Of a stretch of 64,000 nucleotides of DNA, positions 1 through 64,000 are shown in pieces. How positions within the stretch are numbered: the first letter of the stretch is position 1; the number at the start of each line of letters is the position of its first letter. A model generated the notes under the pieces. That model was given only the letters and a program-made list of their open reading frames with translations, made no database searches and was not told where the DNA came from. Both the position numbers and the translations under genes were made by a program. The DNA is from Chloroflexota bacterium (GTDB lineage: Bacteria > Chloroflexota > Dehalococcoidia > Dehalococcoidales > UBA2162): assembly GCA_043804635.1 (NCBI GenBank), contig JAZDIU010000079.1:1125-65124 (forward strand). Direction: 5' to 3'.

Positions 1-1931
1 ATATCGGCTTTCTTGAGAGCAGGGGCATCGTTAACCCCGTCTCCGGTCATCGCAACGATGTGGCCTTTTTTGTTCAGAGCTTCTACGACGCGCATCTTGT
101 GAGCCGGAGAAACACGGGCATAAACTTCTATTTTTTCGACTACGGCGCCGAATTGCTCGTCACTCATTTCATCAAGCTCAGCGCCGGTAATAGCCATTCC
201 ATCTGTGAGGATACCAAGTTCGCGGGCGATAGCGACGGCCGTCAGCTTATGGTCGCCGGTTATCATTACCGATTTGATGCCAGCCTGGTGACAGATTCTG
301 ACGGCGTCCTTAACCTCTTCCCGCGGCGGGTCGATCATCCCGGCAAGTCCGACGAAGATCATTTCCCGCTCGATATTTTCATTGATGGTTACGTCTTCAG
401 GCAGCTTCTTGTATGACAGACCCAATACCCGGAGGGCATCGTTAGCCATTGAATGAGCGGCATTCAGGATTATTTCTCTGTCCTTATCGGTAAGTTCCTT
501 CTCCTTGCCGTCTGTGAAGATGTAGCGGCTGGAATTCAAGATTACTTCAGCGGCACCTTTGGCGTAAGCGATTTTACCCTGGGGTGATTGATGGACGGTA
601 GTCATTCTCTTAGTTTCCGATGAGAAAGGAATTTCACCGATGCGGGGCAACCTAGAGCTCAAGTCTTGTCGCCAGAGGCCAGCTTTAGCCGCCGCCACTA
701 CCAGAGCGCCTTCGGTGGGGTCGCCCTTTATTTCCCATGTGCCACCTTCTGAGTCAAGTGAAGTATCACTAGATAGACTGCCAATGGTAAGCAAAGTTAA
801 TAAACCCGGACTCGATTGAGGTGATAGCGCGACGCCGTTAACAGCAAATCCGCCCTTGGGTTCGTAGCCGGCGCCCGAGACATCGATTAGCTTACCATCG
901 ACGTACAGGCGGCGGACGGTCATCTGGTCCTGTGTCAGGGTGCCGGTCTTATCCGAGCAGATGACAGTCGTAGAACCGAGGGTTTCCACGGAAGGCAGTT
1001 TCCTTACCAGGGCGTGCCGTTTAACCATCTTCTGAACGCCCAAGGCGAGCGAAATGGTAACCACAGCCGGTAAGGCCTCAGGAACGGCGGCAACTGCCAG
1101 GCTTACTCCCCAAATAAGCATCTCGAGGACGGGATGTCCCCTAAGGACTCCCAATCCAGCGAGAATAAAACATAGTGCCAAAGCAGCGATTCCAATCCAT
1201 TTACCCATCTGGTTGAGGTTTTTCTGCAGGGGAGTTTGTTCCTCTTCCACTTCCTGAAGCATAGTGGCGATTTTGCCGAACTCGGTGTTCATACCGGTAG
1301 CGGTAACTACGGCGGTACCTCGGCCATAGACAGCGGCGGTGCCCATAAAGGCGGTGTTCCTCCTGTCGCCAACCCCGGCTTCAGCAGGGCAAGTTTTATC
1401 CGTTTTTTCTACAGGGAGTGACTCCCCGGTCAAAGGCGCCTCTTCGGTTTTCAAGTTAATCGATGCAATAAGGCGGGCATCGGCGGGTATTTTATCACCC
1501 GTTCTAAGGATAACGATATCGCCTGGGACCAGCTCTCTAGCCGGGACTTCTGTCTCTTTGCCGTCACGGATTACTGTGGCGGTAGGTGCCGCCATTTTCT
1601 TCAAGGCTTCCAAAGCTCGCTCGGCTCTATACTCCTGAATGAAACCGAGTCCCGCGGCAAAGACAACGATAATAGCAATGACGATGGCATCCGCTACTTC
1701 GCCCAGGATGGCAGATAGGACGACAGCTACCAGCAGAATAATGATGAGGAAATTTTTGAATTGTTCCAGGAAGATTGCCCAGGGTGAGATTTTCTTCTTT
1801 TCTACGAGTTCGTTGGGGCCGAATTCACCGAGACGGCGTTTGGCTTCTTCTTGACTTAAGCCAGCAGTACTTGTGTTTAACGTAGTTAGTACTTCTTGTG
1901 ACTCGAGGTTGTGCCAGTTTTTGTTTTTCAT
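1..1931 (-). CDS. P-type cation-transporting ATPase (type IIA, SERCA/PacL-like), 5' part only; the gene continues past the left window edge
   Basis: Absent from the ORF track because it has no stop in the window. Minus-strand translation from ATG 1931..1929 (GGGAGG SD overlapping the upstream stop) reads [11 protein letters not shown]..., then [15 protein letters not shown] (about 940-975), [13 protein letters not shown], and [17 protein letters not shown] at positions 1-50. Confidence 0.9.
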
Positions 1932-1936
1932 CCTCC

Positions 1937-3073
1937 CTAGCCAAAAATAGGTACTAGCATCAGCATGATACCGCCAGCCACTACCGAAGCGATTTGACCG
2001 GCAACATTAGCTCCCATAGCATGCATGAGCAGGTGGTTATAAGGATTAGCTTCCAATCCTAACTTTTGAACAACGCGGCCCGACATCGGGAAAGCGGAAA
2101 TTCCACAAGCGCCAATCATCGGATTAATTTTTCTTCCTGAGAGGGCGCTCATTATCTTGCCGAGAAGAACACCGGCGACGGTATCCAGGCTGAATGCAAA
2201 TACTCCAAGAGCAAATACTAAAATAGTCTCGGCTTTCAAGAATTCCGTACCTGACATCATCCCACCCACAGTGATACCGAGCAGGATAGTTACGATATTA
2301 GCCATTTCTTTCTGGGCAGTCTCAGAAAGGTTCTTAACTACTCCGGATTCTCGTAATAGGTTACCGAACATAAGAGCTCCGATAAGCGGCGTAGCTTTGG
2401 GAGCAATAAGACCTGTTACCAGGGTGGTGATAATCGGAAAGAGAATCTTGATTCTTTGAGAAATGGCTCCCTTGACCATTGGCATTTTAATAGACCTTTC
2501 TGCTTTGGAACACAATGCTCTTATTATCGGTGGTTGGATAATAGGAACCAGAGCCATATAAGAGTAAGCAGCAACAACGATAGGGGCGATGTATTTGGAC
2601 TGAAGAATGGTAGAAACATAAATCGAGGTGGGGCCGTCAGCTGAACCGATAATACCGATAGAAGCCGCATCTTTGAAACTGAAATCAAGGATATGAAGCC
2701 AGCCATCGCCCAGTAGATAAGCCAGGAAAAAGGTGCCGAAAATGCCGAACTGTGCGGCGGCGCCAAGAAAGATAGTATAAGGCCGCTGCAAAAAGGATTC
2801 GAAATCAATCATCGCGCCGACGCCAATAAAGATTAGCAGGGGGAATATTTCAGTGTGAATACCGGCGTCCCTCAAGATAGCTAAAAATCCGCCTTTATCG
2901 GCGACTCCACTCAATGGTAGATTAGCCAGTAAACAACCGGTGCCGATAGGGATAAGCAGGACCGGCTCGACTTTTTTAGCAATTCCCAGCCAGATAAGAA
3001 TACCGCCGATAACTAGCATAACGGCAAATTGCCAGTTCAGATTGAGGAAGCCGAGAAATTCGCCTATGCTCAT
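1937..3073 (-). CDS. Na+-translocating decarboxylase, beta (membrane pump) subunit, OadB/GcdB/MmdB family
   Basis: 378-aa polytopic membrane ORF. Its sequence (MSIGEFLGFLNLNW..., ...GSADGPTSIY..., ...ACGISAFPMSGR...) matches my memory of the OadB family. It is preceded by an OadG-like gene and a biotin-carrier gene. Confidence 0.85.
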   Translation of the reverse strand: MSIGEFLGFLNLNWQFAVMLVIGGILIWLGIAKKVEPVLLIPIGTGCLLANLPLSGVADKGGFLAILRDAGIHTEIFPLLIFIGVGAMIDFESFLQRPYTIFLGAAAQFGIFGTFFLAYLLGDGWLHILDFSFKDAASIGIIGSADGPTSIYVSTILQSKYIAPIVVAAYSYMALVPIIQPPIIRALCSKAERSIKMPMVKGAISQRIKILFPIITTLVTGLIAPKATPLIGALMFGNLLRESGVVKNLSETAQKEMANIVTILLGITVGGMMSGTEFLKAETILVFALGVFAFSLDTVAGVLLGKIMSALSGRKINPMIGACGISAFPMSGRVVQKLGLEANPYNHLLMHAMGANVAGQIASVVAGGIMLMLVPIFG

Positions 3074-3204
3074 GGTTTGTTAGACTCCTGCTTCTTTTCG
3101 GCTGGAACAAATTTTTTAGCCAGAACCATAGCCAGCCACAGTATGGCAAGGACGACAAAAATGATTGCCATACCGGAAACGACTAACCAGAGAGCGTTTA
3201 GCAT
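3070..3204 (-). CDS. Small single-TM protein, OadG-like (gamma/delta subunit of Na+-decarboxylases), 44 aa
   Basis: Below the ORF-track size cutoff. ATG at 3204..3202 follows GAGAGGAA. It translates to MLNALWLVVSGMAIIFVVLAILWLAMVLAKKFVPAEKKQESNKP. Its TGA overlaps the ATG of the beta subunit (ATGA). Confidence 0.5.
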   Translation of the reverse strand: MLNALWLVVSGMAIIFVVLAILWLAMVLAKKFVPAEKKQESNKP

Positions 3205-3242
3205 TTAAATTCCTCTCAAAATGCTGAAGAAGGATATGATAT

Positions 3243-3464
3243 TCAATACTCCACGACTGCCAGCAAATCGCCCGATTTAACTACCTGACCTGCCGAGACT
3301 TTGATTTCGGTAACAGTACCGGTAACGGGGGTCAGGATGGGATTTTCCATCTTCATCGATTCCAGCATCAGAAGAGTATCGCCTTCGTTGACTTTAGCGC
3401 CTACTTTAACAGTAACGCTAGTTACCGTGCCCGGGATGGGGGCTTCTATCATTTCTTTAGCCAT
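3243..3464 (-). CDS. Biotin carboxyl-carrier (biotinyl/lipoyl attachment) domain protein, 73 aa
   Basis: Biotinylation motif LESMKMENPI within a typical about 70-aa barrel-sandwich hybrid domain. AAAGGAG SD upstream. Confidence 0.8.
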   Translation of the reverse strand: MAKEMIEAPIPGTVTSVTVKVGAKVNEGDTLLMLESMKMENPILTPVTGTVTEIKVSAGQVVKSGDLLAVVEY

Positions 3465-3520
3465 TTGAGCTCCTTTTCTTAAGACTATTGTGAATATATT
3501 ACCATTTGTTGAACTGCATA

Positions 3521-3550
3521 AAAAGGGGGAAGTTTTTAGCTCCCCCCTTT
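3521..3550 (-). terminator. Intrinsic terminator after clpC
   Basis: Minus-strand RNA AAAGGGGGGAGCUAAAAACUUCCCCCUUUUU: a G/C stem followed by a U run, 40 nt after the clpC stop. Confidence 0.55.
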
Positions 3551-3589
3551 CTGAACTGGTTATTTTGGTATTTTCATTATGCGTTGATT

Positions 3590-6277
3590 CTAATGCTTAT
3601 TCTCTCCAGACAGCGCACCAACGGCTTCCGCCTCCAATGTTCCCTCAGTTGTTTTGATTACAATTTTATTATCTTCTACGTCGACCAAAGCCTTGGGATT
3701 ATAGTTAGCAATTTCTGTTTTTACCAAAAAGCCGCCATTGTCTTGGATTGCCTTTTCTACCTCAGCTTTCACATCTTTAGAGCAGGAAACAACCAGTAAA
3801 TTTCTAGTTTTTTCTGCATTTAGGACTCCGTTTATTGCCTTGACAGCATCAACGATACCTGAAGAAAGGTTGGTTATTTCAGCCTTTATTTCATAGAATT
3901 TAAATTCGCTTCGAAGCACGGCGTCTGATAACCTATCTTCGATCATATTTTGAATAACCCGGCGGAGAGGTCTGGCTCCGTAAGCCTGGTCGTAGCCTTT
4001 CTCGCCCAGAAAATCTTTGGCGGCATCGGTGATTATTAGCTTGATTCCCTTTTCAGCCAGTTGTTTGGTGGCGGGGACCAGCATCAGGTCTACTATCTGG
4101 CGGATATGTTCTTTAGTCAGAGAATGGAAGACCGCCACACTATCGATTCGGTTTAGGAATTCGGGGCGGAATCGCCTCTTCAATTCCTCGAGCAGTTTAT
4201 CTTTCATCCGTTCATAGTCTACCTGCTGAGCTTTGGCTTCGTCAGTGCGGGCGGCAAAGCCGATAGTACTGCCTTTTCTGATAAGCTCAGAACCGATGTT
4301 GCTGGTCATAACGATGATACTGTTCCGGAAGTCTACGCGGCGTCCCCTGGCATCGGTCAGGTGACCGTCGTCGAATATCTGTAACAGTATGTTAAAGACG
4401 TCTTCGTGCGCCTTTTCAATTTCGTCGAGAAGGATACAGCAGTAGGACTTGCGTCTCACTGCCTCAGTTAGCTGACCGCCTTCGTCATAACCGACGTATC
4501 CGGGAGGTGCACCGACTAGCCGGGACACGGCGAACTTCTCCATAAATTCGGACATATCCAGTCGAATCAAGGCATCCTCTTTACCGAACATAAACTCAGA
4601 TAAGGCTCTGACTAACTCGGTCTTACCGACGCCGGTTGGTCCGAGGAAGATGAAGACACCGATTGGGTGCCTCGGGTCTTTGAGTCCGGCCCGGGCCCTT
4701 CGGACTGCCTTAGCCACCACCTCGATAGCTTCATCCTGACCGATAATACGCTTATGTAACGCTTCTTCCATGTGAAGCAAGCGAGCGGTCTCATCTTCAC
4801 TTAGTTGAACCAGAGGAATACCCATCCACATACTGACTACCTCAGCAATATCTTCAGATTTTACGATGGGTTTCTCGTGCTCTTGTTCGGTGTGCCACTC
4901 GGTCTCGTCTTTCTTTATTTTTTCTTCAATCTGAAGCTCACGTTGGCGCAGTTCGGCGGCATAGTCATATTGTTGGTTAGCTAATGCAGCTTCTTTATCA
5001 GAGCGCGTTTTCTCAAGAAGACGCTTAGCTTCTTTTAGTGTGATAGGCGTTGCCCGATGTCTGAGCTTCACCCTCGATGAAGCCTCGTCAATAAGGTCGA
5101 TGGCTTTATCGGGTAAAAAGCGGTCGGGGATATACCTGGACGCCATATTTACTGCCGAGCTAAGAGCTTCGTCACTTATGGTAAGTTTGTGATGTTCCTC
5201 ATAGCGCTCTTTAATACCACGCAAAATTTCCAGGCTAAGCTCAACGTCCGGCTCTTCCACCAGCACGGGCTGGAAGCGGCGTTCCAGAGCGGCATCACGC
5301 TCAACGTGTTTGCGGTAATCATCCAGAGTAGTAGCGCCGATGCACTGGAGTTCTCCTCTTGCCAGCGATGGTTTGAGAATACTAGCCGCATCCACAGCAC
5401 CTTCAGCGGCGCCGGCCCCGACTATGGTGTGGAACTCATCGATAAACAGAATGCAGTTTCCGGCAGCTTTCAGTTCTTCAATTATCTTCTTGAGGCGCTC
5501 TTCGAATTCACCACGGTACTTTGTCCCTGCGACCACACCTGCCATATCGAGGCTCAGTATTCTTTTGTTTTCGATGGTATCGGGGACATCGCCGGAGGCT
5601 ATTCGGTGTGCCAAGCCTTCCACGATAGCTGTTTTACCGACACCCGGCTCACCGATTAAGGCAGGATTGTTCTTAGTGCGGCGGCTCAGGATTTGAATCA
5701 CCCGCTCGATTTCTTTAGCTCGCCCGATAACCGGGTCGAGCTTGCCGGAGCGAGCGAGAGCCGTAAGGTCGGTACTCAACTGGTCAAGAGCGGGGGTGTG
5801 ACTGGTGGTGCGGGTGGTCCGGGCTTTGGGAACGCTCTGGCTGAGGACGCGGGCAATTTCAGCACGCACCTGCTCGAATGTAAGACCGAAACTGCTCAGG
5901 ACGGTAGCGGCGACTCCTTCGCCTTCGTGGAGTAGTCCTAAGAGTAGATGTTCGGTTCCGATGTAGTTGTGGCCGAACTGGCGAGCTTCGTCAATGGCTA
6001 ATTCAATGACTTTCTTGGCTCTGGGGGTAAGTCCGATTTCACCAGCCAACGGTTTATCGCCACGGCCGATAATGAATTCAACGGCGGAGCGCACTTTACT
6101 GGGGCTGATTCCCAGGTTGATGAGGACTTTAGCGGCAACTCCCTCGCCCTCCCTAACCAGTCCGAGCAGAATATGCTCAGTGCCGATGTATCCGTGATTG
6201 AACTGCCGGGCTTCTTCCTGGGCTAGCGTCAGAACTCTACGAGCTCGCTCCGAGAACTTTTCAAACTGGCTTGCCAT
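3590..6277 (-). CDS. clpC: ClpC-type AAA+ unfoldase (two Clp_N repeats, two AAA+ modules, UVR-like middle motif) with an extra insertion of about 70 aa near the C-terminus
   Basis: [21 protein letters not shown] / [21 protein letters not shown]; Walker A GEPGVGKT and GPTGVGKT; [16 protein letters not shown]-like segment; IGF tripeptide (GSTIGFAAR). Confidence 0.9.
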
Positions 6278-6320
6278 CTTCCCTCTAAATGCCTCCTGAC
6301 CGGGACAAGACTATAATATT

Positions 6321-6350
6321 ATTATAAGGCAACCCGAGGGCAGGGGTCAA
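6321..6350 (-). promoter_or_regulatory. Candidate sigma70-type promoter for clpC
   Basis: Minus strand TTGACC (6350..6345), 18 nt spacer, TATAAT (6326..6321), about 40 nt upstream of the clpC ATG. Confidence 0.45.
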
Positions 6351-6360
6351 ACTAATTTAA

Positions 6361-6485
6361 GCCTCCTGGCAGTGGCATATTTTCCACAAGGGGGTGTCCC
6401 CTCAGTATCGTCTGCGCTGGGGCGTTTCACTTCCGTGTTCGGGATGGGAACGGGTGGTACCACCTCGCTCTAACCACCAGGAGGC
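6361..6485 (-). rRNA. rrf: 5S ribosomal RNA
   Basis: The minus strand reads GCCTCCTGGTGG...CCACCCGTTCCCATCCCGAACACGGAAGTGAAACGCCCCAGCGCAGACGATACTG...CCAGGAGGC. This shows the hallmark CCGAACACGGAAGTGAAAC loop-B/helix-III region and a 9-bp terminal helix (GCCUCCUGG/CCAGGAGGC). Confidence 0.85.
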
Positions 6486-6559
6486 TCTGGCTAATCTATC
6501 ATCTTATGTTAAAGTATGGTGCCTGAATAACTATCTGATTCAATCAGGCAAGTTTTAAT

Positions 6560-6588
6560 AGTCTAGCATATATTCAAAAACGGGTCAA
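6560..6588 (-). promoter_or_regulatory. Candidate promoter for the 5S rRNA
   Basis: Minus strand TTGACC (6588..6583), 17 nt spacer, TAGACT (6565..6560), which predicts a leader of about 70 nt before the mature 5S 5' end. Confidence 0.4.
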
Positions 6589-6767
6589 GCCTTCTAAGAG
6601 CAATCAGCAGTCAGCTATCAGCAATGTAATTAATACTTACCATTCAGTTGAAGAACTTGTCCCGTACTTGATACTGGAACGGAATCCGGACCTCTTCTCT
6701 CTGTCACTCTCTCCCCATTGGTAGGCTCAGGATAAAAACTCCGCCAGAATCAGGCTTCTCCTCACTC

Positions 6768-6792
6768 GTCATTCCAGCAAAGGCTGGAATCC
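6768..6792. repeat. Short palindromic intergenic repeat (GTCATTCCrGC...GCyGGAATCC type)
   Basis: gtcattccagcaaaggctggaatcc. A second copy in the opposite orientation lies at 56998-57022 (ggattccggcttccgccggaatgac). It explains the spurious ORF 6704..6895. Confidence 0.6.
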
Positions 6793-6880
6793 ATGTGGGA
6801 TGGAGTATTATAGTATTGGTATGTATTTGTAGTATTTCCTTGATTGCTGATTGCTTGGATAAGGTTGTAGAATACACGAT

Positions 6881-7888
6881 ATGATTACTAAACACAGACC
6901 ATTAATCGCTATTACTATGGGAGACGCTGCCGGAATCGGGCCGGAAATAATTGTAAAAGCTCTTCGCTCCCGCCAAATTTACAAAGTATGCCGTCCGATG
7001 GTGATCGGGGAAAGCAATACAATTTCCTCAGTCCTTAAGCTACTTGATAGCCAGCTTAAATTGCATCCCTTAGAAAAGCCGGATGAAGTACTGGGGAACT
7101 TTGGCACCATCGACCTCCTCGGCTTACATAATCTCCAACCGAAAGAAGGTACCATCGGTAAGGTGTGTAAAGCCTGCGGCAGAGCGGCTATGGAATTTAT
7201 CGCCAAAGCCGCCGAGTTGGCTATGAATAAAGAAGTCCAAGCTATAGTAACCGCTCCTATCAGCAAAGAAGCGACAATCGAAGCCGGATATGGAGATGTC
7301 GGTCACCTCGAGTTCCTGGCTCGACTCAGTCATTCTAAAGAATACGCCACGATGCTGGTTGCCGGCTCTCTGCGAACTGTCCATCTCTCTACCCACCATT
7401 CTTTAAAAGATGCCTGCAATCTAGTGACCAAGCAGAGAATTCTGTCTAAGATAAGGCTGACCGACCGTTCGTTCCGACAATGGGGAGTTACCCGCCCCCG
7501 TATCGCCGTTGCCGCACTTAATCCCCATGCCGGTGAAGGTGGTCTCTTCGGTTCAGAAGAAATTAAGCAGATTACACCGGCAGTAAAACAAGCACAAAAG
7601 CTGGGCATAGATGCTCGGGGACCTTTCCCGGCAGATTCAGTCTTCACACGTGCTCTCAACGGTGAGTTCGATGTAGTCCTGGCTATGTACCACGACCAGG
7701 GGCATATTCCCATAAAGGTGCATAACTTCGAAAAAAGCGTCAGCGTTGCCCTGGGATTACCGTTCATCAGGACTTCGGTCGACCACGGTACTGCCTTCGA
7801 TATTGCCGGTAAAGGCATCGCCGATTCTCAGAGTCTTGAAGAGGCGATAAAAATAGCCGTGAATCTCGTGACGGGAAAACTCCCATAA
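6881..7888 (+). CDS. pdxA: PdxA-family 4-hydroxythreonine-4-phosphate dehydrogenase
   Basis: 335 aa. Contains ITMGDAAGIGPEI, ...NPHAGEGG..., ...YHDQGHIP..., ...TSVDHGTAFDIAGKG..., typical of the PdxA family. Confidence 0.85.
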   Translation: MITKHRPLIAITMGDAAGIGPEIIVKALRSRQIYKVCRPMVIGESNTISSVLKLLDSQLKLHPLEKPDEVLGNFGTIDLLGLHNLQPKEGTIGKVCKACGRAAMEFIAKAAELAMNKEVQAIVTAPISKEATIEAGYGDVGHLEFLARLSHSKEYATMLVAGSLRTVHLSTHHSLKDACNLVTKQRILSKIRLTDRSFRQWGVTRPRIAVAALNPHAGEGGLFGSEEIKQITPAVKQAQKLGIDARGPFPADSVFTRALNGEFDVVLAMYHDQGHIPIKVHNFEKSVSVALGLPFIRTSVDHGTAFDIAGKGIADSQSLEEAIKIAVNLVTGKLP

Positions 7889-7890
7889 TC

Positions 7891-7927
7891 GGGAAGAGTT
7901 TTAGAGAGGGGCTTAGTCCCCTCTCTT
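7891..7927. repeat. REP-like hairpin, family GGGARAGTYTNAGAGAGGGGC...GCCCCTCTCT; probably also the pdxA terminator
   Basis: gggaagagttttagagaggggcttagtcccctctctt. Related copies lie at 15279-15311, 18246-18279 and (partial, reversed) 46196-46215. Confidence 0.6.
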
Positions 7928-8137
7928 ATCTTTCGCTCCGCTTCCCTTACTGAGGTGAGTGATAAGGTCATGATGGGTGATCCGGCTATTAGCCAAATTT
8001 TAGCCCTGGAATTGCGGAGACCATTGCTCCCGCTAGTTCTAGTATGATTTGAGACGTAGTCGAACTCTAGGTTGCTATGATTGTCCACAAATAGGGAATT
8101 TTACTGGAGATGGCAATAATTTATAACAACACTTGCA

Positions 8138-9169
8138 TTATTGTAAAGCTTGATATTTTGTAGTTGATATGCCCGCTTTTTCAAAGAGAAGTCGTATTTG
8201 TTGTAGCTCGTCATTACTCGGGCTGCGACCAAGACCAAAAAAGCCGAATCCACGATAGTCATTCGGTTTAGGATTTTCAGTGATAGTCCATATAGCAAAC
8301 TGTTGAATTCTAAATGGCTGTGTTTGAAAATCAGGAAGGTTCGTAAGTAATAAAATATCTGGAGAAACTGCCGACTCTCTAATAGTTAGCTTTTCACTTT
8401 CTCCAGGAACATCGCGTTCCATATCCATACAAGCCGTATTAATATAAGGCTGGCTTTTTTGATGCGGGTTTAGCAATATGTTTGTACTCGTTAAAGCTAT
8501 TAACCTTTGGTCTGAGGTGGACTGTGGAAAAAACATTGTCCCAGGTCTAATAACGATTCTAAGATACTTGTCAGTAGTAGATGTAACAGTTAAGTGAATG
8601 GTATCCATTGTGTGTTTTCCCTGAGCACTAACGTCAACAAGTCCCCTGTTCAATCCTTCGACTAACCCCACACTTACCAGTTCGACAGTGAACTTTGAGC
8701 TCATTGCTCCTACACTTGCATTATAAGTGGCCGGAGACTTCTTTATTCCTTGGAATGGTTCAGTTTCTAAACCTTTGATTTTAATCCCAACGTCGTCTAC
8801 GAATGTATCTAAACTGCCTGAAGGGGATAGAAAGCTTTCTGTTATATTAGCAGATGATTGCGTTGGGTGAGTCGATAAAAAACTAGTCAACAACTCAAAA
8901 GTAACTTTTTCGTTACTTTTCGCAGCAATCTTGATTTTCTTTTTCTCTAAAGATGTTCCATCTATATTAAGGTTTGCCAGATAAACACTTTCACTGCTGC
9001 CAGAATTATGCACCGTTGCAGTAATCGTGACTACTTCTCCTGCCGCAGCTTCTTTCGGCTCAGCATCAAAAGTTAATACTTCGAATTTTGATTGTCCGCA
9101 AGCAGCGAATGTTAGTACGAGAGAAATAGCAACCAGGAATATACAAAAATTGATTTTGTACTTCTTCAT
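8138..9169 (-). CDS. Lipoprotein of unknown function with an N-terminal CARDB-like beta-sandwich segment
   Basis: Signal peptide plus lipobox (LVLTFAAC). The segment EVVTITATVHNSGSSESVYLANLNIDG...KVTFEL resembles CARDB. The gene is visibly more AT-rich than its neighbours (by eye, not computed). Confidence 0.65.
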   Translation of the reverse strand: MKKYKINFCIFLVAISLVLTFAACGQSKFEVLTFDAEPKEAAAGEVVTITATVHNSGSSESVYLANLNIDGTSLEKKKIKIAAKSNEKVTFELLTSFLSTHPTQSSANITESFLSPSGSLDTFVDDVGIKIKGLETEPFQGIKKSPATYNASVGAMSSKFTVELVSVGLVEGLNRGLVDVSAQGKHTMDTIHLTVTSTTDKYLRIVIRPGTMFFPQSTSDQRLIALTSTNILLNPHQKSQPYINTACMDMERDVPGESEKLTIRESAVSPDILLLTNLPDFQTQPFRIQQFAIWTITENPKPNDYRGFGFFGLGRSPSNDELQQIRLLFEKAGISTTKYQALQ

Positions 9170-10368
9170 TAATCTCTCTCGTGTGTTAAATTAGTTGTGC
9201 CCAGCTTCGCTTTGCCGATTATTACTGCCATCGTTGGAATTATTGCGGAAATCAGGGCGGCAATCAGAAAAGTAGCACTAAGGCTAGTCAAGGTAAATAC
9301 CAGTCCCAACACAATAGGTGCTATTGCCATTCCAAACTGCCATATTGCACCCTGTATTGCCATAAAGCCCGCCCGGTGCTCCATAGGTGTTACCGTTGCG
9401 GCTATAACGCGCTGATTGGGCAGGTTTATCCCGTGAGCTATTCCAAAGAGAATCGATGGCAGCAGGCTAAGCCAGAGATTAGAAATAGCCGGAATCAGTG
9501 CCACAGCTACAGCATAAATAACGAAAGCGGCTACGATTAATGATACACCCGTGAATCGCTTACTGAGTTTGCCGGCCTGGGAAGAGGTTATCGAAGTTAC
9601 CAACCCAACGAAAGAAATGAATAGTCCTATAGTGAATGGGGTGGCATTAAAGACCTGCCGGAGTCGAATGCCGAAGTAAGTAAGATAAGCCCCGTAAAGC
9701 ATAATATAAGTTATCATTGCTGCGGAGAAAAGCCACAGCACTTTGAGACTCTTGAGATACCGCAGACCGGCGCCTAGATACTCCTTTAGATTTTGCTGGC
9801 GCTTCGGCTCCGGCGGATGTAAAAAGAAAAATGCCAATACCCCTACGGGAATAGCCAGCAGGTAGGATAGAAAAGGATAGTTCCAGGATAAACCGGCTAA
9901 CGCCCCGCCGATGAGCGGGTAAATGACATAGCCAGTGTATCCGACCGTTGTATTAAGTCCCATCGCCTCGGCTCGCCTATGTCCTGAGAAGAGGTCGCCG
10001 ACGATTGCCCCGCTGATGCCCCCCAGTGGTGCGCCGACTATTCCTTGCAAGACACGCAATATAACCAGTATCTTAAAGTTGGGTGCTAAAGCGCAGGCTC
10101 CACCGAGAATGCCAAACAGAAAAAGGCAGGGGACGAAGAGCCGTCTCCTGCCTAATCTATCGGCCATAATTCCCGCCAGCGGCCCGATAACAAAGCTCGG
10201 CAGCGTATATGCCGTGATAAGTAATCCTACGGTTTGAGCGCTTACCCCGAGTGCTTCCGCTATTTTAGGGAATGCCGGCGCAATCATCGATACCGTCATC
10301 ATTCCCATCAAGCCGGAGCAGCAGACGATTAGAAAGTTGCGGTTCTGATAGACTTTAGTTTCTGCCAT
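9169..10368 (-). CDS. MFS transporter
   Basis: 399 aa, about 12 predicted TM segments, MFS signature GIMADRLGRRR between TM2 and TM3. Its stop overlaps the lipoprotein ATG by 1 nt (TAATG). Confidence 0.85.
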   Translation of the reverse strand: MAETKVYQNRNFLIVCCSGLMGMMTVSMIAPAFPKIAEALGVSAQTVGLLITAYTLPSFVIGPLAGIMADRLGRRRLFVPCLFLFGILGGACALAPNFKILVILRVLQGIVGAPLGGISGAIVGDLFSGHRRAEAMGLNTTVGYTGYVIYPLIGGALAGLSWNYPFLSYLLAIPVGVLAFFFLHPPEPKRQQNLKEYLGAGLRYLKSLKVLWLFSAAMITYIMLYGAYLTYFGIRLRQVFNATPFTIGLFISFVGLVTSITSSQAGKLSKRFTGVSLIVAAFVIYAVAVALIPAISNLWLSLLPSILFGIAHGINLPNQRVIAATVTPMEHRAGFMAIQGAIWQFGMAIAPIVLGLVFTLTSLSATFLIAALISAIIPTMAVIIGKAKLGTTNLTHERD

Positions 10369-10410
10369 TCGCTGTTCCTAATTTCTTTTACAAAAAATAC
10401 CGCTAGCAAA

Positions 10411-10451
10411 ATCAGAAACACAGGAGCTATTGTAGCTCCTGTGTTTCTGAT
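10411..10451. repeat. Perfect 19-bp inverted repeat with a 3-nt loop in a divergent promoter region
   Basis: atcagaaacacaggagcta-ttg-tagctcctgtgtttctgat, lying between the MFS start (10368, minus) and the nucleotidyltransferase start (10570, plus). Confidence 0.8.
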
Positions 10452-10569
10452 TCCATCTGTGATACCTTAATAATCTTCAACTTACTATGGTCGCTTTTCT
10501 ACAGCCTGCCACCCCCTATGCCTTGCTGCCCTTGAAAAGACAAACAATTATGGCTTAAACTAACTTATC

Positions 10570-11676
10570 GTGTCAAGCATAACAGATTCAAAAATGAAAG
10601 CAGTTATACTCGTCGGCGGCAAAGCAACCAGATTGCTCCCCCTGACCTGTAACCGACCCAAAGCTATGATGCCGGTGCTCAACAGACCCTTTCTGGAATA
10701 TGTCTTCCGTCACCTTACCGCACACGGTGTAACCGATATCGTTCTGGCTCAAGGTTATCTGGCAGAATCTCTGCAGAGTTATCTCGGAGATGGCGCCCGG
10801 TTCGGTGCCAGGCTATACTACTCGAATGAAGACAGTCCCTTGGGCACAGCCGGTGCGGTGAAGAATGCGGAAAGGTATTTAGACGGGCATTTCCTGGTAC
10901 TGAACGGTGACATCGTCACAACTCTCGATATTAAGGCTATGGTAGATTTCCACAGTAAAAGAAAAGCCAAGCTCACTATTGCCCTGACTCCGGTGGAAGA
11001 CCCGACTGCCTATGGGCTAGTTGAGACCGATGCTCAGGGAAGGATTAGCCGCTTTCTTGAAAAACCTAAACCAAATGAAATAACCACCAATCTGATTAAT
11101 GCCGGAACCTATATAGTCGAACAAGAAGTGCTCAGTCAAATCGCACCGGGAAGGGCGGTTAGCTTTGAACGCGAAGTCTTTCCCAATCTCGTCACCAGGA
11201 AGGAACCGGTTTATGCCTATCCGTCATCTGCCTACTGGATAGATATGGGCACGCCTGAAAAATATCTCCAATTAAACCGAGACCTGCTTACCGGAAAATG
11301 TCCTGCATATCTTACTGATAAGAACTCAGCCATTGATAAGTCCGCTGATATTCATCCCACCGCCGAGATAAAGGGACCAGTCGTAATCGGTATCAGTTGT
11401 AATATCGGGCGTACAGTTAAAATAATCGGCCCAACAGTTATTGGAAATGGATGCACGATTCAGGACGATAGTCTTGTTGATTCTTCCGTTCTCTGGCAAA
11501 ATATCCGTCTAGACACAGAAGTAAAAGTAGCAAACTCAATTATTGGCGATAATTGTCGTCTCGAATCAGGCAGCATTTGTGAAAATGCCGTCCTGGGAGA
11601 TAATGTAACCGTTAAGGCCGGATGCAAAGTCGAGCCAGCCAGCAAAATCTACCCGGGTGAAACAGTCGGAGCTTAA
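10570..11676 (+). CDS. NDP-sugar pyrophosphorylase (mannose-1-P guanylyl / glucose-1-P nucleotidyltransferase family) with C-terminal left-handed beta-helix
   Basis: MKAVILVGGKATRLLPLTCNRPKAMMPV nucleotide-binding motif and C-terminal hexapeptide repeats. The real start may be the internal ATG at 10594 (MKAV...). Confidence 0.85.
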   Translation: MSSITDSKMKAVILVGGKATRLLPLTCNRPKAMMPVLNRPFLEYVFRHLTAHGVTDIVLAQGYLAESLQSYLGDGARFGARLYYSNEDSPLGTAGAVKNAERYLDGHFLVLNGDIVTTLDIKAMVDFHSKRKAKLTIALTPVEDPTAYGLVETDAQGRISRFLEKPKPNEITTNLINAGTYIVEQEVLSQIAPGRAVSFEREVFPNLVTRKEPVYAYPSSAYWIDMGTPEKYLQLNRDLLTGKCPAYLTDKNSAIDKSADIHPTAEIKGPVVIGISCNIGRTVKIIGPTVIGNGCTIQDDSLVDSSVLWQNIRLDTEVKVANSIIGDNCRLESGSICENAVLGDNVTVKAGCKVEPASKIYPGETVGA

Positions 11677-11813
11677 ATCCGGCCCAGTGTCATTGCGAGA
11701 CCATCCCGATGAAGCTAACGCTGAATCGGGAGGCGAAGCAATCTCAAATAATACCTTCTCTCAGACGCCAGCATCCCCCAATTTTTGACTTTTAAGTTGT
11801 GTTTTTAACATTT

Positions 11814-11862
11814 GAGTTTTGAGCTTGTTTCGGATTTCGTATTTCGTGCTTCGGATTTAGCC
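11814..11862. repeat. Degenerate tandem heptanucleotide repeats upstream of prfA
   Basis: gagtttt|gagcttg|tttcgga|tttcgta|tttcgtg|cttcgga|tttagcc, with 7-nt periodicity. Confidence 0.6.
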
Positions 11863-11878
11863 TTACCTATAGTGCCTG

Positions 11879-11887
11879 TGTTATAAT
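11879..11887 (+). promoter_or_regulatory. Extended -10 promoter element (TGtTATAAT) for prfA
   Basis: tgttataat ends 9 nt before the prfA ATG, and no SD lies between them. This implies a leaderless or near-leaderless mRNA. Confidence 0.45.
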
Positions 11888-11896
11888 CTAATCGCT

Positions 11897-12967
11897 ATGT
11901 GGGACAAGCTGGATAGAATAGAAAAACGTTGTCAGGAGATGGAAGAGCAAATTGCCACCCTGGAGGTCGCTACCGACCCTAAGCAATTGCTCAAACTGGC
12001 TCAGGAAAGGGCCGGTATCGAAGACGTCGTTAGAATTTACCGGGACTATAAAACTTCCATCAAGTCTTTGAATGAAACTAAAACAATGCTCGAAAGCGGG
12101 CTTGATGAAGAAATGAAAGCTCTGGTCAAGCAGGAGATAACGAGCCTGGAATCGAAAATCGGTTCCTTGTCCGAAGAACTAAGATTAGCTCTCCTGCCCA
12201 GCGACCCCAGCGATAAGAAGGACATCATCATAGAAATCAGGGCGGGAACTGGCGGCGAAGAAGCCGGGCTATTTGCGGCTGAACTTTTCCGTATGTATAG
12301 CCGGTATGCTCAGAACAAAGGTTGGGGAACGGATATTTTAAGTGCCAACGAAAGCGGTATCGGCGGTTTCAGGGAAATTATTTTTGAAGTGAAAGGCAAA
12401 GGTGCTTTTAGCCGGTTCAAATATGAAAGTGGAGTCCATCGTGTGCAGCGGGTGCCGGTCACCGAATCCTCGGGTAGAATTCATACCTCGACCTCTACCG
12501 TTGCGGTTCTGCCTCAAGCTGAAGAAGTGGAGGTATCTATCAATCCTGACGACCTTAAGATTGATATCTTTCACGCCGGTGGTGCCGGTGGGCAGAATGT
12601 AAATAAGGTAGCCACTGCCATCCGTATCACTCATCTGCCCACGGGTATGGTCGTAGTTTGCCAGGATGAGCGCTCGCAGTTGAGGAATAAAATGAAAGCG
12701 ATGGCAGTTTTGCGAGCCAGACTGTTCGATATCGAGCGGCGTAAAAAAGAAGAAGCTATCGCCAGCGAACGCCGTTCTCAGGTTGGCACCGGCGAGCGTG
12801 CCGAGAAGATAAGAACCTATAATTACCCGCAGGACCGTGTTACCGACCACCGTATCGGTCTGACTCTCCACAACCTTACCCGGATTTTAGAGGGTGACAT
12901 CGACCAGCTTATCGATGCCCTCGCTACAGATTTTCAGGCAAAACAGTTAGCGGAGCAACTGGCATGA
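11897..12967 (+). CDS. prfA: Peptide chain release factor 1
   Basis: 356 aa. GGQ motif (HAGGAGGQNVNKV), PxT-type tripeptide region (RVPVTESSGRIHTSTSTV). Confidence 0.95.
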   Translation: MWDKLDRIEKRCQEMEEQIATLEVATDPKQLLKLAQERAGIEDVVRIYRDYKTSIKSLNETKTMLESGLDEEMKALVKQEITSLESKIGSLSEELRLALLPSDPSDKKDIIIEIRAGTGGEEAGLFAAELFRMYSRYAQNKGWGTDILSANESGIGGFREIIFEVKGKGAFSRFKYESGVHRVQRVPVTESSGRIHTSTSTVAVLPQAEEVEVSINPDDLKIDIFHAGGAGGQNVNKVATAIRITHLPTGMVVVCQDERSQLRNKMKAMAVLRARLFDIERRKKEEAIASERRSQVGTGERAEKIRTYNYPQDRVTDHRIGLTLHNLTRILEGDIDQLIDALATDFQAKQLAEQLA

Positions 12968-13800
12968 CGTTAAAAGATGTTCTGTTTCAGGCTAGACAAG
13001 TCCTTACTGCTAGCCAGATTGAAGATGCTGCCCTTGAATCTGAAGTGATGCTGCGGCACGTTCTGATGGTAAGCCGCTCTCAGCTATACGTTGACTTCAA
13101 TCGGGAGCTGAATCCGACTGATTATCTTGCCTATTGGGATTTAGTAAAGCGTCGTCTTGACAATGAGCCAATCGCTTATATGACCGGTCATCGGGAATTT
13201 TATGGGCTTGATTTCTATGTCGAACCGGCCGTTCTTATTACCCGCCCCGAAAGCGAATTGCTGGTGGAAAGGGCTCTCCAAATTGCCCGGAACCGGCATA
13301 TTTCCAAAATAGCCGATATCGGTACCGGCTCCGGTGCCATTGCTATCAGTCTGGCACTAAACTTGCGGCAGGCAACGATCTATGCCACCGATATCTCAGC
13401 CTCAGCTCTCCAGGTTGCCCTGATTAACTGCCGGAAACATGGGGTAACTGAAAGAGTTCGTCTTCTCGAAGGAGACTTGCTCGACCCGCTTCCTGAGCCG
13501 GTCGACCTTATTGTAGCTAACCTGCCTTATGTTCGGGAATCGGAATTATCTCAGGTAAATACCGGCGGTTTTGAGCCTCCGCTAGCGCTTAACGGAGGAC
13601 AAGACGGTCTGGATAAAATACGGCGACTCTGCATTCAGGCAGGAAAGAAACTTCGCCCCGAAGGCTGTCTTCTTCTTGAGATCGGAGAAGGGCAAAGTTC
13701 AGCTATATCCGACTTTCTTTCAGACTTGTTTCCTTCATCCAGTATAGAAGTAACGCCCGACCTCGCCGGCATCGAACGCGTCATAACTGTAACTACATAA
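12964..13800 (+). CDS. prmC: Release-factor glutamine N5-methyltransferase PrmC/HemK
   Basis: ATGA overlap with prfA. SAM motif DIGTGSGAIAIS. The catalytic tetrapeptide reads NLPY (13519-13530) instead of the usual NPPY. Confidence 0.9.
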   Translation: MTLKDVLFQARQVLTASQIEDAALESEVMLRHVLMVSRSQLYVDFNRELNPTDYLAYWDLVKRRLDNEPIAYMTGHREFYGLDFYVEPAVLITRPESELLVERALQIARNRHISKIADIGTGSGAIAISLALNLRQATIYATDISASALQVALINCRKHGVTERVRLLEGDLLDPLPEPVDLIVANLPYVRESELSQVNTGGFEPPLALNGGQDGLDKIRRLCIQAGKKLRPEGCLLLEIGEGQSSAISDFLSDLFPSSSIEVTPDLAGIERVITVTT

Positions 13801-13805
13801 TAAAA

Positions 13806-13831
13806 GTGGGGAGCATTTTATTGCTCCCCAC
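13806..13831. terminator. Bidirectional intrinsic terminator hairpin
   Basis: gtggggagca-ttttat-tgctccccac (10-bp stem). The better U run (TTTTA) is on the minus-strand side. Confidence 0.6.
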
Positions 13832-13959
13832 GAGTTTCCCTCACCCGTCCCGGCTCACTTATGGTAATCACTACCACAGCAGCCCTCTGACACAGACTGG
13901 CTCTGTTATTTATATTGAGCCAGGTCCGAGTTTCCATTGCCCTATCTGCACATAGGGCT

Positions 13960-14004
13960 TCACCAGTCCACCTGCCACACCATCAGGACAGCTTGAAGTT
14001 TCAT
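13960..14004 (-). CDS. Candidate 14-codon small ORF (MKLQAVLMVWQVDW) with consensus SD
   Basis: AGGAGGTGA sits 3 nt before ATG 14004..14002. A TTGACA -35-like box lies at about 14077. The terminator at 13806-13831 is about 130 nt downstream. No homology evidence. Confidence 0.3.
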   Translation of the reverse strand: MKLQAVLMVWQVDW

Positions 14005-14181
14005 GCCTCACCTCCTGAAGCAATACTCATGCGACCCTTGTGGCTTCTATATTAATTGAAGCACAGGTTGGGCTATCTGTCAAGGCTCATCACTCAGTTT
14101 TTACTACTCATTTTTTACTATTGCAACTACGGAGTTTGGTTTTATGTCATCGATTTTCATGATAGCTGACAGCTAATCCTG

Positions 14182-14190
14182 TGCTATAAT
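14182..14190 (+). promoter_or_regulatory. Extended -10 element (TGcTATAAT) upstream of the AmmeMemoRadiSam radical SAM gene
   Basis: tgctataat lies 18 nt upstream of ATG 14209, with an AAAGGAG SD between them. Confidence 0.45.
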
Positions 14191-14208
14191 TATTTAAAGG
14201 AGCTGGCT

Positions 14209-15231
14209 ATGCATGAAGCCCTGCTTTATCAGAAACTGCCCGATTCCAGAGTCGAGTGCCATACCTGCCAGTGGCGCTGCAAAATAGCCCCGGAAAAATT
14301 CGGCGTCTGCGGTATGTATCAGAACCTCGGCGGCACCCTAAACAATATAAACTATGCCCTTGTTTCCTCGATGGCCGCCGACCCCATTGAAAAGAAGCCC
14401 CTGTTTCACTTTCATCCCGGCAGTCTGGTCTTCTCTTTAGGCACGCTGGGCTGCAATTTCCATTGCCAGCACTGCCAGAACTGGGAAATTTCTATGGCTG
14501 ACGGCAACACGATAAAACGTACCTGCCAGGAAATGCCGCCCGAGCAAGAAATAGAGTTGGCTAAACGTTATGAATGCCAGGGTGTTGCCTGGACTTATAA
14601 TGAACCGGCTGTCTGGTTCGAATACACCCTGGACTCGGCTAAGCTGGCTAAACAGAACAATCTCTACACGGTATATGTCACCAACGGCTATTCCACCGCC
14701 GAGGCACTCGATACAATCGGACCTTATCTCGATGCCTGGCGGGTCGACATCAAAGGGTTCTCCGATAAATTTTATCAAGAGCTGGCTAAAGTGCCTCACT
14801 GGCGGGAAATTCTTGAGACAGCCAAACGGGCTAAGACCAAATGGAATATGCACGTCGAAGTGGTAACCAATATTATTCCCACGATGAACGACGATGATGA
14901 ACAGCTTAGCGGGATTGCTAACTGGATAAAAAACGAGCTTGGCGAGCTGACACCGTGGCACGTGACTCGGTTCTACCCCCACCACCGTATGGGGCATCTG
15001 CCGCCGACTCCCGTCTCTACCCTTGAGCATGCTTACGAAATCGGCAAAAAGGCCGGACTTAAATTTATCTATACGGGCAATGTCCCCGGTCACAGAAATG
15101 AAAACACTATCTGCTATTCCTGTGGTAAGCTTATTGTAGAACGGATTGGCTACCAGACCAATGTGACAGGTCTGGCTGGCACTAAGTGCCGGTTTTGCGG
15201 AGCAGAACTCAATTTCCGGATTGCAAAATAA
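14209..15231 (+). CDS. amrS: AmmeMemoRadiSam-system radical SAM enzyme (PFL-activase-like)
   Basis: CX3CX2C motif GCNFHCQHC, an N-terminal extra Cys cluster (CHTCQWRC...CGMY), and an adjacent Memo/AMMECR1 gene. Confidence 0.85.
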   Translation: MHEALLYQKLPDSRVECHTCQWRCKIAPEKFGVCGMYQNLGGTLNNINYALVSSMAADPIEKKPLFHFHPGSLVFSLGTLGCNFHCQHCQNWEISMADGNTIKRTCQEMPPEQEIELAKRYECQGVAWTYNEPAVWFEYTLDSAKLAKQNNLYTVYVTNGYSTAEALDTIGPYLDAWRVDIKGFSDKFYQELAKVPHWREILETAKRAKTKWNMHVEVVTNIIPTMNDDDEQLSGIANWIKNELGELTPWHVTRFYPHHRMGHLPPTPVSTLEHAYEIGKKAGLKFIYTGNVPGHRNENTICYSCGKLIVERIGYQTNVTGLAGTKCRFCGAELNFRIAK

Positions 15232-15278
15232 AGGGAGAGTTTGAGAGGGCGAATTCACACCATCGCTCCTTGTATCGG

Positions 15279-15356
15279 TGAGTCTGAGAGAGGGGCTCCC
15301 GCCCCTCTCTCAATTCTGTTTCCCCCCTTTCCTTGGCATTGGCAAGGAAAGGGGGG
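15279..15356. repeat. Composite REP-like element: two consecutive hairpins
   Basis: gagagaggggctcccgcccctctctc (15286-15311) followed by cccccctttccttg-gcattgg-caaggaaagggggg (15322-15356). Same architecture as 18246-18318 and, reversed, 46161-46215. Confidence 0.65.
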
Positions 15357-15382
15357 TTAAGGGGGATAGGTTACCATCGCCG

Positions 15383-15411
15383 TTGGCTCGGTATTTAACA
15401 GGTGTTATAAT
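15383..15411 (+). promoter_or_regulatory. Candidate promoter for the Memo-AMMECR1 gene
   Basis: TTGGCT, 17 nt spacer, TATAAT with a TG extension (tgttataat). SD AAAGGAGGTGA before ATG 15466. Confidence 0.5.
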
Positions 15412-15465
15412 CTTGATGTGAAAACCGGAAAATCACATAGCTGACAAAAAGGAGGTGATAGGAAA

Positions 15466-16776
15466 ATGATTAGAAATCCGGTCGTTGCCGGGCAATTCTA
15501 TCCGTCTTCCTCCTCCGCACTCAAAGCTATGATTAAAGGGACGGTGAATGAAAAAGCCCCCAAAGAAGAAGTCATCGGACTGGTATCACCACACGCCGGC
15601 TATATCTATTCCGGACCCGTCGCCGGTGCGACCATTTCCCGACTCAAAATGCCGGAAACTGTCATCATTATGGGACCCAATCACACCGGAGCCGGTCAGC
15701 CCTTCAGTATTATGACCGAAGGAACCTGGAATACGCCGCTGGGAGACGTTGAAATCGACTCTGAATTGGGTATGCTTCTTCTGGCTAATTCGAATTATCT
15801 CAAGGAAGACCATCTCGCCCACCAGAACGAACACTCCATCGAAGTTCAGCTCCCCTTTCTGCAGTATTTCAAGCCGGATATAAAGCTCGTGCCGATTATC
15901 CTGGCTCAAGCCAGCGGCGAGATTTACAAGGAAATCGGCGGAGCACTTGCCAAAGCTATCAAGAAGTCGAAGAAAGAGGTGGTAATCATCGCCTCCAGCG
16001 ATATGACCCACTACGAATCTCAGGAGCGGGCGAAGCGCAAGGATAACAAGGCAATCGAAGCGATGCTGGACCTGGATGAGGACGAGCTATTGAAGAGGGT
16101 GGAAGAACTAAATATAACGATGTGCGGATACGCACCGGCGGTCTGCCTCATTACGGCGGCGAAACAACTGGGTGCGGTTAAGGCAGAACTGGTTAAATAT
16201 CAGACCAGCGGCGATACCAGCGGCGACTACTCCGCAGTGGTCGGATATGCCGGTATAGTAATAAAAGGGATGTCGCCACTCACGAAGCTGGCTAAGGAAA
16301 CGGTGGAAACCTATATCAAGAAAGGTAAAATCGTCAAGCCCAAAGAGCTTACCCCGGAAATGAAAGAAAGAGCCGGGGTGTTTGTTTCCATTCATAAGAC
16401 GAACGGCGACCTGCGTGGCTGTATCGGCACGTTCGAAGCCACCCGGCGAAACATCGCCGAAGAAATTATGGTCAATGCCATTAGCTCGGCAACCAGAGAC
16501 CCCCGCTTCGCCCCCATTACCCCCGATGAACTCAAAGACCTTACCTATAGCATCGATGTCCTGTCCAAACCGGAACTGATAGAAAGCGTCGACCAGCTAG
16601 ACCCCAAGAAATACGGTGCGATTGTAGAGTGCGGCTGGCGGCGTGGTCTCCTCCTACCCGACCTCGAAGGTGTCGAAAGCGTCGAACGCCAGATAGAAAT
16701 CTGCCGTCTAAAAGCCGATATCGGTCCCGAAGAACCCATAAAGCTCTACCGCTTTGAGGTAAAGAGGTATAAGTAA
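15466..16776 (+). CDS. amrB/amrA: Fusion protein: Memo-like (AmmeMemoRadiSam protein B) N-terminal domain plus AMMECR1 (protein A) C-terminal domain
   Basis: The N-terminus has [13 protein letters not shown] and [10 protein letters not shown] (Memo). The C-terminus has [18 protein letters not shown] (AMMECR1 LRGCIG motif). The junction is near nt 16260. Confidence 0.85.
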
Positions 16777-16810
16777 AGGGATTAGAAAATCCAAGGAGGG
16801 CATTTAACTA

Positions 16811-17101
16811 ATGGCTTACGGAGCCGGTGGTAGTGCGGCGGCTGCTAGAGCGGCGGCAATTGCCAAAGCAATCAAAGCATCGGGCTCTATCATTAAAGTA
16901 GAGCCGGATGATTTTCTGGCAATACTCCGCCGGGCTACCAAACCGCTGGTTGTTTTCGCCGAAGGCGGATTCATCAAGACCAACTATCAGTACTTAACCA
17001 ATTACAAAGGGCTTACCTTCTTCACCCAATCATCAACTCCGTTACCGCTTCCTGGAGACATCGAGCTGATTGCGGCTAAGAAGATATGGATTCCCGGCTA
17101 G
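16811..17101 (+). CDS. Hypothetical 96-aa protein
   Basis: AAGGAGGG SD; 35 nt downstream of and co-oriented with the Memo-AMMECR1 gene. Ala/Gly-rich N-terminus. No family recognised. Confidence 0.55.
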   Translation: MAYGAGGSAAAARAAAIAKAIKASGSIIKVEPDDFLAILRRATKPLVVFAEGGFIKTNYQYLTNYKGLTFFTQSSTPLPLPGDIELIAAKKIWIPG

Positions 17102-17124
17102 ATTAATCTCAATACGCCTCCGCT

Positions 17125-17574
17125 TCAACGCCTTTCGTGTGGACGGCTTTTAACAGCCTCGTTAAACCGCTCTATGAAAAAATCGACGTTTTGCGGTGAG
17201 ATAACGTAATTTAATCCCCTGCTACGGACTATTTCTACTATGTTACGCGAAGAAGTAGCAAACCTGACTCCGGAGTAAACATAAGCCTTAAACCCTGAAG
17301 CTCGCTTCACTTCTTTGATAGTCGCCAGCGGAATATCTACCCCGAACGGTGTCCCCAGTACTATTCTCAGCTTGTTCTGGTATATTTGATATTTTCTGGG
17401 CATAATGAAGTAGAATATCAGTCCCACCAGGGCGCCTTCGCCTATCAGGACCAGAAATCCCTCGTATTCATTACTGTAGGCAAGAAACATCGCCGCGATA
17501 AACAGCCCGAACGGGATGAGATAGAGTAACCTTACCCAGGAATCATATTGCGGCAGTTCTTCGTGAATCAGCAT
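17125..17574 (-). CDS. Membrane protein with two TM helices and a C-terminal PH-like (bPH) domain, tentative
   Basis: The track ORF 17125..17742 is trimmed to the internal ATG 17574..17572, which has an AAGGAG SD 5 nt upstream. The longer form would overlap the divergent gene at 17644. Confidence 0.55.
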   Translation of the reverse strand: MLIHEELPQYDSWVRLLYLIPFGLFIAAMFLAYSNEYEGFLVLIGEGALVGLIFYFIMPRKYQIYQNKLRIVLGTPFGVDIPLATIKEVKRASGFKAYVYSGVRFATSSRNIVEIVRSRGLNYVISPQNVDFFIERFNEAVKSRPHERR

Positions 17575-17643
17575 AACGCTCCTTATAATTAACGTATCAA
17601 ATAATAGTTCATCTGGCAAATTGCGATATAATATCGGATTAGC

Positions 17644-18219
17644 ATGAATGTAGAAAAGGCTCTCTACTTTAAAGATAGCCAGGAATGGCGTAAATGGCTG
17701 GAGGAAAACTCCGGCCGCTCTCAGGAAGTATGGCTGGTACATTACAAAAAGAATAGCGGCAAGACTTCTGTCAGTCTCAGCGATGCCGTCGACGAAGCTT
17801 TATGTTTCGGCTGGATTGTTGGTAAATTGAAGAGCATCGACGAAGAAAAGTATATCTTAAGATATTCTCCCCGGAAACCCAATAGCGTTTGGTCTAATAT
17901 CAATAAAGTAAAAGCCGAAAACCTGATTGCTTCCGGCCGGATGACCCCCGCTGGCTTAGCCCGGATTGAAGAGGCAAAGCAAAACAGTTTATGGGACGGC
18001 GCCTATACCAACAAAAAGAGGGACGAAATTCCCGCCGACCTGCTGAGCACACTGGCGAAACACCCCGTCGCTATGAAAAACTTTGAGAATTTCGCCAACA
18101 CTTACCGGAATATGTATATCGGCTGGGTTACCGGTGCTAAAACCGCCGAAACCCGGCAGAAACGGATTATCGAAGTTGTCCGGCGGACATCTTTAAATAA
18201 AAAACCGGGGATAGATTAA
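17644..18219 (+). CDS. YdeI/OmpD-associated family protein (DUF1801-like)
   Basis: 191 aa. FKDSQEWRKWLEENSGRSQEVWLVHYKK... and the C-terminal ...KTAETRQKRIIEVV are typical of this family as I recall it. Confidence 0.7.
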   Translation: MNVEKALYFKDSQEWRKWLEENSGRSQEVWLVHYKKNSGKTSVSLSDAVDEALCFGWIVGKLKSIDEEKYILRYSPRKPNSVWSNINKVKAENLIASGRMTPAGLARIEEAKQNSLWDGAYTNKKRDEIPADLLSTLAKHPVAMKNFENFANTYRNMYIGWVTGAKTAETRQKRIIEVVRRTSLNKKPGID

Positions 18220-18245
18220 GGAACAGCCTCTTTCCGTTATTACCG

Positions 18246-18318
18246 GGAGAGTCTAAGAGAGGGGCTCCGCCCCTCTCTTCTAATATCTAGTTCCCCTCTC
18301 CGCAGACGGAGATGGGAA
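18246..18318. repeat. Composite REP-like element (two hairpins), copy adjacent to promoter repeat A
   Basis: aagagaggggctccgcccctctctt (18255-18279) and ttcccctctccg-caga-cggagatgggaa (18291-18318, one mismatch). Confidence 0.65.
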
Positions 18319-18320
18319 CA

Positions 18321-18393
18321 GGGAGTGAGGTTACCACTATTTTTCAAAAAGCGACAAAACTTCATTGACAATATAGAACATAAGTGCTATTAT
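18321..18393 (+). promoter_or_regulatory. Promoter-bearing repeat, copy A (consensus TTGACA, 17 nt spacer, TGcTATTAT)
   Basis: -35 at 18365-18370 and -10 at 18388-18393. About 87% identical over about 70 nt to the reverse complement of 46086-46156. Confidence 0.6.
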
Positions 18394-18678
18394 CAGGAAG
18401 AGTTAGAGGAATGATTAAAAATATGGCTTTGTCATGGGATATTAGGAAATTGGATGCAACCATTAAATAAATACTCGAAAAGATTAAACGAGTATATTTC
18501 AAGCCCTGAACAAGCCAAAACGAGCCCAAACAAGTATGTTTCAAGCCCTAAACGAGTCAGGCTAAATAAATTTTTCTAGCTTGCCTCGTCCACTCAAAAA
18601 AGGACTTGCAAAAACGAAACGAATATAGTCGGTCTTATTGAAGCTTATTGAATATTTGTAGTATTGGTAGTATTTCCC

Positions 18679-19569
18679 CTACCTCGGCAAATCTATCTTA
18701 TAGTTCTTGAGCGTGTCTTTAATCATGGCGGCGGTCTTCTCATCAGGTTCGTAGAGGGGCGGGCGCGGTTTGCCCACATAGAAGCCCACTTGGTTCAAAG
18801 CATACTTGACCGGTATGGGATTGGAGACCACGAAGAGAGCATTAACCAAAGGCAAAAGGTGGCGGTGAATTTTAGCTGCTTCATCCACCTTACCGCTGAC
18901 GAAGCTGTATATCATCTCGCTGATTTGCCGTCCGACCAGGTGAGAGGCGACGCTGATTACCCCGTATCCGCCGATAGCTAACATTGGCAGGGTATCGCTA
19001 TCATTACCGCTCCAGACGAGGAATCCCTTTCTGGAATTGCTGATTATCTTTGAAATCTGCTCTAGATTGCCGCTCGCTTCCTTGATGCCGACGATATTCT
19101 TTATCTGGCTGAGCTTGATAACAGTCTCAGCCGCGAGGTTAGTCACCGTGCGCGAAGGCACATTATAAAGGATGCAGGGCAGGCTGGTGCTTTCGGCAAT
19201 CGCCTTGAAATGCTGGTATAAGCCATCCTGAGTCGGCTTATTATAATAAGGCACCACCAGTAAACAGCCATCGACACCGATTTTTTCAGCTTCCTTGGTA
19301 GCTTCTATAGCTTCGGCAGTGCTGTTGCTGCCGGTGCCGGCAATCACCGAGCCGCGGTCGCCTACAGCCGCTTTTATCTCTTTAAATAACCTTAATTCCT
19401 CAGTCCTGATAAGGGTAGGCGATTCGCCGGTTGTCCCCACTACCACCACACCCTCGCTCCCCGAATTTATCAGTGCCAGTGCCAGCTTCTTAGCTTGATC
19501 ATAGTCGACTGCCCCTTTTTCATTAAAGGGCGTAACCATCGCTGTAATCAGTCTGCCCAGTTTTTTCAT
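18679..19569 (-). CDS. dapA: 4-hydroxy-tetrahydrodipicolinate synthase
   Basis: 296 aa. GTTGESPTL motif and an active-site Lys context (IVGIKEASG). Confidence 0.92.
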   Translation of the reverse strand: MKKLGRLITAMVTPFNEKGAVDYDQAKKLALALINSGSEGVVVVGTTGESPTLIRTEELRLFKEIKAAVGDRGSVIAGTGSNSTAEAIEATKEAEKIGVDGCLLVVPYYNKPTQDGLYQHFKAIAESTSLPCILYNVPSRTVTNLAAETVIKLSQIKNIVGIKEASGNLEQISKIISNSRKGFLVWSGNDSDTLPMLAIGGYGVISVASHLVGRQISEMIYSFVSGKVDEAAKIHRHLLPLVNALFVVSNPIPVKYALNQVGFYVGKPRPPLYEPDEKTAAMIKDTLKNYKIDLPR

Positions 19570-20597
19570 CTCTCTCCTCCCTGGCGTATCATACCTCGTT
19601 TAATTATCTCTTCGGCAATCTGGACGGCATTTAAAGCCGCTCCCTTTCGCATATTATCGGCAACGACCCACATTGCCAGACCGTTGGGATGGGAAACATC
19701 CTGGCGTATCCGCCCCACAAAGACCTCGTCTGTCCCGGCCGCCGACCACGGTTGAGGATAAAGACTGATGGTGGGGTCGTCCAGAACTTTAATTCCCGGA
19801 GCTTGGACCAAGATACGCCGGGCTTCATCCGGGAACATCGGTTTGGAGAATTCTATGTGAATTGCCTGCCCGTGCCCGATAAATACCGGCACCCGGACGC
19901 AGGTCGCCGAAATAGCCATCGCATCGGCGTGCATTATCTTTTTGGTCTCTTCCACCATCCGCCACTCTTCCCGGGTATAGCCGTTATCTAGAAAGACATC
20001 TATCTCCGGCAACACATTAAAAGCTATCTGATGGGGATAGACGTGGGGGATGGTATTTTGTCCGTCCATAACCTGCTTCAATTGTGTGGTCAATTCTTCC
20101 AACGCTGCATTGCCGGTAGCTGAGATGGATTGATACGTTGCCACCGTCAGGCGTTTGATGGGATTGACCCTATGCAAAGGCTGAAGAGCGACCGTCAACT
20201 GGATAACCGAGCCATTAGGGTTGGTGATAATTCCAGTGTGTCCCTTAATATCTTCAGCATTGACTTCCGGGACTACCATCGGCACATTCGGCATCAGACT
20301 AAAGGCGATAGTATTGTCGATTACTATCGCACCAGATTGGACTGTGAGCGGCGCCAGGTAGCGACTCACTTCAGTTCCGGCCAAGAAGAAAGCGATATCG
20401 ATTCCTTTGAAGGACACCGGGGAGACTTCTTTTACCTCGATTTCCCGGTGCGAGACAAACATCTTCCTTCCCGATAAACGGTCCGATGCATAAAGACTCG
20501 CCGACTCTAATGGGAAATTGCGCTGTTCTAGAATTTTGATTAGCTCACGCCCGACGAGCCCGGTGGCACCGATAATCGCCACACGATACCCTCTCAT
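19566..20597 (-). CDS. asd: Aspartate-semialdehyde dehydrogenase
   Basis: 343 aa. N-terminal GATGLVGRE Rossmann motif and a C-terminal DNMRKGAALNAVQIAE motif. ATGA overlap with dapA. Confidence 0.92.
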   Translation of the reverse strand: MRGYRVAIIGATGLVGRELIKILEQRNFPLESASLYASDRLSGRKMFVSHREIEVKEVSPVSFKGIDIAFFLAGTEVSRYLAPLTVQSGAIVIDNTIAFSLMPNVPMVVPEVNAEDIKGHTGIITNPNGSVIQLTVALQPLHRVNPIKRLTVATYQSISATGNAALEELTTQLKQVMDGQNTIPHVYPHQIAFNVLPEIDVFLDNGYTREEWRMVEETKKIMHADAMAISATCVRVPVFIGHGQAIHIEFSKPMFPDEARRILVQAPGIKVLDDPTISLYPQPWSAAGTDEVFVGRIRQDVSHPNGLAMWVVADNMRKGAALNAVQIAEEIIKRGMIRQGGER

Positions 20598-21404
20598 TTA
20601 CACCTCCGATAGACCGAGTAATTTGTCCAGTCCGAAGATAAATGTCGGGTTTTTAACCACTTCCTTGATAGCTATTATAACGCCGGGCATAAAACACTCC
20701 CGGCTGATGGTATCGTGCCTGATACTGAGTGTCTGCCCCAGTGCGCCAAAAATTATCTCCTGGTGAGCGAGCAGACCGGGTAACCGCACGCTATGAACAT
20801 TAATCCCTTCGACCTGCTCCCCGCGGCTGGCAAATTGTCCCTGCTCCTTAGGTCGCAAGAAGGGTTTACCGCGAGCTTTAGCCATCGCCTTTGCAGTGGC
20901 TAAAGCTGTCCCCGAAGGTGCGTCCAGTTTAAGATGATGATGCAGTTCGATAATTTCGGCATAGTCGAGATATTTGGCAGCAATCTTTGCCAGGTGGGTC
21001 ATTATTACCGCCCCTAGAGCAAAATTAGGAGCAATGACTATACCGACCTTGTTCGTTTTTGCCAGTTGCTCAAGTTCTTTAAGCTCATCGGCGGATAACC
21101 CGGTAGTACCGATTACCATATTGACGCCCTGTTTAGCTGCCAGGCGGGCGGCGGGTATGGTAACGCGGGCGGTAGTAAAATCTACCAGGACATCCGGCTT
21201 GGAAGCACTAATGATGTGGTTTAAATCGGAAGAAAATGGGATACTGCCTGAGCCATCGGGTAAAGGCAGGGAATCTTGCGTGACCTTAACTTCTACGGCG
21301 CCCACCGGTTTCATTCCGGGTTCCCGGCAGAGGGTGTTGACAACCTCACGCCCCACTCTACCCAGAGCGCCGTTAACAACTACTTTTACCGGTTTATCCG
21401 CCAT
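20598..21404 (-). CDS. dapB: 4-hydroxy-tetrahydrodipicolinate reductase
   Basis: 268 aa. GALGRVGREV NAD(P)-binding motif and an EIIELHHHLKLDAPSGTA signature. Its stop directly abuts the asd ATG. Confidence 0.92.
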   Translation of the reverse strand: MADKPVKVVVNGALGRVGREVVNTLCREPGMKPVGAVEVKVTQDSLPLPDGSGSIPFSSDLNHIISASKPDVLVDFTTARVTIPAARLAAKQGVNMVIGTTGLSADELKELEQLAKTNKVGIVIAPNFALGAVIMTHLAKIAAKYLDYAEIIELHHHLKLDAPSGTALATAKAMAKARGKPFLRPKEQGQFASRGEQVEGINVHSVRLPGLLAHQEIIFGALGQTLSIRHDTISRECFMPGVIIAIKEVVKNPTFIFGLDKLLGLSEV

Positions 21405-21499
21405 ATTTACCCCCCTGATTCGCCTTAATAATTTCGGTTTACGGTGCTCTTTAATTCCCTTCGATGGGGGTAAATAATACCATAGGGCGTCGCCCTATT

Positions 21500-23674
21500 T
21501 CAATACTCTCGTCTGGGCCGCAGGGGGCGGGGTGATGCCGGGCGGGGACGGGGATTTCTCCGGTCCGGAGGTCGACTCGCAGGAGCCTGGCCGGGTTTTT
21601 CGAAAACAGCTTTTCGTGATAGTGCTATTTTGCCATCTTCGTTGCGAATGACGATAGCGGTAACTTCGTCGCCTATTTTAACTTCGTCTTCGATGTTTTC
21701 TACCCGGTGGTCGGCAAGTTCGCTGATATGAATCATACCCTCTTTACCGGGGAGAATTTCCACAAAAGCGCCGAACGGCATCAGGCGGGTTACCTTACCT
21801 GTATAGATGGTACCGATTTCTATTTCTGCGGTCAGTCTTTTGATGATATCCATCGCTTTACGGGCAGCTTCTTCATTGGAGGAGCCGACAGTTACCGTCC
21901 CATCGTCTTTAATATCGATGGTGACTTTAGTTTCATCGGTAATCGAGCGGATGGTCTTGCCTCCGGGACCGATGACCGTTCCGATTTTACTCGGATTAAT
22001 ATTCAGTTTATACATCTGAGGAGCATAACGGCTGAGTTCAGGGCGGCTCGAACTAATCGCCTGATTCATCTTTTCCAGAATGAGCATTCGAGCTTCCTTA
22101 GCTTGTGCCAGAGCTTTATCGACTATCTCCAGGCTGATTCCCTTGAGCTTGGTATCCATCTGGACGGCGGTTATACCTTCCGTGGTGCCGGCAACCTTGT
22201 AGTCCATATCTCCATAGTTGTCTTCGATACCCTCGATATCGGTCAAGACCGCATAGTTTTCTTTGTCATCGGTAACTAAACCGAGAGCTATCCCAGCAAC
22301 TGCTTTCTTTACGGGTATTCCGGCATCCATCAAAGACAGACTACTGGCACAAACGCTCGCCATAGACGTACTGCCGCTGGAGCTGAGCACTTCGGAAACG
22401 AGGCGTATGGTGTAAGGAAAATCGCTCTCTTTGGGAATAATCGGTTCGAGTGCTCTTTCGGCAAGGGCGCCGTGCCCGATTTCTCGGCGGCCTACTGTGC
22501 CCATCCGCTTTACTTCACCGGTAGAGAACGGAGGGAAGTTATAGTGGTGCATAAAGCGCTTGGTCTCTTCGATGCCCAATCCATCGAGTTGCTGTTGCAT
22601 ACTGGGCGAGCCGAGTGTAGTGATGGTCAACACCTGTGTCTGGCCACGGGTAAACAGGGCGGAACCGTGGGTACGCGGCAAAAGTCCGACTTCAGCCGAT
22701 ATGGGTCTAATCTCCGCAATGCCACGCCCACTGATGCGCCTTCCCTTATTAAGGATGCTACCCCTTATTTGCTCTCTTATCTTGTTATCGAATACCTTGC
22801 GTATATCCTTTTCTTCGAACGAGGCCGACAGATTAGCCAGAAGCTCTTTCTCGAGTTCAGACAGTGCCTGGTCGCGCTTGGCTTTTTCGGAATGGAACAG
22901 GGCTTGGTCCAGCTTACCATTGACGATAGCCGATACGGCTGAAATTAATTCAGAGTTAATTTCAGTGACAGATATTTCTGTTTTAGGACGACCGCAAGCC
23001 TGCTGGAGCTGCTCCTGAAGTTTGATAATGTTCTGATTAGCCTCGTGGGCGAACTTAATAGCCTGGCTGATATGATCCTCCGAAGCTTCTTTAGCTCCGG
23101 CTTCTATCATTACTATCTTGTTTTTAGTGCTGGCAACAACCAAGTCAAACAGACTATCCTTAATTTGAGCTAATGTTGGGTTCAACACGAACTGACCGTT
23201 AATATGCCCCACGCGGACAGCACTTACCGGACCGGCAAACGGCAACTCCGAAATGGATAAGACAACCGAGCCACCGATAACGGCGAGAATATCCGGGTCG
23301 TTTTCCAGGTCGGCGGAAAGGACGGTAATGACAAGTTGAATGTTACGCCGCCAGCCTTTGGAGATAAGAGGTCGTAGAGTACGGTCGGTAAGACGGCTGG
23401 CAAGAGTGGCTTCCTGACTCGGTCTTCCTTCCCTTCTAATAAAGCCGCCGGGGATTTTACCGGCAGCGTATAACCTTTCCTCGTAGTCGACCGTCAGCGG
23501 AACCATTTCTTCGCCGTCTTCTCTGGGTTCTGGGCTTAGACAGACGGTCACCAGAACTACGGCGTCTCCATAGCGGACGGTTACAGAGCCGCTAGCTTGT
23601 TCGGCTAGCTTGCCTGTTTCAATAACGAGTTTTCTACCACCAATCTCACACTCGAAAGCCTGACATTTTGGCAA
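21500..23674 (-). CDS. pnp: Polyribonucleotide nucleotidyltransferase (PNPase) with an Arg/Pro-rich C-terminal tail
   Basis: 724 aa. Two RNase PH domains, KH and S1 domains, downstream of rpsO as usual. The tail reads ...ASRPPDRRNPRPRPASPRPLRPRREY. Confidence 0.95.
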   Translation of the reverse strand: MPKCQAFECEIGGRKLVIETGKLAEQASGSVTVRYGDAVVLVTVCLSPEPREDGEEMVPLTVDYEERLYAAGKIPGGFIRREGRPSQEATLASRLTDRTLRPLISKGWRRNIQLVITVLSADLENDPDILAVIGGSVVLSISELPFAGPVSAVRVGHINGQFVLNPTLAQIKDSLFDLVVASTKNKIVMIEAGAKEASEDHISQAIKFAHEANQNIIKLQEQLQQACGRPKTEISVTEINSELISAVSAIVNGKLDQALFHSEKAKRDQALSELEKELLANLSASFEEKDIRKVFDNKIREQIRGSILNKGRRISGRGIAEIRPISAEVGLLPRTHGSALFTRGQTQVLTITTLGSPSMQQQLDGLGIEETKRFMHHYNFPPFSTGEVKRMGTVGRREIGHGALAERALEPIIPKESDFPYTIRLVSEVLSSSGSTSMASVCASSLSLMDAGIPVKKAVAGIALGLVTDDKENYAVLTDIEGIEDNYGDMDYKVAGTTEGITAVQMDTKLKGISLEIVDKALAQAKEARMLILEKMNQAISSSRPELSRYAPQMYKLNINPSKIGTVIGPGGKTIRSITDETKVTIDIKDDGTVTVGSSNEEAARKAMDIIKRLTAEIEIGTIYTGKVTRLMPFGAFVEILPGKEGMIHISELADHRVENIEDEVKIGDEVTAIVIRNEDGKIALSRKAVFEKPGQAPASRPPDRRNPRPRPASPRPLRPRREY

Positions 23675-23699
23675 AGGGCTACCTCCCGTTGTTTAGGGT

Positions 23700-23963
23700 T
23701 TATTTGCGTAATCCGAGCCGGCCGATTAAACTGTGATAACGTTCGGGGTCTTCCCGGCTGAGATAAGACAGCAATCTGCCTCTTTGCCCAACGAGCTTGA
23801 GTAGACTGCGCTGCGAATGAAAGTCGTGCCGGTTAGCCGCCATATGTGTGGTCAATTCGTTGATTCTATCGGTGAGCAGGGCTACCTGCACCTCAGTCGA
23901 GCCGGTGTCTCCCTTGCGGGCGGCGAATTTTTCTATTGTCTCTGTTTTTTTAGCTTTGTCCAA
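23700..23963 (-). CDS. rpsO: 30S ribosomal protein S15
   Basis: 87 aa, TTG start with a GAGGAG SD. Contains ...GDTGSTEVQVALLT.RI..LT.H...HDFHS.R.LL.LV..R..LL.YL. Confidence 0.95.
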   Translation of the reverse strand: MDKAKKTETIEKFAARKGDTGSTEVQVALLTDRINELTTHMAANRHDFHSQRSLLKLVGQRGRLLSYLSREDPERYHSLIGRLGLRK

Positions 23964-23998
23964 ATTACACTCCTCGTTCAGTATAACCTAAGTAGGGA

Positions 23999-24007
23999 AA
24001 TTATAGC
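23999..24007 (-). promoter_or_regulatory. Extended -10 element (TGcTATAAT) for rpsO-pnp
   Basis: Minus strand tgctataat, about 35 nt upstream of the rpsO TTG start. Confidence 0.45.
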
Positions 24008-24072
24008 AAACTCTTAATGGCGCTGTAAATGTAGGTTCAGTCATATTTGGTTTTGTGTTATACTGAAACAAG

Positions 24073-24145
24073 GCCAGCGTAGCTCAGTTGGTAGAGCAGC
24101 GCTTTCGTAAAGCGCGGGTCGGGGGTTCGAGTCCTCTCGCTGGCT
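24073..24145 (+). tRNA. tRNA-Thr (anticodon CGU)
   Basis: Cloverleaf built by hand: acceptor GCCAGCG/CGCTGGC, D arm AGCTCAGTTGGTAGAGC, anticodon stem GCGCT/AGCGC with loop TTCGTAA, T loop TTCGAGT. CCA is not encoded. Confidence 0.85.
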
Positions 24146-24170
24146 CTCTTACTTTTTAAAAGTCCTAAAA

Positions 24171-24199
24171 AGAAAGCGATGGTTTTACCATCGCTTTCT
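24171..24199. terminator. Bidirectional terminator hairpin between the tRNA and the convergent lipoprotein gene
   Basis: agaaagcgatggt-ttt-accatcgctttct (13-bp stem), flanked by A/T runs. Confidence 0.6.
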
Positions 24200-24222
24200 T
24201 ACTTTCGCGTCCAGCCGATTTG

Positions 24223-25056
24223 CTATTTCTTGTAGTAGACATCGATAGAGAGGGCTTCGTCCGCTTGACCCTCTACAGTGACGACTGTGCAGATTATATT
24301 ACTATTGGTATCGAATAGGGAGTCTAGCTGGTTAATGGGACAGGCTTTACCTTCGAGCGTGATTTCCGTGTCCGGAGTAATCTCGAAAGTCTTCGTATCA
24401 CCACCCACCGATGTAATAGTTACGCTCCCTGGAGTGACAGCAGTTATTTTTCCACGCTCCACCGTGCCTGGACCCGGTTCACCGGAATAACCTTTGGGAG
24501 GAGTGAACTCAATCGACACAGCCACGTTTGGATCAGTTTCACTGACGACCACGGTGCAAGTTGCGTCCCCTGCAGCGGCCAGAGCTTCGGCTTCGGCGAG
24601 GGTACATACCCTGCCACCTATTGTTAATTCTGTTTGTGGGGTAACGGTATAAGTTTCGTCAACGCCACTAGCGGTAGTAATAGTTATGCTTTTGGGTCCG
24701 ATTGATTCGACTGTGCCCGTTTCAGTTGGCGGGCTTTCAGCAACATCAATGATGGTAGCCTGACTGCCCTCAGAGATGATAACGCATTCTAGCTGAACGT
24801 CCGGGTCGACAGCAGCCGCCAATTCTTCTAAAGTGCACGCTCTACCCTCAAGCAGGATTTGTGTCTGTGGAGTAACCTTTATGGTCTGGGTCTTACCACT
24901 CTCGGTGGTGATGGTTATTGTATCTTTGGCAGTATCGACGGATTCGACCCAGCCGCGATCTGAGGTCGCTGGCGTGGTTGGCGCTGAAGTGCAGCTTGAT
25001 GTCAGCATTACCACCCCTAACAAGAACGCCATTACCAGATAAGCTAAGTTCTTCAC
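24223..25056 (-). CDS. Lipoprotein made of three tandem repeats of about 75-90 aa, function unknown
   Basis: GTG start after AAGGAGGG; lipobox LTSSC. The repeats contain [ST][IV]TIT[TS].[SG]G...[TF]..[VI]TP[QD]T.[IL]...G..C and a second Cys about 18-25 residues later. Confidence 0.7.
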   Translation of the reverse strand: MKNLAYLVMAFLLGVVMLTSSCTSAPTTPATSDRGWVESVDTAKDTITITTESGKTQTIKVTPQTQILLEGRACTLEELAAAVDPDVQLECVIISEGSQATIIDVAESPPTETGTVESIGPKSITITTASGVDETYTVTPQTELTIGGRVCTLAEAEALAAAGDATCTVVVSETDPNVAVSIEFTPPKGYSGEPGPGTVERGKITAVTPGSVTITSVGGDTKTFEITPDTEITLEGKACPINQLDSLFDTNSNIICTVVTVEGQADEALSIDVYYKK

Positions 25057-25154
25057 GTTTCCCTCCTTAATTTATTAGTGATTATCCTACAAGTTATTAA
25101 GTATAGAAGTCATAAAATAATTAAGGAAAAAATAACAAATTTATTACATTTGGA

Positions 25155-26288
25155 TTATGGAAATAAGCTATTCAAGCTTATTTCCATCTCCGACTTGCTG
25201 GCAAATTCACCGACCATCTTTTCCCGAATAATGCCGTTTTTATCAATCAGAAAATTTGTCGGCGTGGCTGTAATGTCATACTGCTTTCTGACCTGTCCAT
25301 CGACATCCAATAGGACCGGGAAGGAGTAGTTATTGGCATTCATAAAATTAGTTAAATTAAGAGCGGTTTCATTGTTACCGACGCCAATCAAATCAACGGT
25401 AAGGACTACCAAACCCTTTTCCCGCCAAGTATCGTATGCTTCCTGTATCAGAGGCCTTTCCGCCCGGCAATGGGGACACCAGGTGACCCAGAAATTGAGT
25501 AATATCGGTTTGCCCCGAAAGCTGCTTAGAGAAACCGTTTCGCCCGCCAGGTTTTTTAGCTGAAAATCGGGCGCCGAATCACCTACATTAATACCTGTAG
25601 TAGCATTTGAGGAGATAGGGGTATGAGCACCGACCAAAGTGTCAAGTGCCTTAAGAGCACTATCGTAATCCGGAGGATTGGTAATTTCTTTGACATATTC
25701 TAAATATTTGATAGTATCGTCTTTGCCGACAATGAAAATAGCCCGGGTATCCAAACGATACTCTTTGATAAGGACGCCATAAGCTATACCGAAAGAAGCG
25801 TCACGGTAATCGGAGAGGACATTTGACTGGCTGATATTCCGGGCGCCACAATACCGTGCTTGAGCAAAAGGCAGGTCCATACTTACCGTGTAGAAGACGA
25901 CATCTTTATACTGGTTTGCCTCCTGCTCGAATTTTTGCGTCTGAAGGTCGCAGACGGGCGTATCCAGAGAAGGCACGACACTGATGAACCTGACTTTGTT
26001 CGGGCTATCCGATAGTTTTACCTCTTTAGCTTCAGGCATCGAATCGACCAGTTCAACAGGGGCTACTAGCTTGAAGTCCGGAGCTTTTTGCCCGACTTTA
26101 AGCTCGGGACCCACCAGAGTTACCGCTTTTCCCTTGAGAGTCACTGCACCTTGCCTCTCGATTACCTGATTGGTATTAGTACTAGAAACACAAGAAGTCA
26201 TAAGAGAAATGAGCAGGGTGGCGACTATTACTATTACGGCATTCCTATTGGCTAAAGCTCTTTGCGGAATTGAAATAAACTTATGCAT
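25155..26288 (-). CDS. Exported fusion protein: thiol peroxidase (Tpx) domain plus TlpA/ResA-like thioredoxin-fold domain
   Basis: Signal/lipobox LMTSC. Tpx motifs SVVPSLDTPVCDLQTQKF and FAQARYCGA. C-terminal NFWVTWCPHCRAERP (CXXC). Confidence 0.8.
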   Translation of the reverse strand: MHKFISIPQRALANRNAVIVIVATLLISLMTSCVSSTNTNQVIERQGAVTLKGKAVTLVGPELKVGQKAPDFKLVAPVELVDSMPEAKEVKLSDSPNKVRFISVVPSLDTPVCDLQTQKFEQEANQYKDVVFYTVSMDLPFAQARYCGARNISQSNVLSDYRDASFGIAYGVLIKEYRLDTRAIFIVGKDDTIKYLEYVKEITNPPDYDSALKALDTLVGAHTPISSNATTGINVGDSAPDFQLKNLAGETVSLSSFRGKPILLNFWVTWCPHCRAERPLIQEAYDTWREKGLVVLTVDLIGVGNNETALNLTNFMNANNYSFPVLLDVDGQVRKQYDITATPTNFLIDKNGIIREKMVGEFASKSEMEISLNSLFP

Positions 26289-26399
26289 ATTATCTATCTT
26301 ACAGGCTAACGTGTGAAAAAGTTATAAAGTAAAGAGGAAAAAGGTTACAAAATCGTAACATTTTGGAAAACTTTAGCTTCCGAAACTCAGAGAACGTGC

Positions 26400-27023
26400 T
26401 TGCAACAAACAGGCTATAATGTTAGTATAGAAAATGTGATAGAAGAACTGAAAACCGCCTTGGCTAAGCGGCAAAAACGGCACATCATCGATTCCAGCCG
26501 CCTATCAGCAGCAGTGGTGGTTCCGATTTTCCGTAAAGATAATGAATGTTATCTGTTATTCACCGAGAGGACCGATACCGTAAAGAACCATAAGGGCCAG
26601 ATTTCTTTCCCCGGTGGAGCTTGTGAGGCAAAAGATGGAACGCCGGTAAACACTGCTCTGAGGGAATGTGCGGAGGAAGTCGGCCTAACAGGTGGGTCGG
26701 TTGAAATTCTGGGCGAACTGGACGATGAAATCACCGTGACTTCGAGCTTTGTAATTACACCCTTTGTTGCTTTTGTATCTTCGCCGGATGAGATAAAGGT
26801 CGACCCCCGTGAGGTCAAGGAAACGATTGAAATTCCAGTCTCGGCACTCCAGGATAAAGACTCCTGGCGTGAAGAGACGAAGATTATGGATGGGCAGTCC
26901 GTCACCACATACTTCTATAACTACCAAGGGAAGGTAATCTGGGGAGCCACTGCACGCATATTAAACAAGTTTCTTGATGTTTTTAATCAGGTCGCCGATA
27001 AGATTAAATGTTGTAATGGCTAG
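26400..27023 (+). CDS. NUDIX hydrolase (CoA pyrophosphatase-like)
   Basis: Nudix box GGACEAKDGTPVNTALRECAEEVGL. The start codon is uncertain: TTG at 26400 in the track, with an in-frame GTG about 36 nt later. Confidence 0.75.
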   Translation: MQQTGYNVSIENVIEELKTALAKRQKRHIIDSSRLSAAVVVPIFRKDNECYLLFTERTDTVKNHKGQISFPGGACEAKDGTPVNTALRECAEEVGLTGGSVEILGELDDEITVTSSFVITPFVAFVSSPDEIKVDPREVKETIEIPVSALQDKDSWREETKIMDGQSVTTYFYNYQGKVIWGATARILNKFLDVFNQVADKIKCCNG

Positions 27024-27663
27024 AGAAATTGAGGTAAAAGAGACACTAGAAACAAAACCGAGGTTGAGGAAACGAGATATTTCCCGGTTTCTACTTGCCG
27101 CAATCCTCGTTGTTGCCGTTTCTCTTGCGGTTATTTACTACGGGGACAACTTGATGAGTATGACGCTTGTTGCCCGTTATAGTCTGATTGGTATGCTCGC
27201 TGTTGCTTTTCTCGCTGGCAGCACTTTAAGCTTTATCCCGGTGGCAGTTCCCTACTGGCTACTCCTGTTTACCCTGCCTGGTGTTCTGGCTGGCCAATGG
27301 GGAATATTAGCCCCGGTGAGTGTCGGCTTAGCTTCAGCTCTGGGCTGTGCTTTAGGTCACTTACCGACTTTTATGCTGGGATACAGCGGAACCGGGCTTT
27401 CGCGAAAGGTGACTACAAGTAAGATTCCGGTCTTTAATAAAGCAATGGAATGGGCGAATAAACGCGGTGCCTGGGCTGTGTTTGTGATGTCAGCCATACC
27501 TAACCCGGCTCATCTACCAGTAACTATGGCTATCGGCGCACTCCGCTATTCACCCACTAAATTTTTTATTTTTTCTTTACTTGGTAATACGGTCAAGAGC
27601 CTTACATTAGCCTTTTGTGGTTACTTTGGAATAACTTCCTTGTTCCGCTTTCTGGGAATGTAA
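27016..27663 (+). CDS. VTT/DedA-family membrane protein
   Basis: The track ORF is trimmed to ATG 27016 (MAREIEVKE...), overlapping the NUDIX stop by 8 nt. Multiple TM segments; ...SAIPNPAHLPVTMAIGALRYSPTKFF... resembles the VTT domain. Confidence 0.6.
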   Translation: MAREIEVKETLETKPRLRKRDISRFLLAAILVVAVSLAVIYYGDNLMSMTLVARYSLIGMLAVAFLAGSTLSFIPVAVPYWLLLFTLPGVLAGQWGILAPVSVGLASALGCALGHLPTFMLGYSGTGLSRKVTTSKIPVFNKAMEWANKRGAWAVFVMSAIPNPAHLPVTMAIGALRYSPTKFFIFSLLGNTVKSLTLAFCGYFGITSLFRFLGM

Positions 27664-27675
27664 AGGAGCGTAATA

Positions 27676-28224
27676 ATGCATCCCGCCTGGTTTTTTATTT
27701 TAGGAGTATGTTTAAGTATCGGCGGCTGGCAGATAGCTGTCTGGCTTCGCGAGACTAATGATAAGAATAAGAAATATCGTGATGCTAAAGCTTTTGCCCG
27801 TGCGAAAGGTAAACCTTTACTTATCGCCGGCGGACCCTATGGAGCCAGACGGATGCGCCACTGGTTGAATAAGCCGGCACATGGGGGTGGCGATGTCTGT
27901 CTCGATATTGTCCGCGACGCCCTTGGCGACCATCCCAACGGAGTAGTTGCCAGTGTTACTCACATTCCTTTTGGTAACAAAACGTTCGGGGCGGCCTTTG
28001 CCAGCCATTTATTAGAACATCTGCCCAGTACCGGCGATGCCAAGAAGGCACTGGATGAACTAAATAGAGTGGCGGATACGGTTTTTGTTGCTTATCCTTT
28101 CAGGCAGTCGATTTCCGGCTGGATTACGCCGGGTCACCATCTTTGGGTGTGGCAGAAGGGTAAAGACTTCTATCTAAAACAGAGAGGTAAGCCGGAGATA
28201 TGCCGCGTGAGTCACACCCAATGA
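27676..28224 (+). CDS. Class I SAM-dependent methyltransferase-like protein with an N-terminal TM helix
   Basis: The N-terminal hydrophobic helix plus ...IPFGNKTFGAAFASHLLEHL... are typical of the Methyltransf_11 post-I/II region. Confidence 0.55.
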   Translation: MHPAWFFILGVCLSIGGWQIAVWLRETNDKNKKYRDAKAFARAKGKPLLIAGGPYGARRMRHWLNKPAHGGGDVCLDIVRDALGDHPNGVVASVTHIPFGNKTFGAAFASHLLEHLPSTGDAKKALDELNRVADTVFVAYPFRQSISGWITPGHHLWVWQKGKDFYLKQRGKPEICRVSHTQ

Positions 28225-28245
28225 CGATTTGGAGGTGAGGTTATT

Positions 28246-30714
28246 ATGATGAGACCTGAAAAGTTTACCGAACAGGCACAAGAGGCACTGGCTATGTCTC
28301 AAGAAATAGTGCGCCAGTACCGCCACAGCCAATGGGATGTGGAGCATATCTTACTGGCTCTGCTCCAGCAAGAAAAAGGTCTGGTCAGCGATATTTTAAA
28401 AGAACTGGGCAGCGAGGTGGAGTCGGTAAGACAGCAGGTGAGAGCGGCACTCGAGAGAAGTCCGAAACTTGCTTACGAAACGCCCCAGATTTATGCTACT
28501 CCACGGGTCGCGCAGGTCTTACAAGCAGCAGCGGCCGAGGCTGACAGGCTAAAAGATGAATTTACGGGCACAGAACATCTGCTGATTGCCATTACGAGCG
28601 AGGGGAAAGGTGAGGCGTCGGCGATTCTAAAACGATTCGATATCAATCAGGAAAAAGTATTCCAGGCTTTGCAGAAGCTTCGCGGCGGACACCGGGTGAC
28701 TGATGCCCGGGCTGAAAGCAAATACCGCTCGCTGGAAAAATACGGACGCGATTTCACCGAAATGGCGCGCCAAGGAAAGCTCGACCCTGTAATCGGACGT
28801 GAAGAGGAAATCAAACGGGTAATACAGATACTTACCCGGCGTACTAAAAATAATCCGGTTATCGTCGGAGAATCCGGAGTAGGCAAGACTGCTATTGCCG
28901 AGGGACTAGCTCAGAAGATTGCGGCTGATGACGTGCCCGATTCACTAAAAGGGCGTCGGGTCATTGCTCTGGATATGGGTGCCTTGGTGGCCGGAAGTAA
29001 GTTCAGAGGCGAGTTCGAGGAACGACTCAAAGCAGTAATGGACGAGGTCCGTCAGGCAAAGGGTGAAGTGATATTGTTCATCGACGAGATTCATACCCTG
29101 GTTGGCGCCGGTGCCGCTGAAGGAGCTATCGATGCTAGTAATATGCTCAAGCCAGCTTTAGCCCACGGTGAAATGCAGTGCGTTGGCGCGACTACATTAG
29201 ACGAATACCGCAAATTCATTGAGAAAGATAAAGCCCTGGAGCGGCGTTTACAGCCCGTATTTGTCACGGAGCCTACGGTTGAGGCAACTATCGAGATGCT
29301 TAAAGGTCTTCGCCCCAGGTACGAAGCACACCACAAGATTAAGATTAGTGACGAAGCTCTCGAAGCGGCGGCTAAACTATCCCAGCGCTATATTTCGGAC
29401 AGGCACTTGCCCGATAAGGCAATCGACCTGATTGACGAGGCCGCCAGCCGTTTGCGTCTTGAGACAGAAAGCGCCCCGCCGGAGGTCAAGTCTTTAGAGC
29501 AGCGTCTCAAACAACTAACAGACGAGGAAGAAGCCGTTTCACAGCGGCAAGATTATAAGGAAGTAGCCCGGCTAAAGACGGAAAGGGCACGACTGGAACA
29601 GGAATACAATAAAGCTAAGAGCGAATGGCATGAGCGAGAGAAAATTTCTAATATAGTCGATGAAGAAGCCATCGCTGAGCTTATTTCTAAGTGGACGGGG
29701 ATTCCGGTTTCCCAGATGCTCGAGGGTGAGGCTCAAAAGCTGGTCGATATGGAAGAGCGAATCCACGAGAGACTGATTAACCAGGAAGAAGCAGTTAAAG
29801 CGATATCTGAAGCTATCCGCAGAGGTCGTGCTGGTCTTAAAGACCCGAGACGGCCTATCGGAAGTTTTATGTTCCTGGGTCCGACCGGCGTCGGTAAGAC
29901 CGAGCTTGCCCGCACTCTCGCATGGTTCCTGTTTAACGACGAAAATGCAATGGTGCGTCTGGATATGTCCGAATACCAGGAGCGGCATACCGTATCCCGC
30001 TTGGTCGGTGCTCCGCCGGGCTATATCGGCTTTGAAGAAGGTGGGCAGCTTACCGAAGCAGTGAGGCGCCGCCCATACCGAGTGATATTACTCGACGAGA
30101 TTGAAAAGGCTCACCCGGACGTCTTTAATATGCTGCTCCAAATTCTAGACGACGGACGGTTGACCGACGGACACGGCAGAACGGTTGACTTTAAGAATAC
30201 TATAGTTATTATGACCAGTAATGCCGGCGTAGAACTTATCCGGCGTGAGACGCGGATGGGTTTTGCTCCAGCCAAGGACGAAGCCAAAGCTCAGAAGGGA
30301 AGATACGAAGAACTGAGAGATAAAGTAATGGCTGAAGTGAGGAAGTCATTCCGTCCTGAGTTTCTGAACCGGCTGGACGATATCATCGTTTTCCATGAGC
30401 TGACCGAGCCTCAACTAAGGCAGATTGTCGACCTTATAGTTAACGACGTGGAGAAGCGTCTGGCTGAGCTAAAACTGAAACTCAAAGTAACCGAAGCGGC
30501 TAAATCATGGCTCGCTAAAACAGGTTTCGACCCGGTATACGGAGCGAGACCACTGCGGCGGGCAGTCGAACGTTATATAGAAAATCCGCTATCGACCAGC
30601 GTTCTGCGTGGTGAATACAAGGAAGGCGACACTATAACCGTCGACCTGGCTCAAGATACTTTGACGTTCTCGGTAAAAGCACAGGGGAAGCGCAAAAATC
30701 CTTCATCGAGTTAA
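28246..30714 (+). CDS. Second ClpC/ClpB-family AAA+ unfoldase (short middle domain and MGF tripeptide, therefore ClpC-like rather than ClpB)
   Basis: 822 aa. Walker A GESGVGKT and GPTGVGKT, a middle domain of only about 65 aa, [10 protein letters not shown] loop, and a canonical C-terminus with no insertion. Confidence 0.85.
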
Positions 30715-30729
30715 GATAAACTACATTTA

Positions 30730-31806
30730 CTACCGGCTTTTGTTGAAAAGGACCGACACAATATCGCCGTCCTGGACTTCGTACTCGCGTCCTTCGATAT
30801 GCTGTTTGCCTGCCTTCGCCACTGCTGCTTCGCTGCCTAATTCTATCAAGTCGCTGTAGTGAAAAACTTCCATCCGTATAAAGCCGCTTTCCATATCCGT
30901 GTGGATTCTACCCGCCGCCACCGGAGCTTTGTCTCCCCGATGACATGTCCAGGCGCGCACTTCATCTTCGCCGACCGTAAAGAAGTTAATCAATCCGAGC
31001 TTACGGTAAGCGGCTTGTAATAACTGTTCCATTGCCGATTTCTCGATACCGAGTTCTTTAAGAAATATAGTCCGCTCAGCCGGTTCGAGTTCACTGATAT
31101 CGGCTTCATCTTTACCGCAGACAGTAAGCATCTCAGCACCCTCACCGGATACCACCTGTTTCAATGTCTGGACAGGCTTAATATCGGCGTCTGCTATAGT
31201 TTTGATATTAGCGATATAGAGTACCGGCTTCAGCGATACCAGATTACACTCGCGTAAGCTGGCAAGCTCCAGAGCGGCCAGGTTTTGTTTACGTACAGGT
31301 ATGCCCTGCTGGATACCACCAAGCACTTTCTCACAGTGCTCAGCTTCGCGAATAGCGTCTTTATCTCCACCACGTACCTTCTTCGCCAGACGATTGAGCT
31401 TGTTCTCCAGTGTCGCGCTGTCGGCGGTAACCAGCTCAAGATCTACTGTCTCTATATCCCGCACCGGATCCAGTGCAACATCATCAAGCGGGATTTCTTC
31501 GTCTGAAAAACAGCGCACTACATGAAGTAAGGTATCTGCATCTTTAATATTACCCAACAGGCGAAAGCGTCGGCCGTTATCTTCGGCTCTAATACCTGGG
31601 ATATCTACGACTTCCAGTGTGGCTGGTACTACCTTTTGCGGATGGTACATCTGTGCCAACCGCTCCAGCCGTTCGTCAGGCAAGTTAACGATTACACGAT
31701 TCATTTCAGAACCGTTATACATCGGTACCTTTGCCGCAGTAATCGCATTAAAAATGACCGTCTTCCCGCAGGAAGGCAGTCCGATTAGTCCGCAACGTAA
31801 ACCCAT
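30730..31806 (-). CDS. ychF: Redox-regulated ribosome-binding ATPase YchF
   Basis: 358 aa. G1 GLIGLPSCGKT, a coiled-coil insertion, and the C-terminal TGS-like motif ...GFIRMEV... Confidence 0.9.
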   Translation of the reverse strand: MGLRCGLIGLPSCGKTVIFNAITAAKVPMYNGSEMNRVIVNLPDERLERLAQMYHPQKVVPATLEVVDIPGIRAEDNGRRFRLLGNIKDADTLLHVVRCFSDEEIPLDDVALDPVRDIETVDLELVTADSATLENKLNRLAKKVRGGDKDAIREAEHCEKVLGGIQQGIPVRKQNLAALELASLRECNLVSLKPVLYIANIKTIADADIKPVQTLKQVVSGEGAEMLTVCGKDEADISELEPAERTIFLKELGIEKSAMEQLLQAAYRKLGLINFFTVGEDEVRAWTCHRGDKAPVAAGRIHTDMESGFIRMEVFHYSDLIELGSEAAVAKAGKQHIEGREYEVQDGDIVSVLFNKSR

Positions 31807-32007
31807 ATTCTGATATCCTTTCTGTCAAAAAGCGCACATCAGCGTGCTTTCAGCAATTCACCGAGGGAAATATTCCAGAGAAGCAACGGTTCTGGTAAGA
31901 ATCCCGGTATTATGAAGAGCTGTGTTACTTACGCCAAGTGTAGCTATTGATAAGATTATATACTACTAGCAGCATTAATAACAAACCTGGTTTACTGCAG
32001 AGATATT

Positions 32008-32520
32008 CTATACAAATTCTCTGAACTCAGCCCGAAACTTCACTGTTCCCCGCCTGCCGGTTAAGGCATCTTTGCGGAGTTCCAAAACCATCCAGGGTTC
32101 ATCAGGCACTTCAAACTCGCATTCCAGACCCAGCGGTTTAGCAGGAACAAATCCGAATCGTGGGTAATAATTAGGATGGCCGACCAATACCACTATCTCA
32201 TACCCGAGATGCTGGCACTCTTTAAGCCCAGCTTTAACTAGTTTCGAGCCGATTCCCTTGTTTTGATGAGACGGAAGGACTGCTATCGGCGCTAGGGTAA
32301 CTGCCTTGAAACTAGAATCTTCATGTTCTATTGTTACTAGACTGAAGGCAATATGACCGACTATTTCGCCATCTAAGACAGCAACAAGCGAAATCGTTAA
32401 AGCGTCATTCATACGTAGCTTTTCAACAAGTTTGGCTTCAATTTCGCGTCCGAATGCCTGGGCGTTAACCTGACGAATAGCAATAATATCTTCGAGTGTT
32501 TCCGAACGTATTTTTAGCAA
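32008..32520 (-). CDS. GNAT family N-acetyltransferase
   Basis: 170 aa. Acetyl-CoA motif HQNKGIGSKLV. Confidence 0.8.
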   Translation of the reverse strand: MLKIRSETLEDIIAIRQVNAQAFGREIEAKLVEKLRMNDALTISLVAVLDGEIVGHIAFSLVTIEHEDSSFKAVTLAPIAVLPSHQNKGIGSKLVKAGLKECQHLGYEIVVLVGHPNYYPRFGFVPAKPLGLECEFEVPDEPWMVLELRKDALTGRRGTVKFRAEFREFV

Positions 32521-32646
32521 TAATTAACTCCTTGATTCATATTATGTTAGTGCTTGAGACAAGAAACGTCAACTTGACTCTTTTATCCTAACGATTGTAT
32601 ATTAGGGGTGTAAGCAATAGAACCTACGTATAGCGGCGGGGTAGAT

Positions 32647-34260
32647 ATGAGCGGGGGGTTGAAATTGGCCGGAAGTATCAGGGACGTTGTAAAAAGCTCT
32701 GAATTGTTCTGGAACCTGACTAACGAACAGGTAGACAAGCTTACAGCTATCGCCAAGGAAGAAACCTTTCCTGCCGGCCACCGCATCTTTACCGAAGGTG
32801 AAATAATCCCCAAGTTCTACATTGTCAGTAAGGGTAAAGTGAGCCTCGAAATGGAAATCCGTATAGGTTCCAGAACGAGGCGACAGGTAGTAATCGATGT
32901 TCTGGAACCCGGCAACTGCGTCGGCTGGTCGACAATCCTTAATCAGCCGGCATCGATGTCCAGTATAGTCCTCGAGCCTTCCCAATTACTCGTCTTCGAG
33001 GGCGAACAAATCCGCCGGCTTTGCAGCGAAGACGACGATATCGGCTACAAGGTAATGCAAGAGATAGTTAATCTAGTGTCCAAACGTCTGCTTATGGCCC
33101 GGCGCACACTGGCTCACGTCCTGTCTGTAACTTCCCACGACCTGAGAGCTCCATTAGCAACGGTACAAAGCTCCATTGATGTCGTAACGGGAGGTTTTGC
33201 CGGAGACGTAAACCAAAAGCAAAAAGACCTGCTATTAGGTAGTAAACAAAGAATCGTCGACTTGCTTAAAATGATTGATAATATCCTTGATATATCCTAC
33301 ATTGAAATTAAAGCGGCTGATTTTCATAAGGTGGACGTTAATCAGGTTATCGAAGCATCTTTGGGAGATGTGGCAGGACCGGCCCAACGCAGAGCCATCT
33401 CACTAATGAATAACGCTTCCAAACGATTACCGCCCGTTCTGGGAGCGGAAAAACGTTTACAGCAAGTACTTACTAATCTGCTTAGTAATGGTATAAAGTT
33501 CACGCCCAACGGGGGGTCGGTAACGGTTACCGCCCACGAGACCGGGGAAAGAATCCAGATAGACGTGACCGATACCGGTGTTGGAATTCCGGCGGAAGAC
33601 CAGCCAAAACTATTCAGTGATTTCTTCCGCGGGGGCAGGGTAGAAGCGGAAGGGGCCGGATTGGGGCTATCCATCGCTAAGAAGATCGTAGAAGGGCACG
33701 GCGGAACGATATGGGTGCAAAGTCCCGACCCTGAAACTAATATAGGTAGTAAATTCAGTTTTACTCTACCGAAGGTGCTGGAACCAGCGGTAGCCCAGGA
33801 AGAAAGCGGAAAGCGTTCACTAAGTGGGATCGATATACTGGTAGTAGATGACGACCCTGAGATGCGACAGATAACCTCACTAGTCCTGGAATCTCGTGGT
33901 TATCAGGTAAGGACTGCCCAAGACGGCGAAGATGCACTCGCAAAAATCGATGAAAAAGAGCCGGACCTCCTGGTCCTCGACTTATTGATGCCGAAGATGG
34001 ACGGCTTCGAAGTCTGCAAGCGAATCGATGAGAAAAAAGGTAAAGACGGACGGAAATTCCGCATTATTATTTTAAGCGCGGTTAGAGAAGAAAGCAGCCG
34101 CCGGCGTTACGAGTTGGAAACGGCGTCTGGTCTCGATGTCGACGATTATGTTATCAAACCAATCTCACCACCCGTGCTCCTGCAAAGGGTGGAAAAAGCA
34201 CTCCAGAAACAGCGGGCAGCCGGCGCTACGAGCTTAACCATCACCAAAGGAGGAAAGTAA
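32647..34260 (+). CDS. Soluble hybrid sensor histidine kinase: cNMP-binding (CAP-effector) domain, HisKA, HATPase_c, REC
   Basis: FPAGHRIFTEGEI...FYIVSKGKV (cNMP domain), H-box SHDLRAPL, N/G boxes LLSNGIKFT, DTGVGI, GAGLGLSI, and a C-terminal REC (ILVVDDDPE...LLVLDLLMPKMDG). No TM segments. Confidence 0.85.
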   Translation: MSGGLKLAGSIRDVVKSSELFWNLTNEQVDKLTAIAKEETFPAGHRIFTEGEIIPKFYIVSKGKVSLEMEIRIGSRTRRQVVIDVLEPGNCVGWSTILNQPASMSSIVLEPSQLLVFEGEQIRRLCSEDDDIGYKVMQEIVNLVSKRLLMARRTLAHVLSVTSHDLRAPLATVQSSIDVVTGGFAGDVNQKQKDLLLGSKQRIVDLLKMIDNILDISYIEIKAADFHKVDVNQVIEASLGDVAGPAQRRAISLMNNASKRLPPVLGAEKRLQQVLTNLLSNGIKFTPNGGSVTVTAHETGERIQIDVTDTGVGIPAEDQPKLFSDFFRGGRVEAEGAGLGLSIAKKIVEGHGGTIWVQSPDPETNIGSKFSFTLPKVLEPAVAQEESGKRSLSGIDILVVDDDPEMRQITSLVLESRGYQVRTAQDGEDALAKIDEKEPDLLVLDLLMPKMDGFEVCKRIDEKKGKDGRKFRIIILSAVREESSRRRYELETASGLDVDDYVIKPISPPVLLQRVEKALQKQRAAGATSLTITKGGK

Positions 34261-34652
34261 TGGCAAAACAGGCGAAAATCCTATTAGTTGATGACGACCC
34301 AGTATTTTTAGCAGCTACCAAGACGGTACTTGAAACCAAATATCAGGTCGTTACGGCTATGGACGGCGACGAAGGATTGAAAAAAGCGCGTAAGGAGAAA
34401 CCGTCTCTTATCTTACTTGACGTCATCATGCCGAATGAGGATGGGTTCAACGTATGCAAACAAATTAAACAGGATAAAGAGCTGGCTGATATACCGGTTA
34501 TTATGCTGACCAGTTTCGCCCAGCAAAGAGGCAAGACTAATATACCAGTCAGTGCTGGCCTGGAGCTTGAGGCTGAGGGATATATCGATAAGCCGGTAAG
34601 TCCCGAAGAGCTTTTGAAACAGGTCGGTGCCCAATTGAAAAAGCAAGCCTAG
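34260..34652 (+). CDS. Stand-alone receiver-domain response regulator
   Basis: 130 aa. ILLVDDDP...LILLDVIMPNEDG...K. Its start overlaps the kinase stop. Confidence 0.85.
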   Translation: MAKQAKILLVDDDPVFLAATKTVLETKYQVVTAMDGDEGLKKARKEKPSLILLDVIMPNEDGFNVCKQIKQDKELADIPVIMLTSFAQQRGKTNIPVSAGLELEAEGYIDKPVSPEELLKQVGAQLKKQA

Positions 34653-34696
34653 AAGCAAGCTGAATATTTCTGTAATTTATTAGGGATAATGGCGTT

Positions 34697-35140
34697 ATGG
34701 CACCCGATGAAACAAATGTCACCGTTAGACCACTAAAGAAAACGGACTTAGATGCTGTGCTTAACCTGTCGGGGAGGCTTATTACTCGAGAGGAGTTAGC
34801 CTCGCTGAACCCGGGGGAATCAGACAGTTTATGTTTTGTGGCGGAAGCGGAGGGGAAAGTCGTGGGTTTTAACTTAGCCCGCGAGCTTTATGTGGGGATT
34901 CCGCTTAGCAAGATTTGCGTGATTCAGGGCATCGTCGTTCACGATGACTACCGGCGGCTTGGCATCGGTGAAAAACTCGTCGAAGCTTTGCTGGGGCATT
35001 GCGTGAAGAACAATATCGAGGCCGTTCGGACATTGGTTGATGAAAGAGATACCCGCTTGCAACAATTTGTTGAATATCTTGGTTTCAAGCGCAGTATGGT
35101 AGCCAACTTCGATAAGACTATCGAAAGTAGATGGGAATAA
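34697..35140 (+). CDS. GNAT family N-acetyltransferase
   Basis: 147 aa. VHDDYRRLGIGEKLV acetyl-CoA motif. Confidence 0.75.
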   Translation: MAPDETNVTVRPLKKTDLDAVLNLSGRLITREELASLNPGESDSLCFVAEAEGKVVGFNLARELYVGIPLSKICVIQGIVVHDDYRRLGIGEKLVEALLGHCVKNNIEAVRTLVDERDTRLQQFVEYLGFKRSMVANFDKTIESRWE

Positions 35141-35165
35141 GAGGCAAAAACTCCAGGAGGGGAAG

Positions 35166-36095
35166 ATGACGGTAAAAACTTTTCGAGAGACACTTAAAGC
35201 AGGCCGTTTTATAGTTACCGCCGAGGTGGGGTCGATAAAGGGTTCGGACACCACCCGAATGATAGAGAATATCGGGTTGCTCTATGACAAAGTGCACGCC
35301 CTGAATGCAACCGATAACAAAAGCTCCGTGATGCGCTTTCCTTCTCTCGGGACTTGCCTTCTGGTTAAAGACCTTGGCGGAGAGCCGATACTGGATGTGG
35401 TTTGCCGCGACCGAAACCGTCTGGCAATTCAGGCCGACCTCCTTTTTGCCTGGTCCCGGGGCATTACTAATGTCCTATGCCTTACCGGCGACTCGATTGA
35501 ATTCGGCGATGATAAACAAGCCAAACCGGTCTTCGACCTTGATTGCTCGCAACTTATCAGCCTCGTAAAAGCACTGAACTCCGGCAAGGATATGGCGGGT
35601 AATGAACTGACCGGCGGTACAGATTTCTGTATCGGTGTAACGGCAACATCTAAGCTTGATGAACCCCAGCAAGCTAAACTCCAGAAAAAACTACAAGAGG
35701 GCATAGACTTCATCCTGATGCAAGCAGCTTATGATATTGACGAACTCAAACGGCTGATGGCTTTCGTCAGGAAGTCGGATGGGAAGGTGAAAGTTATTGT
35801 CGGCATTATGCCGCTAGTCAGTGTAGCGATGGGCAATTATATGAATTCTAATGTGCCCGGTATTTTTGTTCCTCGTCAGATACTCGAAAAGATGGCTGAA
35901 GCCCCGAGGGGCAAAGCTATCTCCACCGGAATAGAGCTGGCGATGAAAATGATAAAACAATTAAAGGAAGAGAAAATCTGTGACGGCGTTCACATTATGT
36001 TCCCCGGCCACGAGGAACGTATTCCTGAAATAATCGAGGCCGCAGGATTATCGGAAAGGGAAGTCACTAGTGGAGACAAGAAAGTCGCTGCCTAA
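35166..36095 (+). CDS. Methylenetetrahydrofolate reductase-like protein (MetF paralog without an adjacent MetV)
   Basis: 309 aa. Alignable by eye along its length with the MetF at 43091 (FIVTAEVG/FVITAEAG, VCRDRNRLAIQADLL/TCRDRNRIALQSDLL, CLTGD/ALTGD). Confidence 0.8.
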   Translation: MTVKTFRETLKAGRFIVTAEVGSIKGSDTTRMIENIGLLYDKVHALNATDNKSSVMRFPSLGTCLLVKDLGGEPILDVVCRDRNRLAIQADLLFAWSRGITNVLCLTGDSIEFGDDKQAKPVFDLDCSQLISLVKALNSGKDMAGNELTGGTDFCIGVTATSKLDEPQQAKLQKKLQEGIDFILMQAAYDIDELKRLMAFVRKSDGKVKVIVGIMPLVSVAMGNYMNSNVPGIFVPRQILEKMAEAPRGKAISTGIELAMKMIKQLKEEKICDGVHIMFPGHEERIPEIIEAAGLSEREVTSGDKKVAA

Positions 36096-36096
36096 A

Positions 36097-36666
36097 ATGA
36101 GGAATATTCAAAATGTTGCTGTATCGGGACCGGTTTCACATTCACAAATACAAGAACTGAGCGGAGAGAAAATCTCCACCTGTTTCCAATGCGAAAAATG
36201 CACCAACGGCTGTCCGTTGACCTTTGCGATGGATATTCTTCCCCATCGCGTTATGCACTCCATTCAGCTAGGGTTAGCTGACGAAGTCCTCAATAGCGAT
36301 ACTATCTGGGTCTGTGCTTCCTGCGAAACCTGCACCGCCCGCTGTCCTAATGATATCGATATCGCCCACGTTATGGATACGCTCAGACAAATGTCTACTG
36401 AGAGAGGTGTGAAGGCTTCTCAGAAGCAAGCTCCGGTTTTCCACAATGTGTTTCTTTCGAGTATAAAAAGATTCGGGCGTCTTCACGAAGCAACGATGGC
36501 TCTTGAATATGCCCTCAAGAGTGAAGGAGTTAAAGGCGTCCGTAAACAGTCCGGGCTGGGTCTGGAAATGATGCGTAAGGGTAAGATTCGACTTATGCCT
36601 AACTTAGGGGGAGGCAATCGGGTCAAAGACGTCTTCCGCAGGGCGGAGAGGAAGAAGCAACGATGA
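36097..36666 (+). CDS. hdrC: Heterodisulfide reductase subunit C-like (2x[4Fe-4S])
   Basis: CFQCEKCTNGCP and CASCETCTARCP. Start trimmed to ATG 36097, just after the metF' stop. Confidence 0.85.
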   Translation: MRNIQNVAVSGPVSHSQIQELSGEKISTCFQCEKCTNGCPLTFAMDILPHRVMHSIQLGLADEVLNSDTIWVCASCETCTARCPNDIDIAHVMDTLRQMSTERGVKASQKQAPVFHNVFLSSIKRFGRLHEATMALEYALKSEGVKGVRKQSGLGLEMMRKGKIRLMPNLGGGNRVKDVFRRAERKKQR

Positions 36667-37511
36667 AAGTTTCATATTATCCAGGATGTTCTTTAGAAGG
36701 CACTGCTAAAGAGTATGACGAGTCTCTTGAGGCAGTTACCGGCGCTCTCGGTATAGAATTAGAAGAACTGCCTGACTGGACTTGCTGCGGGGCGTCATCG
36801 GCTCACATCACCAATGATGAATTGGCGGTTTCCCTAGCGGTAAGGAACCTGTTGATTGCCGATAAGATAGGACAGGACGTCCTCGTTCCCTGTGCCGCCT
36901 GCTATCAGAGGTTAAAGAATGCCGAAAAAGAACTCAAGTCAGGGAATCCGGGCGAAGGAGTCAAATACTCCGGGAAGATTCGCATAAAGCACAGCGCCGA
37001 TTTTATATGGGAAGAGTGTGGAGAAAAGGCAATAAAAGCTAAGGCTAAGAAATCGTTAGCCGGGTTGCATCCGGTGTGTTACTACGGTTGTCTGACCGTC
37101 CGACCCCCTAAAGTAACCGATGCCAGCAATCCGGAAGACCCGCAGTCTATGGACGAGATAATGAAAAGTCTGGATGCTAACGTTAAGGACTGGTCGTATA
37201 AGACTGACTGCTGCGGGGGGAATCTGATGTTGACCCACCCCGAACTGGCGAAGAAACTCGTCAAAAAACTTTTCGATATGGCTCTGGAAGCCGAAGCGGA
37301 CTGCATTGTGGTCGGCTGTCCTTTATGCCATTCTAATCTCGATGCGAGGCAGAAGGAACTGCTTCAGGATAACGGAAGTAAATATAACATTCCGATTTAT
37401 TATTTCACAGAACTTATGGGACTGGCTTTCGAAGACAAGTCGGCTGAAAAGTGGTTAAACCGGCATCTCACGGAAGCGAAGTCTTTGCTCAAGCAAAAGG
37501 GACTCCTTTAG
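36663..37511 (+). CDS. hdrB: Heterodisulfide reductase subunit B-like (two CCG domains)
   Basis: DWTCCGA and TDCCGG motifs. ATGA overlap with hdrC. Confidence 0.85.
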   Translation: MKVSYYPGCSLEGTAKEYDESLEAVTGALGIELEELPDWTCCGASSAHITNDELAVSLAVRNLLIADKIGQDVLVPCAACYQRLKNAEKELKSGNPGEGVKYSGKIRIKHSADFIWEECGEKAIKAKAKKSLAGLHPVCYYGCLTVRPPKVTDASNPEDPQSMDEIMKSLDANVKDWSYKTDCCGGNLMLTHPELAKKLVKKLFDMALEAEADCIVVGCPLCHSNLDARQKELLQDNGSKYNIPIYYFTELMGLAFEDKSAEKWLNRHLTEAKSLLKQKGLL

Positions 37512-37523
37512 AGAGGAACGACG

Positions 37524-40500
37524 ATGAGTAATAGCAACGGTAAGAAAAAAGTCGGGGCAGTAATGGTGGTCGGTGGCGGCATCACCGGCATGCAGTCGGC
37601 TCTTGACTTAGCCAACTCCGGCTTCAAAGTATATCTGGTGGAGAAGTCCACTTCAATCGGGGGCAGAATGTCCCAGCTAGATAAGACCTTCCCGACTAAT
37701 GACTGTTCGATGTGTATGATTTCACCAAAGCTCATCGAGGTAGCCAAACATCGTAATATCGAGCTTATCACCAATGCCGAAGTGGAAGCGCTGGAGGGTG
37801 AGGAAGGTAATTTCAAAGTCAAAGTCCTCAAAAAACCCCGATACATCGATGTAATAAAATGCAGCGGGTGCGGTGACTGCGTGCAGGCTTGCCCGGTAGA
37901 CCTGCTCAACGAGTTCGAACAGGGATTGAGCCAGCGGAAAGCGACCTATAAGCGCTATCCCCAGGCAATACCCGGAGCCTTTGCCATAAGCAAGGGAGCC
38001 AGACCCCCCTGCAAAATTACCTGCCCGGCGGGATGTAACGGACAGGGATATATTGCTTTAAGTTCCAAAGGAAAGTATGTCGAAGCCCTGAACCACATCA
38101 AACAGTGGATACCTTTACCGGCGGTATTGGGCAGGATTTGTCACCATCCCTGCGAACAGGAATGTAACCGCGGGGAAATAGACGAACCGCTGGGTATCGC
38201 TCCAATAAAAAGATTTATTGCCGATATCGTGCGTCAGAAGCGGAAAGAAGGCAGTATTCCGCCGGAAGAAAAACCGGCAATCGAACCGGCAAAGCCGAAA
38301 GTGGCAGTGGTCGGTTCCGGACCTTCCGGTCTCGCCTGTGCCTACGACCTGGCAAAGCATGGTTATCCGGTAACGATTTGCGAAGCTGCGTCTCAACCCG
38401 GCGGCCAGCTTCAATCAGCTATCCCTAAATACCGCTTACCGAAGGATGTTTTGGCGGCGGATATCAAGGATATCACTGATTTGGGTATAGAGCTTAAGCT
38501 GAATACTCCGATTAATGACAAGCAGTCTTTGAACGACCTCAAAACCCAGGGATATAAGGCAATTTACGTAGCTATTGGTGCCCAGAAAAGCCGCGGTCTT
38601 CCTATCCCGGGTGTAGACCTTCCGGGAGTGCTCCTAGCTCTGGACTTTCTCAGAAACGTTAATGAAGATAAGGAAGTAAAGCTTGGAAAGAAAGTGGCGG
38701 TAATTGGCGGCGGCAATGTGGCAATGGATGTTGCCCGATCGCTCCGGCGCCTCGGTATTTCCGAAGTAACCGCCATTTGTCTGGAATCCAGAAAGGAAAT
38801 GCCCGCCCATCCCTGGGAAATAGAAGAAGCGGAAGAGGAAGGGGTCGTCATCAATAACTCCTGGGGTCCCACGGAAATAGTCGGCAAGGATGGCAAGGTT
38901 TCCGGAGTTTCATTTAAGAAATGCACCGCCGTATTCGATAAAGATAGACGATTCAATCCCACCTACGACGCCAATGTTACCACTACGGTTGATTGCGATA
39001 ACGTAATAATTGCCATCGGCCAGGCTACCGACCTGAGTGTCCTGTCTAAAGATACCAAGGTCAAAACTACTCCCGGGGGATGGCTAATCGTCGACCCGGT
39101 AACGCTTGCCACAGGTGAAGCGGGAGTGTTCGCCGGTGGTGACGGTGTTTCCGGACCTAAATCGGCGGTCGAAGCCATCGCTCACGGGCACGAAGCAGCT
39201 ATATCAATCGAGCGTTATTTGAGCGGTCTCGACCTGAAACAGGGCCGGGAGAAAACGAAGGATGAGCCGGCACCAGTCCCTGAAGGAAAACACGCCCGGA
39301 AGAAGCGAATATCTATTAACACTATCCCGATGGAGAGAAGAGTCTCCAGTTTCGATGAAATGACTCTGACTTACACCGAAGCGGAGGCGAAAGCCGAAGC
39401 GGAACGGTGTCTTGACTGCGGACTTTGCAGTGAGTGTCTGCAGTGCGTGGCGGTCTGCCAGGCGAAGGCGATCGACCATACTCAGAAGGCAGAACACATC
39501 GAAATCGGAGTAGGCTCTGTAGTCCTGGCGCCGGGCTTCGACCCATTCGATGCCACTTTAAAGGGTGAATATGGCTACGGGCGTATGAAAAACGTAGTCA
39601 CCAGCCTTGAGTTCGAGCGCATCCTTTCAGCATCCGGACCATTCCAGGGTCAGGTGAAGCGTCCTTCGGACGGTAAGCATCCGGTTAAGATTGGCTGGAT
39701 TCAGTGCGTCGGCTCCCGTGATGTAGGCTGCGGGAAAGACTATTGCTCTTCGGTCTGCTGTATGTATGCCACCAAGGAGGCGATTATTGCGCGAGAGCAC
39801 GAGAACACCATTCAGCCGACCATTTTCTATAACGATATCCGGGCTTTCGGCAAAGGCTTCGAGCGGTATTACGAATCGGCTAAAAACCGGTTCGGCGTCC
39901 GCTATATCAACAGCATACCTTCGATGGTGAAGGAATTACAGAAGACCCATAACCTGCTCCTGGAATATACCGATGATGCCGGCAAGAAAGTCCAGGAAGA
40001 GTTCGATATGGTCGTCCTTTCGGTTGGTATGGTGCCCTCAGCCGGCACCAAAGAATTAGCGGAAAAACTCGGCGTTAACCTGGACAGGTTCGGGTTCTGT
40101 GTTTCCGAGGAGATGCAGCCCAATGTGACTTCACGTCCGGGCGTCTATGTTGCCGGCGCTTTTACCGCCCCGATAGATATTCCAGAATCGGTGATGAGTG
40201 CCAGCGGGGCGGCCTGTTTGGCTTCCCAGACAGTCCACGAGTCACGGGGAACTTTAATAACCGAAAAAACGTGGCCGCCGGAAAAAGATGTAACCGGAGA
40301 GGAGCCCAGAGTCGGCGTGTTTATCTGCCGCTGTGGTGCTAATATCGCCCGGGTAGTCGATGTTCCGGCCGTCGTTGAATATGCTAAGACATTGCCGACC
40401 GTGGTTCACGCTGAGGAAAACCTTTATACCTGCTCTACCGATACGCAGGATAAGATAATCAAAGCTATCAAGGAAGGAAATTTGAACCGTATCGTGGTGG

Positions 40501-41963
40501 CTTCCTGCAGTCCGCGGACTCACGAACCGCTATTCCAGGATACGGTGCAGGAAAGCGGTTTGAACCGCTACCTTTTCGAGATGGCTAATATCCGCGACCA
40601 GTGCTCCTGGGTGCACGCCACTTTTATGCCGCAGTCGACGAAAAAAGCCAAGGGCTTGGTCCGTATGGCAGTAGCCCGCGCGACTACTCTTCTGCCGCTT
40701 CACCAATCTCGTGCTGAAGTAACACGCCGGGCTTTGATAGTTGGAGGCGGATTAGCCGGACTGACCGCCGCTCAAGCGGTAGCGGCACAGGGATTCGAAG
40801 CGGTGCTGGTGGAAAAGGAAAAGGAACTGGGCGGCAATCTGAAAAAGATATATTACACCGAACACGATGCCAACCCTCAATCTCTGCTTTCCACACTGGT
40901 AAGGCAGGTGGAATTAGACCCGATGATAAAAGTGTACAAAGGAGCTGAGGTTAAGAAACTTTCTGGCTACCTCGGCAATTACGTCACTGAGATTACTACC
41001 AACCAGGGAAATACGGAAAGCATCAAGCACGGCGTGGTGATTATCGCTACCGGCGGTGCTGAATATAAACCGACGGAATATCTTTACGGTAAGTCGCCCA
41101 GTATCTTGACCCAGCTCGAACTCGAAAAGAAGCTGGCTAACAAGGCTGTAAAAGATATGAAGTCGGTAGTAATGATTCAATGCGTCGGCTCGCGCGAACC
41201 GGAGCACGAGTATTGCAGCCGTGTCTGCTGCAGCCAGGCAGTCAATAATGCCATCAGGCTGAAAGAACTAGACCCGGCAATGGATGTCACCATTCTCTAC
41301 CGCGATATCCGGACTTACGGCATGCACGAACTGCAATACCGGAAAGCGCGGGAGATGGGTGTGACCTTCATTCACTTCGATGCTGAGAAGAAACCCGAGG
41401 TTACGTTGGAGAGCGGCAAGCTGGGTGTTAAAGTAATGGATAAGGCTCTGGGTAGAGAAATTTCACTCAAGCCCGACCTGCTGGTATTGGGTGCCGCCAT
41501 TCGGCCGCAATCCGATGCCAATGATTTTGCCAGCCGGCTAAAACTGCCGTTGACCCAGGATGGCTTTGTTATGGAAGCCCATATGAAACTAAGACCGTTA
41601 GACCTGGTTAATGAAGGAATGTATCTCTGCGGTCTGGCTCATTCGCCGAAGACTATCTCGGAATCGATTATTCAAGCAAGAGGAGCCGTATCTCGGGCAT
41701 TGACAGTGCTGTCTCAACCCTATCTTATGGTCGGCGGTATCGTGTCCGTGGTCGACCCGGAGAAATGTGCGGCCTGTCTCACCTGTGTCCGCTCCTGCCC
41801 TTATGACGTGCCGCAAATAAACGAGGAAGGTGTAGCCTATATCGAAGCCGCTGCCTGTCAGGGCTGCGGTATCTGTGCCAGTGTATGCCCGCGCAAAGCG
41901 ATTACGCTGCAGCACTATTCCGATAAGCAAGTTACAGCTAAGACGGCTGTGCTAGTGGATTGA
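37524..41963 (+). CDS. hdrA: Giant HdrA-like flavoprotein (1479 aa): an HdrA module interrupted by a GltD/NfnB-like NAD(P)H-FAD module, followed by a second HdrA-like module
   Basis: HdrA N-terminus (VVGGGITGMQSALDLA, TNDCSMCM, CSGCGDCVQACP). Residues about 160-570 resemble the glutamate-synthase small subunit (CPAGCN...ICHHPCEQECNR, VVGSGPSGLACA, VIGGGNVAMDVA, FAGGD). HdrA core follows (IQCVGSRD...YCSSVCCMYATKEA). A second module from about residue 1070 (IVGGGLAGLTAA, IQCVGSRE...YCSRVCCSQA) ends in 2x[4Fe-4S]. Confidence 0.85.
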   Translation: MSNSNGKKKVGAVMVVGGGITGMQSALDLANSGFKVYLVEKSTSIGGRMSQLDKTFPTNDCSMCMISPKLIEVAKHRNIELITNAEVEALEGEEGNFKVKVLKKPRYIDVIKCSGCGDCVQACPVDLLNEFEQGLSQRKATYKRYPQAIPGAFAISKGARPPCKITCPAGCNGQGYIALSSKGKYVEALNHIKQWIPLPAVLGRICHHPCEQECNRGEIDEPLGIAPIKRFIADIVRQKRKEGSIPPEEKPAIEPAKPKVAVVGSGPSGLACAYDLAKHGYPVTICEAASQPGGQLQSAIPKYRLPKDVLAADIKDITDLGIELKLNTPINDKQSLNDLKTQGYKAIYVAIGAQKSRGLPIPGVDLPGVLLALDFLRNVNEDKEVKLGKKVAVIGGGNVAMDVARSLRRLGISEVTAICLESRKEMPAHPWEIEEAEEEGVVINNSWGPTEIVGKDGKVSGVSFKKCTAVFDKDRRFNPTYDANVTTTVDCDNVIIAIGQATDLSVLSKDTKVKTTPGGWLIVDPVTLATGEAGVFAGGDGVSGPKSAVEAIAHGHEAAISIERYLSGLDLKQGREKTKDEPAPVPEGKHARKKRISINTIPMERRVSSFDEMTLTYTEAEAKAEAERCLDCGLCSECLQCVAVCQAKAIDHTQKAEHIEIGVGSVVLAPGFDPFDATLKGEYGYGRMKNVVTSLEFERILSASGPFQGQVKRPSDGKHPVKIGWIQCVGSRDVGCGKDYCSSVCCMYATKEAIIAREHENTIQPTIFYNDIRAFGKGFERYYESAKNRFGVRYINSIPSMVKELQKTHNLLLEYTDDAGKKVQEEFDMVVLSVGMVPSAGTKELAEKLGVNLDRFGFCVSEEMQPNVTSRPGVYVAGAFTAPIDIPESVMSASGAACLASQTVHESRGTLITEKTWPPEKDVTGEEPRVGVFICRCGANIARVVDVPAVVEYAKTLPTVVHAEENLYTCSTDTQDKIIKAIKEGNLNRIVVASCSPRTHEPLFQDTVQESGLNRYLFEMANIRDQCSWVHATFMPQSTKKAKGLVRMAVARATTLLPLHQSRAEVTRRALIVGGGLAGLTAAQAVAAQGFEAVLVEKEKELGGNLKKIYYTEHDANPQSLLSTLVRQVELDPMIKVYKGAEVKKLSGYLGNYVTEITTNQGNTESIKHGVVIIATGGAEYKPTEYLYGKSPSILTQLELEKKLANKAVKDMKSVVMIQCVGSREPEHEYCSRVCCSQAVNNAIRLKELDPAMDVTILYRDIRTYGMHELQYRKAREMGVTFIHFDAEKKPEVTLESGKLGVKVMDKALGREISLKPDLLVLGAAIRPQSDANDFASRLKLPLTQDGFVMEAHMKLRPLDLVNEGMYLCGLAHSPKTISESIIQARGAVSRALTVLSQPYLMVGGIVSVVDPEKCAACLTCVRSCPYDVPQINEEGVAYIEAAACQGCGICASVCPRKAITLQHYSDKQVTAKTAVLVD

Positions 41964-41983
41964 AAATCTAGGAAAGGAACAAG

Positions 41984-42415
41984 ATGGTAGAGAGTTACGA
42001 ACCCAGTGTTGTGGCTTTTTGCTGCCATTACTGCGCCTACTCAGCGGCAGACCTCGCCGGCTCGATGCGATTAGAGTATCCGCCCAACGTCCGCATCATC
42101 AAGCTGATGTGTACCGGAAAGCTGGATACCCTGCATCTGCTGAGCGCTTTTGAAGACGGCGCCGATGCGGCGTTCGTTGCCGGCTGAGAGGAAGGCAATT
42201 GCCATTTCCTGGAAGGAAATCTGAGAGCGAAGAAAAAGGTACAGCAGGCTAAGGCGCTGCTGAAAGAAGTAGGGTTTGAGCCGGAGCGGGTAGAAATGTT
42301 CAACATCGGTGCTTCGGATGCAGTTCTGTTTGCCAAAGCTGCCGATGAAATGACGGCTAGAGCTAGGAAGCTGGGCCCTAACCGTCTGAAAAAAGCCAGA
42401 GGTGAAGTCAAATGA
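41984..42415 (+). CDS. mvhD: MvhD (methyl-viologen-reducing hydrogenase delta subunit-like) with in-frame TGA at 42185-42187 read as selenocysteine
   Basis: The track shows only 41984..42187 (67 aa). The same frame stays open for 75 more codons to TGA 42413-42415. The joined protein reads ...GADAAFVAG[U]EEGNCHFLEGN..., matching the MvhD G-C-x-x-G-x-C-H-[YF] cluster motif. Its stop overlaps the metV ATG (ATGA). Confidence 0.7.
42204..42220 (+). promoter_or_regulatory. Candidate bacterial SECIS hairpin
   Basis: ATTTCCT-GGA-AGGAAAT: a perfect 7-bp stem. The apical loop begins with G and starts 24 nt after the UGA. Confidence 0.35.
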
Positions 42416-43101
42416 TAATAGCCGAAAGAAAACAGTTTGCGCCATTGTGGGATAGTATAAAAGATTTCAAGAGTGTGCTGGTGCTGGGCTGCGGCACCTG
42501 CGTCAGCGTTTGCCAGGCAGGCGGTGAGAAAGAGGTAGGGCTACTTGCTACCGAACTCAGGATGAAGAGCAAGCTCGAAGGCAAAGAAATCAAAATCGGG
42601 GAAATGACCATAGAGCGCCAGTGCGACCGGGAGTATTTCGAAGCTATTAAGGACAGAGTCGGAGAATACGATGTTGTTCTTTCGATGGCTTGCGGTGCCG
42701 GAGTCCAATTTTCCGCTGAGGTACTCGAGCCGATGAAGGTAGTGCCGGCACTGAACACACGGTTTATCGGGGTGAATGTGGAGGAGGGGAGCTGGGCGGA
42801 GAAATGCCGGGCGTGCGGGAACTGCATACTGGCTGATTACGGCGGTATCTGTCCGATGACTATTTGCGCCAAAAGCCTGGTGAGCGGACCCTGCGGAGGC
42901 AGTAAAAACGGAAAATGCGAAGCCGGTCAGGAAAAGGATTGTGCCTGGGTTCTGATTTACACTCGACTTAAGAAGCAAAATAAACTGGATAATTTACGCC
43001 GCACGGCTGCATTCAAAGACTACACCACTCAGACTCACCCAGGACGCTATGTCAATCCGGCTTACCAGAAACCGGAGATGGAGGTTAAGAATGCCAAATA
43101 G
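42412..43101 (+). CDS. metV: MetV (MTHFR C-terminal-domain, Cys-rich small subunit)
   Basis: 229 aa. Cys clusters GCGTCVSVCQ and CRACGNC...CPMTICAK...GPCGG...GKCE, immediately upstream of metF. Confidence 0.75.
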   Translation: MIIAERKQFAPLWDSIKDFKSVLVLGCGTCVSVCQAGGEKEVGLLATELRMKSKLEGKEIKIGEMTIERQCDREYFEAIKDRVGEYDVVLSMACGAGVQFSAEVLEPMKVVPALNTRFIGVNVEEGSWAEKCRACGNCILADYGGICPMTICAKSLVSGPCGGSKNGKCEAGQEKDCAWVLIYTRLKKQNKLDNLRRTAAFKDYTTQTHPGRYVNPAYQKPEMEVKNAK

Positions 43102-43975
43102 CAATCTCAAGCAGGCATTTGAGTCCGGCAAATTTGTCATCACTGCCGAAGCAGGTCCCTTGAAAGGGACTTCGACTACGGAAATAGAAGAGGTAGCCCA
43201 CGCCCTGAAAGGGAAAGTGGATGCCATTAACGTTACCGATCAGCAAAGTTCGGTAATGAGGTTGGGTTCGCTGGTTACCTGCCATTTGTTGAAAGATATG
43301 GGGGTTGAGCCTATCTTTCAGTTGACCTGCCGTGACAGAAACCGCATTGCTTTGCAATCAGACTTGCTGAGTGCCTGGGTACTGGGCGTGGTGAACTGCG
43401 TAGCATTGACCGGCGATTTACCTTCATCCGGCGACCATCCTCAAGCTAAGCCGGTTTACGACCTCGATTCGGTGCAATTGCTGAGGGTTATCAAGGGACT
43501 GAACGATGGTAAGGATATGGTCGGAAACGAGTTGAAGGGAAAGCCCGATTTCTATGCCGGTGCGGTGGTGAACCCCGGAGCCGACACCGAGGCTTCCTAC
43601 GAACTTCAAATTATGAAGATGGAAAAGAAACTCGAAGCCGGAGCAAAGTTCTTCCAGACACAGGGTATTTTCGATGCCGAAGTCTTTGCTAAATTTATGA
43701 AGCGCGTCGAGCAGTATAAAGTCCCCATACTGGCGGGAGTGATACCTCTGAAATCAGCCGGTATGGCACGGTTTATGAATAAGAACGTCGCCGGCATCAA
43801 TGTCCCGGAGCCGATGATTGTCAAAATGAATAAGGCGGAAGATAAGACCAAGACCGGCATCGAGATTTGCGGAGAGCTGATTAAATCCCTGAAGGGTATG
43901 TGCCAGGGCGTGCATATTATGCCGATAGGCTGGGAGAAGAAGGTGCCGGAAATTCTGGCAGCGGCCGGTATGTAA
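43091..43975 (+). CDS. metF: Methylenetetrahydrofolate reductase
   Basis: The track ORF is trimmed to ATG 43091 (GGAGG SD), giving MPNSNLKQAFESGKFVITAE... Contains ...TCRDRNRIALQSDLLSAW..ALTGD... Confidence 0.85.
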   Translation: MPNSNLKQAFESGKFVITAEAGPLKGTSTTEIEEVAHALKGKVDAINVTDQQSSVMRLGSLVTCHLLKDMGVEPIFQLTCRDRNRIALQSDLLSAWVLGVVNCVALTGDLPSSGDHPQAKPVYDLDSVQLLRVIKGLNDGKDMVGNELKGKPDFYAGAVVNPGADTEASYELQIMKMEKKLEAGAKFFQTQGIFDAEVFAKFMKRVEQYKVPILAGVIPLKSAGMARFMNKNVAGINVPEPMIVKMNKAEDKTKTGIEICGELIKSLKGMCQGVHIMPIGWEKKVPEILAAAGM

Positions 43976-43983
43976 GGATAACG

Positions 43984-44178
43984 ATGACAGACAGCAATAA
44001 GAAGACTAGTTCCAGCTCCATATCCTGTCCCTACTGCAACGCTCCGAGCGGGGGAGCCTTCAGCACGGTAACTGAAGAAGATGCCTCGGGTCCTTCCAAG
44101 GTACTCTATAAATGTAACAACTGCGGCAGATTCTATACCGCTCAAAAAGTCGTCACCTGGCAGGTCAAGAAAGAATAG
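43984..44178 (+). CDS. 64-aa zinc-ribbon protein
   Basis: The track ORF 43900..44178 is trimmed to ATG 43984, 8 nt after the metF stop. CPYC...(32 aa)...CNNC. Confidence 0.5.
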   Translation: MTDSNKKTSSSSISCPYCNAPSGGAFSTVTEEDASGPSKVLYKCNNCGRFYTAQKVVTWQVKKE

Positions 44179-44235
44179 GGCGACTCAAATCTGAGTTTAC
44201 TCCTCAGCACGTTAACTACTCCGTATTGGTAACGA

Positions 44236-44688
44236 ATGGCACGATATAAAGAAACCGACAAATCACGGCGAACCGCAAAAATTATCCAGGGGGTATGCAT
44301 ATTTGCGGTCATCGTTTTTGTGGATATTCTTCGGCGGGGGATTGCACTGGTAACCCCCTGGGATAGCGGAACACTCAATCTTTTGACCGGGGTACTGGCG
44401 GGTGTGGGACTTGTGGATTTAGCGGCGAGCTATTTAGTCCCGCAATGGATGATAAAAGGCTACCGCCAAAAACCTTGGCTGGATAAAGGCCGGTTCTTGA
44501 TTTCCGTCTATATTATCCGCGCCGGACTGCTAGAATCAGTGGCTATTTACGGTCTGGTCTTAGGCATTCTGGGGGTCAGGGTAGAGTTTGTGTTACCGTT
44601 TATCATAGTTTCAGTTGGCGGACTGTTCATTACCTTTCCGACTGATGAAAAATGGAAAGGGATGACAGCAACTATTAACCGACGATAA
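44236..44688 (+). CDS. Hypothetical membrane protein (4 predicted TM)
   Basis: 150 aa with hydrophobic segments. No family recognised. Confidence 0.55.
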   Translation: MARYKETDKSRRTAKIIQGVCIFAVIVFVDILRRGIALVTPWDSGTLNLLTGVLAGVGLVDLAASYLVPQWMIKGYRQKPWLDKGRFLISVYIIRAGLLESVAIYGLVLGILGVRVEFVLPFIIVSVGGLFITFPTDEKWKGMTATINRR

Positions 44689-44701
44689 TAGTTCAGACGC
44701 T

Positions 44702-45892
44702 TTATCTACACACTTCGGCGAGAGAAAGCACCGGCTGATTAACATCATCATCTAGGCGGGGTATAAACGAGCCTTGTTTTTCAAAGTCGAGCATACCTTT
44801 AAACCAGATATAAGGCACTGCCCGCTTGGTGACGACTTTCATCTTCCTGAGTTGCTGAACTGAATAAATGCTATGGTCTCGTCGGGCTTCTATTATTCTC
44901 CTGGCAGAGGTCGGACCGATACCCGGCACGCGGAGAAGCTCTTCATAAGTAGCCCGGTTTACGTCTACGGGAAAAAGCCAAAGCTGCTTCTGGGCAATCA
45001 CCATTTTGGGGTCTTTGGTGAGAGAAAGATTGCCTTCTTTGTTCAGGGTCAATTCCATCTCACCGGCAGAAAATCCGTAAATTCTAAACAGCCAGTCGGC
45101 CTGGTAGAGCCGGTGCTCCCGAATTGGCGGCGTAGCGTGAACCTCTTCGAGACGTGAGTCTCTCACGGGATGGAAGGCGCTGAAATAAGCTCTTCTTAAG
45201 CCGACTTCGCCATAGAGGGCCTCGGTGGAATGGATAATATCACGGTCGGTCTCACCGGCGGCACCAACCACAAACTGGGTGGTCTGTCCGGAAGGAACTA
45301 TGTCCTCATCTTTTGAGGTCAACTGTTTGACCCACTGCATCCGTTCGAGGATGCCGTTATAGAGGTCTTTCTTGTGGCTCAATTTTGCCAGGTGGCGAAC
45401 TGTAGGCGCTTCTATGTTGACGGAGACCCGGTTCGCCAGCTTACAGCCGGCTTCGATAACATCGAATTTTGCTCCCGGCAGAATCTTGAGGTGGATATAC
45501 CCTTTAAACTCGTATTTCTGGCGCAGGATTTCTACAGTGCTGACCATAGACTGCATTGTTGAGGAAGGGTCTTTACCGATACCGGAGCTGAGGAAGAGGC
45601 CCTGCACCAGTCTTTTATGGTGCATTTCCATAAATAGTCTAGCCAGCTCTTCAGGTTGGAAAGCACAGCGGGGAACGTCACGCCCGATTTGATTGACGCA
45701 GTAGGCGCAGTCGTTAACACAGACATTAGTGAGCAGGACTTTGAACAAACAGACGAAGCCGCCGCCAGGGAGAGCAGCTTTATGGATGAAGCGCATCGGG
45801 GAGCGGGGGGACTGCGATTGCAGACGCTGGCTGGCGGGACCCCCGCAGACATCGAACCGGGCGGCGGCGACCAGGGTATCTAACTTATCCAT
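44702..45892 (-). CDS. Putative DNA modification/repair radical SAM protein with C-terminal helix-hairpin-helix
   Basis: CX3CX2C motif CVNDCAYC. C-terminal ELLRVPGIGPTSARRIIEAR HhH motif. Confidence 0.75.
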   Translation of the reverse strand: MDKLDTLVAAARFDVCGGPASQRLQSQSPRSPMRFIHKAALPGGGFVCLFKVLLTNVCVNDCAYCVNQIGRDVPRCAFQPEELARLFMEMHHKRLVQGLFLSSGIGKDPSSTMQSMVSTVEILRQKYEFKGYIHLKILPGAKFDVIEAGCKLANRVSVNIEAPTVRHLAKLSHKKDLYNGILERMQWVKQLTSKDEDIVPSGQTTQFVVGAAGETDRDIIHSTEALYGEVGLRRAYFSAFHPVRDSRLEEVHATPPIREHRLYQADWLFRIYGFSAGEMELTLNKEGNLSLTKDPKMVIAQKQLWLFPVDVNRATYEELLRVPGIGPTSARRIIEARRDHSIYSVQQLRKMKVVTKRAVPYIWFKGMLDFEKQGSFIPRLDDDVNQPVLSLAEVCR

Positions 45893-45991
45893 TTTCCATC
45901 ATTTTACTCTATTCTCAAGCTAAGTCAATAAAAAAACAAAAGCGAAATAAGTTAAATATTCGTTTCGTTCTTGCGTAAAATATTTTTTCCG

Positions 45992-46042
45992 TAGAAACAA
46001 CTAGAGGCTAAATCCTTCTGAAACAGCCTCTAGTTGTTTCTA
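45992..46042 (-). other. Perfect 18-bp stem-loop in the leader between promoter repeat B and the radical SAM gene
   Basis: tagaaacaactagaggct-(15 nt)-agcctctagttgtttcta. On the minus-strand RNA it is followed by CGGAAAAAAUAUUUU. Confidence 0.7.
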
Positions 46043-46085
46043 GAGTTATGTAAAGTATAAGCATAGGGATTTTCGTTATACAATA

Positions 46086-46156
46086 ATAATAGCACTTATG
46101 TTCTAGACTGTCAAGTGAGTTTTGTCGCTTGTTGAAAAAGTTGTAACCTCACCCTC
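46086..46156 (-). promoter_or_regulatory. Promoter-bearing repeat, copy B (TTGACA, 17 nt spacer, TGcTATTAT on the minus strand)
   Basis: -35 at 46114..46109 and -10 at 46091..46086. Its reverse complement aligns with 18323-18393. Confidence 0.6.
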
Positions 46157-46160
46157 TTAA

Positions 46161-46198
46161 TCTCCCTCTCCTTGAGAGATTCGTGAAGGAGAGGGAGA
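46161..46198. repeat. REP-like hairpin (13-bp stem)
   Basis: tctccctctcctt-(12 nt)-aaggagagggaga. Same family as the second hairpin of the elements at 15322-15356 and 18291-18318. Confidence 0.6.
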
Positions 46199-46373
46199 AG
46201 TCTTAAACTCTTCCCATAACCATAACATCGACCTAATAATCTCAAGTTGGGAAGGTAATATCCCACCCAACCCAGATTGCCACGTCGTCCCGATTCATCG
46301 AGATTCATCGCAACGACCGTGGAGGGAAAAGCCTTGCATTTGAGATTGTTTAGTGTTTAGATATTAGTATTCC

Positions 46374-46422
46374 GATTAATGATTTACGATTTAAGATTTA
46401 CGATTTACGAGTTTTGAGGAGC
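46374..46422. repeat. Tandem heptanucleotide repeats (GATTWAY)n abutting the proA SD
   Basis: gattaat|gatttac|gatttaa|gatttac|gatttac|gagtttt|gaggagc, followed by ATG at 46428. Confidence 0.7.
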
Positions 46423-46427
46423 AGAAT

Positions 46428-47702
46428 ATGGATAAAGGTATTGAAGAACTGGAGGGAAAAGGAAGGCAGGCTAAAGCGGCTTCACGCCGCCTGGCTTACC
46501 TTTCCACCGATATTAAGAATAAAGCTCTGGTAAACATTTCTAACGACCTCCTGACTAAGAAAGGCGACATCCTTAGAGCCAACGAAATCGACCTTAAGGA
46601 GGCTAAGGCAGCCGGGATGGATGCGGCTATGCTTGACCGCCTGCTCCTGGACTCGAAACGGCTGGAAGGAATGGCCCGTGACGTGCTGGCGGTCGCGGGA
46701 CTTCCCGACCCCGTAGGTGAATCGTTCGAAAGGCGCACCTTACCCAACGGCTTGCGTATCAGCCGAAAAAGAGTCCCTTTAGGCGTCATCGGCGTAATCT
46801 ATGAGAGCCGGCCCAACGTAACCATAGATATTTCCGTTCTCTGTTTGAAGTCGGGCAACGCCGTTATACTCAGAGGCGGCAAAGAAGCCGTTCACTCTAA
46901 CAGCGCCCTGGTCAAGGTGGTGCAGGAGGCAGCTAACCAGGCAGGCGTGCCGGAAGGAGCCGTGCAGTACATCGAGAATACCGACCGCGCTCTGATTAAT
47001 CATATGCTCGGGATGAACACGATTATCGACCTGCTCATCCCGCGCGGGGGCGCCGGCCTGATTAAATTCGCGGCTGAGAACGCCAGTATGCCGGTGGTCA
47101 CCGGCGGCATCGGCGTCTGCCATACCTACGTGGAAGCTACCGCCGATATCCAAAAAGCTGTGGCGATTGCCTACAATGCCAAGGTCCAGCGACCTACCGT
47201 CTGTAATGCACTAGACTGCCTGCTGGTCCATCAAGGAATTGCCGGGGAATATTTACCGGCGATTGCCACCGAGTGGACTAAAGCCGGGGTGGAGATGCAC
47301 TGCGACGGGCGGGCTTTATCGATACTCAGACAATACCCCGACTTTAAGATGTGCCCGGCTACTGACGAAGACTGGGGCAAGGAATTCCTGGCCCTGGTTG
47401 CCGCCGTTAAAGTGGTCGATTCTCTGGATGAAGCACTGGCACACATCGAACGCTACGGCTCAGGACACTCCGAGGCGATTGTCACCGAGGACCGGACTTC
47501 AGCTAAACGCTTCCTGAACGAAGTAGATGCCGCCTGCGTTTACGTCAATGCCAGCACCCGCTTCACCGATGGCGGTCAATTCGGACTGGGAGCGGAAGTG
47601 GGTATCAGCACACAGAAACTGCACGCCCGTGGTCCGATGGGACTTAAGGAGCTGACGAGTTATAAGTGGATTATACGGGGGACAGGGCAGGTAAGACCCT
47701 GA
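46428..47702 (+). CDS. proA: Gamma-glutamyl phosphate reductase
   Basis: 424 aa aldehyde-dehydrogenase fold. Contains ...VIYESRPNVT..., ...CNALDCLLVH..., ...GSGHSEAIVT... Confidence 0.92.
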   Translation: MDKGIEELEGKGRQAKAASRRLAYLSTDIKNKALVNISNDLLTKKGDILRANEIDLKEAKAAGMDAAMLDRLLLDSKRLEGMARDVLAVAGLPDPVGESFERRTLPNGLRISRKRVPLGVIGVIYESRPNVTIDISVLCLKSGNAVILRGGKEAVHSNSALVKVVQEAANQAGVPEGAVQYIENTDRALINHMLGMNTIIDLLIPRGGAGLIKFAAENASMPVVTGGIGVCHTYVEATADIQKAVAIAYNAKVQRPTVCNALDCLLVHQGIAGEYLPAIATEWTKAGVEMHCDGRALSILRQYPDFKMCPATDEDWGKEFLALVAAVKVVDSLDEALAHIERYGSGHSEAIVTEDRTSAKRFLNEVDAACVYVNASTRFTDGGQFGLGAEVGISTQKLHARGPMGLKELTSYKWIIRGTGQVRP

Positions 47703-47713
47703 GGAAAAATTCA

Positions 47714-47748
47714 GATTTATGATTTATGAAATAAGATTTACGAATCCA
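47714..47748. repeat. Tandem heptanucleotide repeats downstream of proA
   Basis: gatttat|gatttat|gaaataa|gatttac|gaatcca. Confidence 0.6.
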
Positions 47749-47791
47749 TCAATCTTAAAATCAAAGCTCTCAGTATTGGATGGTACTTGGG

Positions 47792-48526
47792 CTAGGTTTT
47801 TATCTTGATACCCTCGAGAGTGGCACGCTGGACTTCGAATAGTTCTTTGATGCCTTTTTCGGCTAATGAAAGTAAGGCATCAACGGTTTCTTTGCTGAAA
47901 GGTTTGCCTTCTGCCGTGCCCTGGACTTCGACGAATTTCCCTTCGCTGGTCATAACTACATTAAAATCGACTTCGGCGGTGCAGTCTTCGTCATAACAGA
48001 GGTCCAATAATTTATAACTCTGCACTATGCCCACGCTGGTAGCAGCAATGGCACCTTTCAACGGAATGGAGGATATCACTCCCATATTAGTCAGGGTCTG
48101 AAGTGCCTGCCTCAGAGCTACGTAGCCGCCGGTAATTGCCGCAGTTCTCGTGCCGCCATCCGCCTGAAGAACGTCGCAGTCCACGATGAGGGTCCTTTCA
48201 CCGAGAGCTTTGAAATCGACCACTGCCCTGAGCGACCGCCCGATAAGGCGCTGGATTTCTTGGTTTCTACCGCCGACTCTACCCAGTGATGAGTCGCGGG
48301 GGTTGCGGGTGAGAGTAGCCCTAGGCAACATCGAGTATTCAGCCGTAATCCAGCCAGTCCCACCGCCTTTAAGAAAGGGGGGCACCCGGTCTTCCACACT
48401 TACCGAGCAGACTACCCTTGTCTTGCCCAGCTCGATTAGCGCCGAGCCTTCGGCAAAAGTCTGGAACCCGGTTGTAATCCGCACCGGTCTCAGTTCATCC
48501 CAGGCACGCCCATCAACGCGCTTCAT
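47792..48526 (-). CDS. rph: Ribonuclease PH
   Basis: 244 aa. [15 protein letters not shown]..., [31 protein letters not shown]. Confidence 0.93.
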
Positions 48527-48605
48527 TCAAAATCCACCTTATTAAGAAGTATGGAAAGTATAACATTGATTCAACCAGTAAGCAATTTAATCGTGGCTAG
48601 ATTTT

Positions 48606-48791
48606 TTATTCGATTTTGCCCCGTTGTCCGGCAGCGAAAGCAACACTGATTAAAACAAGAATCATGCTTATAGTTAGCCAGAACATATAAGGCAGGTCTT
48701 TAACCGCCGGAACTATTTCGAGTGCGGTAAGGACCCCCATTACCGCACTTAAGAAACCCAAGGTACCAATAATCCAGGCTAACATTCCCAT
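48606..48791 (-). CDS. Small two-TM membrane protein (61 aa)
   Basis: GGGGGAG SD and two hydrophobic helices. No family recognised. Confidence 0.55.
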   Translation of the reverse strand: MGMLAWIIGTLGFLSAVMGVLTALEIVPAVKDLPYMFWLTISMILVLISVAFAAGQRGKIE

Positions 48792-48863
48792 AATTCTCCC
48801 CCTTTTACTATTCAGGTTTATCTTCGCTTTATTTTAATCCTTAACTTCTTTATAATCAATGAT

Positions 48864-50006
48864 GTGACCGACCAACAAAAAATAAACTCCTTCGATATCG
48901 GGCCTTACCGGCCGCCGAGTGAGGCTTATTCTTTGCTTATCCGGGCAACAATTAACTGCCCCTGGAACCGGTGCCGGTTTTGTAATATGTACAAGGGAGC
49001 AAAATTCCAACTCCGGACGGTCGATGAAATCAAGCAGGATATCGAACAGGCGAAAACGATTCAAGACAAAATAGTCGAGCTGGCACGTGACTCAGGCGGG
49101 AGTATTGAGGAAGCCGCGGCGGCTGTGCTCAGAAGCTCTACCAGTCATTCTATCGGCAATGTTGCCCTCTGGCTTTACGGCGGTGGCGAGAACGCTTTCC
49201 TTCAGGACGCCAATAGCCTGGTTATGCGAACCGTTGAGTTAGCCGATATAATAAGATTTCTTCGCACAACCCTGCCTACCATTAAAAGGGTAACCAGCTA
49301 TGGCCGGTCGAAGACAGCGGCTAAGAAAACACCGGAAGAAATGGCTGAACTGAAGGAGGCGGGTTTATCCCGTATTCACATCGGGCTGGAAACCGGCTAC
49401 GACCCCCTGCTGGAATATATGGATAAGGGAGTTACTGCTACAGAAGAAATTGCTGGCGGCAGAAGAGTGGTGGAATCGGGCATATCTTTATGCGAATATG
49501 TCCTGCTTGGGCTGGGTGGTAAGAAAATGTGGCGGGAGCATGCTATCGAAACGGCGAGGGTACTTAACGAAATAAACCCCGATTTTATCAGGATAAGGAC
49601 TCTGCGACTTAATAGCCGCATCCCTTTGCTGGACGAAATAGAAAAAGGTAATTTTACCCGTCTGACCGACGAAGAAACTGTGGAAGAAGAGAGACTGCTG
49701 ATTGAAAACCTGGAATGCACCTCGAACTTCGTAAGCGACCATATTTCTAACCTGCTCCAGGAAGTCGAGGGCAAACTTCCCGAAGATAAGGGGAAAATGC
49801 TGGCAATTATCGATGAGTTCCGAGCGTTGTCGCCCGAAGAGAAGATTAATTTTAGAGTCGGCCGCCGGATGGGAATATACGTGAGATTAGACGATTTACA
49901 AAATCCGGGTAAGCGCCAGTCAGTCAATGATGTGTTACAGAGGCTTAAGCGGGCCGGACGGCAGATAGATGAAGCGATAGATACACTGGTGGAGGGATAT
50001 TTATGA
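48864..50006 (+). CDS. Radical SAM protein with a non-canonical CX4CX2C cluster motif
   Basis: INCPWNRCRFCNMY. GTG start 7 nt after a TATAAT box (48851-48856) with no SD, so the start is uncertain and the mRNA may be leaderless. Confidence 0.75.
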   Translation: MTDQQKINSFDIGPYRPPSEAYSLLIRATINCPWNRCRFCNMYKGAKFQLRTVDEIKQDIEQAKTIQDKIVELARDSGGSIEEAAAAVLRSSTSHSIGNVALWLYGGGENAFLQDANSLVMRTVELADIIRFLRTTLPTIKRVTSYGRSKTAAKKTPEEMAELKEAGLSRIHIGLETGYDPLLEYMDKGVTATEEIAGGRRVVESGISLCEYVLLGLGGKKMWREHAIETARVLNEINPDFIRIRTLRLNSRIPLLDEIEKGNFTRLTDEETVEEERLLIENLECTSNFVSDHISNLLQEVEGKLPEDKGKMLAIIDEFRALSPEEKINFRVGRRMGIYVRLDDLQNPGKRQSVNDVLQRLKRAGRQIDEAIDTLVEGYL

Positions 50007-50479
50007 GTCTGGAACAGGAAGTCGGCTTTATGCTCCATCAAAAAAAGCTGACCTTTGGCACAGTTGAGTCAGCCAGCGGCGGGCTCATCTCTCACCTCAT
50101 CACTAACGTCGCCGGCTGTTCCTGTTATTTTAAAGGCTCGATTATCGCTTATAGTAATGAAATTAAAATCAATGTAGTCGGTGTAAAAGAAGCTACCATC
50201 GATAAATATGGAGCGGTTAGCGCTCCTGTGGTTAAGGAAATGGCGGCCGGCGGAAGGAAGGTTTTGGGCGTTGATATTTGCCTGGCTGATACCGGCATTG
50301 CCGGACCTACCGGCGCCACCCCGGGGAAGCCTCTCGGGCTGTTTTATATCGGGATGTCACACGAAGACGGCACGTATAGCTGGAGACATATTTTCAAAGG
50401 CGACCGCGAGCAAAATAAAATGGCAGCTGCCACGGCTGCGCTAAAATGGCTCAAAGAATATCTAACAAGCGTAAAGTAA
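50003..50479 (+). CDS. CinA C-terminal-domain protein (PncC-type nicotinamide-nucleotide amidohydrolase)
   Basis: 158 aa. TVESASGGLISHLITNV...IAYSNE.K...GV....I..YGAVS. ATGA overlap with the radical SAM gene. Confidence 0.8.
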   Translation: MSLEQEVGFMLHQKKLTFGTVESASGGLISHLITNVAGCSCYFKGSIIAYSNEIKINVVGVKEATIDKYGAVSAPVVKEMAAGGRKVLGVDICLADTGIAGPTGATPGKPLGLFYIGMSHEDGTYSWRHIFKGDREQNKMAAATAALKWLKEYLTSVK

Positions 50480-50480
50480 A

Positions 50481-50825
50481 ATGCAGCAATACCGTGAAGT
50501 TACCAGTAGAGACTGGCTAAAAGCGTTCATCAATATCCTCTTGTTTGTGGCTTTGTTGGTATACGGCGCCATAGTTTTAGCCCAACGATGGTGGCCTATC
50601 GGATTTATTATCTGGCTGGTGGTGATAGTCGGCGGGGGGACTTATTCATTCGTTAGATGGCATGCCAGGAATTTCGCCTACCAGTGTCCCAATTGCGAAA
50701 ATGAATTTGAAATTTCCACGGGTACCGATTTTGTCACACCCAACGGTTTTACCCGTAAATATCTGAAGTGTCCCAAATGTAACCAGCGAGCCTGGATGAA
50801 GACACTAAAGAAGGAGGGAATATGA
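50481..50825 (+). CDS. Membrane-anchored zinc-ribbon protein (2 TM plus CPNC...CPKC)
   Basis: 114 aa. It starts 1 nt after the upstream stop, and its own stop overlaps the next ATG (ATGA). Confidence 0.6.
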   Translation: MQQYREVTSRDWLKAFINILLFVALLVYGAIVLAQRWWPIGFIIWLVVIVGGGTYSFVRWHARNFAYQCPNCENEFEISTGTDFVTPNGFTRKYLKCPKCNQRAWMKTLKKEGI

Positions 50826-51493
50826 ACACCGAATGCGCCAAATGTAATAAGACAGTGTGCTACACCGAGCGTTTCCTCGAAGGACCGGATAATTGCCCGA
50901 CGAAGGTCAAGAATGACGTTATCAAGCAAGCCTGGCGGGAGTATGAAAAACCCGAAGTAAATGAGTTCGCCCGGCAGGCTTCCGTCCAGGAATTCGAATG
51001 CTATATGAACCTGCCCGAAGGCAGAACACCTAGGCTCCCCCGAGTCGAGGAGATTGTTCAGTTCAGCCGGAAAATGAAATATCATAAGCTGGGAGTTGCT
51101 TCCTGTCTGGGACTCAAGAGCGAGGCTGAAATGTTAAACCGGATTCTGGAAAATAGAGGCTTTGAGGTCGTTTCCGTATGTTGCAAGGTGGGAGCCATCC
51201 CCAAGGAGCAGCTTGGTCTTCGCAAGGACCAGAAAATCGCCGGACCCGATATCTACGAGTCGATGTGTAATCCCATCTCTCAGGCGATGATTTTGAACGA
51301 TGCCGGGGTCGATTTTAATATACTACTGGGGTTGTGTGTGGGGCACGATTCTCTGTTTATCAAATACGCCAAGGCACCGATTACCGTCCTGGTGGCTAAA
51401 GACAGGGTGCTAGGTCATAACCCTGTAGCCGGTTTATACCTGGCGAACTCTTATTATCGAAAGCTGCTGAGGAAAGAGAGCAAGAGCGACTGA
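50822..51493 (+). CDS. DUF1847-family metal-binding protein
   Basis: 223 aa. N-terminal CAKCNKTVCYTE...CP. My recollection of DUF1847 is moderate. Confidence 0.55.
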   Translation: MNTECAKCNKTVCYTERFLEGPDNCPTKVKNDVIKQAWREYEKPEVNEFARQASVQEFECYMNLPEGRTPRLPRVEEIVQFSRKMKYHKLGVASCLGLKSEAEMLNRILENRGFEVVSVCCKVGAIPKEQLGLRKDQKIAGPDIYESMCNPISQAMILNDAGVDFNILLGLCVGHDSLFIKYAKAPITVLVAKDRVLGHNPVAGLYLANSYYRKLLRKESKSD

Positions 51494-51499
51494 TTTCTT

Positions 51500-51889
51500 C
51501 TATTTAGGTCGTTCCAGTAACTCGACCACTACGTTGTCCTGAGCAACGAAGTGCGAAATCTTGACCCCCGATGCACCCTGTGTAATTTCTCGCAGGAATT
51601 TTACGCCGGCTTTTTTCAAATCGGCCACGGCGGCTTCTATGTTGTCGGTTCTCAACCCGTAATGTTCTAGGACTGGGATAGTCTTACCATCGCTGGTGGG
51701 TACCGGCATCGGGTTTGTAGTCGATACTACGAACCTTGTTCCATTCAGGTCCATAGTGATAAGCATGCGCCCGCCAGGCAGCTCACGTTTATCAACGGTA
51801 CGGGCACCGAACATCTTTTCATAGTATTCTGCAGTAGCTGCGGGAGCGGAACCGCTCAGATGAACGTGGTCGAACCAGTATTTGGGCAT
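51500..51889 (-). CDS. VOC (glyoxalase/bleomycin-resistance/dioxygenase) family protein
   Basis: 129 aa. FDHVHLSG...YYEKMFGA... beta-alpha-beta-beta-beta pattern. Confidence 0.7.
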   Translation of the reverse strand: MPKYWFDHVHLSGSAPAATAEYYEKMFGARTVDKRELPGGRMLITMDLNGTRFVVSTTNPMPVPTSDGKTIPVLEHYGLRTDNIEAAVADLKKAGVKFLREITQGASGVKISHFVAQDNVVVELLERPK

Positions 51890-51960
51890 TTTATACCTCC
51901 TCGAATTCTATTAATCCGGGCACTATCATATTACAATAGTCCCGATAAGACAAGACAAAT

Positions 51961-51989
51961 ATATGAGGGGGCATTTAGCCCCCTCATAT
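51961..51989 (-). terminator. Terminator hairpin after the SDR operon
   Basis: atatgagggggc-attta-gccccctcatat (12-bp stem). The minus-strand RNA is followed by AUUUGUCUU. Confidence 0.55.
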
Positions 51990-52027
51990 TCCACATTATC
52001 AGGGTTAATCCAACCAAACCAAAAACA

Positions 52028-52837
52028 CTACTCAGCAGGTCCTTTGGGTTGTGGCGGTGGTCCTACCAGAGCTCCACCATCGACGATAACCGTGATTCCG
52101 GTAACGAAGCTGGCGGCATCCGACGCCAGGTAGAGACAGGCACCGACTAAATCTTCCGGCTCTCCAAGGCGGTGTAAAGGTGTCCGGTTTATAGCGGCTT
52201 GACCCGCTTCCGGCGACCTCCAGAGCATTTCACTAAGCCGGGTCTTAATTGTCCCGGGAGCGATAGCGTTAGCCCTGATATTATACTGTCCCCATTCTCT
52301 AGCCATCGACTGGGTTAACATTATTACCCCGGCCTTGCTGATGCCGTAAATCTGCAAGTTGCTGGGTCTTAATCCACCGACCGAGGCAGTATTAATAATG
52401 CTGCCACCCTTGCCCTGCTTCACCATAACCTTTGCCACCATCTGTCCCAGCCAGAAGATACTTCTCAGGTTAACATTCATATCGGTCTCCCAGAGAAAAT
52501 CTTCGGCGTCGATGAGCGGGGAGACGGCGGGGTTGGTGCCGGCATTGTTCATCAGGATATCGATGTGTCCGAATTCGGCTACTACCTTGTCGACCAGATT
52601 CTTCAGTTCATCTTTCTTAGCCACGTGGGCGGCGATTGGAAAAGCTTTCCTACCTTTGGCTTTGATTTCCTCAGCTACTTTTTCCAATTCAGGAAGTTTT
52701 CGTGAGGCGAGGGCAACGTCTGCCCCAGCATCGGCAAATCCCAGAGCAACTGCCCGGCCGATGCCCCGGCCACCACCGGTGACGAGTGCTACCTTACCCT
52801 CCAGAGAAAACATTTTGGCTATTTTAGCTGTATCCAT
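52028..52837 (-). CDS. Short-chain dehydrogenase/reductase (SDR)
   Basis: Trimmed to ATG 52837 (MDTAKIAKMF...). TGGGRGIGRA, NNAG, and a Y...K catalytic pair (YGISKAG). Confidence 0.85.
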   Translation of the reverse strand: MDTAKIAKMFSLEGKVALVTGGGRGIGRAVALGFADAGADVALASRKLPELEKVAEEIKAKGRKAFPIAAHVAKKDELKNLVDKVVAEFGHIDILMNNAGTNPAVSPLIDAEDFLWETDMNVNLRSIFWLGQMVAKVMVKQGKGGSIINTASVGGLRPSNLQIYGISKAGVIMLTQSMAREWGQYNIRANAIAPGTIKTRLSEMLWRSPEAGQAAINRTPLHRLGEPEDLVGACLYLASDAASFVTGITVIVDGGALVGPPPQPKGPAE

Positions 52838-52842
52838 CTCTT

Positions 52843-53643
52843 CTATCCTTTCGCTCTGTAATAGACAGGGGCTGATTCCCCCAGGTCGTGCCACTGGATA
52901 TATTCCTCAGCCCTGGCGACACATCCGGTAACGCCCTTGGCATTCTGCTGGGCAAGGAAAATAGCCGCTTTCACCATTTTATCAGGGGTGGTCAGTTGCG
53001 ACTTGTCGTAGGTGGGCGGCAGGTTGAAGACGAACCCTTCCGAAGCAACGGGCTGTAACGGTTTGTAGCAGTTGACAGCGATATTATATTTGCTAAGTTC
53101 GGCGGCGACGGCTTCAGTGAAGTGCTCGACAGCAGCTTTTGCCGTGCCGTAGGCGGCGCCGGTAACACTGCCGACCCGGCGGACTGCGGCATCGGAACTG
53201 GTGTTGATAATGCTGCCGCCCTTCAGTTTTATCATCGTGGGCAGAACCGCTTTGATACAATTGTAAGTACCGTTAATATTGACGCCCATTACCAGATTCC
53301 AGCGCTTGAGCGTAGTGTCCACGAAGGGCCCGGGAGTAGCGACACCGGCATTGTTAACCAGGATATCTATCCGGCCCCACTCGTCCAACACTTTTTTGAC
53401 CATCGCCTGAACTTCAGTCTCTTCCATAATGTTAGTCTGAATGGCGATAGCTTTTCCGCCGGCGGCTTTAATCTCATCAGCAGTCTTGTTAATTGTGCCG
53501 GGTAAGCCGGACTTGAGCGCCTCTACGGTCCGGGCTACGATGGCAACTTTAGCTCCCTCTTTGGCAAAGCCAATGGCCACCGCTTTACCGATTCCCCGGC
53601 TGGCGCCGGTAACTATGGCAACTTTTCCATCAAGTACTCCCAT
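52843..53643 (-). CDS. Short-chain dehydrogenase/reductase (SDR)
   Basis: TGASRGIGKA, NNAG, YGTAKAA. Its stop lies 5 nt before the next SDR start. Confidence 0.85.
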   Translation of the reverse strand: MGVLDGKVAIVTGASRGIGKAVAIGFAKEGAKVAIVARTVEALKSGLPGTINKTADEIKAAGGKAIAIQTNIMEETEVQAMVKKVLDEWGRIDILVNNAGVATPGPFVDTTLKRWNLVMGVNINGTYNCIKAVLPTMIKLKGGSIINTSSDAAVRRVGSVTGAAYGTAKAAVEHFTEAVAAELSKYNIAVNCYKPLQPVASEGFVFNLPPTYDKSQLTTPDKMVKAAIFLAQQNAKGVTGCVARAEEYIQWHDLGESAPVYYRAKG

Positions 53644-53707
53644 TTTATCCTCCTTCTAATACGGATTCTTCGTCCTTCAGCCGAAGGACCCAGAATGACA
53701 AGCGAAG

Positions 53708-55195
53708 TTAAACTACCCATTTAGGCGGCCAGGGCGGTAATTCCTTCAGGAACGGGTGCTTTTCCCATCCCTTAATCCCGGCGACCCTCTTGGCAATAGA
53801 TTTATATTTCTCCCAATCGGCATAAGCATACATAGACATTATCTGAGCCGCCAGAGAGCCTTCGGCGTGAATGGTGGTGGCATCATGACCGTGACCGATG
53901 AGGTCCTTTACCATTCTAACGGCTTTTAGACGATCCTCAGTCGGGATACCATCCTTACCAGCGAGATACTTCTCGATGTAAGGTCTCTCCTCGGGATTAT
54001 TCCAGTCTTTGTAATTGAAAACTGTGCTGACGATACCACCGGCAATATCCGAGATGAGCTTGGAAACCTGGTGCTGGTCGTTAGCGAACATAAACTTCGC
54101 CATATTTATGTAGGTTATATTAGGCGACACCATGCCGATATCGGGGAATGTGTCCGGATGCTCGCAGCCGGCCTGGGCTAGAACATCGACTATCTGACAA
54201 TGGCAGGCAAGCCAGGCAAGTTTTTCTTGAATATGAGGATATCTATCGATGCCGTTATATTCCGCCATCAGAGCGGCAGCACCGGTCTCTTCTTCGGTGG
54301 ATATTACTTTGTGACAGGTGCCGTAAAGACGATGGAAAACGCCGAAGAGCCATGCCTGGTCTCTGGAGAACTCCCATTCGCCAGCCATAAAGACACGATT
54401 CCAGGGAATAAAAACGTCATCGAAGACCAGCATAACCTCGCTGATGCCAGCGGTACGCGAACTCACAGGCCAGTTCCAATCGGCTTCCTCGCCTATATCC
54501 TGGTAATAACCGGGTGAAGTAATCAATTTTAGACCTTTAGCATTCGCCGGAACGGCAAAGACCACAGCGTAGTCCTTATCTTCTTCACGGTGGGCACGGC
54601 AGGGCGAAACAATAAATTCATTGGCGGTGGGGCTGGCGCTGATGTGCATCTTGGCACCCCGCACCACGATGCCATCCTTTTTCTTATCGACGATTCTGAC
54701 ATAGAAGTCCTTGTGCTGAACCTGAGCCGACGGACGTAACCCACGGTTCCCCTTAACATCGGTAATAGCACCGGTGATTGCTGGATCGGTTTTCAGTAGG
54801 TGCTGATGATAATCTTTTATGGCATCCGAATAGTGAGTTCCCTTGGCTTTATCGATTCTGGCAGCGACGATGCCTGAGGCGGCAAGGGCATCGGGACCCA
54901 TACCGGGCATACGGGCGCCCATTCGCATAGTGTTAATATAGATTTGCCGGCGTCTAATCAGGTCTTCAGAAGATTTGGGCTGGTTAAAGAGGAACATTAT
55001 TTTTTCGCCCTTCTCCTCGGTAACGAGGAGCTTACTCCATTTGGGGTCGTTAGCCAAATGATAACTGAGGGCGACGCCGTTGATGCTTGCTTTGAATTTT
55101 GGGTGCTTGGTCATATCTTTTATTTTCTCACCCTCAAAATAAAGCGCCCGACCATCTCTTAAGCTTTCCACATACTGTTCCGGGGTCCTAATCAT
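53708..55195 (-). CDS. AbfD/HpaB-family flavoprotein (4-hydroxybutyryl-CoA dehydratase / 4-hydroxyphenylacetate 3-hydroxylase superfamily)
   Basis: 495 aa. MIRTPEQYVESLRDGRALYFEGEKI, TDVKGNRGLRPSAQ, DGIVVRGAKMH. It lacks the N-terminal CxxxC pair that I recall ligating the Fe-S cluster in clostridial AbfD. Confidence 0.75.
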   Translation of the reverse strand: MIRTPEQYVESLRDGRALYFEGEKIKDMTKHPKFKASINGVALSYHLANDPKWSKLLVTEEKGEKIMFLFNQPKSSEDLIRRRQIYINTMRMGARMPGMGPDALAASGIVAARIDKAKGTHYSDAIKDYHQHLLKTDPAITGAITDVKGNRGLRPSAQVQHKDFYVRIVDKKKDGIVVRGAKMHISASPTANEFIVSPCRAHREEDKDYAVVFAVPANAKGLKLITSPGYYQDIGEEADWNWPVSSRTAGISEVMLVFDDVFIPWNRVFMAGEWEFSRDQAWLFGVFHRLYGTCHKVISTEEETGAAALMAEYNGIDRYPHIQEKLAWLACHCQIVDVLAQAGCEHPDTFPDIGMVSPNITYINMAKFMFANDQHQVSKLISDIAGGIVSTVFNYKDWNNPEERPYIEKYLAGKDGIPTEDRLKAVRMVKDLIGHGHDATTIHAEGSLAAQIMSMYAYADWEKYKSIAKRVAGIKGWEKHPFLKELPPWPPKWVV

Positions 55196-55293
55196 CGTAG
55201 CCTCCTTTTATTTTTAAATAACGCTCGTAAAAATACGAACTGCGCAGTTGCTCAGTATAAGAAGTTAACTGCTCTTTGTCAAGAGTAAAAGGG

Positions 55294-55324
55294 TTGACAA
55301 TCATTCCCAATCGGGGTGTATCAT
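55294..55324 (+). promoter_or_regulatory. Candidate promoter of paralog A (TTGACA, 19 nt spacer, TATCAT)
   Basis: The block TTGACAA...CGGGGTGTATCATTAGGC recurs upstream of paralog B as TTGACAA...CGGGTGTATGATTAAGGC. Confidence 0.4.
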
Positions 55325-55351
55325 TAGGCAGGCTGAATTAAGGAGGGAAAA

Positions 55352-56905
55352 TTGAGTAAACGTTTAGATAAAGTTAAGTTAGTAAAAGGGCGGCAGTGGG
55401 AGCGGCAGGACCCTATAGATAACATCGGGGTATCTACTTATGTTTTAATCAAGGATGCGATTCAAGAAGGAAGAAACGATCTGGCTAAAGATTTAGCCGA
55501 TTACGTTTACTTCTGGGAGACCAAGTTCGCCCGCGATACCAATTTCGACTTGATTGCGGGCTGGCCCGAATTTGTCAGAATCAACTACGGCGAGTATGCG
55601 GAAATCGAAGACCAGAGAGCGGCGATGATACAGACACGTATGTGGAAATTGCCGTTTACCGAAAAGCCTACCGTCCAGAAACGCGAGCAAAGCCCTTACG
55701 ATTACACTATGGGATACGGGTGGAGGATGTTGAAATACCACCGGATGGGGAAAAACGATGGAGCCGGCGGGTTTACTATCGAGGAATATCCAGACAGATA
55801 TGAGTTCGTCTGGGACCCGTGCTACAGCGGCGGGAGGCCGAGACGTGGCGACCCCGTTACCGGCACTCCGCCACGAACGAGTCCGCTCTATACCGGCAAT
55901 CAGGTACCACATCCCTGGTCGTGGGGGAAGACAGGAGTCCCCGGCTATTGTATGCACTGTGCCCTCATTCACAATATTATGGATGTCGAGCAGAGGGGAT
56001 ACTTGCAGTGGGCTTCGGGGTATCCCGACGACCCCTGGAAGCCCTGCACATACATCGCCTACAAAGATGTCGACTGGATTCCCGAGGAATACTATACACG
56101 AATTGGGAGAACTAAACCGAAGGTAACTTCGACCGCACCCAGACCAAAAGACGTGAACAAGCTAATCAGGGTGATACATTCGGACGAACTGGGACCGGAG
56201 TGGGTGCCGACGCTCACTATGCTGAAGAAAGCTATCGATGCCGGGAAAAAGAAGGAGGCTCTAAAGATTGTAGACCAGATGCGTGACGAAATGGGACGGA
56301 TCAGTATGCTTATCTGGAACTGGTCTTGGATGGAATTAATTATAGAGAAATATGGCTACAACGAGCTTTACCATGCTTTGAGGTCGATCCCCTGTTCATA
56401 CGCACTACCACCGGCTCCTGAGGAGCCAAGACCGACCAAAGCCGACATACCCAATGCCGAGGAACGGGCACGGAGAGGCGCGTTATGGGGCAGGTCCGAC
56501 CGAAGCGGTCCAAATGCCGATTGTTCGGTCAACATCATCGACGAGCCGGATAGAGTTGTAATGGAACTCGCTCCCTGCGGCAGCGGCGGACGAGGTCTGA
56601 TGACGATAGATACGCCCGGGATGGAGAGGGGACCTGTGACTGGAAACCCATGGAATTTCAAGACAACACCCGTAGCTCACCCTGTCGCCTGGAACAAGGT
56701 AGGAGTTCCCAATTATTGTGCCCGTTGCTGCGTCCATATGGAGATGGGGTCTTTATCGCGATACGGTTATCTTACCACAGTCATAGAGCGTCCGGAGAAT
56801 GCCACCGACCCGAATTGCCGGTGGTTCTTCTACAGGGACGTGGACGATATTCCCGAGAAATACTACACAAGGATTGGGGCTAAGAAACCGGCGAGGCAGA
56901 AATAG
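55352..56905 (+). CDS. Unknown-family protein, paralog A (517 aa): internally duplicated, 2 x 4 invariant Cys
   Basis: TTG start after AAGGAGGG. Begins MSKRLDKVKLVKG... Motifs are DPCYSGGR...YCMHC...PCTYIAYKDVDWIPEEYYTRIG and APCGSGGR...YCARCC...NCRWFFYRDVDDIPEKYYTRIG. Confidence 0.8.
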   Translation: MSKRLDKVKLVKGRQWERQDPIDNIGVSTYVLIKDAIQEGRNDLAKDLADYVYFWETKFARDTNFDLIAGWPEFVRINYGEYAEIEDQRAAMIQTRMWKLPFTEKPTVQKREQSPYDYTMGYGWRMLKYHRMGKNDGAGGFTIEEYPDRYEFVWDPCYSGGRPRRGDPVTGTPPRTSPLYTGNQVPHPWSWGKTGVPGYCMHCALIHNIMDVEQRGYLQWASGYPDDPWKPCTYIAYKDVDWIPEEYYTRIGRTKPKVTSTAPRPKDVNKLIRVIHSDELGPEWVPTLTMLKKAIDAGKKKEALKIVDQMRDEMGRISMLIWNWSWMELIIEKYGYNELYHALRSIPCSYALPPAPEEPRPTKADIPNAEERARRGALWGRSDRSGPNADCSVNIIDEPDRVVMELAPCGSGGRGLMTIDTPGMERGPVTGNPWNFKTTPVAHPVAWNKVGVPNYCARCCVHMEMGSLSRYGYLTTVIERPENATDPNCRWFFYRDVDDIPEKYYTRIGAKKPARQK

Positions 56906-56997
56906 AAATTCGGAATTCGAATCCTTCGGCAAGCTCAGGACAGGTATTGAAATACGAAACAAATTCAAAACCACAGATCAAAAGTTAAAAAATGACT

Positions 56998-57073
56998 GGA
57001 TTCCGGCTTCCGCCGGAATGACAAAGATACCCACCTCCGCCACCGGACGGGCGGGTTAGAAACCCGCCCCTAC
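56998..57073. repeat. Cluster of REP-like palindromes between paralogs A and B
   Basis: ggattccggcttccgccggaatgac (56998-57022) and gggcgggtt-aga-aacccgccc (about 57049-57069). Confidence 0.6.
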
Positions 57074-57110
57074 GAAATCGGATTGGTCTCGCAATGGCAT
57101 TAGAAAAAGT

Positions 57111-57141
57111 TTGACAACGTTTAGCGTAGCGGGTGTATGAT
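57111..57141 (+). promoter_or_regulatory. Candidate promoter of paralog B (TTGACA, 19 nt spacer, TATGAT)
   Basis: Same geometry and flanking bases as the element at 55294-55324. Confidence 0.4.
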
Positions 57142-57236
57142 TAAGGCGATTGTAGGCACATACGTAAGTAATACGCACGATAGCCGATGAATGCTCGGAG
57201 ATATTTAAAATTATAGAAGGAGGTAAGGAATAAATA

Positions 57237-58901
57237 ATGAGCAAACGGCTGGATAAGGTCAAATTAGTCAAGGGGTTCAAGTGGGAAAGACAGGACGACC
57301 TGGATAATCAGGGAGTCCCGACCTACGACCTCGTCAAGGATGCGATAAAAGAGGGCAAGACCGACATAGCTAAAGACCTGCTGGATTATTTGTACTTCTG
57401 GGAGATTAAGTTCGTCCGCGACTCAAACATCGACATCGTTGGGGGGTTCCCGCAGTTCTGGATGACCAGATATGGCGAGGAGCAGCTCTTCGATGTTTAC
57501 TGGGAATTGCTCTGCCGGCAACGCGGCGTGGCTTCCTGGCCTGTCCCACCGGTTGGACTAAAACACCGCCAGATGACCGGTTTCGACTACGCTATGGAGC
57601 ACGCTATCTGGATGGTTAGACCCCACCGGATGGGCCGATTAGATGGAACAGGCGGATTCGTCCTAGAAGAATACGAAGACAGGTATGAAGTGGTCTGGGA
57701 CCCATGCTATACAGGCGGCCGGACCAGACGGGGCGACCCAATTGCCAGTATGCCGCCGCACACGGCGCCACCATTTAACTATGCGACGAACAAAGTCCCA
57801 CACCCCTGGACGTGGGGCAAGACTGGAGTAACCGGTTACTGCATACACTGCACGTTACTGCACGAGCTAATGGACGTAGCACAGACGGATGGATATTTAG
57901 GACAGTGGGTCAGCGGCTATCCAGAAAATCCCTGGGACCCCTGCCGCTATATTACCTATAAGAATGTCGACTGGATTCCGGAGAAATATTATACGAGGCT
58001 CGGCAAAACCAAACCCAAGCCAAAGGCACCAATCCCCAAGTTCAAGGATGTAACCAAACCTATTAAAGTTACCCATTCACACGAACTGGGACCGTTCTGG
58101 AAAGTTACCGATGGTGAGCACTGGATGAACTTCGTCCCCAGAATAAAGAAAGCACTGGACGAGGGCAAAAAAGCGAAAGCCTTAAAGCTTGTCGATATGC
58201 TGCGGGCAGAGACAGCTCTCTGGCACGCCCGATACCCGATCAGATGGAACTGGTCGTGGATAGACCTGGTTATCGAAAGATTCGGTTACGACGAGGTACA
58301 TTACGCTCTAAGGTCGCTTTATTCCCGAATGGAACCACCGCTGGCGCCGGACGAGCCGAAGCTAACCAAAGACCAGATTCCAAGTGCCGAAGTAAGAGCC
58401 AAGAAGGCAGCCGCCTGGGGCAGAGGCGACCTCAGCGGACCCAACTCCGAAGGCTCGGTCAAAATCATCGACGAACCAGACCGGATTGTAATGGAGCTTA
58501 ATCCCTGCGGCAGCGTGGGACGAAACCTGCTGCCAATGGATAAAGTGGACGACCTCACCGCCGAGATAATCAAAGAACTGGTGCTGCCCGCAGGACCCGC
58601 TTACTCAGGGCCAAGAGGGCCGTTAACGGAAGCACCCTTCAACTACAAGGTAACCACCAAAGCCCATCCAATAGGCTGGGGCAAGGTGGGCATACCCAAC
58701 CTCTGCACACGGTGCTGCGTCCAGTTCGAGATGGACGCGGTAGCCCGCACCGGATACCTCACCACCGTTATCGAGCGGCCAGAGAATGCCACCGACCCAA
58801 ATTGCCGCTGGTTCTTCTACAAGAACTTGGACGATATCCCGGAAAAGTACTACACCAGAATCGGGATGAAGAAACCAGCCCGCCAGGCAAAAAAGAAATA
58901 A
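57237..58901 (+). CDS. Unknown-family protein, paralog B (554 aa)
   Basis: MSKRLDKVKLVKGFKWERQD...; DPCYTGGR...YCIHC...PCRYITYKNVDWIPEKYYTRLG; NPCGSVGR...LCTRCC...NCRWFFYKNLDDIPEKYYTRIG. Confidence 0.8.
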   Translation: MSKRLDKVKLVKGFKWERQDDLDNQGVPTYDLVKDAIKEGKTDIAKDLLDYLYFWEIKFVRDSNIDIVGGFPQFWMTRYGEEQLFDVYWELLCRQRGVASWPVPPVGLKHRQMTGFDYAMEHAIWMVRPHRMGRLDGTGGFVLEEYEDRYEVVWDPCYTGGRTRRGDPIASMPPHTAPPFNYATNKVPHPWTWGKTGVTGYCIHCTLLHELMDVAQTDGYLGQWVSGYPENPWDPCRYITYKNVDWIPEKYYTRLGKTKPKPKAPIPKFKDVTKPIKVTHSHELGPFWKVTDGEHWMNFVPRIKKALDEGKKAKALKLVDMLRAETALWHARYPIRWNWSWIDLVIERFGYDEVHYALRSLYSRMEPPLAPDEPKLTKDQIPSAEVRAKKAAAWGRGDLSGPNSEGSVKIIDEPDRIVMELNPCGSVGRNLLPMDKVDDLTAEIIKELVLPAGPAYSGPRGPLTEAPFNYKVTTKAHPIGWGKVGIPNLCTRCCVQFEMDAVARTGYLTTVIERPENATDPNCRWFFYKNLDDIPEKYYTRIGMKKPARQAKKK

Positions 58902-58908
58902 GGTTAAG

Positions 58909-58937
58909 ACGAGTCCTCGCAAAAAGCGAGGACTCGT
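58909..58937 (+). terminator. Hairpin plus T-rich tail between paralogs B and C
   Basis: acgagtcctcgc-aaaaa-gcgaggactcgt followed by TATTTAT. Confidence 0.55.
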
Positions 58938-58968
58938 TATTTATAAGCAATAAAAGAAGGAGGTGTAA

Positions 58969-60567
58969 ATGTCCAAGCGTCTGGATAAGGTTAAACTGGT
59001 AAGAGGAAAACCGTGGGAAAGAATGGACTCCCTGGATAACATCGGGGTGTCCACGTATGGGCTCATCAAGGACGCCATAAAGGAAGGGCAAAACGAACTG
59101 GCTAAGGACCTGATAGATTACCTTTATTTCCGCGAGATTAAGTTCGTCCTCGACGCCAATATCGATTTGGTCGGGGGATTCCCCCAGTTCATGATGACTC
59201 ACTATGGCGAAGATGAGCTATATGGTGATTATAAAGACCTTCTAGTGCGTAACCGCGGGCTGACCAAATGGCCGATGCCGCCAGTCAAGAAACGGGATAT
59301 CAGCAACGTAGAATGGGCTTTCGATTACGCCGCCAGAATGCTGAGACTACACCGGATGGGTAAAATGGATGGGACGGCCGGTGTCAATATCAACGAATAT
59401 GAAGATAGGGTCGAAATTCTCTGGGACCCATGCTATACCGGCGGCCGGACCAGACGGGGCGACCCGATTGCGAGTATGCCCGCCCACACAGCACACCCCT
59501 TCAATTATACAACCAATAAGCTCCCGCACTTCTGGACGGGGGGTATGACCGGAGTAACCGGGTACTGCATTCATTGCTTTATCCTCCATATGATAATGGA
59601 CTACGAGCAGACAGGCTACTTAGGACAGTGGATTGTCGGTTACCCGGAGAATCCCTGGGAACCGTGCCCCTATATCGCCTATAAGGACACCGACTGGATT
59701 CCGGCGAAATACTATGAGATAGTCGGGGCAAAAAAGCCTAAGGTGATGTCAAAGAAACCGGCACCCAAAAACCCGAAACTTATTAGAACGTACCATTCGG
59801 ACGAGCTTGGTCCACGCTTTATAAACTCGGTACCGCTCTTGAGAAAAACCATCGATGCGGGCAAAAAAGAAGAGGCATTAAAGCTGGTAGACCGGATGGA
59901 TGCCGAGAGACGGATTCACCGATATCCCCTGACCTGGAACTGGGGATGGTCGGACACTATCGTGAGAAAGCACGGCTATAATGAGCTTTATCACGCCATA
60001 AGGTCGCTTTATTCCCGATACGAGCCGCCGCTGGAAGCGGGAGAACACAGGCCTACGAAGTCGGAACTGCCGAGCGCTGAAGACAGGGTACGGAAAGCGG
60101 CCCTCTGGGGCAGAGGCGACCGCAGCGGTCCCGACGAGAGCTCGGTCAAAATCGTCGACGAGGGTAGCCGGTATGTAATGGAGCTTAATCCGTGCGGCAG
60201 CGTGGGGAGAGGCTTAATGAGCTGGGATTCACTGGACCCGGTCACCGCAGCAGTCGCTAAAGACTTGAAGGTAACCGGAATCGAGAGGGGACCTTATACC
60301 AAATCTCCTTTCAATTTCGGAGTATCAACAGAGCGTCATCCGGTACTGTGGAACAAGTTGGGCGTTCCTCACGCCTGTGCCCGAAGCTGCGTCCATTTCG
60401 AGACATCCGCAGTAGCCAAACATGGATATCTCACCACGGTAATAGAACGCTCCGAGGACCCTGAAGACCCGAATTGCCGCTGGTTCTTCTATAAGGACCT
60501 GGACGATGTTCCTGAGAAATTCTACACCCGGATTGGGGCGAAGAAGCCGCCCCTGTCAAAGAAGTAG
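58969..60567 (+). CDS. Unknown-family protein, paralog C (532 aa)
   Basis: AGGAGGTG SD. MSKRLDKVKLVRGKPWERMD...; DPCYTGGR...YCIHC...PCPYIAYKDTDWIPAKYY; NPCGSVGR...ACARSC...NCRWFFYKDLDDVPEKFYTRIG. Confidence 0.8.
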   Translation: MSKRLDKVKLVRGKPWERMDSLDNIGVSTYGLIKDAIKEGQNELAKDLIDYLYFREIKFVLDANIDLVGGFPQFMMTHYGEDELYGDYKDLLVRNRGLTKWPMPPVKKRDISNVEWAFDYAARMLRLHRMGKMDGTAGVNINEYEDRVEILWDPCYTGGRTRRGDPIASMPAHTAHPFNYTTNKLPHFWTGGMTGVTGYCIHCFILHMIMDYEQTGYLGQWIVGYPENPWEPCPYIAYKDTDWIPAKYYEIVGAKKPKVMSKKPAPKNPKLIRTYHSDELGPRFINSVPLLRKTIDAGKKEEALKLVDRMDAERRIHRYPLTWNWGWSDTIVRKHGYNELYHAIRSLYSRYEPPLEAGEHRPTKSELPSAEDRVRKAALWGRGDRSGPDESSVKIVDEGSRYVMELNPCGSVGRGLMSWDSLDPVTAAVAKDLKVTGIERGPYTKSPFNFGVSTERHPVLWNKLGVPHACARSCVHFETSAVAKHGYLTTVIERSEDPEDPNCRWFFYKDLDDVPEKFYTRIGAKKPPLSKK

Positions 60568-60575
60568 AATCAAGG

Positions 60576-60634
60576 TTCTTCACCCGAAGGATGGTTCGAC
60601 AAACTCACCACGAACGGGTCCTTCGGGTGAAGAA
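60576..60634 (+). terminator. Long hairpin after paralog C (16-bp perfect stem, structured 27-nt loop)
   Basis: ttcttcacccgaagga...tccttcgggtgaagaa followed by AAAATTC. It is more REP-like than a classical terminator. Confidence 0.45.
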
Positions 60635-60774
60635 AAATTCTCTAATACGCCTCCCCTTTGTAAAAGGGGAAATAAGGGGGATTTTCAAGACTGATGAAAA
60701 GAAAATCCCTCTCAATCTCCCTTTAAGAAAGGGAGAAGTTAGTTTTAAATTATAAACAACCAGGGGGTAACGTT

Positions 60775-62025
60775 ATGTCGAAATCAGTCGTCTCTATAGT
60801 CAAAGGCACGAACGCCGAGAAAATGGTGGAGGAAGCTCTTAACCTGCTGGGCGGCGTTACTAATTTGATAAGGCCCGGCTCGAGCGTGGTCATCAAACCT
60901 AACGCCATCGGCGGGTATCCACCGGAACGTGCCGGGGACACCAGTCCGGCAGTAATCAGCGCCGTCATCAAAGAACTGCGTAAAGCCCAGCCGAAAGAGA
61001 TTATTATGGCTGAGTCAGGCGGCGGGACGAAGGACACAATGGACTCGATGACCACAAACGGTCAGAAGAAAGCCGCCGAAGATGCGGGTATCGACCGTAT
61101 TGTCGATATCAAAAAAGAGAAAGACCTGATAAGGATACCAATCCGCGACCACAGGTCGGCTATGGAGTTCCTAGACCTGCCTAGATTTCTAGTCGAAGCC
61201 GACCACGTCGTGAATCTACCTATCTTTAAGACACACGTCAGTATGGTCTTCACCTGCGCTCTGAAGAATATGAAAGGAATCGTCCAGGGACTGGTCCACT
61301 TCCAGATGCACCAGACGGACCTCGTTCAAGGGATGCTGGACTTATGGTCTATCTTCAAATCCGATCTGGCAATAGTGGATATGATTCGCCCCGGAGAGGG
61401 CTATGGGCCTCTTGCCGCAATGCCGACCGATTTCGGCTGTATCGTCGCCGGCAAAGACCCAGTGGCGGTAGATGCTACCTGCTGCCGGATGACCGGCGTC
61501 GATATGTGGAAGGTGCCCTTCTTCGAGCCTGCCCATCAGCGAGGTATCGGCACTTATGATGAAAAGGAAATCGAGATTCGCGGCAAGCAAATAAAAGACG
61601 TTTATAAGCAGTTATGGGTGCCCTATCTGGAAGGGTTCGGCGAATATCCGGAATATAACGTCATTTCTAAAGGAGCCTGTGCTCTCTGCGAGAGCCTGAC
61701 TGCCTATAGCCTGGAGAGAATGATACCGACCGGCGATTACGATAAGAACAAGGGCATTACCATCATTATGGGTAAGGACGCCAAGCCGCCTAAGGGCGTG
61801 AAACCGCGCGACCTTATTATTATGGGCGACTGCGTTCCCAAACAATACCGCGACCAGGGTATATTCGTCTGGGGATGCCCTCCACTGGAAATGTTCCCGA
61901 CGTGGCCGATAATCGACCGAGAGGTAGAAAAGGGTCCGCCCTGGAAAAGAAACTACCGGGAAGAGACTCCTCCTTTCCTGGAGTATCTGAAGAAAAAGAG
62001 AGAACGGTCTAAAAAGAAGAGCTAA
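60775..62025 (+). CDS. DUF362 domain-containing protein
   Basis: 416 aa. The GSSVVIKPNAIGGYPPERAGDTSPAVISAVIKEL and PIFKTHVSMVFTCALKNMKG patterns fit DUF362 as I remember it. The C-terminus is Cys-rich (CALCES, GDCVP, WGCPP). Confidence 0.65.
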   Translation: MSKSVVSIVKGTNAEKMVEEALNLLGGVTNLIRPGSSVVIKPNAIGGYPPERAGDTSPAVISAVIKELRKAQPKEIIMAESGGGTKDTMDSMTTNGQKKAAEDAGIDRIVDIKKEKDLIRIPIRDHRSAMEFLDLPRFLVEADHVVNLPIFKTHVSMVFTCALKNMKGIVQGLVHFQMHQTDLVQGMLDLWSIFKSDLAIVDMIRPGEGYGPLAAMPTDFGCIVAGKDPVAVDATCCRMTGVDMWKVPFFEPAHQRGIGTYDEKEIEIRGKQIKDVYKQLWVPYLEGFGEYPEYNVISKGACALCESLTAYSLERMIPTGDYDKNKGITIIMGKDAKPPKGVKPRDLIIMGDCVPKQYRDQGIFVWGCPPLEMFPTWPIIDREVEKGPPWKRNYREETPPFLEYLKKKRERSKKKS

Positions 62026-62046
62026 GGTATAAAAAGGCAGATAGTA

Positions 62047-62083
62047 AAATGCCCTTCCTTAATAAAATCAGGAAGGGCATTTT
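62047..62083 (+). terminator. Intrinsic terminator after the DUF362 gene
   Basis: aaaatgcccttcc-(11 nt)-ggaagggcatttt followed by CTTTG. Confidence 0.6.
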
Positions 62084-62237
62084 CTTTGACCATACCAACT
62101 GCATCTAAAGTTTTTTACATTCAGGCTTTATCAATTCGTAAAGAATATATATTTGACACCAGCCTTCTAAAACTGGGAGAATATATTCATAGTCTCTGCA
62201 TAGACTTTTGCAGGTCTACTTTTCAGGATGGTAGTCT

Positions 62238-63143
62238 GTGCGGGGGGAGGAGAGGGTTGTGCAGAAGAACAGATGGCCTCCGCACATTAATGACGAAACG
62301 CAGCCAGCTCCCAAGCTGCTACTTCCCCGGTTGAAAGCCATTCGAGCACGTCTCACCGGTTTGTACACACGATATCACATTATTTTCCTGTTAGTGATTA
62401 TGAGCCTTGTCGCGTTTGCTTCGGTGCTCATCTACGATATAACCAGACCGCCACAGCAAAAATTGACTCAGCACGATATCGATGTTGCAGTTGAGCGTTC
62501 TCTAGCCAATGCTCCTCCTAAACCCTCTTTTGAATCACAGGTCTATGAAAAAATCCGACCATCGGTAGTGCTCATCGAAGTGACGGCTTCTATAGATGAG
62601 GAAAAAACCGGGGGAGTTGGGACCGGTTTCATAATTAACGATTCCGGAACTATATTAACCAGCCTACATATTGTTAGAGGTGCTACCTTAGTACAGGTTA
62701 CCTTTGCCGATGGCACTGAATCACCGGCTTTTGTTATGCGGGCACTGCCAGAAAACGACCTGGCGGTATTGAGGCCTCTGGTGATACCCGATGATATAGT
62801 ACCGGCAACCTTGACCAGTTCAGATACACTGCATATCGGCGATGAAGTCGTTGCAGTAGGGAATCCATTCGGCATAACTAACTCTCTTTCGTCCGGAGTC
62901 GTGTCCGGATTGCACCGCGAACTAGCATCGCCGTATGAAGGTTATACGTTGACTAACCTGGTCCAATTCGATGCGGCGGTGAATCCCGGTAATTCAGGGG
63001 GGCCGCTGGTCAACCGAGATGGTGAAGTCGTTGGCATCGTCACAGCGCTTATGAACCCGACCGACCAGAATGTTTTTATCGGTATAGGCTTTGCTGTACC
63101 AATAGAGACAGCAGTTGGCGGGGCAGGAGCACCCCCGGTTTAA
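62238..63143 (+). CDS. Membrane-anchored trypsin-like serine protease (HtrA/DegP catalytic domain, no PDZ)
   Basis: Catalytic triad context (LTSLHIV, NDLAVL, GNSGGPLV) and an N-terminal TM helix. The more likely start is GTG 62259, 8 nt after GGAGG. Confidence 0.8.
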   Translation: MRGEERVVQKNRWPPHINDETQPAPKLLLPRLKAIRARLTGLYTRYHIIFLLVIMSLVAFASVLIYDITRPPQQKLTQHDIDVAVERSLANAPPKPSFESQVYEKIRPSVVLIEVTASIDEEKTGGVGTGFIINDSGTILTSLHIVRGATLVQVTFADGTESPAFVMRALPENDLAVLRPLVIPDDIVPATLTSSDTLHIGDEVVAVGNPFGITNSLSSGVVSGLHRELASPYEGYTLTNLVQFDAAVNPGNSGGPLVNRDGEVVGIVTALMNPTDQNVFIGIGFAVPIETAVGGAGAPPV

Positions 63144-63163
63144 TCGTAGTGGGAGGTGGTTTG

Positions 63164-64000
63164 ATGACTGAAGAAACACTCAAGACTTCCGAACAGGCTC
63201 CGCTAATGGAGCAGCTATTGTATGAAATAAAAAAGGTTATTGTGGGGCAAGACCATTTGCTCGAGCGGGTACTGGTCGCTCTTTTATCACAGGGACATTT
63301 GCTGGTAGAGGGCGTTCCCGGACTGGCTAAAACCTTAGCCGTCAAAACGCTGGCACAGGCGATTAACGGGACCTTCAAACGTATCCAATTCACGCCAGAC
63401 CTGGTTCCCGCAGACCTCGTTGGAACACGAATATATAATCAGAAGACCAGCGAATTCAGCACATCACTCGGGCCGGTCTTTACCAATCTCCTGCTTGCCG
63501 ACGAAATCAACCGGGCGCCCGCTAAAGTACAGAGCGCGCTTCTCGAAGTGATGCAAGAACGCCAGGTCACTATCGGCGGTGTGACACATAACGTCTCGGA
63601 ACCTTTCTTAGTGATGGCTACCCAGAACCCGATTGAAACGGAAGGTACTTATCCCCTCCCCGAAGCACAGGTCGACCGCTTTATGATGAAGGTGGTCGTG
63701 GACTATCCCAGCGAGAGTGATGAATTCGTTATCGTTGAGCGAATGACTGGTCCGTTAACCCCGGTGAAAGCAGTCATCAATACGCAACAGTTGGTCGACC
63801 TCAGGCGTGAGGTGGAAAAGGTATATGTCGACCCATCGCTTATTCGTTATTCGGTGAGCCTGGCTACAGCGACACGCCAGAAGGACAAATTTAAAATGTC
63901 TGATATCGAAAAATACATTTTGTATGGAGCCAGCCCGAGGGCTTCAATCAACTTGATTATAACCGGGCGCGCGCTGGCGTTTGTACGCGGGCGCAGCTAC
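63164..64000 (+). CDS. MoxR-family AAA+ ATPase, 5' part; continues past the right window edge
   Basis: Not in the ORF track because there is no stop in the window. ATG 63164 follows GGGAGGTGG. MTEETLK...VIVGQDHLLERVLVALLSQGHLLVEGVPGLAKT...RIQFTPDLVPADLVGT...LLADEINRAP... Confidence 0.85.
   Translation, partial: MTEETLKTSEQAPLMEQLLYEIKKVIVGQDHLLERVLVALLSQGHLLVEGVPGLAKTLAVKTLAQAINGTFKRIQFTPDLVPADLVGTRIYNQKTSEFSTSLGPVFTNLLLADEINRAPAKVQSALLEVMQERQVTIGGVTHNVSEPFLVMATQNPIETEGTYPLPEAQVDRFMMKVVVDYPSESDEFVIVERMTGPLTPVKAVINTQQLVDLRREVEKVYVDPSLIRYSVSLATATRQKDKFKMSDIEKYILYGASPRASINLIITGRALAFVRGRSY

Follow-up and report, generated by a model that had tools for sequence, protein, structure and literature searches.

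The mvhD Locus

The gene described in this report, mvhD, lies within a set of genes on the forward strand of the window, a term used here for the whole 64-kb stretch of DNA that was analyzed. The set encompasses three hdr genes upstream of mvhD and two met genes downstream, and is preceded by an MTHFR-like gene. The genes are as follows.

35166-36095, forward strand: MTHFR-like gene, co-linear with mvhD
36070-36666, forward strand: hdrC, with Pfam Fer4 dicluster domains
36663-37511, forward strand: hdrB, with Pfam CCG domains
37524-41963, forward strand: hdrA, 1479 aa, assigned from Pfam and from PDB sequence matches to HdrA, NfnA, and GltD
41970-41979, forward strand: Shine-Dalgarno-like AGGAAAGGAA, 4 nt upstream of the mvhD ATG at 41984, found by inspection of the sequence
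41984-42415, forward strand: mvhD coding sequence, 143 aa including one predicted selenocysteine at residue 68, with TGA 42413-42415 as its stop
42412-43101, forward strand: metV, with Pfam DUF5981 (MTHFR C-terminal)
43049-43975, forward strand: metF (ORF), with Pfam MTHFR

The partner of MvhD is the hdrA product, an HdrA that carries an NfnB/GltD-like NAD(P)H module as an insertion or fusion. The gene order hdrCBA-mvhD-metVF is kept in most of the related loci, in those with a Sec-type and those with a Cys-type mvhD alike, and an hdr-mvhD-met cluster is described in Moorella and marine Chloroflexi (PMC5736913). The genes of the window presumably encode a Moorella-type, NAD(P)H-dependent, electron-bifurcating methylene-tetrahydrofolate reductase. 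Some HdrA proteins are themselves known to contain selenocysteine (Sec), at a column that is Cys64 in the window. Selenocysteine in the neighboring HdrA was considered and rejected, as this column is Cys both in the window and in 79 of 79 HdrA genes of the related loci.

A Single Domain Interrupted by a TGA Codon

As called, the mvhD ORF comprises 67 aa, with the C-terminal sequence ...GADAAFVAG, and is followed by TGA at 42185-42187. Translation of the frame from 41984 to 42415 on the forward strand reveals this to be its single internal TGA, beyond which the frame stays open for 75 further codons up to the TGA at 42413-42415. The latter codon overlaps the start of metV (ATG 42412) in an ATGA, through which metV and metF appear to be translationally coupled to mvhD. 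An earlier note made from the letters of the DNA, referred to here as the sequence-only reading, had described the 67-aa ORF, the 75-codon extension, and the ATGA overlap with metV, and all three are present in the sequence as described.

The joined product reads VAG-[TGA]-EEGNCHFLEGN around the interruption. The first 67 aa match positions 1-59 of the FlpD/MvhD Pfam profile PF02662, and the next 75 aa match positions 62-123. When the two parts are joined, the product covers the profile in full (1-123 of 123) with E = 5.7e-47 and a score of 159 bits against a cut-off of 22.3. MvhD chains from the PDB also match the joined product, with E-values from 1e-37 to 3e-32, and full-length relatives are 71-87% identical to it. 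That one Pfam domain is cut into two contiguous halves by the TGA is far beyond chance.

There are five conserved Cys columns in MvhD, namely C14, C17, C43, the column of the TGA (predicted U68), and C73, for a four-ligand [2Fe-2S] cluster. No statement on the U68 column as a [2Fe-2S] ligand was found in the accessible literature. With regard to its chemistry, U68 may be a cluster ligand, as the sequence-only reading had it, or a neighboring redox-active residue.

The TGA Column among Relatives

42185-42187, forward strand: in-frame TGA, predicted Sec codon U68; Cys in relatives, TGA in TGA-type genes, and Sec in VhuD

The full-length relatives carry Cys at the TGA column, inside the motif G-C-E-E-G-x-C-H-F, and at the level of the DNA the column is a Cys codon, either TGC or TGT, in 63 of 63 Cys-type loci examined. 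The sequence-only reading had placed the TGA on the first Cys of a G-C-x-x-G-x-C-H-[FY] motif in homologues, and alignment with the relatives confirms this.

In the survey of genomes, which drew on one genome per GTDB species, the best 80 loci were taken. The identical column is occupied by TGA in 20 of these best 80 GTDB-representative loci, and by TGC or TGT in the rest. Most of the 20 belong to Dehalococcoidia, and the others are one Zixibacteria, one Chloroflexia, and one unclassified MAG. The best match among the GTDB representatives is 83% identical, the closest relatives of the window are Dehalococcoidia/Dehalococcoidales MAGs, and the organism is Dehalococcoidia-like. These 20 genome loci, together with the window and the locus L001, make up the core set of 22 TGA-type genes. 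A scan of metagenomes, in which the search pattern ended at the His codon (CAY) and left the downstream hairpin unconstrained as a guard against circularity, yielded 120 further contigs with a TGA-type mvhD. The TGA is thus retained in more than 140 independent assemblies, over a range of 55-87% protein identity.

This distribution bears on the technical explanation, in which a TGC or TGT codon was turned into TGA by an error of sequencing or assembly. A single base change would be enough to give the Cys codon back. However, the identical TGA recurs in over 140 assemblies made independently from genomes and metagenomes, together with a hairpin that the Cys-type genes lack. Such an error is extremely improbable.

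The closest protein, P0001, has Trp at the column, yet its DNA (L001) has TGA there. P0001 stems from a JGI gene call in which the true stop is likewise translated as W, and since the two codons were treated in the same way, the Trp of P0001 is a gene-caller artefact.

Selenocysteine has a precedent at this position. In the VhuD chain of the solved M. maripaludis Hdr-Vhu-Fwd structure (9sfi_K, PDB 9SFI), X stands at the columns aligned to window residues 17 and 68. This X is read as Sec because X197 of HdrA in the same structure corresponds to the Sec197 named in PMC13518236. By this alignment, the window TGA lies where a structurally characterized homologue has Sec. Reviews count PF02662 among the selenoprotein families and give two Sec for archaea (PMC13188914), and four Sec-MvhDs have been reported in Desulfobacterium autotrophicum (PMC2702500). 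The earlier statement that Sec homologs exist in methanococci and in anaerobic bacteria therefore holds for both groups, with the X of 9sfi_K at the same column in the former case and the four D. autotrophicum proteins in the latter.

A Hairpin Downstream of the TGA

Two small structures are predicted in the RNA that follows the TGA.

42194-42203, forward strand: small helix GGC-AAUU-GCC beside the predicted SECIS hairpin, from RNAfold and RNAalifold; role uncertain
42204-42220, forward strand: predicted SECIS hairpin, with 5' arm AUUUCCU (42204-42210), loop GGA (42211-42213), and 3' arm AGGAAAU (42214-42220)

The hairpin is a perfect 7-bp stem that begins 19 nt after the TGA, and it lies within His-Phe-Leu-Glu-Gly-Asn codons, in a conserved 18-nt block (42203-42220). 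The sequence-only reading had reported this stem, its GGA loop, and a SECIS-compatible distance, and was exact on each. Perfect 7-bp hairpins with loops of 3-9 nt number 76 in the window, or about 1.2 per kb, which gives a probability of about 0.03 that one falls within SECIS range of the TGA. By itself, the hairpin is weak evidence and only weakly significant, and its weight comes from the comparison of relatives.

The published bacterial SECIS (bSECIS) constraints (PMC13188914) call for an apical loop of 3-9 nt with G within the first two positions, an upper stem of 4-16 bp, a distance of 16-37 nt from UGA to loop, and a minimum free energy of -7.5 kcal/mol or below. The hairpin, with its GGA loop, 7-bp stem, distance of 23 nt, and energy of -9.0 kcal/mol for a 41-nt element, is consistent with these constraints, the energy being reached only when the adjacent mini-helix is included (-9.0, against about -4.9 kcal/mol for the hairpin alone). 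A competing fold exists in a 60-nt context. The fold energy of the 66 nt from 42185 to 42250 is not better than that of shuffled sequences (z = 0.54), and for this reason fold energy is not used as support. In Rfam, neither the gathering thresholds nor a permissive search of 42100-42320 brought up a SECIS family, and the only matches were chance ones to snoRNA and lncRNA families.

With respect to the small helix at 42194-42203, the changes seen among relatives are from G-C to G-U only, and occur on codon-constrained bases. In another subclass there is strong support for an alternative, extended lower stem in which alignment columns 10-17 pair with 39-45. In the window this stem is weak, and it is regarded as uncertain there.

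Conservation and Covariation of the Hairpin

The 18 nt CATTTCCTGGAAGGAAAT are essentially invariant in the 22 TGA-type genes. Synonymous sites flanking the hairpin are saturated in the same genes, with pS of 0.70-0.80, and the codon of Cys73 is TGC in 11 and TGT in the other 11. Third-position entropy over codons +6 to +11 has a mean of 0.09 bits in the 22 TGA-type genes, the lowest of 118 six-codon windows. The corresponding value in the Cys-type genes (60 analyzed) is 1.40 bits, which ranks 25 of 118.

Pairing within the stem follows the same division. Among 143 TGA-type sequences, 126 have Watson-Crick pairs at all seven positions and 16 have them at six, whereas all seven pairs are found in only one of 63 Cys-type sequences. 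Over 129 distinct TGA-type sequences, 98.9% of the stem cells are paired. The first base of the loop, G27, is the third position of a Leu codon, and is invariant in 131 of 131 aligned TGA-type sequences. Two exceptions occur among the metagenome genes, of which L115 is without the hairpin and L156 has a 1-nt deletion inside it.

The hairpin occurs in two dominant versions. In one, CAT-TTC-CTG-GAA-GGA-AAT encodes His-Phe-Leu-Glu-Gly-Asn, and in the other, CAT-TAC-CTG-GAA-GGT-AAT encodes His-Tyr-Leu-Glu-Gly-Asn. The codons involved are strictly coupled in TGA-type genes, with GGA accompanying TTC (Phe) in 71 of 71 sequences and GGT accompanying TAC (Tyr) in 71 of 71, and are uncoupled in the Cys-type genes. 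Whenever the 5' arm has undergone this nonsynonymous change, the 3' arm thus carries a synonymous one by which pairing is re-established. The pair concerned, 23-33, is U-A in 67 and A-U in 61 of the distinct sequences, and the observed values are reached in 0 of 500 shuffles. On a neighbor-joining tree, Fitch parsimony indicates at least three independent switches between U-A and A-U; L199 (Tyr/GGT) and L113 (Phe/GGA), for instance, differ at 4.6% of residues. The covariation is confined to one base pair of the stem, and a second pair shows wobble or loop changes. The proposal that the hairpin acts as a SECIS element is supported by its restriction to TGA-type genes, its covariation, and its compatibility with the bSECIS constraints.

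Translation Past the TGA

If the TGA were a true stop, mvhD would give a 67-aa fragment alone, two polypeptides, or a pseudogene. This is how mechanical ORF calling treats the gene, which it ends at 67 aa, and the machinery for selenocysteine is not seen in the window. Production of the second half as a separate polypeptide would, however, call for a point of reinitiation. No ATG, GTG, or TTG restart codon lies in frame for 36 codons past the internal TGA, and within those 36 codons there is no ribosome-binding site comparable to the one that precedes mvhD. The 37th codon is an ATG (42296), so the earlier claim that the extension lacks a start near its 5' end stands, although the first in-frame ATG had been put about 39 codons in. 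Loss of the second half would also entail loss of the invariant C73 and H74.

The downstream half itself carries the mark of selection at the protein level. In the TGA-type genes its pN/pS is 0.26 and its pS about 0.70, and between the window and L001 pN is 0.07 and pS 0.71. The low ratio in the presence of high pS indicates that the downstream half is translated and under purifying selection. A two-gene split as the conserved state at this position, which the sequence-only reading had named as one finding that would speak against it, is not what the relatives reveal, given the missing restart codon and the selection on the downstream half. A true stop is further at odds with the occurrence of the same TGA in more than 140 independent assemblies at 55-87% protein identity, with purifying selection on a sequence whose synonymous sites are saturated, and with the TGA-specific hairpin, which it leaves without explanation. 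It is therefore regarded as highly improbable.

Genetic Code and the Selenocysteine Machinery

Read-through of the UGA could also proceed without selenocysteine. The codon might be read by a near-cognate Trp or Cys tRNA, by a Cys-charged tRNA-Sec-like tRNA acting with a SelB-type factor, or under a reassigned code. DNA does not reveal which amino acid is inserted, Cys is functionally acceptable at the column of residue 68, and a JGI gene caller put Trp for the orthologous TGA in P0001. Reassignment (translation tables 4 and 25) was nevertheless rejected. Among 17,883 codons in 49 window genes, the internal TGA of mvhD is the only one, TGA terminates 11 of the 49 genes, and there are 187 TGG codons, from which it follows that TGA is not reassigned in the window. 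The Trp of P0001 loses its force since that protein also has W for a real stop, and Trp is found at the column in no full-length homologue other than this artefactual one. The canonical pathway is favored by a hairpin that fits the bSECIS constraints, at a position where a solved homologue has Sec. Insertion of another amino acid, or non-canonical decoding, is on these grounds considered very unlikely.

The genes for selenocysteine synthesis and insertion were sought within reach of the locus. ARAGORN found no tRNA-Sec in the 64-kb window and related loci, where it reported 16 ordinary tRNAs, and no SelA, SelB, or SelD turned up when about 48 ORFs of the window were searched against Pfam. When motifs for SelA (PLP site), SelB (G1 motif), and SelD (N-terminus) were sought across the related loci, 1.86 Mb in all, every match was spurious. 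When the window was scanned for ORFs joined across a TGA, mvhD was the only convincing selenoprotein candidate. In BSepDB, which holds species with a Sec pathway, Dehalococcoidia MAGs are among the richest, with 46-49 selenoprotein genes each (PMC13326102). Sec decoding in the lineage of the window is thus suggested indirectly, by the SECIS signature and by the literature at the level of the class.

Several observations count against the selenocysteine call. These are the lack of Sec machinery in the window and related loci, the modest energy of the hairpin and its competing fold, the lack of an Rfam match, the restriction of the covariation to one pair of the stem, and the Cys form of HdrA.

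Proposed Decoding of mvhD

The UGA at 42185-42187 is very probably a selenocysteine codon, U68, served by its own SECIS hairpin within one mvhD gene. The sequence-only reading had likewise taken the TGA as selenocysteine rather than as a stop, and this is supported by the Cys/TGA column, the covariation of the hairpin, and the selection on the downstream half.

In the proposed scheme, translation of mvhD would begin at 41984 and the ribosome would pause at the UGA at 42185, where the hairpin 19 nt downstream would recruit SelB together with Sec-tRNA(Sec). Selenocysteine would then be placed at residue 68, in the motif G-U-E-E-G-N-C-H-F, where it would stand in for the conserved Cys. Translation would continue to 42415, and would be coupled to that of metV through the ATGA overlap. 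By homology, the finished MvhD would serve as a [2Fe-2S] adaptor on HdrA, exchanging electrons, in one direction or the other, with the flavin of this NAD(P)H-linked partner in the methylene-THF reductase complex. The scheme entails the presence of SelA, SelB, SelD, and tRNA-Sec in the host genome, as well as incorporation of selenium into the protein, both of which we infer.

A more speculative view of the element may also be mentioned. The sequence CAU-U[U/A]C-CUG-GAA-GG[A/U]-AAU could represent a distinct, near-invariant class of SECIS that is tied to the protein motif H-[FY]-L-E-G-N and accompanies Sec-type mvhD from one phylum to another (Dehalococcoidia, Chloroflexia, Zixibacteria, and others). 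In some hosts, it might even be decoded non-canonically, by a SelB variant or by a Cys-inserting tRNA-Sec-like tRNA. We regard this as very unlikely.

Significance of a Probable Selenocysteine-Containing MvhD

Selenoproteins have long been known in the MvhD/VhuD family, examples of Sec-MvhD from bacteria have been published, and the Dehalococcoidia are known users of selenoproteins. The gene in the window is an ordinary new example within that family, and leaves current understanding unchanged. Its practical importance lies largely in annotation. ORF callers stop after 67 aa, and for the closest relative at least one publicly available call gives Trp instead. The earlier expectation that pipelines would truncate the gene is supported indirectly, the JGI call having read the TGA of the relative as Trp. 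Where mvhD is mis-called, these Dehalococcoidia genomes seem to encode a defective Hdr-MvhD-MetVF complex. Recognition of U68 would restore a complete Wood-Ljungdahl-type methylene-THF reductase module, and would mark the organism as selenium-dependent for an enzyme of core energy metabolism.

The comparative set also provides an unusually clean natural experiment on the bacterial SECIS, in which a change between Phe and Tyr is always offset by a synonymous change in the Gly codon. In metagenomes, this coupling of codons might be used as a simple marker at the DNA level for Sec-type mvhD.

Comparison with Known Systems

The closest characterized counterpart is the VhuD of M. maripaludis, M. 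voltae, and M. jannaschii (PDB 9SFI chain K). Both proteins belong to PF02662, and phmmer aligns them over residues 6-136 with E = 7e-37. One of the two Sec of VhuD lies at the column of the window TGA, within the motif G-U-x-x-x-x-C, and VhuD is a [2Fe-2S] adaptor that docks on HdrA, a role assigned to the window MvhD by homology. VhuD is archaeal, however, and archaeal SECIS elements reside in the 3'-UTR, whereas the hairpin of the window is found inside the coding sequence. The other Sec of VhuD, at its CxxU column, corresponds to Cys17 in the window. Furthermore, VhuD receives its electrons from a [NiFeSe] hydrogenase or from Fdh, whereas in the window there are no adjacent hydrogenase genes and HdrA carries an NAD(P)H module.

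Bacterial Sec-MvhDs are likewise encoded by mvhD1, mvhD2, mvhD3, and mvhD5 of Desulfobacterium autotrophicum HRM2, genes that adjoin hdrA or hdrL in an organism that has selA, selB, selC, and selD (PMC2702500). These come from a different phylum and, unlike the window gene, from a dsr/hydrogenase operon context. Their HdrA/HdrL partners are selenoproteins, whereas the HdrA of the window is the Cys form. In its genes and presumed function, the window agrees with the Moorella-type cluster already reported in Chloroflexi (PMC5736913). The accessible part of that paper makes no mention of a Sec form of MvhD, whereas the window form has the predicted U68.

The hairpin resembles the bacterial SECIS consensus, as formulated in the bSECISearch model, and the element of E. 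coli fdhF in being a stem-loop within the ORF directly 3' of the UGA. Its small loop starting with G, its 7-bp stem, and its 23-nt spacing are all within the range of the model. The SECIS of E. coli fdhF has a GU-containing loop with a bulged U. In the window, by contrast, the loop is a GGA triloop, and the stem is short and A/U-rich, with about -4.9 kcal/mol on its own. Compared with the consensus, the element is also unusually invariant, with 18 nt kept across several phyla, because the block overlaps a conserved protein motif.

Extension of the probable SECIS hairpin and exceptions to the rule

In the LEG...HY...LNAR subclass of the TGA-type mvhD genes (those with TGA at the U68 column), the SECIS-like hairpin is lengthened by a lower stem to about -15 kcal/mol. 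In the alignment of TGA-type sequences (A3), 87 sequences have C-G at pair 12-43 of this lower stem and 12 have U-A. The corresponding positions in the window, where four of the seven pairs are possible and no more, are as follows.

42194-42201 with 42223-42229: lower stem, A3 columns 10-17 with 39-45

Among the Cys-type mvhD genes, a complete hairpin is found in only 1 of 63, the TGC-containing gene of locus L013 (6484; QIGA01000247.1, Chloroflexi MAG SZUA-161), which retains the full 7-bp form. This suggests either a recent conversion from Sec to Cys or a pre-adapted state. Two TGA-type genes also break the rule, L115 3263-3322 and L156 305-364. The hairpin is absent from its usual place in L115, where the sequence is CAT TAC CTG ACA GGC AAC. 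In L156 a 1-nt deletion within the hairpin shifts the frame, so that this gene represents a pseudogene or else an error of assembly.

Gene call of the closest relative

The MvhD of the closest relative (protein P0001, L001 510-944, JGI contig Ga0566185_0227579) is 87% identical to that of the window. Its public call has Trp both for the Sec TGA (...VAGWEEG...) and for the true stop TGA, such that the protein ends in ...SKW. Genetic code 4 was apparently used in calling this contig, and the Trp readings are a database artefact.

Neighboring and other genes in the window

The cluster is bracketed by two genes of the MTHFR family.

35166-36095, +: MTHFR-like gene upstream of hdrC, the weaker Pfam match (E = 2e-28)
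43049-43975, +: metF, downstream of metV (Pfam MTHFR match, E = 1e-42)

Two non-identical metF copies have been described in marine Chloroflexi (PMC5736913). As listed, the metF ORF runs 53 nt into metV, so translation may actually begin at ATG 43091.

Further genes in the window include the following.

3590-6277, -: ClpB/ClpC-type double-AAA+ chaperone gene
28246-30714, +: ClpB/ClpC-type double-AAA+ chaperone gene, <25 kb from the first
25155-26288, -: tandem AhpC/TSA-redoxin protein, two domains, 377 aa
55352-60567, +: three large ORFs in succession (517, 554 and 532 aa), without a Pfam match at E <= 1e-5
6364-6481, -: solitary 5S rRNA gene (Rfam gathering scan)
24073-24146: tRNA-Thr, the only other RNA gene found

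The same scan of the whole 64-kb window found neither 23S nor 16S rRNA. The common selenoprotein families include those with peroxiredoxin and thioredoxin folds; the AhpC/TSA-redoxin ORF contains no in-frame TGA.

HdrA and the predicted selenoprotein content of the operon

The HdrA of the operon is a fusion protein, in which an NfnB/GltD/DPD-like NAD(P)H-FAD module (about aa 158-650) separates HdrA residues 13-157 from the remainder of HdrA.

37524-41963, +: hdrA, 1479-aa fusion protein

MvhD is predicted to be the sole selenoprotein of the hdr-mvhD-met operon, because HdrA has Cys at its known Sec column: Cys64 (DCSMC) of the window protein occupies the column of Sec197 in the HdrA of M. maripaludis, and each of the 79 HdrA genes from the related loci likewise encodes Cys there.

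Follow-up and report, generated by a model that had tools for sequence, protein, structure and literature searches.

New scaffolds are now being added to the field of nickel-pincer lactate racemases (PMC13524815, PMC12611868). In the racemase LarA, His174 is catalytic, Lys184 tethers the cofactor and His200 is a nickel ligand, with spacings of 10 and 16 residues, and the LarA N-terminal family DUF2088 belongs with DUF362 to one Pfam clan, CL0471 (PMC11770544). In LarA_Sp the lysine and the nickel-ligand histidine are Lys195 and His211. No function is assigned to DUF362 in the literature searched, in Pfam or in NCBIfam. Pfam describes DUF362 as present in some iron-sulphur proteins. Two other systems are points of comparison for the locus studied here: the HdrB-type CCG proteins, whose duplicated cysteine motifs bind non-cubane Fe-S clusters, and AbfD (4-hydroxybutyryl-CoA dehydratase / vinylacetyl-CoA isomerase), whose [4Fe-4S] ligands we take to be C99, C103, H292 and C299 in 1U8V numbering.

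The locus lies in a stretch of 64,000 nucleotides of Chloroflexota DNA (hereafter the window, meaning the whole stretch analysed), from a host with hallmarks of an anaerobe, namely Hdr- and MetF-type complexes. It consists of a left arm on the minus strand and a right arm on the plus strand, with the following features.

51500-51889, minus strand: VOC/glyoxalase-fold protein, 129 aa, the last gene of the left arm, 3' of the terminator
51961-51989, minus strand: intrinsic-terminator-like hairpin in the SDR2/VOC gap, 12-bp stem with 7 GC pairs (-24.5 kcal/mol, z -5.8)
52028-52837, minus strand: SDR2, 269 aa counted from an internal ATG (a longer GTG ORF extends to 52894)
52843-53643, minus strand: SDR1, 266 aa
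53708-55195, minus strand: HpaB-superfamily (HpaB/AbfD-like) flavoprotein, 495 aa
55254-55282, minus strand: promoter-like site of the left arm, TTGACA-17-TATACT, 11/12 consensus matches (a consensus match only)
55294-55326, plus strand: promoter-like box 5' of paralog A, common to A and B by alignment
55352-56905, plus strand: paralog A, 517 aa, TTG start, A-type two-domain Cys-rich protein with the conserved MSKRLDKVKLVK N-terminus
57049-57069, plus strand: GC-rich hairpin 3' of paralog A, without T-run (-20.7 kcal/mol, z -3.2)
57111-57143, plus strand: promoter-like box 5' of paralog B that repeats the A box
57237-58901, plus strand: paralog B, 554 aa, internal duplication 1-270 / 271-554
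58969-60567, plus strand: paralog C, 532 aa, C-type subfamily
60577-60736, plus strand: structured spacer between C and DUF362, 16-bp stem and a second hairpin (-51.4 kcal/mol, z -4.9)
60775-62025, plus strand: DUF362 protein, 416 aa, LarA-like fold in the model, C-terminal four-cysteine motif
62043-62085, plus strand: intrinsic terminator closing the right arm, 14-bp stem and U-tract (-21 kcal/mol, z -5.4)

ORF, Pfam and hairpin checks recovered all the genes, spacings and terminators that the first-pass annotation had reported: 5 nt separate the SDR1 stop (52843) from the SDR2 ATG (52837), the divergent spacer is 156 bp (55196-55351), the terminator claimed between SDR2 and the VOC gene corresponds to the hairpin at 51961-51989, and the one claimed at 62047-62083 to the hairpin at 62043-62085, which has UUUUCUUU directly 3' of it. 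Pfam returned HpaB_N with HpaB, adh_short twice, Glyoxalase and DUF362 over the cluster ORFs, and the paralog array is visible as DNA direct repeats of 65-74% identity.

Paralogs A, B and C belong to an undescribed family: none of the three has a match in Pfam, in NCBIfam or among PDB sequences, and the confident AF2 model of paralog B (pLDDT 93.4) gives no Foldseek hit against PDB structures below E 0.6. The two-domain family is rare: a search of 5.8 billion proteins yields only 38, almost exclusively from Chloroflexota MAGs, and it is present in five copies in this MAG and in at least seven in GCA_042578625.1. Each half of a paralog combines a helical region with four conserved cysteines, invariant or nearly so; all three paralogs show this internal duplication together with the same conserved N-terminus, and the halves of paralog B align to each other by BLASTP (E 2e-22, 31% identity). 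In paralog B the conserved cysteines of the first half are C157, C202, C205 and C236, and those of the second half C424, C490, C493/494 and C523; paralog C has CARSC at the third of these positions in its C-terminal half, hence C494 in place of C493. The motif PC[GY][ST]GG ... YCxHC ... PCxWxxYK and conserved H, E, R and K are also found in distant single-domain relatives, and the cysteine motif may be a metal-site signature. A, B and C are closer to proteins of other MAGs (71-74% identity; A is 71-73% identical to P0020, P0021, P0022 and P0024, and C 71% identical to P0004) than to one another (55-61%), so that they are old subfamilies rather than recent tandem duplicates. By analogy only, they resemble the HdrB-type CCG proteins, which also have two homologous Cys-rich modules per chain, an anaerobic setting and a redox-enzyme companion. 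The two groups are not homologous: Pfam CCG (PF02754) finds the window's own HdrB-like gene (36663-37511) but misses the paralogs, whose cysteine spacing, C-x44-C-x2-C-x30-C, differs.

The pair formed by a paralog and a DUF362 protein is a conserved unit. Co-occurrence of the two, which the first-pass annotation had proposed to look for in public genomes, is strongly supported: an intact DUF362 gene adjoins a two-domain homolog in nine contexts (L001, L041, L047, L049, L011, L014, L039, the P0036 contig and the window), DUF362 remnants lie near family members in three others (L045, L046 and L048), and three more pairs are suggested solely by same-size, same-source contigs (P0004/P0194, P0009/P0196 and P0035/P0238). 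This adjacency spans the A-type, B-type and P0011/P0036-type subfamilies, the two genes overlapping by 4 nt in L001, and the DUF362 partners (415-430 aa, 56-65% mutually identical) all have the C302/C305/C353/C368 motif. The P0029/P0031 clade has no DUF362 gene on its 10.6-kb contig. DUF362 proteins of this subfamily greatly outnumber the paralog family (847 matches at E<=1e-10, more than 120 of them at >=55% identity, versus 38 proteins), so most DUF362-Cys4 proteins probably work without a paralog. The variable neighbourhoods that had been named as evidence against a single module were found only in part, in that the neighbours other than DUF362 vary: they include Amidohydro_2, DUF6282, cyclase-family genes (whose sole matches are generic metal hydrolases), SDRs and an OYE-like reductase, and the transporters found near the pair elsewhere are TRAP or DctP and Peripla_BP_6 ABC systems.

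The left arm looks like acyl-CoA chemistry. Its flavoprotein matches HpaB_N (9e-78) and HpaB (3e-41), and its best PDB relative is AbfD (1U8V, 6e-66, full length), followed by 6VJR at 2.5e-61; it falls far under the cutoffs of the HpaB monooxygenase equivalogs (188.6 vs 480.2 for TIGR02309 and 144 vs 885 for TIGR02310). In the HMMER alignment, 'TASCFQRC' of AbfD faces 'MGARMPG', so that C99 and C103 are replaced, while the residues matching H292 and C299 are kept ('FHR.LYGTCH'). These two replacements make it improbable that the protein works as a [4Fe-4S] radical dehydratase, and the label 'radical-dehydratase/hydroxylase superfamily' previously given to it is overstated. Both SDRs have classical SDR domains over threshold (186-211 bits for 52028-52837 and 150-181 bits for 52843-53643). 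SDR1 (adh_short, 3e-53) resembles (3R)-hydroxyacyl-CoA dehydrogenase, its best PDB match being that of MFE-2 (2ET6, 9e-54; the next is at 1.5e-35). SDR2 (adh_short_C2, 2e-62) belongs by sequence with the classical SDRs that act as sugar-acid or hydroxysteroid dehydrogenases: it exceeds the cutoff of the NF005559 subfamily (263 vs 215 bits), whereas neither SDR attains the cutoff of any equivalog, and its best PDB match is 2-deoxy-D-gluconate 3-dehydrogenase (4Z9Y, 3e-53). A phloroglucinol-type pathway, considered from the SDR and cyclase-family neighbours, was dropped as unsupported: the SDRs of the window are nearest to sugar-acid and hydroxyacyl-CoA dehydrogenases, and the cyclase-family genes resemble nothing more specific than generic metal hydrolases. 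The VOC protein matches the generic Glyoxalase family (PF00903, 9e-11), and its best NCBIfam model, methylmalonyl-CoA epimerase TIGR03081, scores 34.6 bits, under the cutoff of 114.95.

We see an even chance that the region consists of two separable units, rather than one demonstrated pathway, the left arm looking like a local acyl-CoA enzyme set specific to this lineage. The region had initially been read as possibly one metabolic module, and the recurrence of DUF362 with the paralogs agrees with part of that idea; the AbfD/HpaB-like and VOC genes, however, are absent elsewhere, with no tblastn match at E<1e-10 in the 49 other loci, and the SDRs recur loosely. SDR genes adjoin the family member in L001 and L041, but the SDRs found elsewhere are just 30-40% identical to those of the window and hence not their orthologs. 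L045, from a related MAG with an orthologous neighbourhood (its Aldedh and RNase PH are 79% and 84% identical to the window genes), carries an A-type homolog and the DUF362 remnant but none of the left arm. It thus seems unlikely that the whole 10.5-kb divergent cluster encodes one pathway, acting on successive intermediates and co-regulated from the 156-bp spacer, even though the promoter-like sites stand back to back with -35 boxes about 11 bp apart, SDRs do recur beside family members, a distant single-domain relative (L044) sits among three SDRs and a VOC protein, and clean terminators bound the region. The left-arm promoter also lacks the box shared by A and B. This box, TTGACAA-N13/14-GGGTGTAT[CG]ATTA, occurs separately 5' of A and of B (the pattern TTGACAN{10,20}GGTGTAT has 2 matches in the window vs 0.03 expected) and is local to the window, none being found 5' of homologs across 50 loci. 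The separate boxes of A and B, the hairpin after A and the structured spacer between C and DUF362 (207 nt in total, with a terminator-like stem at 60716-60736) indicate that the plus arm is no simple single operon. A riboswitch or other known RNA in the spacers was considered and dropped: the Rfam scan gave nothing credible, its sole match being a spurious miRNA model below threshold.

What the pair does may be approached from the DUF362 protein. It matches PF04015 well (1.5e-45, 156 bits vs a 24-bit cutoff), and its AF2 model (pLDDT 90.8) is predicted to have the two-domain alpha/beta fold of LarA: the top 16 Foldseek matches in the PDB are all LarA-family (probability 1.00, E 1.5e-6 to 5e-5), and LarA structures, which are nickel-pincer nucleotide enzymes (5HUQ, 6C1W, 9EIA, 9Q3J), are the only ones matched, over the whole length (357-445 columns), at a sequence identity of just 8-15% and TM-scores of 0.33-0.38. 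The invariant residues H154, K164 and H179 are spaced by 10 and 15 residues and resemble His174, Lys184 and His200 of LarA in spacing; a search of PDB sequences with a profile built from 38 DUF362 sequences gave no match even at E<=10, and the equivalence remains a spacing argument. Two differences from LarA are apparent: His108 of LarA has no identified counterpart, and the C-terminal four-cysteine motif (C302, C305, C353 and C368) is an addition not described for LarA. Neither the scanned ORFs of the window nor the genes listed for the fetched loci (L001 and L041-L049) include larB, larC or larE.

We thus propose that each paralog would join the shared DUF362 protein in a complex that contains metal, most likely as Fe-S clusters or zinc, and that the paralogs would supply substrate specificity; the occurrence of three subfamilies with one DUF362 protein in the window agrees with a scheme in which several specificity subunits use the same partner. 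The substrates are likely small, transported (hydroxy)carboxylates, as suggested by the activity of the LarA superfamily and by the TRAP/ABC uptake, Amidohydro_2, cyclase-family and SDR neighbours found elsewhere. The left arm may act on the same carbon skeleton, either before or after the right arm, and would not be an obligatory partner.

Alternatively, the paralogs could be electron-transfer subunits only, their two Fe-S clusters wiring a LarA-fold DUF362 enzyme to ferredoxin and standing in for the ferredoxin domains that other DUF362 proteins carry as fusions. The two four-cysteine motifs of each paralog, the DUF362 protein's own four-cysteine motif, the iron-sulphur proteins among DUF362 members and an anaerobic host with Hdr- and MetF-type complexes are all compatible with this reading. 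We nevertheless find it quite improbable: at 520-550 aa, with an extensive helical portion and many conserved polar residues besides cysteine, the paralogs are unlike a simple carrier, a generic wire hardly explains why one DUF362 protein should serve three divergent subfamilies, and aerobic Acidobacteria, Alphaproteobacteria and Mesobacillus have single-domain relatives without DUF362.

These relatives (about 245 to 380 aa, from Acidobacteria, Alphaproteobacteria, Desulfobacterales and Mesobacillus maritimus) share the helical region and the four-cysteine domain with the same motif, at 28-36% identity to either half of a paralog, and differ in having a single module and no neighbouring DUF362 gene. 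Those bearing the motif come from both aerobes and anaerobes, and none adjoins DUF362 in the loci examined, which argues that the Cys domain has a role independent of DUF362. They occupy other operons, for instance an MBL-lactonase-like gene, the relative, a sugar-isomerase-like gene and an SDR near a GH106 rhamnosidase, and among the Pfam families next to the distant relatives SDR is the most frequent, with 13 of 119 neighbouring ORFs. An acidobacterial 466-aa isomerase-like partner 3' of the relatives was tried as a hidden DUF362 protein and rejected (hhalign probability 0.1%). The wider superfamily defined here comprises about 550 clusters at 50% identity and is absent from Pfam and NCBIfam; a Pfam search of ten longer members gave no real match, and an NCBIfam search of six relatives no match at all, the single-domain relatives being likewise unannotated.

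We consider it very unlikely that the paralogs are non-enzymatic (a zinc-binding sensor, chaperone or scaffold accompanying variable catabolic operons), as the superfamily's very varied neighbourhoods (a rhamnosidase-SDR-isomerase operon, a CoA ligase-thiolase-OCD set, a 2-oxoacid dehydrogenase alongside an acyl-CoA dehydrogenase), an architecture in which a helical bundle leads into a four-cysteine domain, and the lack of catalytic-domain fusions in the ten longer members might suggest, given that DNA-binding or signalling domains are absent, that the genes abut or overlap metabolic genes in tight operons, and that a glycine-rich PCGSGG loop with conserved R, K, H and E resembles a ligand site.

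Returning to the proposed complex of specificity subunits with a shared DUF362 protein, a bolder version, which we regard as a long shot, is that the DUF362 protein is a LarA-fold enzyme in which K164/H179 tether a nickel-pincer cofactor, or a related pyridinium one, and which is wired to an electron carrier via its own four-cysteine site and the two of a paralog. If this were true, LarA-type hydride chemistry would have been turned into net redox or dehydroxylation chemistry, and the expanded paralogs would be substrate-specific subunits of a previously unseen fold. If the pair proves ordinary, for example with the paralog as a zinc-stabilised accessory protein, the gain would be better annotation only. 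DUF362 is a large family, sister to the nickel-pincer lactate racemases, and a rare, confidently modelled family without a detectable fold relative travels almost always with one of its subfamilies. The pair is therefore a concrete two-protein target, which could reveal what role DUF362 proteins have in the little-known catabolism of anaerobic Chloroflexota.

The cluster is best accounted for as two units rather than one pathway. Its gene order, coordinates, spacings and terminators are those of the first-pass annotation, with which the ORF map agrees exactly; the terminator hairpins within the SDR2/VOC gap and at the plus-arm end are far more stable than shuffled sequence. The features are as follows.

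51500-51889, minus strand: VOC gene (ORF map, Pfam/NCBIfam)
51961-51989: hairpin between SDR2 and the VOC gene (fold versus shuffled sequence, z -5.8)
52837, minus strand: ATG that is the most likely start of SDR2, 5 nt past the SDR1 stop
52843-53643, minus strand: SDR1 (ORF map, Pfam/NCBIfam)
53708-55195, minus strand: HpaB-superfamily gene (ORF map, Pfam/NCBIfam)
156 bp: divergent spacer of both arms
55352-56905, plus strand: Cys-rich two-domain paralog A (ORF map)
57237-58901, plus strand: paralog B (ORF map)
58969-60567, plus strand: paralog C (ORF map)
60775-62025, plus strand: DUF362 gene (ORF map, Pfam/NCBIfam)
62043-62085: plus-arm end hairpin (fold versus shuffled sequence, z -5.4)

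The plus arm is something other than a simple operon. A promoter-like box, TTGACAA-N13/14-GGGTGTAT[CG]ATTA, lies 5' of both A (55294-55326) and B (57111-57143); these two matches, against 0.03 expected, are the only ones in the window, and none of the homologs in other loci is preceded by it. The minus arm has a strong promoter-like site (11/12 consensus matches), arranged back to back with the box of paralog A, a GC-rich hairpin follows paralog A, and the A/B/C array also forms DNA repeats of 65-74% identity. The 207-nt spacer between C and the DUF362 gene folds at -51 kcal/mol (z -4.9). Stable hairpins and a terminator-like stem occupy its positions 60577-60736, no Rfam family matched it, and its structure may serve transcript attenuation or stabilisation.

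The contexts of two-domain homologs elsewhere were retrieved by exact-protein look-ups, and the window proteins were compared with all 50 loci in a tblastn matrix. The co-occurrence that the first-pass annotation had proposed to check, of paralogs with DUF362, AbfD-like and SDR genes, held for DUF362, which is an intact neighbour in eight contexts (loci L001, L041, L047, L049, L011, L014 and L039 and the contig of homolog P0036; in L001 it precedes the homolog, the two genes overlapping by 4 nt), was found in two contexts for SDRs, and failed for the AbfD-like gene. In L045, L046 and L048 the homolog is accompanied by DUF362 remnants, adjacent or nearby, and matching contig sizes and sources suggest the further pairs P0004/P0194, P0009/P0196 and P0035/P0238; no DUF362 was seen on the P0029 contigs or in the little downstream sequence that L012, L013 and L034 offer. 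The partners elsewhere resemble the window protein at 56-65% identity and share a C-terminal C-x2-C...C...C motif. All other neighbours differ from locus to locus: TRAP or DctP components occur in four contexts, Amidohydro_2 and DUF6282 in three each, tandem cyclase-family genes in two, and an OYE-like reductase and a Peripla_BP_6 ABC system in one each. In the Chloroflexota loci L045, L048 and L049, DUF6282 genes adjoin DUF362 genes or remnants; this DUF362 subfamily may have DUF6282 as a further regular partner.

The proposal that both arms form one uncharacterised module is partly supported; the cluster is present as described, but the AbfD-like and VOC proteins have no homolog at E<1e-10 in any of the other loci. 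L045, from GCA_042578625.1, matches the window as an orthologous neighbourhood but differs in its cargo: its Aldedh and RNase PH genes (5809-9197; window 46428-48526) are 79% and 84% identical to the window orthologs, and next to them are an A-type homolog, a DctP-like gene and a DUF362 remnant; the left arm is missing, as are radical SAM, CinA and DUF1847 genes. In the window, co-directional genes that overlap or abut lie directly upstream of the cluster (48864-51493), encoding radical SAM, CinA-type domain, small membrane zinc-ribbon and Cys-rich DUF1847 proteins; they are absent from L045. A single integrated pathway has a minor share of our confidence, and the two-unit reading is preferred.

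The left arm looks overall like acyl-CoA chemistry, judging from sequence relationships. Its flavoprotein has AbfD (1U8V, 6e-66) and vinylacetyl-CoA isomerase (6VJR) as closest relatives and scores far under the cutoffs of the HpaB equivalogs; at the AbfD cluster ligands C99 and C103 it has other residues, whereas the equivalents of H292 and C299 are kept. For SDR1, the (3R)-hydroxyacyl-CoA dehydrogenase domain of MFE-2 (2ET6, 9e-54) ranks well ahead of all other solved structures, SDR2 resembles sugar-acid and hydroxysteroid SDRs, and the best named relative of the VOC protein is methylmalonyl-CoA epimerase, well under cutoff. This arm would be a lineage-specific acyl-CoA set, working either on the carbon skeleton of the paralog unit or on a different one.

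Genes in the window for a MetF/MetV and Hdr-like methylene-THF reductase complex and for several radical SAM enzymes indicate that the host is an anaerobe. The methylene-THF reductase gene set (35166-43975) comprises MTHFR, HdrC-like Fer4, HdrB-like CCG, a 1479-aa HdrA-like flavoprotein with multiple Fe-S domains, MetV (DUF5981) and a second MTHFR, and indicates a Wood-Ljungdahl-type anaerobe. A fused version of the AmmeMemoRadiSam trio is encoded at 14209-16776, where a radical SAM gene precedes a Memo-AMMECR1 fusion.

The paralogs themselves are mutually 55-61% identical and fall into three separate clades in a neighbour-joining tree; their closest homologs are P0020, P0021, P0022 and P0024 for A (71-73% identical), P0002 and P0003 for B (72-74%) and P0004 for C (71%). 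The array is old. The window's MAG holds two more copies elsewhere (P0017 and P0018), and GCA_042578625.1 at least seven. Neither Pfam nor NCBIfam matched A, B or C, and a search of 5.8 billion proteins returned 38 relatives of B, almost all from Chloroflexota MAGs, as is the window's own contig (locus tags V1767_07610, V1767_07615 and V1767_07620). P0012, a full-length member 61% identical to B, lies on a 3.3-kb contig assigned to a Promethearchaeota (Asgard) MAG, which reflects either horizontal transfer or a binning error.

Each paralog is an internal duplication, since the two halves of B align (31% identity, E 2e-22). An alignment of 30 sequences conserves C157, C202, C205 and C236 in the first half, C424, C490, C493 or C494, and C523 in the second, the further residues H189, W191, H204 and H209, and the segments WDPC[YG][TS]GG and YK[DN]xDxIPExYYxRIG. 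The AlphaFold2 model (pLDDT 93.4, pTM 0.92) is confident and predicts in each half helices and, C-terminal to them, a small alpha/beta Cys domain; a profile search found nothing meaningful among PDB sequences and Foldseek gave a best E of only 0.6 against the PDB. The four-cysteine pattern, conserved also in aerobes, points to a putative metal site, Fe-S or zinc. With Fe-S, the paralogs could be pure electron-transfer subunits, which we regard as improbable; with zinc, non-enzymatic zinc proteins, which is less probable still.

Scanned exhaustively with HMMER, 1.84 billion cluster representatives extend the superfamily to 547 clusters (E<=1e-3). Most members are single-module proteins of ~245 or 330-380 aa. 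Examples taken from genomes and metagenomes belong to Acidobacteria, Alphaproteobacteria, Desulfobacterales, Actinobacteria and Mesobacillus maritimus; they keep PC[GY][ST]GG..RR / [HY]xW[ST]WGK..YCxHC....E / PCxWxxYK....PE..Y.R.G..K, match nothing in Pfam or NCBIfam, and longer members have no recognisable fused domain. Actinobacterial 569-aa proteins (L007 3100-4809 and L037 291-2000; SDR downstream), with ~24% identity to both family halves, may be an independent two-module lineage.

Operons around the single-domain relatives differ widely, SDR being the commonest neighbour family (13/119 neighbour ORFs). In Acidobacteria the order is MBL-lactonase-like, relative, sugar-isomerase-like and SDR, beside a GH106 rhamnosidase. 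At L008, L021, L023, L024 and L026 these form a tight four-gene operon with overlapping genes (match ~10000 in L021 and L023); the isomerase-like protein (466 aa) is fucose- or sulfoquinovose-isomerase-like, and the operon is divergent from the GH106 alpha-L-rhamnosidase, which suggests a role in deoxy-sugar catabolism. The alphaproteobacterial order is CoA ligase, thiolase, relative and OCD; at L004, L017 and L030 the relative has a CoA ligase and a thiolase-like gene on one side and an ornithine cyclodeaminase/mu-crystallin gene on the other. A nickel-pincer-dependent ornithine cyclodeaminase is mentioned in a 2026 paper (PMC13524815). In Desulfobacterales the relative lies between E2/E3 and acyl-CoA dehydrogenase genes, and L044 has three SDRs, VOC, a GFO family gene, Amidohydro_2 and rhaM as neighbours.

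DUF362 and DUF2088, the N-terminal family of the nickel-pincer lactate racemase LarA, belong to one Pfam clan (PMC11770544). The best 16 PDB matches of a DUF362 model from a 38-sequence alignment (pLDDT 90.8) are all LarA-family, over nearly the full chain (E 1.5e-6 to 4.7e-5), with TM-scores to LarA structures of 0.33 to 0.38. The invariant H154, K164 and H179 are spaced by 10 and 15, against 10 and 16 for His174, Lys184 and His200 of LarA and 16 for Lys195 and His211 of LarA_Sp; this resemblance in spacing is a lead to a candidate LarA-like site. No larB, larC or larE occurs in the window or the fetched loci. A redox enzyme of LarA fold that is wired to Fe-S clusters seems to us a long shot. 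The DUF362-Cys4 subfamily, defined by its C-terminal four-cysteine motif, has 847 matches at E<=1e-10, of which >120 reach >=55% identity. As it far outnumbers the paralog family, dependence is one-sided: a paralog nearly always comes with an adjacent DUF362 gene, and most DUF362-Cys4 proteins have no paralog.

The cluster is of a familiar type, redox enzymes grouped in a catabolic island of an anaerobe, and unannotated Cys-rich proteins are common in MAGs. What is new is a defined superfamily absent from Pfam and NCBIfam, the reproducible pairing of the paralogs with one DUF362 subfamily, a confidently predicted paralog model that lacks a PDB fold match, and model-based structural evidence linking the DUF362 partner to nickel-pincer racemases. 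The conserved unit consists of paralog(s) and a predicted LarA-fold DUF362-Cys4 protein; we propose that it would be a heteromeric metalloenzyme acting on small transported carboxylates, the expanded paralogs providing substrate specificity.
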